The notes under the pieces were generated by a model. That model saw only the letters and a list, made by a program, of their open reading frames with translations, was not told the origin of the DNA and did no database searches. Below, one piece after another: positions 1 to 64,000 of a stretch of 64,000 nucleotides of DNA. The stretch is from contig NIVC01001190.1 of NCBI GenBank assembly GCA_002269645.1, forward strand, positions 124,001 through 188,000, given 5' to 3'. Numbering within the stretch: the stretch's first letter is position 1; each line of letters begins with the position of its first letter. Source of the DNA: Macrostomum lignano. Its lineage: Eukaryota. A program made the position numbers and the translations under genes.

Positions 1-1260
1 CTGAAGGGGAGAAGAGGCTGGGGTCTAAAGGGGAGAAGAGGGTTTGAAGGGGAAGAGAGGGTGGGATCTGTAGGGGAGGAGAGGGTGGAATCTGAAGGGG
101 AGGAGAGGGTGGGTACTGAATGGAGGAGAGGGTCAGGTCTGAAGGGGAGGAAAGGGCTGGGTCTGAAGGGGAGAAAAAGGAGCAAAGCAAAGAGGAATAG
201 CAAGGAGAATGGGGGACAAGGAGAATGGAGAAGGGAAATAGCAACAAGGATAGAGGAGGAAGGGAATGAAAAGGATAGAGGAGGAGGGGAAGTTCAGCAG
301 GGAATATAAAAGAAAAAAACAGGAATAGAAGGAAGGTAAGAGAATAGCAAGGATGGGTAAGGAGAAGAATATCAAGGCTAGGGGAGAATAGCAAAGAGAA
401 AAAGGGAGAGTGAAAGACCTTAAGCAAACTGACTTCAACTACTCAGAAGCTTCTAAAAGGAATATTTGAGCAACTATTAGCATATAAGGTAGGGCAGTTT
501 AGCACAACTTGCCTAGTACGAGCTCGTAGATAGGTATATTAGGACTACTAGCCTTGTAGGGTACAGAGTTGTTTAGCAACTACTAGTCAGGTAGATAGAG
601 TGGATTAGTACCTAGAAGACTGGCAGGTTGACCCGCGAAGCCTAACAGACTATAAAGTAGATTAGCACCTATAAGTCTAGACGGTAGAATGATAGGTATT
701 ATATTTACTAGCCTAGTAGGTAGGATAGGCTACTAACCTAGTATAGTAGATAGAATCTAATCTAGGTTCATTATCCTGTTATTCCTCCTGTTATAGGAGG
801 GTAGGAGCTGATGGCGGAGGCTAGGAGGGTAATAGTTGGTAGAGGAGGGTAGGAGCTGGTAGAAGAGAGAAGGGAAAGTGTCGAAGGGTAGAGCAGGGCA
901 GGGGAGAGTAGAAGGTAGGAGGGTAGGAAATGGTAGAAGGGCAGAGAAGGGTAGGAGCTGGTAGAGGAGAGTAGGGGGTGAGGCTGGCAACGGAGGGTAA
1001 AGCCATAGACAAGGGTATAGCTGCAGAGGAGGGGAGGAGCTGGTAGAAGAGGGTAGAGAAGGGGTAGAGGGTAGAGAAGGATAGAGGTGTGTAGGATAGT
1101 AGAGGAGAGTAGGAGGATAAAGGGTAGAGAAGAGTAAGGAGAGGATAGAAAAGTAGAGGAGGGTAGGGGGGCTGTCTGGGAGGGTTTGCCTGGGAAAGCT
1201 GCCTTGAAAGGTTTGCCTGGGGGCTGCCTAGGAAAGATAGCCTAGAAGGACTGCCTGGGA
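1..1260. repeat. Purine-rich (GA/GGA) low-complexity sequence
   Basis: Strong G/A strand bias with short degenerate units (gaagggga, gggtagag); ORFs here are compositional artefacts. Confidence 0.7.
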
Positions 1261-1308
1261 GGAATTAATGATTAAAGCAACAAAAAAGTATTCATAAAAA
1301 TACAAACA

Positions 1309-3240
1309 GCACATGTGGAGTGCACGGGGTGTAGGGAGTGCAGGGGTGCAGGAGTTAAAGAAGTAGAATTCTGCTGGGGTTAGGGCTAGGATAGTGAAAG
1401 GGCCAGATCTGGGGGTCTAGGGCCAAGACTGGGATGGGGTAGGGCTGGCGCTGAGATGGGGTAGGGCTGGCACTGGGGTGGGGTAGGGCTGGGGCTGGAG
1501 TGGGGTAGGGCTGGGGCTGGAGTGGGGTAGGGCTGGCGCTAGGGTGGGGTAGGGCTGGCGCTAGGGTGGGGTAGGGCTGGCGATGGGGTGGGGTAGGGCT
1601 GACGCTGGGGTGGGGTAGGGCTTGGGTGGGGTAGGGCTGGGGCAAGGGCTAGGGCAAGGGCAAGGGCAGGGGCTGGGGCTAGGGCAGATGCAGGGGCAGG
1701 GGCAGGGGCTTAGGCTAAGGCTAGGGCAAGGGCTCGGGCAAGGGCTAGGGCTTGGGCTAAGGCTAGGGCTAGGGCTAAGGCTAGGGCAAGGGCTGGGGCA
1801 GGGGCAAGGGCTAGGCTAGGGCTAGGGCTTGGGCTTGGGCTTGGGCTAAGGCTAGGGCAAGGGCTTGGGCTAGGGCTAGGGCAAAGGCTGGGGCTGGGGC
1901 TAAGGCTGGGGCTTGGGCTTGGGCTTGGGCTAAGGCTAGGGCAAGGGCTAGGGCTAGGGCTTGGGCTTGGGCTTGGGCTTGGGCTAAGGCTAGGGCAAGG
2001 GCTTGGGCTAGGGCAAGGGCTTGGGCTAGGGCAAAGGCTGGGGCTGGGGCTAAGGCTGGGGCTTGGGCTCGGGCTAAGGCTAGGGCAAGGGCAAAGGCTG
2101 GGGCTAGGGCTGGGGCTAGGGCTGGTTCTAGGGCTGGGGCTAGGGCTGGGGCTAGGGCTAGGGCTAGGGCTAAGGCACATGTGGAGTGCACGGGGTGTAG
2201 GGAGTGCAGGGGTGCAGGAGTTAAAGAAGTAGAATTCTGCTGGGGTTAGGGCTAGGATAGTGAAAGGGCCAGATCTGGGGGTCTAGGGCCAAGACTGGGA
2301 TGGGGTAGGGCTGGCGCTGAGATGGGGTAGGGCTGGCGCTGAGATGGGGTAGGGCTGGGGCTGGAGTGGGGTAGGGCTGGGGCTGGAGTGGGGTAGGGCT
2401 GGCGCTGGAGTGGGGTAGGGCTGGCGCTAGGGTGGGGTAGGGCTGGCGATGGGGTGGGGTAGGGCTGACGCTGGGGTGGGGTAGGGCTTGGGTGGGGTAG
2501 GGCTGGGGCTAGGGCTAGGGCAAGGGCAGGGGCTGGGGCTAGGGCTAGGGCTAGGGCAAGGGCAAGGGCTCGGGCAAGGGCTAGGGCTTGGGCTAAGGCT
2601 AGGGCTAGGGCTAGGGCTAAGGCTAGGGCAAGGGCTGGGGCTAGGGCAGGGGCTAGGGCAGGGGCTAGGGCAGGGGCAAGGGCTAGGGCTTGGGCTTGGG
2701 CTAAGGCTAGGGCAAGGGCTTGGGCTAAGGCTAGGGCAAAGGCTGGGGCTGGGGCCGGGGCTAAGGCTGGGGCTTGGGCTTGGGCTAAGGCTAGGGCAAG
2801 GGCTAGGGCTTGGGCTTGGGCTAAGGCTAGGGCAAGGGCTTGGGCTAGGGCAAAGGCTGGGGCTGGGGCTAAGGCTGGGGCTTGGGCTTGGGCTAAGGCT
2901 AGGGCAAGAGCAAAGGCTGGGGCTAGGGCTGGGGCTAGGGCTGGTTCTAGGGCTGGGGCTAGGGCTGGGGCTAGGGCAAGGGCTAGGGCTGGGGCAGGAT
3001 AGTGATAGGGCCAGAGCTGGGGCAGGGATAACAAGCACTAAGGCTAAGGCCAGGGCTAGGGGAGGAACTAGGGCTAGGGCTAAGGTTAGGGCTAGATTAG
3101 GGGCTGGGATAGAGTGGGATAGGGCTGGGGCTGGGCTAGTGCTTGAGCTTAAGCTAGAGCTGGCTGCTAGGGCTGTGGTGTGGCTAGAGATTGAGCTGGG
3201 GCTTGATCTCAAGCTAGGGCTAAGCTGGGGCTAGGGCTAA
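1309..3240. repeat. Degenerate (GGGCTA/GGGCTG/GGGCAA/GGGCTT)n hexamer satellite containing an ~866-bp tandem duplication
   Basis: Hexamer periodicity throughout; the unique block gcacatgtggagtgcacggggtgtagg...gggccagatctggggg starts at both 1309 and 2175. Confidence 0.9.
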
Positions 3241-3390
3241 GAGAATGAAGCCACAAATAAATGTAAAGCTATAAACAAGGGTAGAACCTAGTAGAAGAGG
3301 GTAGAGATAGGTTGAAGAGGATAGGATCAAAAGGTGAAGGGAGGGTAAAAAGGGTAGAAAAGAGTATAAGGATAGAAGATAGACATACAT

Positions 3391-3546
3391 GCGCAACCTT
3401 GGGAATCACCCGGCCGTTTCTATTGGCAACACACACATGTAAGTCGCTATTGGCTGAGAGCAGTCACGTGACCAATATTCTGTCCAATAGCGACTTACAT
3501 GTGTGTGTTGCCAATAGAAACGGCCGGGTGAATCCCTAGTTTGCGC
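3391..3546. mobile_element. Short foldback/MITE-like element
   Basis: 3401-3453 is the reverse complement of 3484-3536 (53 bp, 1 mismatch), extendable ~10 bp outward with 2 mismatches; the 30-bp spacer contains the palindrome GTCACGTGAC. Confidence 0.75.
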
Positions 3547-4521
3547 CCAAGCATGAAGATAGAGAATAAGAAAAGAGGATATAGAAAGATGAAAAAAGGG
3601 TTACACCAAAGCATGCTAACTAAACATATTTTAATCCAATAAAAAGGCTAAATTAATGCTTTTATCTTTAGCCTAGGCTAAAGCTTAGGTAGGCTTAGCT
3701 ATTTTGAATCAAATATAGACCTAATTAAAATATATTAATCCAAACCAAATATACTAAATCTCTAATATTTGCTTGTATGCTTAATTATTTATATTAGGCC
3801 TAGTAGGTAGGCTTCAAGTTTACTCACTAATTCATTAGTATAATAAATAGTATTATTAGGGTTCAACTTTTCTTTAGCCCTAGGCCTAGCACTATATATA
3901 ACTTGGTATATATAAATTTTGGTAGGCTAGTATATTTAATTTTAAATTTCAATTCTATTTAGCAATGATTTATTTTGGCTAGGCCTAGGGCTTAAATTAA
4001 ATATGTTTGATATCAAATCAAATAGTCAATTTTGTGTAAAATGGATTAAAAACTTAATAGGCCTACATTAAAATTAAGTCCTTAAAGCTATAGAGTTCTA
4101 TCCTAGGCTAGATAGAATTAGGCCTTATACTATATCTAGACAAGGCATAGCTAATAGCTAATATAGGCAACTAATACTATAATGCTTTGGCTAGAAATAT
4201 ATCAACAATATAGACAAATCTGGCTCTGTTAATAAAAAATAATAACCCAGTCATATACTAGCAAATGGTTTACTAGTCAAGCTCTATTTTTATTTAGCAA
4301 TTAGCATTACTATTTATATAGAAATACCATTATATTATATAGATAGGTCTTGGATATATGCGCCTTTTATATACCATAACACTAGATGAAGAAAAAGCAT
4401 AAATTTTAGGGCCCATATTTTTAGGTGTATAGAACTGCTTAAATTAAATTAAGCCATTGGCATTGCCAATATATATATATAATGTAAAAAGGTGTAACTG
4501 TTTCAATGAAAGAACTTTTTC

Positions 4522-4656
4522 GTGCATATGTGCACAAATGTTTTCAATACAACGTAAAATAAAGCCAGAAATACATGCAGTGCTACACCGCTATATTCAT
4601 TGCTAGGCTGCAAGGCCGTGTTTTCCGAGGATAGAATGGCCTCATGAGTGGGACAC
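4522..4656. repeat. Dispersed repeat; inverted copy at 12984-13090
   Basis: aaataaagccagaaatacatgcag...ccgtgttttccgaggatagaatggcctca(t/c)gagtgggacac matches the reverse complement of 12984-13090; this copy has an extra ~25-bp insert. Confidence 0.8.
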
Positions 4657-6066
4657 AGCTGTGTCACTGGACTGTCTGGAAGCCGGCCTATTTAATATTA
4701 TAATATAGCAATGAAATATACACTACTTTATAGCCAAGAACTTTTTCAAAGTCAAATATTTTTTAAATGGCCAATACAATATTAGCATTATAGCTTACTT
4801 TATAGCAATATCTGGTTATTTTTTCTAATTAGGTCTAAACCTAGAATTGCACTCACTCTTAGTCTCTCTTACTCTCTAGAATAAAAACTGATATTTTTTG
4901 CATATGACTATAATTATATGGGAAGCAAAGGCTTACTTTTTTCTACTCAACTCAACTCACTCAACTACTAGGCCTACCACCTACCTACTACTCAACTTCT
5001 ACCTGGCTAGGCCCACTGGGGCTGGCCTAGGCCTAGGAGTAGGAGTAGCCCCCCCCCTATACCAAGTGGCTAGATTACCTTTTAAACAACACAATTAACT
5101 TGACCTAAATAAACCAGACTTGTTAGTTCGTTTAATACCATAGTATTAGAATTTAGAATTAGAACCAATTATTTTATTAAAAAATCTAATTCAATGGTCT
5201 AATTCAATGCCTTATAGTAGTAAGCCTAGTTTAGGCATTTCATGTGTAGGCTTAGCCACACAGCCTTCACCCCAGCTCAGTTTTAGAACTACATGGATTT
5301 TAGACCCTAGTTTCCTAGTTGCCGGCCAGCAGCACGCACGCACGTGCACTGCCTTCAGCGAGTAGAAAGCATTTAAATTTAAGCTGCAAGGGCCTAGGCC
5401 TACCGTCATGATGCATGTCTAAAACTAACTAACAAGAAACCCAGAGCAGAAAGAGAGTCCTGCAACAAGCTACTAAAACATGAATGCATTTATTGGCGCT
5501 AAAAAGTTAACTAGCTTTGTTGATATTGTAACAATCATTTTTCGATTAACCAGCAAGCTGAGACAGCAACCAGCATGCTGTTAAGAGAGAGAATTTGGCT
5601 CAGGCGATTAGCCTGTTTGGCCAATATATTATAGAGCTATGTATTTGGAAAAGTTTTCGAAATAGAAGTTTATAAAGACGATTTGCCGCGAGTTATTGTA
5701 AAAGATAAAGTATTTGAAAGCGCGCCAGAATTTTTACGGTGTTTTTGGACGAAAAGTGACGACTAACAACTAACAACGAGTATAAATATTAATACAAAAA
5801 TGAGTACAAATTACGAGGTATAGCTTTAATTTTAATTGCGAGATTAATTTGGTAAGCGAGTTTGTAAAAAAAGATGTAGTATTTTTGAAAGCGCGTGAAA
5901 TTTTAAAGCGTGAAAAAGCGAACATAAACAATACTTCGAAGGAACTTTACGTTTAACGAGTAACGACGATTTAAATAGGGAATTAAAAAAGACAGTAAAT
6001 GAATAAACAACTGAAAAGCGGATTTGTTACACTGCTAATGTATCTGATTCAGTTTGTTTAACTGTT

Positions 6067-9000
6067 TTAGCTATTCATGACTTTATATATTTTAGCTACA
6101 CCAGTGAGTTCTTTTCTGACTCTTTTTTCATTTGTAGCATACCCTATCTTGTGTATTTGATTGCTATTTAAGAGGTATTGACAGAAGTATTTTTTCCTGA
6201 TCTCTTCAGTTTGTGGACATTCGGTCAAGTAGTGTAGAATGTCAGAACCATTTCGCGCTCCACACATTTTACATGGTTCTTGAGAAAAAAAGTTGGGTGT
6301 AATCTCGCATTTCAGTTTTAGGAGGGTTGTTAGGAATTTTTTGTTTCTAAATGTACATGCAAAGTAATCTGAAAGGTCGGGCCTGCAGATTTTTTTGTAG
6401 AGATAGGCGTTTTTGTAGAGTTTAATATGTTGCTGATTCTCTAGCTTTTGGCTAAGTTCTCTTTCTCTGTGTATCTTGAGGTGCTTTTTCACTAGGTATT
6501 TCTCGTTATTAAAGCTTTGGGAAAGTTTATCTTCAGTTAGTGCTTTTAGGTCTATACTTTCTAGTTTCTTTAGTACATTCATTTTCCATGGATTTTTTTG
6601 GCCGGTGCTTGAGTAGAAAATTTCTAGAGTCGTTTGGCAGAGTTTTTTGTGTCTAATCTTCAGCCAGTAGATGAGGTAGGTTTTAGCGATTCGTTGAGAG
6701 ATTGGAGTAAGCTCAAGTTCTGATGATATCACACTGTTGCTAGCAAATTTTGGTAGATTGAGGAGATATTTGTAGAATTTCAGCTGAATATTATCAATAG
6801 CTTTTGTATCAGACATGGTAGCCAGAGGGCCCCAGAGCTCACAACCGTAAATGATAACGGGGGTAACAAGCGCGTTGAATAGTCTGCGAATGAGTGTGAT
6901 GTCTAGGGACGTATTCTTTACCCTATGGAGTAGGGAAAACATGGCTGTATATCCCTGCTTAGTTTGGTGTTCAATACATTTTTTAAAGCTGTTTTTTGGT
7001 TCAAAAATAATTCCCAGGTATTTAAATTCATTTACTTCTTCTATTTCTTGATTGTCGTAGTATATTTTTGTAGCAATGCTTTCTGTGTCATTTTTTTGTC
7101 TGGTATTGCCCTGCATAAACTTTGTTTTGCTTGCGTTTACTTTCAAGTAATTTTGTTTGCAATAATTTTCCATAGTCGTAAATGTGTCTTGAAGTTCGTC
7201 TTTGTTTTTAGCTAGAATGGCTTGATCGTCTGCAAAGAGTAGGATGAGTGGGAAAGCAGATCTCATAAGAGAGCGCCTAGCGCTAGAGAGTTCAAGATAT
7301 TCAACAATGTCGTCAATATATAGTTCAAAAAGAATGGTAGAGAGAGGGTTGCCTTGAAGAACACCTTTAGATATTGGGATTGGCTGGGTTTCATCATCAT
7401 CATCATCTTTTTTTAGAATGAAGCAGGCATTTTTATGCATGTTCTTGATAAGTTCCATCATTTGACCTTTAATACCCTGATTATCCGTTTTGCACCAAAG
7501 GGTCGGTTGATTTAAGCTATCGAAGGCTTTTTCATAGTCAACAAATCCAATAAAGAGTTCTTCTTTGTTGTAGATGGATTGGTTTATAATGTTGTAAAGA
7601 TTAAAACATTGGTCGATTGTGCTGTGATTGGGCTTGAAACCGTATTGGTATTTTGATATAAGATTGTTTGCGTATGCTAGGTTTTCGAGTCTGGATTTAA
7701 TAATTTGGCAAAAGAGCTTGCCAAGAATTGGTTGAATGCAGATTCCTCTGTAATTGTTGGGGTCGGCACTGCTGCCTTTGTTTTTATAAATCGGATGAAG
7801 TGTATTTGTTATCCAACTAGTTGGGAAGGTTCCTTGTTTGAGTGCTTCGTTGAAAAGTGAGCATAGGAGGTCAGCAAGTTCGTTCTCGAGGTATTTGAGT
7901 GTTTCTACATATACTTTATCGTGCCCAGGTGCTTTGTTGGTTTTGAGCTTTTTAATATGTTTTATAACTTCTTCTTTGGTGAATGGGGCATTGAAATCCT
8001 CTAAATCAGCTAGAATAGGGTTGTCAAGGTGAAGATTGTATGATAGTCTAATGCTGCTGTCTTGTTCAGTTACAAGATTTTGAAAGTGTATGACAAATTT
8101 TTCATCAATTGTTACTCTGTTGTTTGAGGGATTTGGTGTTTTTAATAAGTTCCAAAGTTGTTTTGTATCGTTTTGAATAAAGGCCTGGTTGATCATGTTG
8201 TCTGCACAGAGAGTTGTTTCAAATTTCCATGTAGTGAGCTTTTTTTCGTATGCTTTTTTGAGTTGTACTTTGCTTGAGAGGTTGTTGGGAGTAGGGAAGG
8301 TTTTATATCTTCTGCAGGCATGTCTAGCAGCGTTTCTTAAATCTTTAAGGAAGCGAGGCAGTGTTGAGCATAGTGGGTTCTTTATCTCTACTGTGATGTT
8401 GTTTTGAATTTGTCTAACTTTTCTACTTAATTCATTTATAAAAGCTGGGTTTTGTATGTCTAGATTTGTGATTTTGTCATTCATGTTTTTTAGGTCATTT
8501 GCAAAGTTATTGATATGTTTTTCTTGTTGCAGGTTGGGTTTATCTGACTTTTTTAGGACTCTGTATCTCGTTTTCGAGTTATTGGTTGCTTGTTTAGTTT
8601 CTGTGATTTCCTCTGTGAATTCACTTGATAGGGAGAGCACTATTTGGTTGTGGTTGCTAAAGTAGGTGTGGTTCTTTACTTTAAAGTCTTCGAGGTGTTG
8701 GAGTAAGCTGGTAGAGACGAAACAGAGATCTATAACAGAGGAACCAGATTTTGAGAGAAAGGTGAATTCACCATTTGTGTCTGATAGTGATCTACCATTG
8801 ATTAGATGCAGGTTGTATGAGTCAGTAATCTGGTTAAGTAGTCTACCATTTTTGCAGTTTTTCTTGTCTTGGCTTTGTCTAGTAAGTGAGATGTTTTTTG
8901 CTCTGGTGTTATATATTGAATTTAAATCTATGTATGAGGTATTGTTTATATGAGCATTGAAGTCTCCAATAAGGAAGATGTTTTCTTCGGAGTGATAAGC

Positions 9001-9201
9001 ATCTAGGAGAGTTGTTAGCTGTTCCCAATTTTCTTCTTCATAATATTTTGAAGACAGTGGGGGTATATAGGAGTTTATTAAGGTGAAGTTTTTGTTTTTA
9101 TCCTTTTTGTGTTCAAAATTTAGCGTCAAGAAGTTTTTATAATGTTTGAATGATTCTGTAACATTGTATTGTGTATCTAGTGACTTTTTGTAAGCTGTCA
9201 A
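6067..9201 (-). CDS. LINE ORF2: apurinic endonuclease (C-terminal part), reverse transcriptase, C-terminal Cys/His finger
   Basis: APE motifs INSYIPP, LIGDFNAH, SVIDLCF, SNHNQI; RT motifs KAPGHD, NYRGI, QYGF..HST, FVDYEKAFDS, GVLQGNPLS, LFADD, FKYLG; CKMC...HYLTECP at the end. Confidence 0.95.
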   Translation of the reverse strand: MTAYKKSLDTQYNVTESFKHYKNFLTLNFEHKKDKNKNFTLINSYIPPLSSKYYEEENWEQLTTLLDAYHSEENIFLIGDFNAHINNTSYIDLNSIYNTRAKNISLTRQSQDKKNCKNGRLLNQITDSYNLHLINGRSLSDTNGEFTFLSKSGSSVIDLCFVSTSLLQHLEDFKVKNHTYFSNHNQIVLSLSSEFTEEITETKQATNNSKTRYRVLKKSDKPNLQQEKHINNFANDLKNMNDKITNLDIQNPAFINELSRKVRQIQNNITVEIKNPLCSTLPRFLKDLRNAARHACRRYKTFPTPNNLSSKVQLKKAYEKKLTTWKFETTLCADNMINQAFIQNDTKQLWNLLKTPNPSNNRVTIDEKFVIHFQNLVTEQDSSIRLSYNLHLDNPILADLEDFNAPFTKEEVIKHIKKLKTNKAPGHDKVYVETLKYLENELADLLCSLFNEALKQGTFPTSWITNTLHPIYKNKGSSADPNNYRGICIQPILGKLFCQIIKSRLENLAYANNLISKYQYGFKPNHSTIDQCFNLYNIINQSIYNKEELFIGFVDYEKAFDSLNQPTLWCKTDNQGIKGQMMELIKNMHKNACFILKKDDDDDETQPIPISKGVLQGNPLSTILFELYIDDIVEYLELSSARRSLMRSAFPLILLFADDQAILAKNKDELQDTFTTMENYCKQNYLKVNASKTKFMQGNTRQKNDTESIATKIYYDNQEIEEVNEFKYLGIIFEPKNSFKKCIEHQTKQGYTAMFSLLHRVKNTSLDITLIRRLFNALVTPVIIYGCELWGPLATMSDTKAIDNIQLKFYKYLLNLPKFASNSVISSELELTPISQRIAKTYLIYWLKIRHKKLCQTTLEIFYSSTGQKNPWKMNVLKKLESIDLKALTEDKLSQSFNNEKYLVKKHLKIHRERELSQKLENQQHIKLYKNAYLYKKICRPDLSDYFACTFRNKKFLTTLLKLKCEITPNFFSQEPCKMCGARNGSDILHYLTECPQTEEIRKKYFCQYLLNSNQIHKIGYATNEKRVRKELTGVAKIYKVMNS

Positions 9202-9237
9202 TAATCCACCAGAAGCTCTGCCAATGAATTTACAGCC

Positions 9238-9460
9238 TTTTTTTGTTTGCAGGCTTTTGGTATATTATGTAGTTTTCAGACAGGTTGTTGATTTTGAGTC
9301 GCTTGTTTTCATTTTTTGTGTCTATTATCCAAGTTTCTTGAAGGCAGAGAATATTATTCTTAAAGATTGATTCAGTTTCCAGTAGTTCAAGTTTGGGAAT
9401 CATCACAGAGTCTTTTATTGTGTAAAGACCATTGATATTCCAGCTGCTAATAGTAAATTT
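9238..9460 (-). pseudogene. N-terminal endonuclease segment of the same ORF2, separated by a frameshift in an A7 run (~9238-9244)
   Basis: Manual translation gives KFTISSWNINGL...LCLQETWIID (APE motifs I-II). Removing one A joins it to KGCKFIGRASGGLLTAYK, in frame with 6067-9201. Confidence 0.85.
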
Positions 9461-9689
9461 TTCTTTATCTATTTTTTGGATAATATTGAATTCAAGGAGT
9501 TTTGATTTGATATTGTAAGGAATTTTTTTGATCTTTTGAGCATTGTTATTTCTAATAGAAATGAGGTACTCTCTAGTGTATTGTATCCGCTTTTCATTTG
9601 CTTTGATAATATTTTGACTATTTTGACCTATAACTGTTGGGGTATTTAAGTCACAGTTTACAGAGGAAGTTCAGTAGGTTTTAATGAAG

Positions 9690-9960
9690 GGAACTCCCCT
9701 CTTATAGCCAATTCGGATGTTTTTCTCACCATTTTCTTGACAAGTCTTAAGCTCTTTAACAATCTTCTGCTTAAATGCCCGTTCCTTTTCTGTTAAGTCA
9801 TTCTCGATACGAATACGGGAGTAGGCAGAGCCAGTTTCGCGCAGGTTCCTCAGATTACCGAAGAAGGCCGCTTTGTCGCTATCGTTGACCAGCCGAACAA
9901 TGAGGGGCCTTGGTCGATTGCTGAGAGGCTGCTCGCGACCGATCCGCCTGGTGTCATACC
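9690..9960 (-). pseudogene. LINE ORF1 C-terminal remnant
   Basis: Manual translation: YDTRRIGREQPLSNRPRPLIVRLVNDSDKAAFFGNLRNLRETGSAYSRIRIENDLTEKERAFKQKIVKELK; the RPRPLIVR and IENDLT..ER patterns are typical of RRM-type LINE ORF1s. Confidence 0.7.
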
Positions 9961-10309
9961 GTAAACAAAAAACTTAAATCGTGCTGTTTTCGTTAGTTTT
10001 AAGCAAACACGGGTGAACTAGTTAACAAAACTAATTAATTAACTAGTAAAAATGGTGCAGATTAACTTGCAACACATATTTAAATTTTATAAATTAAGTT
10101 CTAATACAAAAAATAGATTACTGTTTAGTTTTTTTCTCAGCAAACATTGTTAAATTTTGAATTTTTGTGACTATTCCGGAAAAGACACACTCATCAATAA
10201 TTCATTTTTTCTCCTATAAACTTTGAAATTCAAAAGAGTTAGCGCAAAAAACAGTTACATTAAATGAGAAATTATTATTTTTATTGAAAAGAATCATCCC
10301 TGTTGCCTT

Positions 10310-12822
10310 CCCAAGCAAGGCAGTACGTCGCCTCAACGTCGCTATGAAGTCGCCATTGGTCGCCATTGTCGCAGGCAAATATTGGTTGCACTGTTTTAGT
10401 CGGGGCGACGTCATCTTGCGACGTAGGTTTTTTTTCAAAAATTATTTGATATGCTATAGAAGATCTTATATCCTTACTTAAATCGGAATAACTTTTTTAT
10501 GAATTTTTAAACTAGTTGAGCTGAACTATCCTTTATTTCTACACGAAGGTTATTTGCTTGTTTGTTATACGATGGATAGTAAAATTTTCTTGATCGAAGT
10601 AGCAAAATACGAACTGTTTCTTTTGACAATAAGTTAAATTTACTGATTAATAGTGACAGAAGTAGCTAAATAATTAATTCTGCATTTGATCTCTGTACCT
10701 TGTGTGGTATAATATTGTATGACCTTATATTTATAAGATGATAGAGGTCTGTGGTCAACTGTCTTTAACGATTATTCAAATTTATCATTTTCTTTGTGCT
10801 GTCTACATCTTAACAAGCAAACCTAATTTTGCCTCAGCCTACCTACCTATAAATATTGTGTTGTGTTTTTGGCCAAACCAAAAGGCTTGTCAAATCAAGT
10901 TCATAAAGTGGAGCCTGTTCCTTAGTAACCTATGATGCTATGTACACAAATGATGTCATTCTGCTTACAATGACATTAGAAAGCTGGGTTGGAAAAAAGC
11001 AGTAAAAATTGGACTTTAAATAGGGGAAAACAAGCAAGGGGATAATAGAGACTTTATTTTATAAGCTTAAGTTGGCCTTTTATATTGTTAGGCCTTAGTT
11101 TAATAATGTAGACTATTGACTAGACCTAGGCTATCTAATAAGATTATAAGATATGATTTACAAAATAATTTATATTTATAATGACATACATGATACATAT
11201 TAATATTAAAAGTTAGGCCCTAACTTTGTTTAATCTAATCTTTGGCCAAAATTCATATTTTGAAAATTAGTCTAGTGTACTATTAATTAGGGATTTAAGA
11301 AGTTAGTTTATAGAATTTTTTTGCATTTTTTAAGCCTATACTTTTATAATGACTATGTATTGGGATTGCCATTAGCATGCCATTGATTAGGCCCTATTTT
11401 GTCTATCTATTTTAAATTGCTTTATAATTTATGCTTTGAAAACTTAACCAATTTCTATGTCTAACTTGGCTCTTAGGTAAGCCCATTATTTTTTGCCTTT
11501 TATCCTTTAATTTATTGATAGAAATAAAAAATTCTAATAAAATCTAATAAAATTATTTAATATCTAATCTTATTTTAATCTTTAATAATTATCTAATTAT
11601 CTAATAAATTAATAATTAAATTAATATAACTAACTAAAAAGGCCTATAAATCTTTATACTAAATAATAGCTACCTATAGATTATTTAAAATTGATTTTTA
11701 TAAGCTTTTATTCTATGTATTTCCTGAAAAAAAATATTCATTTTTTGTTTCTTATACAGATAATATATTTTTTATCAAATTTTGCATTGCAGATGGCATA
11801 CTTTGCCCAAGAAGTTAAATAATGTCATGCTCCCATCATGTGCACCAGATAAGGCAATTGCAGCTAATTACAGCAGAATACCAAAGAGATTAGGTCAACA
11901 CAAAGCCTGATGAACATTCATGAGCATTGAGCAGGTTCATCAGGACATCAGCAAGACAATAACTGGACAAGTGCAGGAACTTCCATTTCTATATTTCCTG
12001 ATGCATCTGAGTCCTGATGTGGAGGACCATGGCGAAGTTGGCTGCTTTCGGTTTCCCACCATTTCCTTTTAAGAATAGTGAGTATGCTTAATGCTTAAAG
12101 TCAGATATTTCAAGTTAGAAAAATGAAACTTAATTTCTTTCCTGTTGTAAAATGATAATGTTTAGCATTATAGTCCAATTGTCACTAATATAATGTACTG
12201 ATAAATTTCATTGCAGCATAATTGCTTTGTCCACAAGCTGTGCATGCAGTGCAGTTCCGTCGCCGGCTCCAGGACCTAGTTCTCTGCAGTCTGAATCGAG
12301 GGGGACTTGATGAGAAGGAAATGGTTCGATTTAAGTATAATTATGCTGCCAACATGTAAGGTTTAACTGGAAAATCTGGAGCAATTTCGTTTGACACTTT
12401 TTTATTGTCCCTTTGACCCTTCTCAGTGAGTAAAATATCTGCACTTTAAAATCATTTGTCTTTGAGTGTAACTGTGTAAAAATTACTTTTCTGATAACAA
12501 TAACTAAATAAACCAACAAAAAACCTTTTTTAAATTGAATTATATTGAATAATTTATAAATTCAATCAAGATATTTAACCAGAGCAAGGTAGCTTATTAA
12601 TCTTCGTTTAATTTCATCTATAATCTTAGTAAAAATTTATTGAATTATGATTTAGAGATTCGCACTATATTGAAGGTGCTAAGCAATCTGTAATAGATGG
12701 TCGCCGTTTGGTCGCCAGTACGTGAAATTCTTACGTCGCCGCGCGCGACAAAATGGCTGGTTTGGCGACGTTATTTTGCGACGTGTTAGCGACGTTGAGG
12801 CAACGGCATTGCTTTGACTGGG
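10310..12822. mobile_element. Non-autonomous EnSpm/CACTA (CMC)-type DNA transposon, ~2.5 kb
   Basis: Imperfect ~35-bp TIRs (cccaagcaaggcagtacgtcgcctcaacgtcgcta versus reverse complement of tagcgacgttgaggcaacggcattgctttgactggg), TT on both flanks, subterminal GTCGCC/GCGACG repeats at both ends. Confidence 0.7.
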
Positions 12823-13517
12823 TTAGTTTGTGAAAAATCGTTAACAGTATGAATTTGCGAAAAGTCGGTCAACTAACGAGGTTCATTTTTAGTATCACCC
12901 GTGTCACAACGATAAAGCGGTAAACTAGGCGTTAAACTAATCGTTAAATTTTCGTTAAATTTTTTATGTATTAACTCAGCCGCGTGTCCCACTCGTGAGG
13001 CCATTCTATCCTCGGAAAACACGGTGTAGCGCTGCATGTATTTCTGGCTTTATTTTACGTTGTATTTAATACATTTGCGCACGTATGCACCAGCCGGTTC
13101 TATAAGCAAGCCACGGGTGATATTGGTAAACAAGTGTACAATTCAAATTGCATTTTAGCTAGCTATTAAAATAAGCCTGCCTATACATAAAATTTTACCA
13201 CTTGCCAATTAGTTAGGCTTACAGATTTATTTATTGCTCTTTAGACTTTGGAATCATTTAAAATTTACATAACTATATCCATTTTTTTGTTTAGCCTAGG
13301 CAAAATGCATATTTAATAAGCTTTCTAGACTTCTAAAATCTAATAGCAACAGATAAAAATAGATGAAATAGATGAAAGTCACTATTTCACTATTTCACTA
13401 TTATCAATTAAGGGCGATTTTTACCAAGTAACGGCGATTTTCAGAAAAGAATAGCGATTTTTTTAGCAACTAAAGCCGCTTTTATCAAAAGTGAAAAGTT
13501 GAAAAGTTGCTGTCAAA

Positions 13518-13853
13518 TCACTCTGTATTTACAACCCAGTGACCAACCCAGTCGATTTTTGTGGTCCAAGCATTCTGCAACGCCTCAGTGAGCTGCTTAT
13601 TGAAGTAGATAAGTGCGTCCGACTCCCTGCGGTCCAGCGCCAGAGTGGACCTCAGATACTCCAAATCTTGAGGCGACTGGAGCTCCGGGATGCCCGAGTG
13701 TAGCATCAGGGTGAGAAACAGGGCCGCGTTCTGGCGCAGCGCCTGGTAGGCCCGGCTGCACAGAGTGGCGAACTGCGTGAACTCGCGCCGGGAAGTCAGC
13801 TCGCGCCACGTCATGGAGCCGTCCTTGTCCCGGCAGATGATGCGGACGAAGTC
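13518..13853 (-). CDS. PIK3CA-like: Terminal exon of a class I PI3K catalytic subunit (p110), kinase C-lobe; possibly pseudogenic
   Basis: DFVRIIC...EFTQFATLCSRAYQALRQNAALFLTL---MLHSGIPELQSPQDLEYLRSTLALDRRESDALIYFNKQLTEALQNAWTTKIDWVGH aligns by eye to p110alpha (QDFLIVIS...[56 protein letters not shown]...WTTKMDWIFH). Candidate acceptor cgcag at 13854; stop at 13518. Confidence 0.9.
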   Translation of the reverse strand, partial: DFVRIICRDKDGSMTWRELTSRREFTQFATLCSRAYQALRQNAALFLTLMLHSGIPELQSPQDLEYLRSTLALDRRESDALIYFNKQLTEALQNAWTTKIDWVGHWVVNTE

Positions 13854-13892
13854 CTGCGCGGGATGACGGGATGTTGATGGGATCGCCGCCTA

Positions 13893-13954
13893 TGTCTGTG
13901 TGTCTGTCTGTGTGTCTGTCTGTCTGTCTGTCTCTCTGTCTGTCTGTCTGTCTC

Positions 13955-14032
<78 letters not shown>

Positions 14033-14200
14033 ATTTATGCAATATATGTATCTATCTATCTCCTAGTCTCAATCACATCTATCTCTTAGTCTCAATCACA
14101 TCTATCTCACAGTCTCAATCACATCTATCTCTCAGTCTCAATCACATCTATCTCTCAGTCTCAATCACATCTATCTCTCAGTCTCAGTCTATCTCTCAGT
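13893..14200. repeat. (TCTG)n microsatellite followed by ~22-bp tandem repeat (tctatctctcagtctcaatcaca)
   Basis: Read directly from the sequence. Confidence 0.9.
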
Positions 14201-15950
14201 GCCGGATAAACACCCCCTTCCGACATTCGAGCAGCTGTCTGCGGAGTTTGCCGGCTCCAAGATCTTCACGAAGCTGGACCTCAACTCGTCATAGCTGCAG
14301 CTGGAACTCGCAGAAGAGTCTCGCAACCTGACGACCTTCATCACGGACGAAGGGCTCTATAGGTACACCCACGTCTGCTTCGGGATGAACAGCGCGCCGG
14401 CGGCCTTCCAGAAGGTGCTGTCGAAGGTGCTCGAGAAGGTCAAGGGAGTAGTGCACTACATCGACGACATCGTCGTGCATGCGGTGACACGGGCCGAGCA
14501 CGACAAAGCGGTGACTGCGGTCCTTGACCGGCTCAAGGAGCACAACATCACACTGAACCTGGAAAAGTGTCAGTGGGCAAGGGACAGCGTCGAGTTCCTC
14601 GGCTACGTAGTCAGCGGTGACGGACTTCGTCCAATGGCGTCCAACGTGGAGGCCATCACCAGCATCCCGTGCCCGACCAGCCAGAAGGAAGTGGCGTCGT
14701 TCCTGGGAATGGTCAAGTTCTACGGCAATTTTCTGGACAACCTGTCAACCGTGGCGGAGCCGCTGATGCAGCTGCTGCGCAAGGACGTTCCGTGGCAATG
14801 GACGGCAATTCAACAGCAGGCCTTCGACACCCTGAAGTCGATGGTCGTGTCGCCGCCATGCCTGAGGTTCTTCGACACCAAGCACCGGACTGTTGTCGCT
14901 TGTGACAGCTCGGCTACTGCGATAGGCGCAGTACTCGCCCAAGAGGATGATCAAGGCCAGTGTCGACCTGTCGCCTTCGCCTCCAGGACCCTGAATCCCG
15001 CTGAACGGAAGTACTCCGCGTCAGAGCCAGAAGCTCTGGCCTGCATCTTCGCGTGTGAACGGTGGAACTACTTCCTGTTCGGCCGAAAGTTCGAGCTCCA
15101 GACGGACCATCGAGCTCTGACTACCCTGCTCAGCGGATCAGGCATCGGGCACAGGCCGCTGCGACTCCATCGTTGGGCCGACAGACTGATGGCGTACGAC
15201 TTCGACGTCAAGTACATCGCAGGCAAGAGCAACATCGTGCCCGACTTCCTGTCCAGGTGCCACTCAGCGGAGGGGACGGTGAAGAACGATGACGAGATAG
15301 GCATTAATGCAGTGCTGCTGTCAGGAGCCCTTAGTATAGTGTCCGTGGAGCAGTTGGCAGCCGCAACCCAGGCCGACGAACTGCTTCAGCAGGTGCTCCA
15401 GAAAGTCCAAGAAGGCTGGCCTGAGTCGTCAAAGAAGCTGGCGGACTCACTGGTGCCATACTGGAGGGTACGCGACGAGCTGTCAACATGGAACAGCGGC
15501 AGCTGCCTGGCCAAGGGCACGCGCGCGGTCATTCCTCAGGCGCTGCAGGAGACTGTGCTCAACCTGGCTCACTTCGGACACATGGGCATCAGCCGGATGA
15601 AACAGCACTGCAGAGAAGCTGTCTGGTGGCCAAACTTCGACCGCGACGTCGAATCCTTCGTAAAAAATTGCGAGCCCTGCGCCGTGAGCGAGAAATCTTT
15701 CAAGCCGCCAAAGGTGCTGCTGACCCCGACAAGGTGGCCATCCCAGCCGTGGAGCGAGATACAGATCGACATCTTCGGCGAACTCACGGCACCGGCGCCC
15801 CAGACGTGCCGCTACATCCTGGTGGTACACGACCTGCACTCAAAGTGGCCAGAGTTCTCCTGCCTCTCGTCGGTCACGTCATCGCAAGTGATCAGCGTGC
15901 TGAAGTCTTTGTTCGCCAGGTGGGGACTGCCAAAGGTCATCAGGAAGGAA
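14201..15950 (+). pseudogene. Ty3/Gypsy (Mag-like) pol fragment: RT, RNase H, N-terminal half of integrase
   Basis: PLPTFEQL...KLDLNSS*LQL (TAG at 14292 replaces Tyr), FGMNSAPAAFQK, HYIDD, CDSSATAIGAVL, TDHRAL, HFGHMG, CEPC, QIDIFG; homology stops at WGLPKVIR before the second catalytic Asp. No LTRs seen. Confidence 0.93.
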
Positions 15951-16441
15951 GTTAAGGAAATTAATTATTATTTTATTTGTTATTTTTACCAGAAAATTTT
16001 TTGTCCATTTTTTCTTCCTGCCGCCTCTGCCGCCGCGTCCGCCCGTGGTGCTTACGAGTACTTGTCGTTACTCCTGAAATGTTGGTTTACCAAAAGATTA
16101 TACATTCTGTAACATAATATATGATTACATCATAATTGCTATAAGCTAAAGCTGATGTCTTGCTAATTGGGAGTCTGCTTTTGGGGTTTGTTTGCCTCAT
16201 AAAAAAAGAAACACAAACTGAATATGTCAGTTTCAAGGTGCCGGGTTGAATCACTCATAATGACCAATGGGTTTGTATTTTGCGTTTTTTTCGAAAGTCC
16301 GGTACCCTGAGCCAATCGGAGAGACTGACAAGTATGGACTTTCCGCAAGGCACGCGTTGCCCCCCCCCTCCCCCAGAGACCTGCGAGAATGCCAGAAAAC
16401 AACTCGTAGTTGCACAGCGCGTATTTAAGTTGCGGGTTTAC

Positions 16442-16722
16442 CTTGCGCTTCCGATTGGCAGCCCGGGCCTCCCTCGCCGGCTGCGTTTGCAGCCGTCGCT
16501 TCTCCTTCTGCGTCAGCGGCGGCGGCGGCGGCGGCGGGGGTGTCGGCGGCGGTGGCGGAGATGTCGGCGGCGGCGGCGGGGGTGTCGGCGGCGGCAGCGA
16601 AGGTGTCGGCGGCGGTGGCGGAGATGTCGGCGGCGGTGGCGGAGATGTCGGCGGCGGCGGCGGAGGTGTCGGCAGTGGCGATATCGGCGGTGGCAGCGGC
16701 TCTATCGTCGCCTCTTGCGAAG
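16442..16722 (-). CDS. Candidate exon 4 (Pro-rich, basic C-terminus) of an unknown minus-strand gene
   Basis: Acceptor ttttctatcaatttcag (AG at 16724-16723), donor aag|gtaaac; 281 nt open reading SQEATIEPLPPP...LTQKEKRRLQTQPAREARAANRKRK; phase 1 in, phase 0 out. Confidence 0.4.
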
Positions 16723-16980
16723 CTGAAATTGATAGAAAACGTAAGTGACTTGGATATTTGAAAAGGCAACCATTGCTAAAAGTGTGCTTTAAAGAATGCT
16801 CAGATAAAAAAGCAAGCCGAAAACCGAAGGCAAAGCAAAAGTGACACACTTCACTTTTAGCTTTCTTTAAATGAAGAATTGAGCTCGCTTCGCTTACTAA
16901 GCCCCATCCGGTATAGTAAGACAATCACAAAGCGAATGAATCTCGCCAAATGCGAGCAAAATACAGTTAAGGTTACTAAC

Positions 16981-17232
16981 AATTCCGCCGTTGTCGCCGA
17001 AAGACCGGCGATTCCTCGCCTGCTGCTGCTGCTGCTGCGGCTGGTGCTGCTGCGGCTGGTGCTGCTACTGCTGCTGCTGTTGCTGCTGCTGCTGCGGCTG
17101 GTGCTGCTGCGGCTGGTGCTGCTGCGGCTGGTGCTGCTGCGGCTGGTGCTGCTGCGGCTGGTGCTGCTGCGGCTGGTGCTGCTGCTGCTCCGGCGCCGGC
17201 GGTCGCGGCGGCAGTGTGCAACAGTGCTTGAG
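16981..17232 (-). CDS. Candidate exon 3 (Ala/Pro repeat) of the same gene model
   Basis: Acceptor attttttag (17234-17233), donor t|gttagt (16980); 252 nt, phase 1-1, open reading QALLHTAAATAGAG(AAAAP)n...GEESPVFRRQRRN. Confidence 0.35.
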
Positions 17233-17423
17233 CTAAAAAATATGAATTTAGTTCATATGTTCATAATGTTATAATGTTCATAAATTTAGAATGTCATAGC
17301 ACGGGAACCAAGGGAAATGGCATCGTGATTCCGAGGAAAGTGGAATTTTATTTTATTTAGTAAAGAGCGCTAATTGACAATTACTTGGAAATCGAAAATA
17401 TTTGTACAAATTTTAGTTTCTTA

Positions 17424-19992
17424 CTAGCCATTAGCCCCCTCCGGGTGGCTTCTTAGCAGTTTAGGGCTTGTCTATAAGCAGTTTTGCACAGTCGCTGAGC
17501 AAGTCTCACTAATCTCCGAGCAGTTCTGCAGTAGCAAATTTCTAAGCAGTTTCACACCAATTTTACTGAGACTAAAAAGTTCTAAAAAGTTACATTTCCT
17601 AATGTTTGAAACTGCAATGTCAATTCATTTATAGTTCTTTTATGATTATTCATTATTTTTAAATCCTCACCAGATTAGCACTATTCTCCCACATTAGCCA
17701 TACACCCCCAGATTAGCCCCACTTCCCCCAGATTAGCACTACTCCCCCCATATTAGCCGCACACCCCCAGATTAGCCCCACTTCCCCCAGATTAGCACTA
17801 CGTCCAGATTAGCACTCAGCCCAGATTAGCACTCAGCCCAACTCAGCCCAGATTAGCACTCAGCCCAGATTAGCACTCAGCCCAACTCAGCCCAGATTAG
17901 CACTTAGCCCAGATTAGCACTCAGCCCGATTAGCACTCAGCCTAGATTAGCACTCAGCCCAGATTAGCACTCAGCCTAGATTAGCACTCAGCCCAGATTA
18001 GCACTCAGCCTAGATTAGCACTCAGCCCAGATTAGCACTCAGCCTAGATTAGCACTCAGCCCAGATTAGCACTTAGCCTAGATTAGCACTAAGCCCAGAT
18101 TAGCACTCAGCCTAGATTAGCACTCAGCCCAGATTAGCACTTAGCCTAGATTAGCACTCAGCCCAGATTAGCACTCAGCCCAGATTAGCACTCAGCCCAG
18201 ATTAGCACTCAGCCTAGATTAGCACTCAGCCTAGATTAGCACCGCTCCACAGATTACCGCCGCTTCCCAGATAGTTTCACCTTCCCTGATTAGCACTACT
18301 TCTCCAGATTTGCACCTAGCACTCAGCCCAGATTAGCACTCAGCCCAGATTAGCACTCAGCCCAGATTAGCACTCAGCCTAGATTAGCACTAAGCCCAGA
18401 TTAGCACTCAGCCTAGATTAGCACTCAGCCCAGATTAGCACTTAGCCTAGATTAGCACTCAGCCCAGATTAGCACTCAGCCCAGATTAGCACTCAGCCCA
18501 GATTAGCACTCAGCCCAGATTAGCACTCAGCCCAGATTAGCACTCAGCCTAGATTAGCACCGCTCCACAGATTACCGCCGCTTCCCAGATAGTTTCACCT
18601 TCCCAGATTAGCACTACTTCTCCAGATTTGCACCACTCCGCAAAAATTCGCACCGCTACTTCCTCCAGATTAGCCCCCCCCACTCCTATATATTAGCCCC
18701 ACTCCCTTAGATTAGCACCGCTCCCCAGATTAGCACCACTCCCAAACTGCTAAAAGGTGACTACTCTTATCGCCTCAGAAGTTTAAAGTTAAACCCTCCC
18801 CAGAAATTGGCAGTTATCCCCACAACAACCTGAAATTATCCCTTCTAATTCCGCAAAACAGACTGCAGTCATACAGCTCATTTGCACTCTACAACTTTTA
18901 TTATTATTATTCATTTATCCCTCAGAGACCCAGAATTGTCCCTTCTGCAAGCTACAATTATTCACACTTAAAATATCCGCCTCAGAAGTCTGCCATTATT
19001 ATCCTAGCAGTCTGCAGCTATCCACTCGGCAGTTTGCAGCTTATACGCTCATAAGTCTCGAGAAACTAACCAACGTCAGCAGTTTATAGTTTGTCCCCTT
19101 TGCAGTCTGCAATGATCCCTTCAACAATCTGCAGTTCCCCTCAGTAGTCTGCAGTCAATTCATTTGCAGTCAGCAAGTGTTTCCTTAATAATTCTCATTT
19201 ATCCCCTCAGCAGTCTGCAGTTCTCTCAGCTGGCCCCTCAGTATTCTCAGCAAACTGCAATGATCTTTTCAATGATTTAAAAATTTGCTCAGCATTTACG
19301 ACGGCGCACTAATCGATTTTCGATACATATCGGCAATCTTTTGCACCACTCAGCATTTAGCAATACCTCAGCAGTTTAGCAGCATCGTCTGCAGTTTAGT
19401 AATTTAATCCCCTGCAGTTTAGTAATATCTACTTCTAGCTCGTATAGACCTACGAGCGTAGATAATAACAATTAATGGGATCTTAGGATTTTACAAATCA
19501 AATCAAATTTGCTTACTGGCTTGTGCGAGTAGCAAAAAATTATTCTAAAAATGTTCAAAATAGTCGAGGCAGAAGCTACTAATGAATGAACTTATTTAAT
19601 TTTAATTATCCGCTGGGGAGGCGGACTCGAACCTTGGACCTTATGCCTAGCCTAAACCTAGTCCTGGTGCCTACACTGCGGCTATTCCGCCTACTGATCG
19701 GAGGGCGCAAAAATCAGCCATATATGCTTCGGCACTGCAGTCAAATACATAGCAGTGATAGGCTGCTCAGTGTGCACAGGTTGTATGCAGGCAGAGCCAA
19801 TGCACAGTTGAGTGAAATCTATTAATAGCAATTGTCTATGCAGTCCGCCAGTCAGCCAGGGTCAGAATGTACACACGCAGCCACTCAGCATTATTTTCCT
19901 CTCCCTTATTGCAGCCAGTATTGAGGCGTACACAGTGAACAGAGAAAAGTTGTGGCGCAATCTTAATTGGAATTGAAATTCAGTTAGTGAGA
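17424..19992 (-). mobile_element. Non-autonomous Helitron-type element (copy 1)
   Basis: Minus-strand 3' end gccacccggagggggc hairpin + taatggCTAG|T at 17424; internal A|TC start at 19462; shares blocks with 19993-22652 and, inverted, with 60260-61218. Confidence 0.65.
17810..18560. repeat. 17-bp minisatellite (CAGATTAGCACTCAGCC)n inside the Helitron-type element
   Basis: Read directly; reverse-complement array at 60260-60850. Confidence 0.95.
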
Positions 19993-22652
19993 CTAGCCAT
20001 TTAGCCCCCCGCCGGGGGGCCTTAAAATTGACACCAAGTGGTTTTTATTTAGACCCAAGAATAACCATTAATTTCAATTTCCATTAATCAAAAGTTACAT
20101 TTTTTCGCTTACTGGCAAAAATAAATTGCCATGAATGAAAACTTTCACCAGCCTATAATGTTTCCTTCATCAGCCTAAAACCCTTTTTCAATCAGCAAAT
20201 AGTGCTTATCCTTTTAAGCACAAACTCTTAGTGCATATCTTCATTGGCTTGGGCATATTCTGGTCTGCAGCAGGAGCTCAATATGCCAATCCCTGATTTC
20301 CTTTATTTCCTATTAGCAGAAATAGGCATTATTTTTGTTTACTATTCCATCATCAAATTGAATGATCTACTTGAGCCGTACAACTTGAAGATCTGACAAT
20401 CGCTCAACAACCTAACCCCCTCCCCCCTAAAATTCAGCCACCCCCAATGAGCCTTGATATCTCAACAATTCAGCCATCCCCCATGAGCCTTGACATCTGA
20501 GAAATTCCCTCAGTCAGCATCGACATCAGCAATTAAACTCGAGCCTTGACATCTACGCAATTCTCCCAGGCCAGTAAGCCTTGACATCTCGGAAATTCCT
20601 CCAGTAAGCCTTGAAATCTCAGTAATTCCCCCAGTAAGCCTTGACATCTGAGCATTTCCCCGTGAGCCTTGAAATCTCAGAAATTACCCCAAAAAGCCAT
20701 CAAATCTTAGCAATTCTCCCAATAAGCCTTGACATTCAGAAATTCCCCCAATAAGCCTTGGCATCTCAGTAATTCTCTCAATAAGCCTTGAAATCTTGAC
20801 ATCTCAAGAATTCCCTTAGTAAGCCTTGACATCTCAGAAATTCCCATGAGCCTTGAAATTTTCAGAAATTAGCCCAAAAAAGCCATGACATCTCAGCAAT
20901 TCAACCAATAAGCCTGGACTGAGTCTCCACAACAACCTGAAATTATCCCTTCTAATCCCAAAAAACAGACTTCAGTCATACTCTAGCGACCTAGAATTGT
21001 GCCCACAGCAAACAATAATTTACTCAGCAGTCCACAGTACGAGCGTAATCCACAGTTACCACCTCAGCAGTTTGCAGCCATACGCTCATAAGTCTGGAGA
21101 AAAGATCATATCATTGCTTCTGAATATGGTCTGGAGGAACTCCGTCTGCACATCTCACATCTTTACATCTATGATATGATCGTTCAGACGATATGATCTA
21201 TATGTCTGGAAGAACTACCTTAGCAGTTTGCAGTTTGTCCCCTTTGCAGTCTGCATGAATGATCCTTTTGACAATCTGCAGTTCTCCTGTTGGCCAGCTT
21301 CTCAGTCTCCTGCTTAGCAAGCTGCAATGATATTTTCTACAATAAAAATTTGCTAACAATTTAGTACGGTTCACTAATCGGTTCACTACTTTTCGATACA
21401 TATCGGCAGTCTTTGCACAAATCAGCATTAAGCAATACGTTCATTCCTAAATAGCAAGCATCCCCCAAAAGAAAGCAATTGCAGCATTTCCCCCCTTCAG
21501 CCTTGTAATCTCAACACTTCCCCTCATAAGCCTTTGAAACCTCAATTCAAGCAATTCTTCCAGTAAGACATGGCATATCAGCAATGCTCCATGGGCCTTA
21601 AAATCTCAGAAATTGCCCCAAAAAGCCATTACATCTTAGCAATTCCTGAGATATTCCCACAACAACCCTTCTAATCCTACAAAACAGACTGCAGTCATTA
21701 TCTTAGCAGCTTGGAGTTATCCCCTTGCAGTCTATAACAATTATTAAGCATTTATCTCCTCAGCAGCCTAGAACTGTCCCCTCAGCAAACAACAGCTCAG
21801 AAGTCTACCAATCCTCCAAGCAGTCCCCCTCAGCAGTTTGCAGCTATAGCCTTATAAGTCTTGAAGAACTACCTAAGCAGTTTTCAGTTTGTCCCCTCTG
21901 CAGTCTGCATGAATGATCTTTTCGCCAATCTGCAGTTCCCCTTAGCAGTCTGCAGTTCTCCTCTCGGTGGGCTCCTCAGTATATTTAGCAAACTGAAATA
22001 AAGGATCCTTTCAAGAATCTTAATTTTTTCTCAGCATTTAGCAGCTTAGCAATTTCATACTTTCATGGAGCTGGTAGGCAATACCCATTGATGCGACAAG
22101 TAATGCTCAAAGCAGTTTTTTTACAAATCAAATTTGCTTAGTCAATTTGAATAATTTTGTATATGCAAAAATTATTCATTAAGTGTGCCTTGCGAATTCA
22201 ACAAAAATATTCCAATTAGTTGAGGGGAAGCTATAAATGAATGAATGAATTAATTTAATTTTAATCATCCACCAAGGAGGCAGAGTCGAACCTTGGACCT
22301 TACGCCTAGCCTAAACCTAGTCCTAGTGCCTACACTGCGGCTACTCCGCTTTCTAATTGGAGGGCGCGAAAATCAGCCATATATGCTTTGGCAATGCAGT
22401 CAAATACATAGCAGTGATAGGCTGTTCAGTGTGCACAGGTTGTATGCAGGCAGAGCCAATCCACAGTTGAGTGAAATCTATAAATAGCAATTCTCTATGC
22501 AGTCTGCCAATCAGCCAGGGTCAGAATGTACACACGCAGCCACTGAGCATTCTCCTCCCCCTTGCACACTGCAGCCAGTATTGGGGCCTACACAGTGAAT
22601 AGAGAAAAGTTGTGGCGCAATCTTAATTGGAATTGCTATTCAGTTAGTGAGA
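19993..22652 (-). mobile_element. Non-autonomous Helitron-type element (copy 2)
   Basis: Perfect hairpin gccccccgccggggggc (20004-20020) upstream of CTAG (19996-19993); A|TC at 22653/22652; internal degenerate gagccttgacatctcag repeats (20450-20915); 19480-19992 is repeated at 22115-22652. Confidence 0.65.
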
Positions 22653-23464
22653 TTTTGACCTTTTCTAGCCTCCCATTGAAAGCATAGGGAAAACTTTTTT
22701 TGATTATTTAACCATCTTCCCATTCGAACTTTTTAAATGCAATGACACCCACACAATCTCACAAGAATTTGCAATTGAATGAAGCAAGTTTGAAAAAAAT
22801 CGGTTCAGGCATTCAGGCTGTGGACTGGAATACCGGTCAGACAGACAGACAGATCTTAGAGATTGAGTGAAATCTATAAATAGCAATTCTCTATGCAGTC
22901 TGCCAATCAGCCAGGGTCAGAATGTACACACGCAGCCACTGAGCATTCTCCTCCCCCTTGCACACTGCAGCCAGTATTGGGGCCTACACAGTGAATAGAG
23001 AAAAGTTGTGGCGCAATCTTAATTGGAATTGCTATTCAGTTAGTGAGATTTTGACCTTTTCTAGCCTCCCATTGAAAGCATAGGGAAAACTTTTTTTGAT
23101 TATTTAACCATCTTCCCATTCGAACTTTTTAAATGCAATGACACCCACACAATCTCACAAGAATTTGCAATTGAATGAAGCAAGTTTGAAAAAAATCGGT
23201 TCAGGCATTCAGGCTGTGGACTGGAATACCGGTCAGACAGACAGACAGATCTTAGAGATTTAGTATATTGTGATGATGATTGAACTTTTCTAGCTTTCCA
23301 TTGAAAGCATAGGGAAAACTCGTTTTTCGAATATTTAACCAACTTCTCATTCGAATTTTTCAATGCAATTACACCTACACAATCTCACAAGAATTTGCAA
23401 TTGAATGAAGCAATTTTGAAAAAAATCGGTTCAGGCATTCAGGCTGTGGACTGGAATACCGGTC

Positions 23465-23496
<32 letters not shown>

Positions 23497-23565
23497 CTTA
23501 GAGATTTAGTATATTGTGAAGACAGATCTTAGAGATTTAGTATATTGTGATTTAGTATATTGTGA
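22653..23565 (-). mobile_element. Three tandem copies of an ~210-bp Helitron/DINE-1-like terminal module with (GACA)n
   Basis: aaaaaaatcggttcaggcattcaggctgtggactggaataccggt(caga)n...cttagagatttagtatattgtga occurs at ~22790, ~23190 and ~23420; minus strand starts A|TCACAATATACTAAATC. Confidence 0.6.
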
Positions 23566-23717
23566 TGATGTGATGATATCACTTTAGTCACAGTTGCGTC
23601 TGATACATCCTACTTCTAAGTAAGAACAGTTAAAATCCTTCAATCTGTTCTAATGCACATTGCCAGGCAATGGCAAAGAAAAAATTGCCAAACAATGAAA
23701 AATTAGCTTTAGCAAAA

Positions 23718-23876
23718 ACTCTCAGCATTTAAGCTCTCAGCATTTAAGCTCTCAGCATTTAAGCTCTCAGCATTTAAGCTCTCAGCATTTAAGCTCTCAG
23801 CATTTAAGCTCTCAGCATTTAAGCTCTCAGCATTTAAGCTCTCAGCATTTAAGCTCTCAGCATTTAAGCTCTCACA
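23718..23876. repeat. 15-bp tandem repeat (ctctcagcatttaag) x ~10
   Basis: Read directly from the sequence. Confidence 0.95.
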
Positions 23877-23908
23877 CAGTGTTCACCGAGTAAATACTCA
23901 TCACCTAC

Positions 23909-24076
23909 CAACTGGTGGCAGCTCCAGCACTTGGCGCAGCACGTTGCGCAGCTGCGCTGCATCAAGGCGGTCAACGACCGCTGCTGCCGCCTGATGCTGT
24001 TGCTGCTGCTGCGGCTGTTGCGGCTGCTGCGGCTGCTGCGGCTGCTGCGGCTGCTGCGGCTGCTGCGGCTGCTGCG
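23909..24076 (-). CDS. 3' half of candidate exon 2, downstream of the LINE insertion
   Basis: (PQQ)n QQQQHQAAAAVVDRLDAAQLRNVLRQVLELPPV then g|gtaggt donor at 23908; GC3-rich codons; in frame with 27252-27084 once the LINE and one TSD copy are removed. Confidence 0.6.
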
Positions 24077-24087
24077 GCTGTTGCGGC

Positions 24088-27083
24088 TTCTTCTTCTTCT
24101 TCTTCTTCAGGGCTCGTCCGGGTCGGGATTAGCCGAAATGGACGGGGGCATGCGCCCCATGCTACGCAGGAGGCCGAAAAGGGCGGTCGGGGACTCCAAC
24201 AAGTCCTCGGCCGCGCGGATGCCGTGCAGGGCGCGGTAGCGGTCCCCGCGAGGGCAGGCGAGCAGGATGTGCCTGACTGTGTCGAGTTCGCCGCAGTCAG
24301 GGCAGTTGGCTGTCTCGGTGAGGCCCATCTGATGGAGCGAGCTGTTGTTGATGGTGCTGGCTCCGGCTCGCAGCTGATTGAGGAGGACTTGGCGCTGCCG
24401 GGTCATGGTGGCGGGTGGCTGCTTAAAGGCGCCCACGACCGCAAGATCGAGGGACCTGCGGCTGCGCCGGGCGGCGGCTTTGGCGGTGCTGAGTGGAAGC
24501 TCGACGTGGCGTTGCTCTAGTTGGGCGGCACGGGAAGCCGCCTGATCCGCCGCCTCGTTGCCGGCGATTCCGCAATGTGCGGGGACCCAGGCGAAGGAGG
24601 GGGGGGCGACCGTCGGCCTTCAGGCTCATGATCGAGTCCCAGCAAGCTGCTGCGGTCGGATCGGTCTGGTCGATGGGACCGGCGAGCAGGGCGGTGAGGG
24701 CGCTGAGGCTGTCGGTGGCGATCCAGTGCGGCTCGGCGGCGCGGTCAGCTTGCAGGTATTTGAGCGCCTCTTGGATGGCAACGAGTTCGGCGGTGTAACT
24801 GCTGCAGAGGGCGCCTGCGGCGGCCGGAAGTTCGACGTTGTTGTTCTCGTCGCGCACAATGATAGCGGCCCCGCCACCATTCTTGTAGCCTTCCGTCACG
24901 GAACCGTCGGTCCAGATCGTGTTGGACTCGCAGAGAGTCGCGATGATGTCGGTCGCGTGGTGGGCTCTGATGTCTGGCGGCATGTCGCGGTGGGTCCTGA
25001 GGCTGGCTCGAAGGTCGAAGATGATGTCGCTGGCGCCGGTGGTTCTCCAGGGCTCAACGCCGAGAGGCGGCGGGGCGCGTGGGAACTGGTCCAGGGCGGC
25101 GGCGCACTCAAGCTCGAGGGCGGCGCGGCGCCAGCAGCCACGGTGCGGGCGGAGGGCGTCTTTCTGGCATCCAGGTTGGTTGACGGCGGGCGTGGCATCC
25201 GGGCTGTTGCGGGTTTGGCGCTGCAGGGCTTCGTAGCTGCGGTTCTTGAGGCGTGGTCGTGTGACACGTTCGGCAGTTTCGCGAGCCGGGGTGCCCTCCG
25301 GGAGGCGCAGGAGGCGTTCTCGGAGATTGCACGCGCGTTCGACAGCAACGTGGCTGATAGGTGGGAGTCCGGCGGTAGATAGCAGTTCCTTGGCCTCGGT
25401 GGGGCGGATACATCCAGTGATGAGGCGGGCGCAGGCATTTTGTTGGCGTTCGACTGCTAGTCGGGTGCTGGGTGCTGATCCGCACATCCAGATGCCGCTG
25501 CCATAGTCAGCGATGGCGCGGATGGTGGCGGTGTACACCGTGCGGAGGATGTCCTGCGTGGCGCCACTTGACCGGTGTGCGATCGCTTGGAGGGGGCGAC
25601 GTCGGGCCGCCATGCGTCTGCAGACTTCTTTAGCGTGCTTGGTGAAGGTGAGCTGGTCGTCCAGTTTGATGCCGAGGAAGGTCGGGTTAGGGTCGCTTTG
25701 CAGAGGTTCGCCTTTAAGAGTCAGCTGGAGCGGAATCTTGCCTCGCGTCTCGCTTGGGCTCAAGGAGAAGGTGGTGTAGCTGCATTTGCTGGTACTGAGC
25801 TCCATGTGCCAGTTCTCGCACCAGGTGGCCAGAGCCTCGTTCGCAGGCTGGAGGATGGCTTCGCAGTCCTTCAGACTGGGCGCCGTGGCGAGGATGGCGC
25901 TGTCGTCGGCGTAGAGGCTCACTTTGGATCGCGGAGAGGCTTGAAGGATGTCGCTTGCCAGGTCGTCAATGTAGACCAGCCAGAGGAGGGGAGCCAGGAC
26001 AGAGCCTTGTGGCAAGCCCTCTTTGAAAATGCGCTCGCGGGATAGGCAGTTGTTGACACGGACGCGGGCTCGGCGGTCGCTGATGAAGCTGTTCGTCCAG
26101 CGGAGTGCGCAGGGTGTAATGCATTTCAGGCTGAGCTTGTAGATGTTACCCTTCCTCCAGACCTTGTCATAGGCTCGGGACATGTCGTAGACCCCCAGGG
26201 CGCTGCGCTGGGGTGGTAGCTCTTCAAGGCCGTCGAAAATGTCTTGCGTGATGCGCGCAATCTGTTCTTCACACGACCGACCGCTGCGGAAACCGGCCTG
26301 GACGTTGCTGAGGCGGCCGCGCTGTTCAAGGTGGTGCCTGAGGCGCTTCTGTACCAGTCTTTCGGCGACCTTGGCGATACAGCTGGTGAGGGCGATGGGC
26401 CTGAAGCTGCTTGGGTCAGAGGCCGGTTTGCCGCGCTTGGGTATTGGGATGATAATGGCCCGTTTCCACTGGTGCGGGCAGCAACCGGAGAGCCACGACT
26501 TGTTGATAAGGTCGAGGAGGCGGCTTTCAGTGCACGGCGGGAGGTGTTTCAGCATCTCGTTGCTGACCCCATCTGCGCCGGGGCTTTTCCCAGATTTGAG
26601 CGCGCGCAGAGCGCTCTGCAGTTCGCTGCCGCTGAACGGGCTGCAAAGGCCGGATTTCTGATTGCCAGGGCAGCAAATCTGTTTCATCGCCTTGTGGGCG
26701 AGCCGGGCAATGGGGCGGTCCTCCTTGCGTCGGTGATTTCGAGAAACTTCGGCGTAGATGTTGCAGAAGAGATTGGCTTTTTCGCTCGGGGTGGTAGCCG
26801 TTCGCTGGCGGGATCCAGGTTTGGCAGGAGTGCTCAGGGCCGCATTGGCGGGGGGAGGCGGCGGCTCTCCTCGGAGCGAGCGGGCGAGGGCAAAGAGGTC
26901 GCTGTTTAGGTTGAGTTCGCCGATCTTTTGTTGCCAGTGCTGTTGTTTGGCGGAGTTGATGGTGTCGGCCGCGGTCTTGCGGGCGCGGTGGAAGGCGTTG
27001 ATGTCGTGCTCGGACTTGCTCTGCTCAGCGGTGTGTCGCGCACGGTTGCGTTCGTCGCAGGCGTGTTGGCAGGCGTCCGTCCA
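24088..27083 (-). mobile_element. 5'-truncated non-LTR retrotransposon with RT, RNase H and Cys/His finger (I/Ingi/R1 group)
   Basis: RT (KSPGADGV, SFRPIAL, QAGFRSGRS, DMSRAYDKV, GLPQGSVLAP, LYADD, FLG); RNase H (IWTDGS, SSYTAELVAI, TDSLS, then FAWVPAHCGIAGNEAAD after a frameshift in the G run ~24599-24606); CPDC...HILLACP; (GAA)7 tail overlapping the stop; 11-bp direct repeat gctgttgcggc at 24077-24087 and 27084-27094; no APE domain. Confidence 0.92.
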
Positions 27084-27252
27084 GCTGTTGCGGCTGTTGC
27101 GGCTGCTGCGGCTGCTGCGGCTGCTGCGGCTGCTGCGGCTGCGGGGCGAGCGACCCCTGCACGATGGCCGGCAGGTTACGTAGGTCGCCCCCCCGCAGCT
27201 CCACCCCGTGGGTCCATAGGACGCAGCCGGCACCCACGCGCCAGTACATCCT
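27084..27252 (-). CDS. 5' half of candidate exon 2
   Basis: Acceptor ttcattttactccag (AG at 27254-27253); reads RMYWRVGAGCVLWTHGVELRGGDLRNLPAIVQGSLAPQ(PQQ)n. Confidence 0.55.
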
Positions 27253-27301
27253 CTGGAGTAAAATGAAATGGGATGGGTGGGATACAGCTCTCAGGTCAGC
27301 A

Positions 27302-27513
27302 AGAGAGCGAGAGTGTGAGCGAAAGCGAGAGTGAGAGCAAGAGAGCGAGAGCGTGAGAGCGAAAGCGAGAGTGAGAGCAAGAGAGCGAGAGCGTGAGAGC
27401 GAAAGCGAGAGTGAGAGCAAGAGAGCGAGAGCGTGAGAGCGAGAGCGAGAGCGAGAGAGCGAGAGCGTGAGAGCGAGAGCGAGAGCGAGAGCAAGAGCGA
27501 GAGAGCGAGAGCA
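27302..27513. repeat. (GAGAGC)n-type degenerate microsatellite inside the candidate intron
   Basis: Read directly from the sequence. Confidence 0.9.
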
Positions 27514-27556
27514 AGTGGCAAGGAAAGGGAAATAATAACATAGGATGAGTACTTAC

Positions 27557-27796
27557 TGCGTGCCCGCCAGAATATTGGTAGGTCTGCGGGGCGTGCCGAC
27601 GGCCGCCTGCAGCACCTCCGACGCCCAGAAGACATGGGCACAACCGATCCCGCACCTGTGCGGGTCGGCCCTGCATATTTACCCAGATGGCAAATTTGCC
27701 AACTGGGCAAACAAACTGAGCACCGACAGGTGCGGGCTCGATTGTTTCAGCACCCATGCCTTCTGGGCCTGCCTGAAGATAATCCTCTACCTTCAT
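27557..27796 (-). CDS. Candidate exon 1 of the unknown minus-strand gene; multicopy
   Basis: ATG at 27796, 80 codons (MKVEDYLQAGPEG...YSGGHA), perfect donor gca|gtaagt, phase 0 matching exon 2; 27725-28000 recurs inverted at 62445-62725. Confidence 0.45.
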
Positions 27797-28084
27797 ATTG
27801 GTCCTGTTGCTGCTGCTGCAAAGTTTGGATTTGGATTTGAATTTGGCTAACCGAATTCACACAGAAGTTCGAAGCTCGAAAAGCTGAAATGCCATAGATG
27901 ATTTGCCACTTAGCCTTCGTGATAAGATATTCATTGGTTTAATAAGCAGCTTCGGCTACTACAAGTAGCAATAACGAAACCTACTAGTACTCACAAAACA
28001 CAAACTACACACAAAATAAACGTTTACAAAAACGAGTATACTTTTTTGTTTTTTAAACAGAGTATAACAGAGACGCAGCGCCAA

Positions 28085-28735
28085 AAGAAAAAGGCCCGCT
28101 GTAATCTCCGCTGCCTGCCCTGAAGCTCCATTGCCTGCCCTGAAGCTCCGCCGCCTGCCCTGAAGCTCCGCTGCCTGCCCTGAAGCTCCGCTGCCTATTC
28201 CTTAATCTCCGCTGCCTGCCCTGAAGCTCCGCCGGCTGCCCTGAAGCTCCGCCGCCTGCCTTGAAGCTCCGCTGCCTATTCCTTAATCTCCGCCGCCTGC
28301 CCTGAAGCTCCGCTGCCTGCCCTGAAGCTCCATTGCCTGCCCTGAAGCTCCGACGCCTGCCCTGAAGCTCCGTCGCCTGCCCTGAAGCTCCGCCGCCTGC
28401 CCTGAAGCTCCGCCGGCTTCCCTGAAGCTCCGCCACCTGCCCTGAAGCTCCGCTGCCTATTCCTTAATCTCCGCCGCCTGCCCTGAAGCTTCGCTGCCTA
28501 TTCCTTAATCTCCGCCGCCTGCCCTGAAGCTACGTCACCTGCCCTGAAGCTCCGCTGCCTGCCCTGAAGCTCTTATGTCTGCCCTGAAGCTTCGTCGCCT
28601 GCCCTGAAGCTCCGCTGCCTATTCCTTAATCTCCGCCGCTTGCCCTGAAGCTCCGCTGCCTATTCCTTAATCTCTGCCGCGTGCCCTGAAGCTACGTCAC
28701 CTGCCCTGAAGCTCCGCCGCCTGCCCTGAAGCAAG
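28085..28735. repeat. 20/21-bp minisatellite (gctccgccgcctgccctgaa / gctccgctgcctattccttaa)
   Basis: Read directly; a larger array of the same family lies at 57930-59820. Confidence 0.95.
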
Positions 28736-30167
28736 CCAGACCCACATACCCAAATTCGGCCGAAGCCACTGGATAGGGTCGCCAGCGCCGGAGCCCAGTC
28801 TGTCCAGCAGCCCTAGGGACTGCCTTGAACACACGCGGGGACGAGTACCCTGGGTCGACTTGCGAGACAGCGTGGGGGGGTCTGCGGCTGCCAGAGGCAA
28901 ATAGAGGGTGCAGACCTCCCACCAGTCTTGACCTGCTGAAGATAGGGGCAGGCGTGAAGCATCACAGACCTTAGCCCATGGGCCTAGTCTGTCTCATACT
29001 TCACTGGCATGCTGAATACGCCTTCGCGTGCATCATGTAGTTGTAGTAGGGCATTATTTTAGGAACGGGAATTAGTAGCGAAGCAGATATGCTTTTTGCC
29101 TACTGTCAGTAGTTTAGATTTGGGAAAGTAATTAGAGCGGGGGAAAATCGCTAATTTTCGGGATTCTCTAGAAGTATAGAACAGTTTGGGGCTTGGGAAA
29201 GCAGATTGTTTTCGCTGGCTGGCGAGAGATCTCAGAAATTAGGAAGGTAAGAGGCAGGGAGTATTGGGAAAAATTTTAAGTAAAACTGTCGAGGTAGTTG
29301 ATGCCGAAACAGTACACCTACAGGTAGTCAATGCCTGACATTGTGCACCAACCATTGCATGCTATTTCATTTTGTTTTTTTGAAGTATAAAACTTGGTTA
29401 ATTAATTCGGTTCTCCTGAGTCAATCCTTTGTCTCTACAATAATAGGACTAGTGAAACAGGAAGCCTGGTGGCAGCGATTCTACCAAATCTCAAATCAGT
29501 ACAGCAGATAATAATCCACTAGTAAAATCCTTAGCAATAGAAACCAGTAGCTTAGCCGCGAGGTTACACGCCCATTCCATAGTGAACCGGCGTTGCGGTG
29601 CCCAGTTCCTTTACTTTTGACTTGACTGTTTCCAAAGCTACTGACATCGATATATATATTTTAACAATCGGCCTTATTGAAGATTAAAACAGTTTTACAA
29701 AGTACAAACAATGGACCACAAAAAATCGCAAGAGAAAGGATGTATCCAAGGGATCAAATATTGAAGTTTAAGTAAGCATGTCGCAAAGCCGTAAACTTGT
29801 GTCCCCCAGCTTAATTGATTTTATGAGAATACGAGTTAAACTGCATGTCATTAGGGCTTCTATATGGCTCTAATCTTGCATATGTATGCGGAAAACTGAA
29901 GAGAGACAAGGTAGTCTAAAAGAAAGACACGGCAATGCGTCCGAATTCTTTCCCAACCAAACATGGCAGGGGATATTATTTACTGACTGCGCCCCAATGG
30001 TGGCAATGGCAGTTGCAATACATGTATTTGGACATATAGGCGCCCAGAAATGTGTATACTGGTGCCGCGACGCCAAGACAATTCGAGTCTACTTCAGAAA
30101 TAAACGCTAATATAGTGGCTAAAGCAGCTGGAAGGGTTGCTAGGCGTATCGTAGAACAAGTAGAAAG

Positions 30168-30583
30168 CTAGCTATTACTCGACCTATAGACAGGCGGATC
30201 CAGGAAGGTCAAGAGAATCGTGACCCCCTATAAACTAAAGTTTTCAGGTTTGAAATAGAAAGGTTCATGTGGAGCAAAGTTTTGGCAGCCAAAAGTTAAT
30301 AAATCTTAAAGCTCTAGCTGATTTCAAAGCGTAGATAGGGAAAGAAAGCGGGGGATTAGGGATTAATGGCGGTTAGGGATTAGTCAAATCCAAGCGACTC
30401 ACTGGAGAAATAAGATAATTTACACTTTTAGTCATTAAGAATCGAATTTAGCTAATGAATTTCCGGTAGCGAGTTTAGGGTGGGTGTTGAATTTGGTGCA
30501 ACTAGTTATGCAGTTTAAAAGTCACGATGTAAGTTGTTATACAGATACAGGCAGACAGGTTTCGTTTTTATATAATGTATAGA
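30168..30583 (-). mobile_element. Short non-autonomous Helitron-like element
   Basis: Minus strand starts A|TCTATACATTATATAAAAACG followed by ctgtctgcctgtatctgt and ends in CTAG; hairpin weak and 3' flank is C, not T. Confidence 0.4.
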
Positions 30584-31542
30584 TACGAGTAATAAGTTAT
30601 AGTTTATAACTGATGTGTCCGAGTTACATCGAAGAGGTTCAAAATGGCAGTTGAATCGTATCGCAAACTCGAGTTCCTGAAACTTAATAGAATGAGACGC
30701 AGCTCAAGACTTACACTGTAACATGTAATATGAATTCAAACATGGCCATAGACAATTCGTTAACGCCAACAATTCGTCATTTTAATTGAGACAGTTCTCT
30801 CTTTCGGATTAAAAGAACAGTGCTTAAACCCGCATTCAGAAAATTGAAATCTAGATGGCCCTGGCTTGGACGTAGCCACAAACAATTGACTGGTAACTTG
30901 AGCTCGTCAACAATAGACTGATTTGGTAGATAATCTAAGCTGGTGGATCCATCACAATGATGTTGCTAAAAGGTTCGTGGACTGACTGACAATTCTCTAG
31001 ACGGCTGGACTCGGACTGAATCGGCTGAACACAGTTCAACGCACTCTGCACAGCCATTGACGCACGGTATAGACTGGAATCCCTTTGCAACCTTATAGAT
31101 AGCCACACTCTTCTGGCACTTGTGTCCGAAGCTTCTGGCGAGGCCGGAGCCGTAGGAGCCGAAGCTACATGTATATCCTCCACACTTGGAGTCGTCAGAT
31201 CCTGGAGAAGTTAATGGTTTCGTCGATACTATGGCCCATCGAATGCAGGTCGCAAATGCCAGTAACCCTAGGCGAAAGAATGTGATGCACACGTAAAGAT
31301 ATGAAAAAATATATAAACTTTATCTTTAATTATAAAGCATGAACGGTGGTCATGGACCTAATACAGCTTGTTTGTGTATTAGGCAAACCAGCCTTCGTGC
31401 TCAAGTTTTCATGAAGTTGTTCCAGTAGTTCTTGCCTTGATTCACCATTATTGAAAAGATCCTTGCCATCTCCCTTCAGTGGCTTCGGGAATAGGAGCAT
31501 CCTTGGTGATATCTGATAAGCATTCTAAGGTAGCGCTTCAAG

Positions 31543-33251
31543 CTATTCTATTTCTCGACTCAAATTTCTCGACTCATAGTAAGCGCACGTGCAGACAAAA
31601 CTTTTAAGTTGTCGAGCTGTTCTTGGTCTTGGCCAGGTCTGGATAGCCTCGATCTTCGCCGGATCGGTCTTGATTCCGTCCTTAGTAACTAGATGTCCCA
31701 GGTAGTTTAGACTTGCCCGAAATAAATGGCACTTCTTGCCCTTGAGCTTTAGGTTTGCGTCTTGAACTCGCTTAAATACTTCTTCCATATGCTGAAGATG
31801 GTCATTAAATTTCTTAGAATAGACGATTACGTCACCCAGATAATCTATTGCACTTTTATAGGCGATCCCGTTGAGCACAGCATTCATGAGGCGCATGAAA
31901 CTGGCTGGTGCTGAACTTAGTCCCATAGGCATATTGTAGGCGAATTGTCCGCGGCGAAAGCAGTCAGATCTTGATCCTCTGGACGCAGTGGAATCTGATA
32001 GTAGCCGCTGTTCAAGTCAAACGTGCTGAATAGCTGGCTTCCTTCGAGGCTAGCGAACGCTTCCTGGATGTTCGGTATCGGGTACGGAAAGTACTCGCAC
32101 TTTTGGTTCAGACTCCTGAAGTCTTGTACAATTCTTAGGCTGCCGTCCTTCTTCGGGATGATCACCAGCGGGGTGTTGTAGCTGGAGAAGCTCGGTCGGG
32201 TCACGCCTTTGGCCAGCAGATCGTCGAGTAACTGGTCCACCTTGGGTAGCAGGTGCGGCGGGATCCTTCGCGTTGGGAGATGCATCGGATCTTTGTCCTT
32301 CAGTACGATGTTGTGGGTGACCAGATGAGTTCGGCCGAGATCGTGTGGCCCCTGAGAGAAGATGGTCTGGTACTTTCTCAATAGCTCGATGACTTGAGCG
32401 CGCTGGTCACTGGACAGATCCTCGCTGATATCGATCTCCTTAATCCAAGCATCGGGATCCTCGTCTTGGATTTGATTGACAGAGTCTTCTGATTTCAGCA
32501 GCGGGAAGAAATGTAGCTCGGGCAGTCTGATTGGTCTAGCAATCCCGACTAGGGCATTCGCTCGCACTTTGATGGCTGTAGTGCCACGGTTGATCATTTC
32601 GATAGCGCCTTCTCCATTAGCCATGGAGATCAAGGCAGGCGCGGCGTCCAGGTGCTGCACATCTTCTTCACGCCGAGCCGGTTTCAGTGCAGTGCCGTCC
32701 TTGAAAAACAGCATTCCGGCGGCGAGGTCCAGTGATGTGCTGTACTTCTCTAGGAACTCGAAACCCAGAATGTTGTCATGCGATCCTTTCGCTAGCAGAA
32801 ACTTAACTGTAGGCTCGAAATTGCCAATTTTCACTTTAATAGATAGCTGACCTGCCATTTGAATAGGCTCTCCATTGTAAGTCACGATACGTTGAAGGCA
32901 GGGTTCGATTTGGCCACGCAGGGTCGGGTCATCGGTACATATTCGGTGCCAGGTGCTGAATCCTAGGACTTCGCACTTGGAGCCGGTGTCAAGCAGAAAA
33001 GCAAAATAACGACCCTGAATCTCACCAGTTAGAAACGGATCCCTTCGAGGTCGCTTGGGTGCAGAGTTCTGTACAGGTGCGGCGGAGGCGGTTTCAGCAG
33101 TGGCCTGCTGAGCGACTAAAGTCCTCGGCGGGGACTTCAGTGCTGGCTCGGCTGCTGGATGGCGCTGCCCCCGATGGCGCGTCCAGCCGTCCCGTTTCCC
33201 GAGCTGCCGTTGCGCTGGGGCGCGGTGCTGGCCGACCGCCGGTGCGGGCAC
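31543..33251 (-). pseudogene. Ty3/Gypsy pol (protease + RT), frameshifted near 31945 and truncated before RNase H
   Basis: FLLDTGS protease; YPIPNIQE, FSTFDLNSGYYQI; resumes as GQFAYNMPMGLSSAPASF; catalytic YLDD reads YLGD; homology ends at ~31565 at a short tandem duplication (atttctcgactca x2). Confidence 0.92.
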
Positions 33252-34522
33252 TCATCTGCGCGGTGCTCGCGGTTGCACCTGTAACACATGGCGCTCTGTC
33301 GCCGCAGCTGATAGGGCGGCGGGCGTGAACTCGACTGCGGCTGCCGCTGCTGATGACGTTGACCTCCTGCTGGCGGCGTCTTTGGCGGCGGATTGCTGCC
33401 GTCTCCTGGTTGCTGAAGTCGATGGAACGGTTGCTGCGGCACTATTCGTGTGCCGGGTGTCGTAAATTGGGCGCTTCCGTCGGCGCTGCGGCGAGGAGTC
33501 GGGGGTACCAAACATCTGGAGCGCTGGCCCCACGAGTCCCGTGGCTGATGGCGAGGTTCCCATGGCTCCGGGGTGTCGTTATCGCGCGATCCCCGCGAGT
33601 AGAACTCTCGCATCTCATTACTCAAAGTCTCAAGTAGGCGTCGCTGCTCTTGCAGAGTCTCGGCCTGTTGTTCCATCACCTCACGCAACCAGTTTTCCTC
33701 GGGCCGAGATGACTTGGCGTCGTGTTGCACCCCAGTGGGCGTCTGACTGTCGTCATTCTCCAGGACCCGGACATGTCTCGCTGCTGGCGGCGGTGCTACA
33801 CGCTGAGCCAGACTAGCAGCTGTCTCCAGGCGTAGCACGGCCCTCCTCGCTGCGGTCAGATTCGGCGGTCGCACCAGGATGAGCTGTTCTCGGGCCGACT
33901 GAGCAATCCACACTCCCACAGTGAATTGATCCACCAGTTCAGCCTGCTTCTGAACCGGGGTAAAATTCGGGAACGCTCGATCGGCCAGAGCAATTAGTCG
34001 GTCGCCGTAGTCGTCAACATTCTCGTTCTTGCCCTGCTGGCAGCTTCGGAACTGCTCCCGGTACTCCAGCGTATCGGCAACATGCGTAAAGCGTTCAGAT
34101 AATCTCTTTTTGAACTCACCAAACGTCAGATTATCCGGCAACTCCATCCTAACGACTGCGGGGTAGGCTGTGGCGATGTCCAAATTCACGAGGACTTCCG
34201 CCTTCATTCGTCTGTCGTCAACGATCCCGTTGAGCTCGCATCGCTCTTCGAGAGCCTTGATCCAGACGTCGAATTCCTGGTTGGGCGTGTACCGCTGAAT
34301 CTTGACCGGTTTCGGCGCTGGAGCCCGATCCGGCTGCTGGGGCTGCTGGTACACATGATGGTGGTGTTGCGGCTGACCCAGGCTGGTCTGCTCCAGTCGC
34401 CGGCGCACTTCTTCGGTCACCGCGCGAATCATTTCGTCGTAGGTAGGTCTAGTTGTTGAGTTGTCGGGGCCTGCGGCGTCAGCTGTCGCATCCGCAGCCG
34501 TTGGACTAGTAGTTGAGGCCAT
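33137..34522 (-). CDS. Ty3/Gypsy Gag
   Basis: Open frame from MASTTSPT; capsid-like FDVWIKALEE...FKKRLSERF...QQGKNENVDDY; knuckle CYRCNREHRADECP; lies between PBS and pol. Confidence 0.85.
   Translation of the reverse strand: MASTTSPTAADATADAAGPDNSTTRPTYDEMIRAVTEEVRRRLEQTSLGQPQHHHHVYQQPQQPDRAPAPKPVKIQRYTPNQEFDVWIKALEERCELNGIVDDRRMKAEVLVNLDIATAYPAVVRMELPDNLTFGEFKKRLSERFTHVADTLEYREQFRSCQQGKNENVDDYGDRLIALADRAFPNFTPVQKQAELVDQFTVGVWIAQSAREQLILVRPPNLTAARRAVLRLETAASLAQRVAPPPAARHVRVLENDDSQTPTGVQHDAKSSRPEENWLREVMEQQAETLQEQRRLLETLSNEMREFYSRGSRDNDTPEPWEPRHQPRDSWGQRSRCLVPPTPRRSADGSAQFTTPGTRIVPQQPFHRLQQPGDGSNPPPKTPPAGGQRHQQRQPQSSSRPPPYQLRRQSAMCYRCNREHRADECPHRRSASTAPQRNGSSGNGTAGRAIGGSAIQQPSQH
33150..33200 (-). 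promoter_or_regulatory. Candidate -1 ribosomal frameshift signal between gag and pol
   Basis: G GGA AAC (plus strand 33194-33200) is in X XXY YYZ phase in gag; the -1 frame is the pol ORF (GKRDGW); gctgga...tccagc stem begins ~6 nt downstream. Confidence 0.65.
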
Positions 34523-34927
34523 AGCGTAGATTCTGAACGACTCGTCGAATGGGTTTTGACGTCTCGTTATCCCACTTAGCTGACCACCAGTGAGGTGGGG
34601 GTGGAGAAGAATTTGGGGTTCTTGGAATTCTTGAGTTTTTAAATTGGCTGACACCAGTGATGTGTGGCGGATTCCTTGTTTGAATTGCCGCCGGCGTGGT
34701 TGAAACACGAATAAAGCCGGAAAATCGCGCAGACGAATCACCACGAATTTCTTCTCCTTTTACTCCGACAGCCGGGGTCCTCAAATTCCGGGGGGGGGGG
34801 AGGGTAGTCCTGATCGTAGCAGAGCGGTCGTTAGAGCGGCACGGTCGTTCAGATGGTAGACACCGGAGATGGACACCGTAAATTAATGTGTCGAATTGCA
34901 GAGCTGATTACTGTCAGTAGGGTAGTT

Positions 34928-35537
34928 GCTGCCACCACCGTAATTTACGTATTACGGAACGTTTAATGGTCTCAGAGCTTTCTTTGAGATGAGATTTCGG
35001 TTATTTTACGCCCCACGGGCAAAGGATTCAAGATAGTCTATGGCTTATATTAACTGGATGAATATTAACGGATTAATTGACTGTCTGTTTATTATTAACG
35101 CAAAGAAAGTTACTAATTCAAGCAGGTTATTATTGTTAAGAAAATTAAGCTACCGACGGAAATGAGTTCGTGGGCGCCGGTGCGCTAGTAAACTAAGGAT
35201 GAATTAAACTGTAACTTAAACACACGAAAACACGAGGGGGAGGAGGGGGTTGAAGAAATTCAACCGAAGACATCACTTATTTATACAATGAAAATTATAA
35301 AAATTCCAGGTGTGGGGCCCGGACTCATCAACACCGGGGCCACGCACGGGTCCATATACTCAGGTTGTAAAACAAAAGCCGCAGGAATACACACAAAATT
35401 ATTAAAACTCAACCGGTGAAAATTTATATTGACCAACTAAGGAAAAACTATAACAATCAATGGTCCAAACACGGGGCCAACCGGGGAAAAAGGTGAGGTC
35501 ACCGTCTGCCGTTGGCCGCAAGGGTTGGAAACTTACA
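34928..35537 (-). mobile_element. 5' LTR (~600 bp) and PBS of the 31.5-35.5 kb Gypsy element
   Basis: Minus strand TGTAAG at 35537, TATAAATA (~35285), AATAAA (~35090), end TTACG (for TTACA) at 34939, then TGGTGGCAGC complementary to the 3' end of tRNA-Leu. No 3' LTR found. Confidence 0.55.
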
Positions 35538-35900
35538 AAAAGATGGCACGCAATTTAAAAAGAAAAAATTAAAAATATTATTAAATGGTGGCAACCCCAC
35601 TGCCACACATCTCGCCCGCCACAGAAGCCCCAGTGGTAGACCGGCCTACCACACTTAGCTAGAGTTCTGGCAGCAAAGCCAGTAGCCAGTTTTCTTATGG
35701 CTATGTTATTAGCCTAGATATAAGATCCAGCAGTGTTAGTTACACAGCTATTAGGGACTAGTTCTGGTGCTGGAACTCTAGCCATAACCAGCTGCATGAC
35801 TAGGCCTATGGCTAAAAGTATTTAATCATATGAGCTATATTATAACAGTTATAACCTGTTAGATATGACACAGCCACTGGTTATAACTAGTTCTCGCATT

Positions 35901-36312
35901 CCATTTTGCGGATGGTGGGGTGTACGCCGGAAAATTCCGGCGTACACTTGATTTCTGTGGCGTACACCAGCGTACATTTCTTGGCTGTGTACAGTGTGGC
36001 ATACAGTGTGATGTATGTGACTGGCGTAGAAATTAATATAAATAATTTTTTCGTGCTTTTTCTGTGTTAAGTTATTTCAAAAACCATTTTTTCTGCTTCT
36101 ATTTTCTCATTTATCAATCATTTTAATTACCGGAGTTGTCACGACAATCGTCATGTCGTTATCATTTTTTGTAGTCTAAATTTAAATTTAAACATTCGCT
36201 GATTTTTTTACTGTTTTTTAAGTTGGCGTACATTTAAAATCTGTTGGCGTACAATTATTGAAAATTCAATAAAAATGTGTCCCGCGTACACAGAAAACCT
36301 TCCGCAATATGG
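35901..36312. mobile_element. 412-bp MITE with 8-bp TSD (hAT/P/Mutator-type)
   Basis: TIR ccat(t/a)ttgcgga(t/a)ggt; ctcgcatt at 35893-35900 and 36313-36320; subterminal gcgtacac repeats. Confidence 0.9.
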
Positions 36313-37799
36313 CTCGCATTAGAACTAGTTCTCTAGCTGTCACAATGTAAATGGTATTAACTGTATTCATATGACTATAGAAGCCTAACTATAACTAGAA
36401 CATCTTATAGACATCATTGCCATTTCCATTTTTTATAATGATGGCAATGCTTAATTTATAATTTTGTATTTTAATTTTGTAAATGTTTATTACCATTTTC
36501 TAATAGCTATCAGTATAAACAAAATATTAACTGAGATACGAAAAAAGGTTCTAAAAATGCAGAATATTAGTTACTTAACAAATTACAAATATTTTAAAGA
36601 AGAAAAACTTAATACTTATATTAGCAACTTAACCGGACACTAGTATAAGAATATATTATTCAAAATATGAGTAAGAAGCTGTTAAAAACCAGACATATTC
36701 CCTACAAGTAGATAGTACTAGTAATATATATTTAACTGGACAAATAACAAAATGGCTATTTGTCTAGTAACCGGATGAATAACCATGTCACTATTCGTCC
36801 GGTCATCAGACAAATAACAATTGCCATAAAACAATGAAAATTCAAATAACATTTAGACTAAGTGTACATGGTGTATGCATATGGGGTTAAATATTATTAA
36901 ACAACAATAATTTTTTATTTAGGTTTCTTCATGCTTTTGCAGATATAAAAGTAAAGGCCTTAGTCCCAGCCAATTGCCATTGCCAGCTACCATGCAGGCA
37001 AGCTAGTAGCTGCTAGTTAAGCTACATAGTAATAGTACAACTATGCAAATGCAATTAATTGGAATAGGGGCAGTCCCTCTAAAATATAAATGACTTAAGA
37101 TTAGATACCTATAATAATTCTGCTTGTCTGAATGTTGTTATCCTAAAACCCTCTATACTCTTATGTCTTATTAGTCTTATTATAGAATACCCATTAGGCA
37201 TTATATTCTACTTATTCTTATAGGCCCTAGTAAAAATTGGCTAGCTAAGCTATATAGTCATAGATGTAATACAGCTATGCAATTAGAATTGGAAACTAAT
37301 ATTAATATAAATGTCTTGACTTGAAAGTCATTTTAAAATTGAAGATATGAAATAAACATTGTGACACTTTCAAGCACAGATGCTGAATTCCAAGGAGGGG
37401 GTTGTATGCTTAGGGTTCAGCTTAGTGGCAGATCCAGAGTTTTATTTGGAAGGAGGGGGGTAGAAGGGCAGTCCAAGTTTGGGGTGCCAACACGAGTGTA
37501 AGAGGCTCCAATTTTTAAGCTATGAAGCACAAAAATTGCATGTAGGGGCAAAGAACCAAGCTTAGAGGCACAAAAAATGCATATAAGGGGCAAAAAAGCA
37601 CATTTAGAGGGCACACATTTAGGTTTTTGGGGGGGGGGAATATGTTCAGTCAAGCTATTTTGGGGGGGGGTGCCTTGCCCCTGCCCTGCCCGCCCCTGCC
37701 CCTGGTTCAGCTTGATAATACAAGTGAATGTGTCAGCCAGCTCAGAAAGTAGAAAGTTTGGATTTTTATGCAAGTTAGCTATACATGAATTATAGCATA

Positions 37800-38580
37800 T
37801 CTCTACAAACTCTGTGTGTGTGTGTGTGTGTCTGTGTCTGTCTGTCTGTGTGTGGACAATTTTGATCGCTATGGACTCCCAAACCGCTCAACCAAATGAC
37901 ACCAAATTTTACACCCACCCTAAACTCACTACGGAGAATGTCTTAGGCTACCTTTAAATTTCCTAAATTTGAGTCTTCCTACCTAAAAGTGCAAAAAACT
38001 GCTCAAAATGCGCAATTTTTTTACTAAAGCCTCCTTAGCGCCGCTCCACTTCTACCGATCCTCTTCAAATTTGACACAATCAATTTTCAACTATTTTGAC
38101 ACAATCGTGTAAAATTTTGAGTCTCAAAGTTAATCCTGAATGGCGCTGTGCACTTTTAAAGTTTGGCTGTTTTTTTTCAGCGAGACAGCCACCCCAACCT
38201 CCGCCCGCCTGCCTCTTTCCCAATCTGGGCAAAGGGTGTAAATGGGTTTTAAAATGACTAACTTTCGGCTGCCATAAGTTTGCTCCACGTGAAGCGATTG
38301 ACTTCTAACTTAACACAATTCTTCTTTGATTCATTCTCTGTCTAAATGTAAAGTTTCAACTCTCTAACTCAATCAGAACAGAAACTGTAAGCATGTGAAG
38401 TTTGTCTCCTTTTTCTGTTGTTTGTGCCACTCACTCACTCACTCATTCCCCCAGAGCCAGACGAAGGGTCAGGCGATAGGACTGAATGTACATAGCAAAT
38501 GTACAGTGTTTTGGAATAACTTTATTTATAGCCTTCTCTGCACCCCGAGAGTGGAGAGGCTACGAGCCATGACAGTTTAG
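37800..38580 (+). mobile_element. Non-autonomous Helitron (Lep1/DINE-1-like)
   Basis: A|TCTCTAC start followed by (TG)n/(TCTG)n, accaaatttt motifs, small ggctacgagcc hairpin before TTAG|T; 3' end uncertain. Confidence 0.5.
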
Positions 38581-39019
38581 TGAGAAATCCTAACCACTGC
38601 CCTCCCCTCTGTATTGGCAAACTCTGCAGCAGTTTAACAGTGGATGGCAATTGGCAAATCGAGGGAATCCACTATCCAGCATGGTTTGTAAAAGCGAAAG
38701 ATTTATGAAAAGGCGATGCCATGCAATGCAATACAACCCTACTAAATTAGGCACACCATGGAAATTTTAGGTTTCTTTTAAAGGTAATATGAAAATTTTA
38801 AATGGCCTTCTAAGAAATGCGTATTTCCTTGGTTGTTAGACTGATACAGACTGTAGTGGAGCTGAAGATACACAAATTCCTTTCAGGGCTGCAAATTGGC
38901 AAGAAAGATAACGTGATCAAAGCATGAGAACAACCATGAGAGTACTACGTCCCACAAACTGGCTTTCCAAGCAGGGATGGGCAGACTTTTACCTCAAAGG
39001 CCAGATAAAGAATCCAGCT

Positions 39020-39751
39020 TATGGCTGAGGGGCAGATGAGAGTAGAAAGAAGAAGGAATAGACGATTCGAAGAGAGGAGAGGCGACAGAGGGGATAAAAG
39101 AAAAGATAAAAGATGATAGGAGAGATGAGGGGGTGAGGATGATGAGAGAGAAGGAGAGAAGAGGGGAGAGAAGAAAAGCGAGATGAGAGAGCAGAGAGCT
39201 GCAGATGAGAAGAGAGAGGAGACAGCAGAGAGGAGAGCAGAGAGGAAACAGGTGAAAGAAGAGACGAGAGAGTAAAGGGAAGAGAGAAGAGATAAAGATA
39301 CATCTCTACATCTCTAAGGTTGTAGAGATGAGAGAGGTGGAAGGAGAGATGAGAAATGAGAGATGAGAGATAACGGAGAGAGGAGAGTGGAGTGAGAGGA
39401 CAGAGGGAGACAGAGTATAGACAAGGGAAGAGAAGAGAAAAGGAGAAAGGAGAAAGGAAAGTGAGGAGTCAAAAGAGGGGAAAGAAAAGAGTACAGAGGA
39501 GAGAGGTGGGAGAGCATATAAGACAGAGATGCCAGATTAAAGAGGGGGATGAGAGAGCAGAGACGAGAGTGAACAGATAAAAGATGGGAGAGTAGAGAGA
39601 ACAGAGGAGAGGTTACAGAGACGAGAGGAGAGAGGAGAGACAAAGGTAGAGAAGTGCATGAGGAGAGAGGAGAGGAAAGAGGAGAATGGAGAGGGGAGAG
39701 AGTAGAGAGAGGAGGAGAGATAAGAGAGAAAGACAGAGAAGAGAGAAAGAC

Positions 39752-39833
<82 letters not shown>

Positions 39834-40195
39834 ACAGAGAGAAATGAGAAGAGATAAGAGAGAAAAGATAAAAGAAGAGAAAGGAAAGATGAGAGAGCAA
39901 AGACGAAAGAGAAAAGAGTAGCGGAGAGAGTTAAGAGAAGAGAGAAAAGAATAGAGAGGAGAAGGAAGAGAAGAGAAGAGATAAGAGGGGGAGAGAGGAG
40001 AGAGGAGAGGGGGAGAGAGGAGAGAGAAAATGAAAAAGTAGAGAGGAGAGAAAAGAGTAGAGAGAAGAGACAAGAGATGAGATAAGAGAGATGAAAGAGA
40101 AGAGAGATGAGGGAAGATACGAGAGAAGAGGGGAGAGAGGAGAGAGGAGAGAGGAAAGACGAGGGATGAGAGAGAAGAAAGGAACCAGAAGAGGC
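39020..40195. repeat. GA-rich low-complexity tract with a pure (GA)n core (~39760-39818)
   Basis: Read directly from the sequence. Confidence 0.9.
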
Positions 40196-41002
40196 GATAG
40201 AAATTTTAAAGGATCCAAGGGACATAGGGAGAGTCAGGGAGAGGCCAGAGTTTGCCAATACATGTTTTAGAGTCAGACAGACATTACCTGACATTCTGTG
40301 CAGTACCCCAGCTAACAATATCAATGTTTGCCTCAAATCCTTACACGAATGTGTCCATTTTATGTCTACCTCTATCCTACTAACTATTAACAAGTTTTTG
40401 TTTGTGTATGGCCTTAGATTTCAGAATTTCTGGGGATTCTCAGTTCCGGGGATTGGAATTCCCCGGGTTCAAAATCGGCGGGTTTCAACAGCTTGTATAT
40501 TATAAATGAAATTAATAAGTTAAACTTATGTTATGATTAAAAACTTTATAAATGCTGCAAAATTAACATGCTAAAAATGATAATTTTTGCTTATTTTACA
40601 TTGTAGATAAAGTTCAAGGTGAAATTCAAGAAATTTTAACTAGTTTTTTGAAACAAACAGTAGTCTAAGCATGACTTCATGAGCCTTATGATTTTTGTTT
40701 GTTTATTATTGAATAAGCTGCATGGCAGTCTGAAGAAACTTAATGTTATCTATATCTGAAATATCTATATCTGAAAATCTATACTTAGTGCACATAGTCA
40801 GCAGAGCCTTATATCTTTAAGTGGCACTAGGCCCAGGGCAAAGGGGCACATGTGTCATGTACCTTCATAAGCTGCATTTTGAGGCCTAAAATTAAAAAGC
40901 ACAAAAAATCACTGTGTTAACTCATTTTCTAGGGAATGGGACATTACATAAAAAAATTATGTCAAATAGTCTTATTTAGTTATGAACTTCTTAAAAGTAG
41001 TT

Positions 41003-41374
41003 TTAAAAAAGGTCAACACTGACAACTCTGGCCTGTTGCCAGGTTTGATCTGGCTCATAGTAAGTGGCCACCAATTTGCCTGGGCAAAGGTTGCAGCCTA
41101 GCGGATGGTCAGGCTTCAAACCGTTGTAGTATTCAACCATCGAGCAGACCAGGTTGCTCAGACTTCTGCTCTGTTCGTTGTTGCACAGCAAGTAGAAAAC
41201 CAAGGGATCGTCGCCTACAACCGACACGCAGACACTTATAGGTTCGTTGGTGGCTGGGAATGCAGCGAACCTAACAGGGAATGGAGGCTGGGGCGGCTGC
41301 TGAGGTGGCGGCTGGGGCTGCTGGGGTGGCAGCTGGGGCTGCTGAGGCTGCTGAGGCGACAAATTGTTGAGCAC
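41003..41374 (-). CDS. Extended Tudor-domain exon/fragment (TDRD-like) with N-terminal PQ repeat
   Basis: VCVSVVGDDPLVFYL...LSNLVCSMVEYYN...PGKLVATYYEPDQTWQQARVVSV follows the extended Tudor pattern (V..V..P..FY; G...A.Y..D..WYRA.V); stops before the FVDYG strand. Confidence 0.7.
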   Translation of the reverse strand: MLNNLSPQQPQQPQLPPQQPQPPPQQPPQPPFPVRFAAFPATNEPISVCVSVVGDDPLVFYLLCNNEQSRSLSNLVCSMVEYYNGLKPDHPLGCNLCPGKLVATYYEPDQTWQQARVVSVDLF

Positions 41375-41411
41375 TTTTGCTCATTCAGTACCAATTTTTA
41401 CTTTTAGTAGG

Positions 41412-42197
41412 GGCTCATTCCATATAAGCATGGTCGTAACATGACAGGTTATTTTTACTTATAAAATGAAATCTAATAATAGAATATACTAAACCAATAT
41501 TTTAAATGAAAGATTATTTTGTCTATAATATATTTATAGAGTTTCATATAGATATCATCATTAGTATAGATGCTATTAAACCTTAAATGACACTTATGGT
41601 CGTAACGATAGGATTTTTGACATATAGAAACTAAAAGGTAAAAGTCTTATAACATTTTTCATTTTTGATATTTTGCAATACATTTTTAAAATTTGACTAA
41701 GAACATCTTTAGAAATCATACTCTTTTATTAGAATATATAAACTCAAAAGGCAACAAAGATACAAAAGAAAAGGCAGCCTTATGGTCGTAACATTATGGT
41801 CGTAACATATTTTTTTCTGTCAATTCAGTAACTTTGAGGTACTAATACATTAAAAATATAATAGATTATTTGGTCACCAATGCTTTTATCTGATGATGCA
41901 AGTACTATACTTTTATCTATAGTTTGTTTCAACCTTCAAAAGCTTTCTATTTGTTTTTAAAAGGTACAAAATCTTAATGATGTCTTTTGCTTCGAAAAAT
42001 GTCCAAATTTTTACAAAAATGACTTTTTGCCAATTGATAACATACTAATTCAACATTTTACCATTCCTTTATTCTTAGATTGTATATATTGCACAATATA
42101 AACATTTGGTAAAAAAATAGGCTAATTAGGCAATGGCAAGCAAAAATATTGACTTTTTTCTGTTTTCCAAATATGTCAATCTTATATGGAATGAGCC
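41412..42197. mobile_element. 786-bp MITE
   Basis: Perfect 17-bp TIR ggctcattccatataag / cttatatggaatgagcc, flanked by tagg on both sides; four internal atggtcgtaac motifs. Confidence 0.88.
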
Positions 42198-42845
42198 TAG
42201 GGACTTAATGAGATAAATAGAAATGTGACCAATTGGGAAAAATTTTTTAACAATAGGCACATGAATTGATTGATTGAGTTTTTGAATAGTTAGCAAAGTA
42301 TTTGCTTTGCAATGTTTATCATTGGTAGATTTATTTATATTTATCTATATATTTAAATGTACTAGAGTGGTTCTTATTTAGCAAAGGTTTGAATTTCAAA
42401 TTGGATGGCCCTTATTTCTATTCCCAACAGCAGTAAACTGAAATTCCTAAAATATGAAGTCAATCAAAACTAATTAAAACAGTCTTTATCATCCGATAAT
42501 TGCATTTTTTTGTTTTAAAATGACGTTAAAAAATCTGTTTTTTCTTTGTTATTTGCATGGGCATATTTTGGTGAATACCTTTCTCGGACATTGGGAAGGA
42601 CCTGTAAGTGGGCAACGAGAAAATCCCTTTTCTTGTTTTCCCTAAGTCCCATTGCTTTTGAGGCCACCCCCTAAAATTAACGAACAGTTCTAGGAAAGGA
42701 CTTTGAAAATGCACAAAGAATAAATGATGGATAAAACAAACTCAGGTAAAAGGGAAAGCTAATATGCATCAGTAGGATTTTTAAAGAAATCAGCTTTGCT
42801 AATTGCTTTTCATGACGCCTGCAGCCCCGAGCTAAAGAACTTAGC

Positions 42846-43515
42846 ATGGGCCAGAAAAGCTCTCACCTGAGTATGCTGCACGTGTCCCTAATGGACCTGC
42901 GGGGTTACAAAGTGAAAGTGTTAGAACTGCCGCCCAGTCAGCTAACTACTGCCATACTACGCCAAACTAACAAATACTTATTGCGCTTACATCCAGAGAA
43001 AATGGACTTAGTTGGCCGTCACGATGGCATTCAAGTCTGCGAGATCAGTTACTTTCATATTCGAGCACTTAACCAGCTGGGTAGAGTTGTTATTATTAGT
43101 CTGGGCCGGTCCAGCTGCTTTGGTGAAGGTAAAATGACTTTACGCTGCAGTAAAACTCTATACAGCAGCCTCATCTCGTCCAGCTTCAAAGGTAGAGCTC
43201 AACGACTGTCCACCGAGGTGTCCTTTCTGTCGTCTTCAAATTCGTCGTCATCGTCTTATCGACGGCAGAGACTATCGGCGCCGATTATGACACAACAACA
43301 GCAGGCCTCGCCAATGCTGGCTCCGACATCGTCGGTTGCGCAAGATCGACTGACCAGCATCTCCGCTTCGAGTTTTGAGACTCTGACGACAACTCCGCCG
43401 TCGACGCGTTGTCGAATAACTGACATCGGCCAGACTAGCCGACGCAGCAGCAACAGACAAAATGGCAATGATGAGACTGCAGAGGATTTGGACGGCTATT
43501 TACTGATGATGCCTG
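42846..43515 (+). CDS. Exon 1 of an IRS/DOK/FRS2-family docking protein (myristoylation motif + IRS-type PTB)
   Basis: MGQKSS fits MGxxxS; KYLLRL...HIRALNQLGRVVIISLGRSSCFGEG matches the IRS-PTB GRxxxxGxG pattern; Ser-rich linker; DGYLLMMP (YxxM); donor g|gttagt at 43516. Confidence 0.8.
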
Positions 43516-43561
43516 GTTAGTTTTTTATCTGTTATTGTTTGCCTGTTAAACTAATAATGTC

Positions 43562-43791
43562 AATGATAATAATAATTGATTACACCTGCCCCAATCGGGC
43601 CAGATGTGCAACTGACAGCTAAAGGCTGCTTACGGCTGTTCTCTCCAGAAAATGGGGGAGGGGGTCGCCACACACCCTCAATTACCCCAGCTAATGCTAC
43701 AAGGACACAAATTGTTCCATTGGGATCGGGAATTGAACCCCCGACGTTCAAGTCGTAAATCCGACGCTCTGACCACTAGGCTGTAAACCCC
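43562..43791 (-). mobile_element. tRNA-derived SINE, antisense within the docking-gene intron
   Basis: A box tagtggtcagagc, B box ggttcaattcc, then gtgtccttg body motif and an (ATT)n-like tail. Confidence 0.75.
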
Positions 43792-43991
43792 TCACTATGC
43801 TTTAAGGATTTTTTAAAGACGTGCTGTCATTGTCACATTTTGAGTAACCTGTAAACATTGATTCTGTAGACTGTTGCAACATCTGTGCCTCAGAGAGGTT
43901 CAGTAGTGTGTAAAGAGTATTGTAGAGACTAAATGGCAGTGTCATTCCAGCGCTTAAAACGGTCTCAAAAATGACTCAAAAATTTTCGCAG

Positions 43992-44194
43992 GCAGCAGAC
44001 GTGCTTCTACATCTGCCACATCAGCCGGCAGTTCAGCAACTCCGTCAGGCCGTCACAGTGCAGCAGCAGCAGCAGTCGGCCTCCCCGCTGTCATCGCAGA
44101 CGAATACGTTCTGCCTAGTTCGGGTAGGTATGCGCAGATAGACTGGTCTCAGGTGATGCAGGACTCGCTTCAGTATCTAGAGCCTCTTTATTGA
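43992..44194 (+). CDS. Exon 2 of the docking protein (Tyr-motif tail)
   Basis: Acceptor aattttcgcag; phase 1 matches exon 1; reads GSRRASTS...DEYVLPSSGRYAQIDWSQVMQDSLQYLEPLY*, stop at 44192-44194. Confidence 0.75.
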
Positions 44195-44384
44195 AACAAG
44201 CGAAGGAGGTAAAGCTTAGCTAATTAAACTAGCACTTCAACATAAAACAAGCGACAATTTTAAGTACATTACTCCCTGAGAATTAGGACAGGGAGAGAAT
44301 TCGGCACGCTTTGAAGAGCAGGTCGCGTCTGCAAGAATTGGGACACGAGTCTCAACACGAACCTCTCTGAGGCACAGATGTATC

Positions 44385-45050
44385 CCACACACACACTCAA
44401 CCCTAGAATCCCATGCTCTTGAGATCCCACACACACAGCCCTAGAATCCCATACTCTTGAGATCCCACACACAGCCCTAGAATCCCATACTCTTGAGATC
44501 CCACACACACAGCCCTAGAATCCCATACTCTTGAGATCCCACACACACAGCCCCAGAATCCCATACTCTTGAGATCCCACACACACAGCCCCAGAATCCC
44601 ATACTCTTGAGATCCCACACACACACTCAACCCTAGAATCCCATACTCTTGAGATCCCACACACACACTCAACCCTAGAATCCCATACTCTTGAGATCCC
44701 ACACACACACTCAACCCTAGAATCCCATACTCTTGAGATCCCACACACACACTCAACCCTAGAATCCCATACTCTTGAGATCCCACACACACACTCAACC
44801 CTAGAATCCCATACTCTTGAGATCCCACACACACACTCAACCCTAGAATCCCATACTCTTGAGATCCCACACACACACTCAACCCTAGAATCCCATACTC
44901 TTGAGATCCCACACACACACTCAACCCTAGAATCCCATGCTCTTGAGATCCTACACACACAGCCCTAGACCCCATACTCTTAAGACCCAAACATAGCCCC
45001 AGAATCCCATACTCGATTTTGAGATCCCACACCAAAACACAGCCCTAGAA
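44385..45050. repeat. ~36-40-bp minisatellite (ccctagaatcccatactcttgagatccca(ca)n)
   Basis: Read directly; the (CA)n inside the unit varies in length. Confidence 0.95.
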
Positions 45051-46184
45051 TCCTCTAAAATATCTAAAATGCGTCATCAGGGGATTAGAGAAGAGGATTA
45101 AAGAAAATTTGTCGCATTTTCCTGATTTCAACCCGTCTCGTCTCTCTCTCTCATGTCTCCCGCTCATCACATTGTCGTTTTTGCAACACCCAAAAAAGCC
45201 CACTTCTCTTGTTTAGAAAAAGCACAATTTTTTTAACTCCCAAATTCACGCGTTAATCCATTTTTCCTGTACGGAGGAAGACCATTGTAAAATTACTGGG
45301 CCATCCAGCTGGGCGCACCCAGATAACATTTAAAGTTATAGTTATTTAATAATTGACTTTTTAACTTTTAATGTACGCAACAAAAGTACATGCTGAACTA
45401 TTTTGCGATTGTCGACATTTTCTCTACTATACTACTATTGGTATTTTCATATATTAACCTGCCGTTTGTGTTTACGCGATTTGGCATTTATAAAATTTGT
45501 GTGTTTATGCGTCAGTTTCTGTTGCTACCGAACCCATGTTTCATTTCTATCGGTCTTGTTCATCGTAAAAAAACTGATTAAGTCTCTCTGCTGCAGCTTG
45601 TCTTCTCCAATAATTGCGTCAAATCCCCAACTCTTATTAGCTATGCCGTCAACTGTCGCGAATTAACCTATTTTTTTATTTTCATTCGTTTTCGATTTTG
45701 TCTGTTTCTTTGTTTTTGTTGATTTGTTTGTTTGTTTACTTTTTGTTTGTCAAAACTGTCTCTGTTGCGCTGTTTGAATTTCATATGCAATTAGCTTAGG
45801 TTCGGCCTGTACTTTATAAACAGAAAAGTACAATTAGGTCTATGATCTTGATACTCATAAGCTATGTGAGTAGGGTGAGGCTGTGCGCTTCCCCATCAAT
45901 ACACGAGCGTAGTTTTGTCCATTCAGTTTTATAGTTAACTGCAGGTAAAGTAAAAAATTGCAAAGCAACAATAGTCTTAGCCATCATTTCCTGTCGCTCA
46001 TTTTTAAATGATAATATATATATATGCATTCAAAATACATTGTGCATGTTTATGCACAAATAAACTCGCATCGGCTCTGAACGGACGTTCGGCTTGTCGC
46101 TTTTTTTACTACAAACCTAACTGTGTTAGCGCCTTACTGGCTTTTCATTTACCAGCCTCCCAGTTTGCTGGGCCAGCCTCCCAG

Positions 46185-47390
46185 ATCCTTAGTTTCTGTG
46201 ACGGCCTCCCAGATCCTCAGTTGGTAGGGCAGTCAGCCTCCCAGATCCTCAGTTGGTAGGGCAGTCAGCCTCCCAGATCCTCAGTTGGTAGGGCAGTCAG
46301 CCTCCCAGATCCTCAGTTGGTAGGGCAGTCAGCCTCCCAGATCCTCAGTTGGTAGGGCAGTCAGCCTCCCAGATCCTCAGTTGGTAGGGCAGTCAGCCTC
46401 CCAGATCCTCAATTGGTAGGGCAGTCAGCCTCCCAGATCCTCACTTGGTAGGATAGTCAGCCTCCCAGATCCTTAGTTGGTAGGGCAGTCAGCCTCCCAG
46501 ATCCTCACTTGGTAGGATAGTCAGCCTCCCAGATCCTCAGTTGGTAGGGCAGTCAGCCTCCCAGATCCTTAGTTGGTAGGGCAGTCAGCCTCCCAGATCC
46601 TCACTTGGTAGGATAGTCAGCCTCCCAGATCCTCAGTTGGTAGGGCAGTCAGCCTCCCAGATCCTCACTTGGTAGGGCATTCAGCCTCCCAGATCCTCAC
46701 TTGGTAGGGACAGGGTAGTCAGCCTCCCAGATCCTCAGTTGGTAGGGCAGTCAGCCTCCCAGATCCTCACTTGGTAGGGCAGTCAGCCTCCCAGATCCTC
46801 ACTTGGTAGGGACAGGGTAGTCAGCCTCCCAGATCCTCAGTTGGTAGGGCAGTCAGCCTCCCAGATCCTCACTTGGTAGGGCAGTCAGCCTCCCAGATCC
46901 TCACTTGGTAGGGACAGGGCAGTCATCCTCACAGATCCTCAGTTGGTAGGGCAGTCAGCCTCCCAGATCCTCACTTGGTAGGATAGTCAGCCTCCCAGAT
47001 CCTCAGTTGGTAGGGCAGTCAGCCTCCCAGATCCTCACTTGGTAGGATAGTCAGCCTCCCAGATCCTCACTTGGTAGGGCAGTCAGCCTCCCAGATCCTC
47101 ACTTGGTAGGATAGTCAGCCTCCCAGATCCTCACTTGGTGGGGCAGTCAGCCTCCCAGATCCTTAGTTGGTAGGATAGTCAGCCTCCCAGATCCTCAGTT
47201 GGTAGGGCAGTCAGCCTCCCAGATCCTTAGTTGGTAGGGCAGTCAGCCTCCCAGATCCTCACTTGGTAGGATAGTCAGCCTCCCAGATCCTCAGTTGGTA
47301 GGATAGTCAGCCTCCCAGATCCTTAGTTGGTAGGGCAGTCAGCCTCCCAGATCCTCACTTGGTAGGATAGTCAGCCTCCCAGATCCTCAG
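46185..47390. repeat. 32-bp minisatellite (cagcctcccagatcctcagttggtagggcagt) x ~37
   Basis: Read directly from the sequence. Confidence 0.95.
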
Positions 47391-48290
47391 TTTAGTTGGA
47401 CTGCATTTCTTTTCATTTTGATTAAGCAGTTTAAGGCCAGACAATATTCCTTTTATTAATAAGCTCTCGTATTCATGTGTAACACTACATTACACGCAGC
47501 TCAGTGACGTCACGTACATGTACCCCAGCAAATTCGTGCGCTGTTTTATCTGCCACTGTATAAATACAGTCCATTTTGACTGTGTCGGTCCAGGCCAGGG
47601 GTTCCCACGTGCAGCCGGGGTGCCTCTTTGTGCATGTTGGGGGGGGGGGTTCGCTGCACTTCTTCCGTCGAGTTCTCGAGTCCCCGACACCTGTTTAGAT
47701 CCCATTTAGTTGGAGCCTGCCCACCGCGTGTGTCATTGCATTCGCTGCTGCAGGAACGGTTATATGCCTGCCATTCAGTAGTTTCAGCAAGCATATAATT
47801 CAATAAAATACTGCAATGACTGCTATTGCACATATATGCTAATATAAGAACAAAGCGATGAGACACACATGTATAACTCAGTTAACAGTGTAAGAAAATC
47901 CAACTGACTCATATCAAAACTGATTACTGCAGCAGCCGCCATAGTTTAGATCATTTCCACCAAATTAACTTCACGTGATTGAATTAACTTCACATGATCT
48001 TCTTCACAAGGGTCTTCTCGCACACACACGAAAACACACACGAAATAGGCCACCAAAGTGCCTCTTTTGTGCACCTCGCTCACCTTTTGTGCCTCTGCAG
48101 GTGCATAACTTTTCCAACGGGAAGGAGTAGGGTGGGTAGAGTAGAGAGCGGATTCTGAACGGGATAAGAGGAGGCGGTATAAAGGTCGTGTCAACATATT
48201 GTGCACCACGTGTCATTTTCTATTTTTGCTTTTGATATAAATAAATCTAGTGAAAATGCTCGTATTTACGCTCGCACGCTCGCAATGTTG

Positions 48291-49842
48291 TTTTATTGTG
48301 CACAAAACATGAAGCTTTGGTTTTTAATCATTTTTTACTTTAGGCTGGAGCGGAGATAAGCGGAGGTGGATCGTTGGTGGCTAGATGGGCAGTTGGGTGG
48401 CTAGGTGGGGAGTTGGGTGGCTAGGTGGGCAGTTGGGTGGCTAGGTGGGCAGTTGGGTGGCTAGGTGGGCAGTTGGGTGGCTAGGTGGGGAGTTGGGTGG
48501 CTAGGTGGGGAGTTGTGTGGCTAGGTGGGGAGTTGGGTGGCTAGGTGGGGAGTTGGGTGGCTAGGTGGGCAGCTGGGTGGCTAGGTGGGCAGTTGGGTGG
48601 CTAGGTGGGCAGTTGGGTGGCTAGGTGGGGAGTTGGGTGGCTAGGTGGGGAGTTGTGTGGCTAGGTGGGCAGTTGGGTGGCTAGGTGGGGAGTTGTGTGG
48701 CTAGGTGGGCAGTTGGGTGGCTAGGTGGGCAGTTGGGTGGCTAGGTGGGGAGTTGGGTGGCTAGGTGGGGAGTTGTGTGGCTAGGTGGGGAGTTGGGTGG
48801 CTAGGTGGGCAGTTGGGTGGCTAGGTGGGGAGTTGGGTGGCTAGGTGGGCAGTTGGGTGGCTAGGTGGGCAGTTGGGTGGCTAGGTGGGCAGTTGGGTGG
48901 CTAGGTGGGGAGTTGTGTGGCTAGGTGGGCAGTTGGGTGGCTAGGTGGGCAGTTGGGTGGCTAGGTGGGGAGTTGGGTGGCTAGGTGGGGAGTTGTGTGG
49001 CTAGGTGGGGAGTTGGGTGGCTAGGTGGGCAGTTGGGTGGCTAGGTGGGCAGTTGGGTGGCTAGGTGGGGAGTTGGGTGGCTAGGTGGGCAGTTGGGTGG
49101 CTAGGTGGGGAGTTGGGTGGCTAGGTGGGCAGTTGGGTGGCTAGGTGGGGAGTTGGGTGGCTAGGTGGGGAGTTGGGTGGCTAGGTGGGGAGTTGTGTGG
49201 CTAGGTGGGGAGTTGACTAGATGTTGGCTAGTTTTTTATTTTTTGTGGGATAATCATTTCTGTTCACAAAATGATTCCAGGGCTGTCTATTGTCGCGCCA
49301 GTCTGCTACTGAGCTGGCAGAAGTTGAGTGGTGCCCCTTGCACCATTTAAGCTGCTGCCAAAATTTGCTGGCCAATACGTGCCGTAGGAAACATTGTCCA
49401 AGAGACAATGATTTCTACGCAATCTGCAATAGGCCAGGCTGCTTTTGGGGCAAAATTCATGGTGCGAGGGGCCAGTTGTGCCAGCTCCAGCGCCAGCTCC
49501 CCGCTGTTCCGCTGGCAAGGTGCCGAGCCTTGCCACGCTGGCCAGTCTGGCAACACGCAGCAGCGGCCCGCCGCCACTGCACTTGTGCAGTTGTGGTTTG
49601 GGAAAGGTCTTGGTCACTGACCTGTAAAAACGTGATCCCTTCTGAACGTTAAAACGGCCCTTTTCAGGGCCACCAAATTCGCGATTCTTGCGTTTAGTGA
49701 ACTCTTTTAACTCCGCCATTGCCGGTCCCCAGCCCGGATGAAAAAGGAGGAGGGAAAGAAAATATACACATGCTCACGTTCGTGTCACTGTTTTTCTGTT
49801 TCCTGTTTTGATAAAACTGTCTTGCCATTTTCCACTTGAAAT
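48291..49842 (-). mobile_element. Repeat element; inverted copy at 63033-64000
   Basis: Both flanks of the 20-bp array match the reverse complement of 63033-63660 and 63900-64000 with few mismatches; carries the ORF/exon MAELKEFTKRKNREFGGPEKGRFNVQKGSRFY followed by ag|gtcagt. Confidence 0.85.
48376..49216. repeat. 20-bp G-rich minisatellite (ggtggctaggtggg(c/g)agttg) x ~42
   Basis: Exact 20-bp register; ~13 copies in the inverted paralog (63660-63915). Confidence 0.97.
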
Positions 49843-50644
49843 TTCCACAACTAATCAAAACTGTAGAAATTTCAGTTAAGTTGTGGTAGCTGTATATCTT
49901 AAAAAGAGTTACAAATATTTTGTCTCATATTATTCAAAATCTTTTTATTTGTTTCTAAATCAGTTTCCATGACAAAATTAAAGTAGCTCGTATTATAGTA
50001 GTTTAACAATTTATTTGCTTTGTTTCAGCCCATTATACCAAACCACTGTTTCAACTGGCCAACTTATTTAGCTCTATTTTATGATAACATGCATTCTGTA
50101 GTCCTTCAACATTATTTTGGTTCGAGTGCCGCCGCTCTAATCTTGAGGTGCCAATGTTTAGAGTTCATAGTCCCCAGTCAAATTGCGGCAGTCACTTGTC
50201 GAAGGCCCCAAGGACAAGACCCTAGGCCCCCTAATACCATGCAGGATGTTGGGGACTGAGAGTCCCCTTTCGCGACAGTAAATATTTAGTAAATGATCGG
50301 AGGCTGAGCTTTACGGGCATGAATTCAAGGTAGTAGAGCACCGGACGGGTCACATACACGTATAGCCCTAGCAACATTTAAACCGTCACCAATTCGCCAC
50401 TCAAATACATGTAGTATATACACTGTAATATATGAGCCGTACCTTTTTGTAATCCAGTTTGCCAAAACAATATATACGTACATGAAGAACCAACTTCGGA
50501 CACTTCAGGCACTGCGAGTTCAGTCAATTCAGCTGAAGGGTAGGCAGAGGCAGAGCCAGCTTTCTGCTTTAAACTGACTGACTGAATTCATTCTCATAGC
50601 ATCGCTCTATGCAAATAAGCCTGTCAGCCTCGTCAGCTGTTATC

Positions 50645-51685
50645 AAACCAACAGCTCCGCTGCATTCCGCCGCTCCCCCCCAACAGCTCCGCTGCATTCC
50701 GCCGCTCCCCCCCAACAGCTCCGCTGCATTCCGCCGCTCCCCCCAACAGCTCCGCTGCATTCCGCCGCTCCCCCCAACAGCTCCGCTGCATTCCGCCGCT
50801 CCCCCAACAGCTCCGCTGCTTTCCGCCGCTCCCCCCAACAGCTCCGCTGCTTTCCGCCGCTCCCCCAACAGCTCCGCTGCTTCCACCAACAGCTCCGCTG
50901 CTTTCCGCCGCTCCCCCAACAGCTCCGCTGCTTTCCGCCGCTCCCCCCAACAGCTCCGCTGCTTTCCGCCGCTCCCCCAACAGCTCCGCTGCTTCCACCA
51001 ACAGCTCCGCTGCTTTCCGCCGCTCCCCCAACAGCTCCGCTGCATTCCGCCGCTCCCCCCAACAGCTCCGCTGCATTCCGCCGCTCCCCCCAACAGCTCC
51101 GCTGCATTCCGCCGCTCCCCCCAACAGCTCCGCTGCTTTCCGCCGCTCCCCCCAACAGCTCCGCTGCTTCCACCAACAGCTCCGCTGCATTCCGCCGCTC
51201 CCCCAACAGCTCCGCTGCTTTCCGCCGCTCCCCCCAACAGCTCCGCTGCATTCCGCCGCTCCCCCCAACAGCTCCGCTGCTTTCCGCCGCTCCCCCAACA
51301 GCTCCGCTGCTTTCCGCCGCTCCCCCCAACAGCTCCGCTGCATTCCGCCGCTCCCCCCAACAGCTCCGCTGCTTTCCGCCGCTCCCCCCAACAGCTCCGC
51401 TGCTTTCCGCCGCTCCCCCAACAGCTCCGCTGCTTCCACCAACAGCTCCGCTGCTTTCCGCCGCTCCCCCAACAGCTCCGCTGCTTTCCGCCGCTCCCCC
51501 CAACAGCTCCGCTGCTTTCCGCCGCTCCCCCAACAGCTCCGCTGCTTTCCGCCGCTCCCCCAACAGCTCCGCTGCTTTCCGCCGCTCCCCCAACAGCTCC
51601 GCTGCTTTCCGCCGCTCCCCCCAACAGCTCCGCTGCTTTCCGCCGCTCCCCCAACAGCTCCGCTGCTTTCCGCCGCTCCCCCCTG
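50645..51685. repeat. 31-32-bp minisatellite (caacagctccgctgc(a/t)ttccgccgctccccc) with 19-bp short variants
   Basis: Read directly from the sequence. Confidence 0.95.
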
Positions 51686-52212
51686 CATGCCTCCATGCCT
51701 CCAGATCTAGATTCCTTGGTTCTATCCGTGATCCAAAGATCCAACTATACAAAATCTCTATCAATCAAACACTAAGTTTGCTGCTCAATCTGCTTTCCAT
51801 ATACCTTGCTTGAGGAGCATATGGATCAGTGAAGTCTAGCCAGTGTCGTTTAGATCGTCAAAAGCAATACAGCATGGCATTACAATGTATTTCAAGCGAT
51901 TCAAACGGCTATTACGCTAGTAGCATTCAACAAGATTGGTTTTGGCGCCACGCAATGTAAATTTTTTGGTACAATGTTACGTCGTAGTACGAAGTACTAT
52001 AATAATTGTAATGCAGAACAGCGGCAGTAGCTAAATAATGACACCCGAACTTGAATTTTGCGGTAATATTACACGCAATAAATAGCTTTGACATCGGAAG
52101 GCAATGTCAATGCCATGAGTAAAACAGTAATAAGTATAAGCTATTGAATCGCGAGTATGCAATATGCACCATCACAGTTCGCAGCTAGGCAAATTTTTTT
52201 GAAGAGAAAATA

Positions 52213-54808
52213 CCCAGTGAAAAAAATGATATGGATTCCATGTGGATTTTTCATATGAAATCCATATGTGCATTTGTCTCCGTCCATCCATGTGGAATCA
52301 AGATATGGATTCCACATGGAAGATCCACATGGAAGTAATTATGTATTTCACATAGAATCCACATTGTCATTGAGCAAGCAGCCATTATACTGGTTGCCAT
52401 AATAAATTGTTGCATCCTAAATCTCAAAATAATACCAGATCTCAAAATTTCATACGAACCCCAGATCTCAATACCATATAAAAGAAACTGAAACACAGAT
52501 AAAAACACTAGCTATAGCCAAAAATATTTCTGCACAAAAATATATTCAAAAAGGATGTCTCAATAAGTAAGGTGTATTTATGTACAGTAGTGAGTCACTG
52601 GCACACAAAGAATAAACACACTGATGTAGATATTGATATCTTGAGTTGCGCTATGCATATGATTTAATATATAATTTGAAATTGACATTGTCAATAGCAT
52701 TAATTAATTAACAATAATATAATGAACCAGAATTAGAACAGTCAGAAACATGCTGCTGCCAATTTCCAGAATGCTGCTTCTTCAGGTCAGGTGAGCAACC
52801 TTAGAAAAGAAAGGGGTTAAATTACAGAATTTTATAACAGATTGATGACAAATATTGTAATAGATTTTGATCTTATAACAGATTTTGATGACAGAAAAAA
52901 ATCAGTTTATAACTAAAACTTACCATTGCTTCACAAAAGGTAGCATTCTAGATATTAAATTCAAATTCCAAGTAGCTTTGCATGCTTCTTCAAAAGCAAG
53001 ACCAAGGTGACATCCAAGTTTGAGGATGGGCCATGTAATGTTAGGCATGCATGAAATAGAAAAATAATTGTTGCCAATTAAGATTGATAGATTATATTGA
53101 TATAATTCATACAACTAATTTAAGGATGAATACTTAATAAAGTTTATTTTAAAATTAACTAGGCCTAAGTCCTAGGTTTATTTTTTATGCGCAAAGTATG
53201 CATATGCACCCTAAATTTTAAAATCCCACCTTATAAATTGAAATTAAAAAGTGGATACAGTTTAGGTGCGATCTCATTACCTATTTTTTTGTTGAAGCCT
53301 TATTTGCACTGCCTTTATATAAGAAAAAAGAGAAACTGCATTCTAAGCCTTAAAATTATAAAACCCTGAAAGTAAGCATAAGGTATGATTTTGCACCTTG
53401 TCTCTAGCAAAAAAGAAAACTCTACCTAAGTCAATCAATAAAATTACCAAAAAATAATAAGTACAAAAAGAATTAATAAATGTTTCTATAAATTTAATTC
53501 TTTATTTTAAAATTGATTTTAGACTATAAAGTATTTAGGCAAAGCAATGCATGTTTTTTATATTTGCTGGCCTAGTATGATTAAACATTAGGCCTAAGCG
53601 GCCTAAGCCTAAATAGCTATGCCCTATGGCTATTAAATTCTGGTCTTGGCCTAAATCAGATCAAATTTACAATAACTTAATACTTATTTATAATAGCAAC
53701 CTTAGGGGTCTACTAGGCTAGCTATGCCAAAAGCAAGTTGCAAGTGTAATTGCAAAGAATTATTTATTATAATTAATAATATCCATATACTAAAAATGAA
53801 AATCTTGCTTGTTTGTATGCAATTGATTAGAGAAAAATTGTTTTTTAAAAATGCAACAAGTCCAAAAGATGCTAACAGGCTTTTTTGAAGAAAATCATAA
53901 ATTAATAGATTTTTAACAGACTAACTAGATTGACTAGTCACAATTCACAAAGTCAAGCTAGTCCTAACCTTAATTAAAATAGAAGGACCTAAATTTTAGG
54001 CTAAATTGATAGTTATAGGCCTAGCTTAAAATAGGCCTAATAAGCATACATATAAATAGATAGGTAGGACTAAGAGGAAATTATGAACTTCTAAAGGCCT
54101 ATTTAAGTTAAAAATGAGTAGCCAATCTATGGACATGGCCATGGGATTCCTAGAAATTGGATAGGCCTAAATAAATTTATCATGGTCATGGATTTTACCA
54201 AAAGTATTAGGCCTATCTATGATAAAATACTGATTTATCTAATTTCTAATCCCATGGAGGCCATGGCCTTATAAGTTATTGCCTATAGGCTAGGTCTACT
54301 AAAATTTTTAAGGTGCTTAAATAGCCATAAACAAGGCAATTTATGTTTCAAGGCCTTGAACCAAGACATTGACAAATATAAAATAAAATTAATTTCATTT
54401 TAAAAAGCACGAAACGTTTTTTATTGTTTACTTCTATTTTGTCTATTTTAACAAACAGTGTCTTATTGTCCGATTATAATTTAGCTTTCAGATATTAATT
54501 TTTACTTAAAAGCATATAAATATAATAATTTATTATAGTAATTTCATAAAAACGTCTGAATGTGGTGTATCACAGTTTTTTATCGAAGTGGATTCCATGT
54601 TGAATCAATATACGCTTATTTCTCTTGAATTCCTTGTAAAATCCACATCAACATTAGGACAGTAAAAATAAAAAAATAATGCATAAAAAATACTTTGCAT
54701 ACCATTATGTCATCTTTAAGTCATTAATTTGCAAAAATTAAAGAAACATTTAAATTCCACATGGCCACGTGGAACCCACGTGGAATCCATAAATCATTTT
54801 TCACTGGG
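52213..54808. mobile_element. Non-autonomous EnSpm/CACTA (CMC)-type DNA transposon, ~2.6 kb
   Basis: TIR cccagtgaaaaaa(a)tgat at both ends, TA on both flanks, subterminal tggattccatgtgga/tccacatgga repeats at both ends. Confidence 0.85.
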
Positions 54809-55014
54809 TAACAACAAGGCACACCCAGTATTGTTGAGTTAAAAGTAACAGTTCACAATGGGAGGCGGTGTCAGATCAGTTCTCTCAGTGCGAGCTCTCT
54901 TAAGGCGGCAACAGCGTGCGCCTGGCCAATCACCCCAGCGCCATCCAACAGGCAATCCGCGACGCGACTCGCCCGGCCGTAGCCCCGGCGCCAGGGGCCC
55001 TGCATCGTGAGCAG

Positions 55015-55198
55015 TGTAGTAACTGAGTTAGAGACCGTGTTTGCTGTGTAGCCAAACTCTTACAAATCTCCCGCACTGGGCACGCGTCTATAAATTATGG
55101 AGTTAGAATTGGGGTGGCGGCATCCACCCCACTCCGCAGCCAATCAGACTGCCCGGGCGTACCATACTGTGAGTACGCACACTACATCTCTCCCCTTT
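55015..55198 (-). mobile_element. 3' LTR (172 bp) and polypurine tract of a Gypsy element
   Basis: 55015-55186 is bounded by tgtagt...actaca; minus-strand PPT gaaaggggagaga immediately precedes it. Confidence 0.8.
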
Positions 55199-55412
55199 CG
55201 AATAGAGACTGAGAGAGAAGAAAATCGATTTAAACGTAACTCGAAAATACAAAGTTCGAAAGATTCACCGATGATGCGCATTGAAAATGGAGATTAAAAT
55301 ATTGAGGAAATAAAATATTTGAATTGAATGCAGCAAAAACGTAAAAAAAACTTCAGTCCGCATATTACGGAAAAGAAAGTCAGTTAATTTCAGTCATTGC
55401 AGGATTCCAAAT

Positions 55413-56360
55413 TCAGTCCTTGTAGATTTTCACGCCCGCCCGAGCAGCGCGGGGGTGCGGGCGCAGCGCCATGGGGGAGGCGGGTGGATCTCGGGCCGCC
55501 TCGCCCGAAGCTCTCGGTGCAGCGGTCTGCGTTTGGGCGCCGGCGTCGGCCAAGTCGGGGCTGACGACTTTGACCGCCGTGCAGTGCCGCCAGCAGGTCG
55601 TGCCGTCCCGGCGTAGCAGCAGCGAGTTGCCGGCCACCCGCTGGACTGTCCAGGCACCGCTCTCGAATGGCGTCTGCGTCTTGCTGGCACCGACCCGCCG
55701 TCGTAGCACCGAGTCGCCGACCTGGACGTCGTGCCGCCGTGGTCGCCTTTTTGCGTCCGCGTGCTGCTTCATCGCCGCCTTGGCGCCAGCGTCGGCTTCT
55801 CTCAGCCGCTGCTCGTTGATGCGGACTCGCTGGGACGGCCGGGCGGCGGGGATGATGTCGTTTGGCCGCCGGCCCATCAGCAGCTCGGCTGGTGCGCGCC
55901 CGGTGGCCGTGTGCGGCGTGTTTCTGTAGGCCAGCAGCCACTCGTCCAGAGCGGCCCTCCAGTCCCGCCGCTCCTCGATGGCTGCTCGCACGACTTTGTT
56001 GATGGAGCGGTTCAGTCGCTCTGTCATGCCGTTGGCCGCTGGGTAGTAGGGCGTGATGAGGCGGTGCTTGATCCCGTAGCTCGCCAGGAACCGGCCGAAC
56101 TCCTTGGACGAGAAAGGTGGTCCATTATCTGTCACGAGCTCCTGTGGCATCCCGAAGCGGGCGAACATCTCTCGCAGGCGGGGAATCAATGCCTCGGCCG
56201 TCGTCGTCTGCATGAGCTGCACCTCCGGAAACCTTGAGTAGCGGTCCACGCACACCAGCAGCATGTTGTTGTTGTTGGGTCCCACGAAATCGGCGCCGAT
56301 CGACAGCCAGGCGCCCGCGGGGATCGGCGTCGGCTGCAGAGGCGTGGCCCAACTGCACAA
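55413..56360 (-). pseudogene. Ty3/Gypsy (Mag-like) integrase core and C-terminus, 5'-truncated
   Basis: IGADFVGP, VDRYSRFPEV, ELVTDNGPPFSS, PYYPAANGMTERLN (D,D,E intact), YRNTPHTATG. Confidence 0.93.
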
Positions 56361-56462
56361 AATCTCTCCTTTTCCACCTCAGAAAGTGAAGATCAGTCCT
56401 GTTAAGGCTATCAAGCTCAAGCCCTCGGGAATAGATCTACTGCCGTCGAAGCCTTCGATCGC

Positions 56463-56810
56463 TACAGTCCGGTAGAGTTATTGGCGCCGGTCTCAGATTG
56501 GCGCCGGTCCCAGAGCGCCAGAAGGTCATCCGGTAGAGTTATTTGCACTTTTCCGGTGCCAAAACCGAAGCTCCAGTATTGGAGCTGATATGACTCCAGC
56601 ATTGGAGCATAAGGAAATTCTGCTCCAGCACCAGCTGCTCCAGCATTGGAGCCAGCACCGATGCTCCAATGCTAGAGTTTCCTTTATGCTCCAATGCTAG
56701 ATTTATATCAGCGATCCAGTACTCGCTCCAATGCTGGAGTTTCCTTTATATTCCACTACTGGAGTTATCCCAAATGCACTTCTTTCCTAGCCATACTGTA
56801 CTGTAGTCCA
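56463..56810. repeat. Dispersed element with repeated hairpin motif CTCCA(g/a)(t/c)(a/g)(t/c)TGGAG; related copy at 61795-62205
   Basis: Shared block ggcgccggtcccag.gcgccagaaggtc.tcc...gttatttgcacttt at 56503 and 62088; at least nine copies of the motif across both loci. Confidence 0.6.
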
Positions 56811-57200
56811 GCTGAAATCCACTCCACGGCTCAGCGTGCAGAATGCATTTTTAGTCAAGTTTTTGTGGATTTTTGTGTAAACGTAGCCACTAATGTAGTA
56901 AATAGAGGCTTTTTCCTCAGTAGAAATTCGAACATGTGATAAACTTACCTGTAGCTCTTCAAAACTGACATTCTCTTCAATTTGATGGGTTCGGCCTTTT
57001 TAAGCCTATAGCTTCGGGCCTCAGAATTCAGAAATGAATCACTTAGAACTCTGGCCTCTCACTCCTGTCAGATGGTCAGCCCCATGGTAGCAAGATTGTG
57101 GGCGAGCAGCAAGGTCCTATAGCTAGCTAGGAGAAGACAGCGAGAGACAAGCAGGGAGAATTTGAAAGGTAGAGATTAGCTAATCCGCAGATTAAAGTAA

Positions 57201-57520
57201 CCCGCTGCCACCATTCCGTGCGCCCCGGCTCACCAAACCGGAGCTATCGAAATCGGACTTCCGACTAGAGGGGCACTGCACTTACCTGCCATCTAGTGTC
57301 TTTTAGCTGTCTATCTCGAAGTCATAGCCGAATAGAAGGGACACTGCTGGGACTAGGATCGCATTGGCCATGCAGGGACAGAGAGGACTTTTGCAGGGGG
57401 TTCTTGCGCTGGCGAGCCTTCATCCTATATACTATAAAAATGAGTTGTCTGTATGTATCTAGCTATGTGATAGTACACTACTAAATGTACTATTTCATTA
57501 CCAAATTCCCAGAAGTACAC
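57201..57520 (-). mobile_element. Probable LTR-retrotransposon 5' remnant (LTR + tRNA-Leu PBS)
   Basis: Minus-strand TGGTGGCAGCGGG at 57213-57201 with a TATATA upstream; LTR ends not resolved. Confidence 0.35.
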
Positions 57521-57929
57521 GTATAAGTACACGTAACTACACGCTTTTGGCACTAAATGTGTTAAAACGTCGACAGATTATAGCGATGATGTAGATGTAT
57601 TGTTACTTTTGGAGACCTTCAGACTAGGCCCCTGAGCGCGATGAGCGACCATTGTACTCCGCCTAAACTATCATAGTACAAGCCAGTACAGGCACTGTGC
57701 GAGGCGCATACGCGGGTGCGAGTTCCGCAGTCTAGGGATCAAGTCAGCTGTACTTCATTAATGCACAGTTGCTCCAATGACCAAATCGCATGACCAAACT
57801 CACCGAATAGTTGCAATTGCAATTACTTCCCTTAAATTGCAACAATTTCAACTATCTACTAAACTAACTAATTTAAACTAACCCGCTATCGCTCACACAC
57901 GCTTCGCTTCGCTCATAGCTCTTGCTTCG

Positions 57930-59820
57930 CTCCCTGAAGCTCCGCCGCCTTTTTTAAAGCTCCACTGTCTATTCCTTAATCTTCGCCGCCTGCCCTGAAG
58001 CTCCGCCGCCTGCCCTGAAGCTCCGCTGCCTATTCCTTAATCTCCGCTGCCTGCCCTGAAGCTTCATTGCCTGCCCTGAAGCTCTGCCGCCTGCCCTGAA
58101 GCTCCGCTGCCTATTCCTTAATCTCCGCTGCCTGCCCTGAAGCTTCATTGCCTGCCCTGAAGCTCCGCCGCCTGCCCTGAAGCTTCGTCGCCTGCCCTGA
58201 AGCTCCGCTGCCTATTCCTTAATCTCCGCCGCCTGCCCTGAAGCTCCGCTGCCTATTCCTTAATCTCCACCGTCTGCCCTGAAGCTACGTCACCTGCCCT
58301 GAAGCTCCGCTGCCTGCCCTGAAGCTCCTATGTCTGCCCTGAAGCTCCGCCGCCTGCCCTGAAGCTCCGCTGCCTATTCCTTAATCTCCGCCGCCTGCCC
58401 TGAAGCTCCATTGCCTGCCCTGAAGCTCCGCCGCCTGCCTTGAAGCTCCGCTGCCTATTCCTTAATCTCCGCCGCCTGCCCTGAAGCTCAGCTGCCTATT
58501 CCTTAATCTCCGCCGCCTGCCCTGAAGCTACGTCGCCTGCCCTGAAAATCCGCCGCCTGCCCTGAAGCTACGTCGCCTGCCCTGAAAATCCGCCGCCTGC
58601 CCTGAAGCTCCGCTGCCTATTCCTTAATCTCCGCCGCCTGCCCTGAAGCTCCATTGCCTGCCCTGAAGCTCCGCCGCCTGCCCTGAAGCTTCGTCGCCTG
58701 CCCTGAAGCTCCGCTGCCTATTCCTTAATCTCCGCCGCTTGCCCTGAAGCTCCGCTGCCTATTCCTTAATCTCCGCCGTCTGCCCTGAAGCTACGTCACC
58801 TGCCCTAACGCTCCGCCGCCTGCCCTGAAGCTCCTATGTCTGCCTTAAAGCTCCGCCGCCTGCCCTGAAGCTCCGCCGCCTGCCCTGAAGCTCCGCTGCC
58901 TATTCCTTGATCTCCGCCGCCTGCCTAGAAGCTCCGCTGCCTGCCCTGAAGCTCCGCCGCCTGCCCTGAAGCTTCGTCGCCTGCCTTGAAGCTCCGCTGC
59001 CTATTCCTTAATCTCCGCCGCCTGCCCTGAAGCTCCGCTGCCTATTCCTTAATCTCCGCCGCCTGCCCTAAAGCTACGTCACCTGCCCTAACGCTCCGCC
59101 GCCTGCCCTGAAGCTCATCTCCGCCGCTTGCCCTGAAGCTCCGCTGCCTATTCCTTAATCTCCGCCGCCTGCCCTGAAGCTACGTCACCTGCCCTAACGC
59201 TCCGCCGCCTGCCCTGAAGCTCCTATGTCTGCCCTAAAGCTCCGCCGCCTGCCCTGAAGCTCCGCTGCCTGCCCTGAAGCTCCGCCGCCTGCCTTGAAGC
59301 TCCGCTGCCTATTCCTTAATCTCCGCCGCCTGCCCTGAAGCTCCGCTGCCTGCCCTGAAGCTCCGCTGCCTGGCCTGAAGCTTCGTCGCCTGCCCTGAAG
59401 CTCCGCTGCCTATTCCTTAATCTCCGCCGCCTGCCCTGAAGCTCCGCCGCCTGCCCTGAAGCTCCGCCGCCTTTTTTAAAGCTCTACTGTCTATTCCTTA
59501 ATCTTCGCCGCCTGCCCTGAAGCTCCGCCGCCTGCCCTGAAGCTCCGCTGCCTATTCCTTAATCTCCGCTGCCTGCCCTGAAGCTTCATTGCCTGCCCTG
59601 AAGCTCCGCCGCCTGCCCTGAAGCTCCGCTGCCTATTCCTTAATCTCCGCTGCCGCCTGCCCTGAAGCTTCATTGCCTGCCCTGAAGCTCCGCTGCCTAT
59701 TCCTTAATCTCCGCTGCCTGCCCTGAAGCTTCATTGCCTGCCCTGAAGCTCCGCCGCCTGCCCTGAAGCTCCGCTGCCTATTCCTTAATCTCCGCTGCCG
59801 CCTGCCCTGAAGCTTCATTG
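57930..59820. repeat. 20/21-bp minisatellite, ~90 units, same family as 28085-28735
   Basis: Read directly; several recurring variant units. Confidence 0.95.
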
Positions 59821-59934
59821 CCTTGGTAGAGCGGGTCCCGAAGCCGAAGGTCGCAGATGAGCAGCCGATGGTCGGACCGCAGAGCCAGCGGCGTAATGGT
59901 GCGGCAGTTGATGACGCGGCGGCGCCACTATCCT

Positions 59935-61218
59935 CAGCAGCCTAGAACTTAATTAAGTCTGAAAGAACTACCTAAGCAGTTTTCAGTTTGTCCCTTTGCA
60001 GTCTGCATGAATGATCCTTTCGCCAATCTGCAATTCCCCTCAGCAGTCTGCAGTTCTCCTCTCGGCGGGCTCCTCAGTATATTTAGCAAACTGAAATAAA
60101 GGATCCTTTCAAGAATCTTTTTTTTCTCAGCATTTATTACAGTTCACTAATCAATTTTTGATACATATCGGCAGTTTTATCCCAATTCAGTCTTATTAAA
60201 TTTAGCAGCTTAGCAACTTCATACTTTCATAGAGCTTGTAGGCAATACCTAAGGCATACACTAATCTAGGCTGAGTGCTAATCTAGGCTGAGTGCTAATC
60301 TGGGCTGAGTGCTAATCTGGGCTGAGTGCTAATCTAGGCTGAGTGCTAATCTGGGCTGAGTGCTAATCTAGGCTGAGTGCTAATCTGGGCTGAGTGCTAA
60401 TCGGGCTGAGTGCTAATCTGGGCTGAGTGCTAATCTAGGCTGAGTGCTAATCTGGGCTGAGTGCTAATCTAGGCTGAGTGCTAATCTGGGCTGAGTGCTA
60501 ATCTAGGCTGAGTGCTAATCTGGGCTGAGTGCTAATCTAGGCTGAGTGCTAATCTAGGCTGAGTGCTAATCTGGGCTGAGTGCTAATCTAGGCTGAGTGC
60601 TAATCTGGGCTGAGTGCTAATCGGGCTGAGTGCTAATCTGGGCTGAGTGCTAATCTGGGCTGAGTGCTAATCTGGGCTGAGTGCTAATCTGGGCTGAGTG
60701 CTAATCTAGGCTGAGTGCTAATCTGGGCTGAGTGCTAATCTGGGCTGAGTTGGGCTGAGTGCTAATCTGGGCTGAGTGCTAATCTGGGCTGAGTGCTAAT
60801 CTGGGCTGAGTGCTAATCTGGGCTGAGTGCTAATCTGGGCTGAGTGCTAATCTGGGGAGAGTGGGGCTAATCTGGGGGTGTGCGGCTAATATGGGGGAGT
60901 AGTGCTAATCTGGAGGAAGTGGGGCTAATCTGGGGGTGTAGGGCTAATGTGGGAGAATAGTGCTAATCTGGTGAGGATTTGAAAATAACGAATAATCATA
61001 AAAGAACTATAAATGAATTGAAATTGCAGTTTCAAACATTAGGAAATGTAACTTTTTAGAACTTTTTAGTCTCAGTAAAATTGGTGTACAACTGCTTAGA
61101 AATTTGCTACTGCAGAACTGCTCGGAGATTAGTGAGACTTGCTCAGCGACTGTGCAAAACTGCTTATAGACAAGCCCTAAACTGCTAAGAAGCCACCCGG
61201 AGGGGGCTAAATGGCTAG
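59935..61218. mobile_element. Two oppositely oriented pieces of the 17.4-22.6 kb Helitron-type family
   Basis: 59935-60250 matches 21770-22085 in direct orientation; 60260-61218 is the reverse complement of 17424-~18300 and ends in hairpin + CTAG|T. Confidence 0.75.
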
Positions 61219-62444
61219 TTTGAGCTATAGTTCTTTGAGTTATTTCTTTAAAACTCAAATGTGCCTTAACGAGTAGTATATACAGCCAGAATTAACAATC
61301 ATACATGTCCATGTATGGAAAGTAATACATCGATGATCATGTATGGCTATTCTGCCATCCATGGAATGAGCATGAAACCATCTATGAACAAGGATCGGTC
61401 CATACATGATCAGGGATGATGCATGGATGGGTGCAATGCATGGATCATCCATGATCTGGCCATGATTCCGGCCCTGGTGATCTACATTAATCTACTTCTA
61501 CATGTAACAGTGTCCTCCCCAGCCGGCCCGCACGCGTACCAAGATTACATGTACAACTCAAAACAATACTTACATGTACAGTTGTACGCAGGGGCGAGAA
61601 TTAGTGTACTACAATCTCATCTACTACCAAATGTGTCATCTAATTATGTATAGCTCACATCGTATATGTACATTAATCCCATGTACAATAACTCATGTAC
61701 TCGTATATGTACATTAATCCCAAATTGTAGCTGTACATGTCTATCCCAAATTGTATATGTACGCAGTACATACTTCTACATTAATCTCCAATACGACTCC
61801 AGTATTGGAGTTTCTACTGTAAGGACTCCAGTATTAGATCGGTAGTCCAGTTTAGCTCTCAGTGCAATGCTAAACTGCTCAGCGGCTCGGGTAGTTTTGA
61901 TTAGTTGTAAGTTGCGGGAGCACCTGACTACTTGCAGAATCTTTACCATGAGCAGCTTGGTCTGGCGTGAATTTGAGAAGTGGACCTGGATTACAATTTG
62001 CAGTCGGCAATTTGGCATTTTGCAGAGTGGTTTTCACGCTATGCGAACAACATGTTCTTATAGATTTCGGCAACCCGAGTCGAATATGGCGCCGGTCCCA
62101 GCGCGCCAGAAGGTCGTCCAGAAAAGTTATTTGCACTTTTTGCTGTTGCAAAATCGAAACTCCAGTATTGGAGTTTCTACTGTAAAGACTCCAGTATTGG
62201 ATCGGTAGTCCAATTGTTTTCTCGGCAGTCCTAAATGTTTTCGTGAACCATTTATTGAAAAATAAAAAAATCAGCACCCAGAAATTGTCAATAATAATAA
62301 AAAATAAGTTTTGCTCCAAGTGCGATGTTGAATTTTACTTTATTTTGACTCTGGCTGCCGAAATGTGTGTCTATCTGTGTTATACAATTACTTTCTAGTT
62401 TAGTTTAAAAAATAGAGGCGTAAAATGGAGGCTGAAAAATGTTT

Positions 62445-62725
62445 TGTGTTTTGTGAGTACTAGTAGGTTTCGTTATTGCTACTTGTAGTAGTCGAAGCTG
62501 CTTATTAAACCAATGAATATCTTATCACGAAGGCTAAGATATGGATTATCCTTCGTGATTAGCCTGCGAGCTTCGAACTTCTGTGTGAATTCGGTTAGCC
62601 AAATTCAAATCCAAATCCAAACTTTGCAGCAGCAGCAACAGGACCAATATGAAGGTGGAGGATTATCTTCAGGCAGGCCCAGAAGGCATGGGTGCTGAAA
62701 CAATCGAGCCCGCACCTGTCGGTCT
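62445..62725 (+). repeat. Inverted, truncated copy of 27725-28000 (upstream region + start of candidate exon 1)
   Basis: Near-identical sequence including atgaaggtggaggattatcttcaggcaggcccagaaggc; ends at cctgtcggt. Confidence 0.85.
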
Positions 62726-63032
62726 AGGTGATTTAGCTATTAGGATGGGAATAAATCAACACAATCTTGAATAGGTCTCCATGCCTCTATTCAAGTTTAT
62801 GTTGATAAAATCAATCCCACATGAAGAATCTCCCCACCCTAAAACCCCCATTCCCCATGCCCCGGTGGTTGGTTTTAAGCTACATATAATTGGGTTAAAG
62901 CTACCAAAAATGGATCTCAAATTTGAAATCAGCACCATCAAAAACCCCTATAGAGACAAAATTATGATCCTATCAAACTTGCAACTATTTTATCAACATA
63001 AACTTGAAGAAGTCCAAAAAGCATAATGAAAC

Positions 63033-64000
63033 ATTTCAAGTGGAAAATGGCAAGACAGTTTTATCAAAACAGAAAACAGAAAAACAGTGACACGAACGTG
63101 AGCATGTGTATGTTTTCTTTCCCTCCTCCTTTTTCATCCGGGCTGGGGACCGGCAATGGCGGAGTTAAAAGAGTTGACTAAACGCAAGAACCACGAATTT
63201 GGTGGCCCTGAAAAGGGCCGTTTTAACGTTCAGAAGGGATCACGTTTTTACAGGTCAGTGACCAAGACCTTTCCCAAACCACAACTGCACAAGTGCAGTG
63301 GCGGCGGGCCGCTGCTGCGTGTTGCCAGACTGGCCAGCGTGGCAAGGCTCGGCACCTTGCCAGCGGAACAGCGGGGAGCTGGCGCTGGAGCTGGCACAAC
63401 TGGCCCCTCGCACCATGAATTTTGCCCCCAAAAGCAGCCTGGCCTATTGCAGATTGCGTAGAAATCATTGTCTCTTGGACAATGTTTCCTACGGCACGTA
63501 TTGGCCAGCAAATTTTGGCAGCAGCTTAAATGGTGCAAGGGGCACCACTCAACTTCTGCCAGCTCAGTAGCAGACTGGCGCGACAATAGACAGCCCTGGA
63601 ATCATTTTGTGAACAGAAATGATTATCCCACAAAAAATAAAAAACTAGCCAACATCTAGCCAACTCCCCACCTAGCCACCCAACTGCCCACCTAGCCACC
63701 CAACTCCCCACCTAGCCACCCAACTGCCCACCTAGCCACCCAACTCCCCACCTAGCCACCCAACTGCCCACCTAGCCACCCAACTCCCCACCTAGCCACA
63801 CAACTCCCCACCTAGCCACTGCCCATCTAGCCACCCAACTGCCCACCTAGCCACCCAACTGCCCACCTAGCCATCCAACTCTTCACCTAGCCACCCAACT
63901 GCCCATCTAGCCACCAACGATCCACCTCCGCTTATCTCCGCTCCAGCCTAAAGTAAAAAATGATTAAAAACCAAAGCTTCATGTTTTGTGCACAATAAAA
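63033..64000 (+). mobile_element. Inverted copy of 48291-49842, running off the window
   Basis: Same ORF start (MAELKELTKRKNHEFGG) with a 1-bp frameshift near 63428; shorter 20-bp array. Confidence 0.85.

Follow-up and report, generated by a model that had tools for sequence, protein, structure and literature searches.

The coding sequence at 42846-44194 of the Macrostomum lignano DNA studied here raises the question of whether a short protein with a myristoylation signal and a handful of tyrosine motifs is a docking protein in its own right, or whether it owes its tidy appearance to the history of the locus. In an earlier note, its ~290-aa product was read as a compact, lineage-specific receptor tyrosine kinase adaptor in which anchoring of the FRS2 type is combined with a YxxM motif of the IRS type. 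Our analysis leads elsewhere: the copy in the window (the whole 64,000-nt stretch of DNA that was analysed) is a truncated duplicate of an ordinary sort, in a genome that has undergone recent duplication and is rich in repeats, and of the earlier note the gene model is right while the functional reading is at best partly right.

The gene is real and was previously annotated, as hypothetical, in Macrostomum lignano: the window and contig NIVC01001190.1 (assembly Mlig_3_7) are 100 % identical along 7361 nt. The open reading frame at 42846-43520 encodes 224 aa and, as had been noted, its TAG (43518-43520) lies inside a G/GTTAGT donor, which places the phase-1 end of the exon at 43515; with the acceptor ttttcgcag/G, exon 2 begins at 43992. 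When both exons are joined, an 873-nt CDS of 290 aa is obtained, with QYLEPLY at the C-terminus and the stop at 44194. The GenBank protein PAA70995.1 (BOX15_Mlig029991g1, 294 aa, labelled "partial") begins with KELS and continues with the same 290 residues unchanged, and its CDS covers 42834-44194 of the window with the junction 43515/43992 and the stop at 44194. The GenBank annotation of this assembly was derived from an RNA-seq-guided transcript assembly in which evidence from trans-splicing and poly(A) served to define the gene boundaries (PMC5730564). Because the annotation was built on such transcripts, we consider the splice junction transcript-supported, and the spliced product of about 290 aa proposed earlier is borne out by both the sequence and the RNA-seq-based CDS. 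This junction is also the one used in each of the family's five gene models.

At the 5′ end, these five models begin either within the CDS or 3, 6, 12 or 30 nt before the ATG, and an upstream coding exon is found in none of them. An in-frame TGA (42813-42815) precedes the ATG and is kept in the paralogues. The earlier note had also pointed to an acceptor at 42824 that could bring in upstream exons; an in-frame AG does exist at 42823-42824, from which an exon could begin at 42825, but it is used by none of the annotated models. No PH domain was matched by Pfam in the product, and no PH or other relevant Pfam match was obtained in the same-strand open stretches of at least 60 aa within the 8 kb upstream, in agreement with the description of the product as PH-less. 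The coordinates of the features are collected in Table 1. The intron carries a degenerate tRNA-like element, at which ARAGORN reported no tRNA; the element is also present in the paralogue intron, and one more copy lies at L001:333-415.

Table 1. Features of the locus, numbered along the window
Feature	Position	Strand	Remarks
Upstream stretch common to long paralogues	42769..42845	+	Homology to L001 from 42769; very short 5′ leader
Coding exon 1 (residues 1-223 and first base of codon 224)	42846..43515	+	Agrees with GenBank models P0145 and P0001
MGQKSSH, N-myristoylation consensus (Gly2, Ser6, no Pro7)	42846..42866	+	Identical in 5/5 genomic copies
Candidate IRS-type PTB-like region, residues 19-112	42900..43181	+	Faint FRS2 similarity
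YLLM, Y218, residues 218-221, acidic context EDLDGYLLMMP	43497..43508	+	Candidate pYxxM; invariant across copies
Phase-1 intron, GT...AG, 476 nt	43516..43991	+	Also in long paralogue, Jukes-Cantor distance ~0.07
Degenerate tRNA-like (SINE-head-like) element in intron	43721..43790	-	Rfam tRNA 17.2 bits, gathering score 29
Coding exon 2 (66 codons and TGA)	43992..44194	+	Sequence and GenBank CDS
YVLP, Y262, residues 262-265	44105..44116	+	Conserved in all copies
YAQI, Y270, residues 270-273	44129..44140	+	Cut by TAG in sister short copy
Novel 3′ end: last base of Glu codon, then Pro-Leu-Tyr, stop	44182..44194	+	Beyond homology to long copies
ATTAAA, possible polyadenylation signal, 29 nt past stop	44223..44228	+	Pattern match only

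The length of the product finds its explanation in the other copies of the family. The assembly holds five: three long ones (L001 and L004 of 411 aa, L005 of 405 aa) and two short ones, namely the window copy and L002 on NIVC01002101.1, which are ~98 % identical at the DNA level. Short and long copies are alignable only over window positions 42769-44181, with ~86 % identity, intron included; the homology starts 77 nt 5′ of the ATG and ends after CAGTATCTAGA at 44181, and the rest of the 64-kb window shows no further match to the 21.8-kb paralogous locus. A RIBIOP_C gene adjoins the long copies and does not adjoin the window copy, which is surrounded by satellites and by ORFs for reverse transcriptase and integrase. 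YVLP ends at 44116, and immediately behind it the window lacks 144 nt of the long copies (48 aa, including ALYQNLPSP). Also missing are the 76 residues that close the long form (DSSSS...KYVSIDSARTQAIRDLIVDK...MTDI); the window copy ends in E-P-L-Y-stop, and tblastn with the C-terminus of the long copies gave no match across the whole window. The "YLEP" of the window product (residues 285-288) straddles this rearrangement breakpoint and was created by the novel 3′ end. Moreover, where the window copy has CAG for Q272 (44135-44137), the sister short copy has TAG, so that the product of the latter is 271 aa long.

Judged from this comparison, the window copy is a 3′-truncated partial duplicate of the 405-411-aa gene, and what had been described as a "compact" architecture is the outcome of truncating a longer gene. 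The 144-nt gap is an in-frame indel; a precise intron loss was considered and rejected, the gap being one base off the GT/AG used by the UniProt model P0004. An origin by retroposition was likewise rejected, because the intron is retained and the truncation lies at the 3′ end. Instead, the comparison shows a partial duplication of 1.4 kb at the DNA level that begins 77 nt before the ATG, includes the intron and breaks off within exon 2. The duplicate landed in a retroelement- and satellite-rich region; 48 internal and 76 C-terminal residues are gone from it, and a novel end of 4 codons has been added.

The substitution counts, with dN/dS estimated by the method of Nei-Gojobori, tell the two forms apart. 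Comparisons of long with long copies gave synonymous to non-synonymous counts of 13:1, 18:9 and 19:8 (dN/dS 0.02-0.16), which clearly point to a constrained, functional gene under strong purifying selection. Short versus long copies gave about 36:41 (dN/dS about 0.33), and the two short copies gave 1:3, one of these being a nonsense change (dN/dS about 1), a count that comprises four differences only. The short copies appear to be under relaxed constraint, and we extend this to the window copy because its sister already has a nonsense codon. Given this apparent relaxation together with the nonsense codon, the window copy is more likely a decaying duplicate, at best decoy-like, than a purpose-built compact adaptor.

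The tyrosine motifs of the window product are to be read against this background. Its tail contains YRRQ, YLLM, YVLP, YAQI, YLEP and a terminal Y, with no YxN, of which the long paralogues have one (YQNL); YAQI matches the Shp2-type pattern, and YLLM is the one YxxM of the product, any binding of an SH2 domain to it being putative. All four motifs listed in the earlier note are thus present, and YLLM and YVLP are conserved, but YLEP is a product of the breakpoint and YAQI is lost in the sister copy. The MGxxxS start fared better: it is found as MGQKSS at the N-terminus in all five copies and fits the N-myristoylation consensus pattern, PROSITE PS00008. The reading of the 290-aa product as a functional compact adaptor can draw on this conserved start, on YLLM and YVLP and on an intact ORF annotated from transcripts. 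Nonetheless we hold it improbable: the product derives by truncation from a longer and strongly constrained gene, one of its motifs is a breakpoint artefact and another is cut off in the sister copy, where a stop codon intervenes, the differences between the short copies look neutral, YxxM occurs only once, and the PTB domain is confirmed neither by Pfam nor by hhalign (see below). The novelty of a lineage-specific, PH-less adaptor was also overstated, since myristoylated "atypical short Frs2-related proteins" (Clonorchis FRS3, Echinococcus FRS2) have already been described in flatworms, which have no Dof (PMC7260276).

Perhaps the short copy acts as a natural decoy, competing with the long form at receptors and thereby damping Ras/MAPK output. 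The 5′ three-quarters of the gene are kept with an intact ORF and intron, the copy is annotated as transcribed, and its product retains the anchor, the putative receptor-binding region, YLLM and YVLP, whereas the lost segments are exactly those carrying YQNLPSP (YxN, Grb2-type) and YVSID...RT (C-terminal box). Yet a nonsense codon has been added in the sister copy, the ratio of about 1 synonymous to 3 non-synonymous differences does not favour such a role, and the duplication took along no more than 77 nt of the upstream sequence. A decoy role of the short form is possible, though at present unsupported, and we give it little credence compared with simple decay of the duplicate.

What the family itself might be depends on the N-terminal region, which the earlier note had called a "PTB domain" by eye. 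The Pfam IRS profile does not recognise it, an outcome that the note itself had named as counting against its reading: no Pfam family, IRS/PTB (PF02174) included, matched the window ORF or the long paralogues P0002 and P0003 at E<=10, and in the same run PF02174 matched the control sequences, the N-terminus of a vertebrate FRS2 (P0006) at 1.9e-19 and a copepod FRS2-like protein (P0101) at 2.4e-18. PDB sequences gave no match, either by phmmer with the single sequence or by hmmsearch with the profile. When the N-terminal 130 aa were compared exhaustively by phmmer with 1.84 billion representative proteins, only paralogues came back, and in two large searches no relatives outside Macrostomum lignano were detectable in the databases searched. 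With hhalign, 19 columns were aligned to an FRS2 PTB alignment at 0.2 % probability. AlphaFold2 gave unusable models, with a pLDDT of 32 from the single sequence and 35 from a paralogue-only alignment; FRS2 sequences had been kept out of this alignment on purpose, as seeding with them would bias the model toward a PTB fold and make the argument circular. Foldseek with both low-pLDDT models returned noise, with no match at E<=0.001.

Against these negative results stands a faint similarity to FRS2. BLASTP against residues 1-133 of human FRS2 (sequence confirmed against PDB 1XR0) produced a colinear alignment of 84 residues with 21 % identity and, as a single comparison, E=0.014, starting at residue 21 in both proteins. 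An FRS2-PTB HMM run by hmmsearch --max (filters off) gave E=0.03, and the profile Smith-Waterman score exceeded 97.7 % of 1000 shuffles (p=0.023). Y69, R73, G87-R88, G93-x-G95 and C101 align with Y59, R63, G77-R78, G83-x-G85 and C91 of FRS2 at identical spacing, R63 and R78 being the phosphotyrosine-contacting arginines of the SNT-1 PTB. The invariants W57, RRYG, FSFES and RRC of the FRS2 PTB are mostly replaced in the Macrostomum protein. BLASTP, the HMM and the shuffles thus point, weakly, to the FRS2 PTB where Pfam finds none; the resemblance is faint (p about 0.02) and does not establish the PTB identity of the region.

The tails add a second line of resemblance. Three motifs of the long paralogues follow the same order as in human FRS2: ALYQNLPSP corresponds to NYENLPSLP, RYAQIDW to NYIQVDL and KYVSIDSARTQAIRDL to LYAVIDIERTAAMSNL. 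In a colinear ungapped-match test of the three against 20,000 shuffles, p=0.035 was obtained, with windows chosen post hoc; the human FRS2 C-terminus sequence used was verified. An HMM of vertebrate FRS2 C-termini gave no significant match to the long paralogues. Only the middle one of the three motifs is kept by the window copy. The C-terminal box of FRS2 (YAVID..RTAAMSNLQKALPRDDG...) is absent from the window; the long paralogues have YVSIDSARTQAIRDL, which the vertebrate HMM does not score.

The parent form of 405-411 aa combines an N-terminal myristoylation consensus, a β-rich region of ~95 residues from residue ~20, and a long Ser/Thr/Ala-rich tail, judged disordered by its composition, in which YLLM, YVLP, YQNLPSP, YAQIDW and YVSID...RT.A lie in acidic or proline contexts. 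In the proposed scheme, a lipid anchor would tether the protein to the membrane, its PTB-like region would engage a receptor tyrosine kinase, and SH2 proteins would be recruited by the tyrosines once phosphorylated. We therefore favour, with moderate confidence, a very divergent FRS2-like docking protein as the most likely identity of the family, in the sense that it probably works like FRS2 rather than that it is FRS2. This preference is based on the MG start, the same start residue of the similarity, the spacing of the Arg and Gly residues and the order of the tail motifs, together with what is described for flatworms (PMC7260276). Because no PTB profile recognises the protein, we do not file it as a proven FRS2 member. 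We found no literature naming these genes, or FRS2 in Macrostomum.

The main rival to this identity is a Macrostomum-restricted orphan family whose N-terminal region is not a PTB and resembles FRS2 by chance. Its case is made by the absence of homologues beyond the species in the two large searches, by the lack of any Pfam or PDB match, by the hhalign probability and by the fact that every positive similarity statistic lies only at p = 0.01-0.04. Such a chance resemblance would, however, have to account at once for the MG start, a similarity whose first residue bears the same number in both proteins, the identical R...GR....GxG.....C spacing and the colinear tail motifs; short and atypical forms are, besides, what is known of Frs2-related proteins in flatworms (PMC7260276). 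We consider the orphan reading unlikely, although it deserves more weight than a decoy or a compact adaptor does; its proteins would, with a comparably low probability, serve some other membrane-associated role, possibly as a signalling scaffold, unrelated to FRS2, Dok and IRS. More speculative still, and at best a slim chance, is a Macrostomum-specific myristoylated docker whose receptor module lies beyond the reach of profiles or has a new fold, with PI3K recruited directly through YLLM and the truncated copy acting as a dominant-negative decoy of receptor tyrosine kinases.

M. lignano serves as a transgenic model in work on stem cells and regeneration. Should the long paralogues be the FRS2 equivalent of this species, they would offer a useful handle on receptor tyrosine kinase signalling in neoblasts and would show how much drift a PTB can undergo within a preserved docking architecture. 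They may also bear on how FGF receptors signal in flatworms, which lack Dof and are reported to have only short atypical Frs2-related proteins (PMC7260276). The interest attaches to the long paralogues, not to the window locus, which rather serves as a caution: where a genome is repeat-rich and recently duplicated, as here, an ORF that looks tidy and "compact" can turn out to be a truncated duplicate, and a motif read on it, such as YLEP, an artefact.

Compared with known docking proteins, the Macrostomum protein shares with IRS1-4 and Chico one YxxM in an acidic context (YLLM) and possibly an IRS-type PTB. It differs from them in lacking a PH domain and an upstream exon, in having a single YxxM instead of many, in being about a quarter of their size and in carrying a lipid-anchor motif in place of the PH domain. 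With the Dok proteins, of which YxxP motifs are typical, it would have in common an IRS-type PTB, if it is one, followed by a Tyr/Pro-rich tail, but both a PH domain and a sequence match are absent; in PDB searches the FRS2 query reaches the PTBs of Dok proteins at 1e-9 to 1e-11, and the Macrostomum protein reaches no entry. The differences from FRS2 are also considerable. The Macrostomum protein stays below every IRS-type PTB profile threshold, most FRS2-invariant PTB residues are replaced in it, there is one YxN site in the long form and none in the window copy, compared with the several YxN (Grb2) and C-terminal Y[IV]x[VIL] (Shp2) sites that mark the FRS2/SNT family, and the entire C-terminal quarter is missing from the latter. 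It has, in addition, a YxxM site, which to our knowledge FRS2 lacks; FRS2 recruits PI3K via Grb2-Gab1. Even so, FRS2/FRS3 (SNT-1/2) are the proteins that it resembles in most respects: 1- the N-terminal MGxxxS consensus, 2- a region of ~95 residues from about residue 20 that is weakly colinear, with two Arg, GxG and Cys equally spaced, 3- the absence of a PH domain, 4- a long tail with tyrosine motifs, disordered-looking by its composition, and 5- in the long paralogues, the motifs YQNLPSP, RYAQIDW and YVSIDSARTQAIRDL in the order in which FRS2 carries YENLPSLP, NYIQVDL and YAVIDIERTAAMSNL.

With the exception of the gene under study, all long ORFs scanned in the window were either retroelement-related or without a Pfam match, and the remainder of the sequence examined consisted of repeats. 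The retroelement ORFs include a LINE-like type (endonuclease and reverse transcriptase), LTR-element-like pieces (RT-RNase H-integrase and gag-protease-RT) and an integrase core. Four tandem arrays are found close to the gene, and the long Glu/Arg-rich ORFs running through the GA-rich one are spurious.

Exon 2 lies between the arms of a perfect inverted repeat, the upstream arm of which is ancestral intron sequence while the downstream arm stops exactly at the start of the 42-nt satellite. This repeat could be a footprint left by the gene-truncating rearrangement, which would then have involved template switching. The window copy and the near-identical sister short copy on contig NIVC01002101.1 (L002) differ by an indel just upstream of the gene.

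Features in the window and in L001, the locus of a long paralogue
Feature	Position	Strand	Remark
Retroelement ORF	window 6067-9201	-	
Retroelement ORF	window 14385-16112	+	
Retroelement ORF	window 24423-27233	-	
Retroelement ORF	window 31917-34744	-	
Retroelement ORF	window 55413-56360	-	
GA-rich microsatellite block	window 39300-40400		
Tandem array	window 44382-45053		42-nt unit, ~14 copies
Tandem array	window 46204-47392		32-nt unit, ~37 copies
Tandem array	window 48376-49215		20-nt unit, 42 copies
Indel	window 41412-42198		~785 nt, missing from L002
Inverted repeat, 23 nt	window 43879-43901 and 44359-44381		arms
tRNA-like element, degenerate	window 43721-43790	-	inside intron
tRNA-like element, additional copy	L001:333-415		
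Alternative frame of exon 2	window 43971-44141	+	counterpart of A0A1I8HDW7 reading
144-nt segment, long-paralogue exon 2	L001 ~11400-11545		matches gap after window 44116

The tRNA-like element in the intron falls below the Rfam tRNA cut-off (17 bits against 29 required), no tRNA was called there by ARAGORN, and it is probably a SINE head. Since it is also kept in the paralogue's intron, the element is older than the duplication; an additional copy is located elsewhere in the paralogous locus.

Two UniProt models of long paralogues read exon 2 differently. In A0A1I8HDW7 (P0005), named 'BESS domain-containing protein', exon 2 is translated in a different frame (TDVLLHLAHQPAVQRLRQ...); the model was probably mis-spliced in an older assembly. 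In A0A1I8HGW5 (P0004), splicing via GT/AG within exon 2 removes the very 144 nt that are absent from the short copies, the genomic gap of the short copy being shifted one base from these sites. In the long paralogues, this segment may represent an in-frame 'exitron'.
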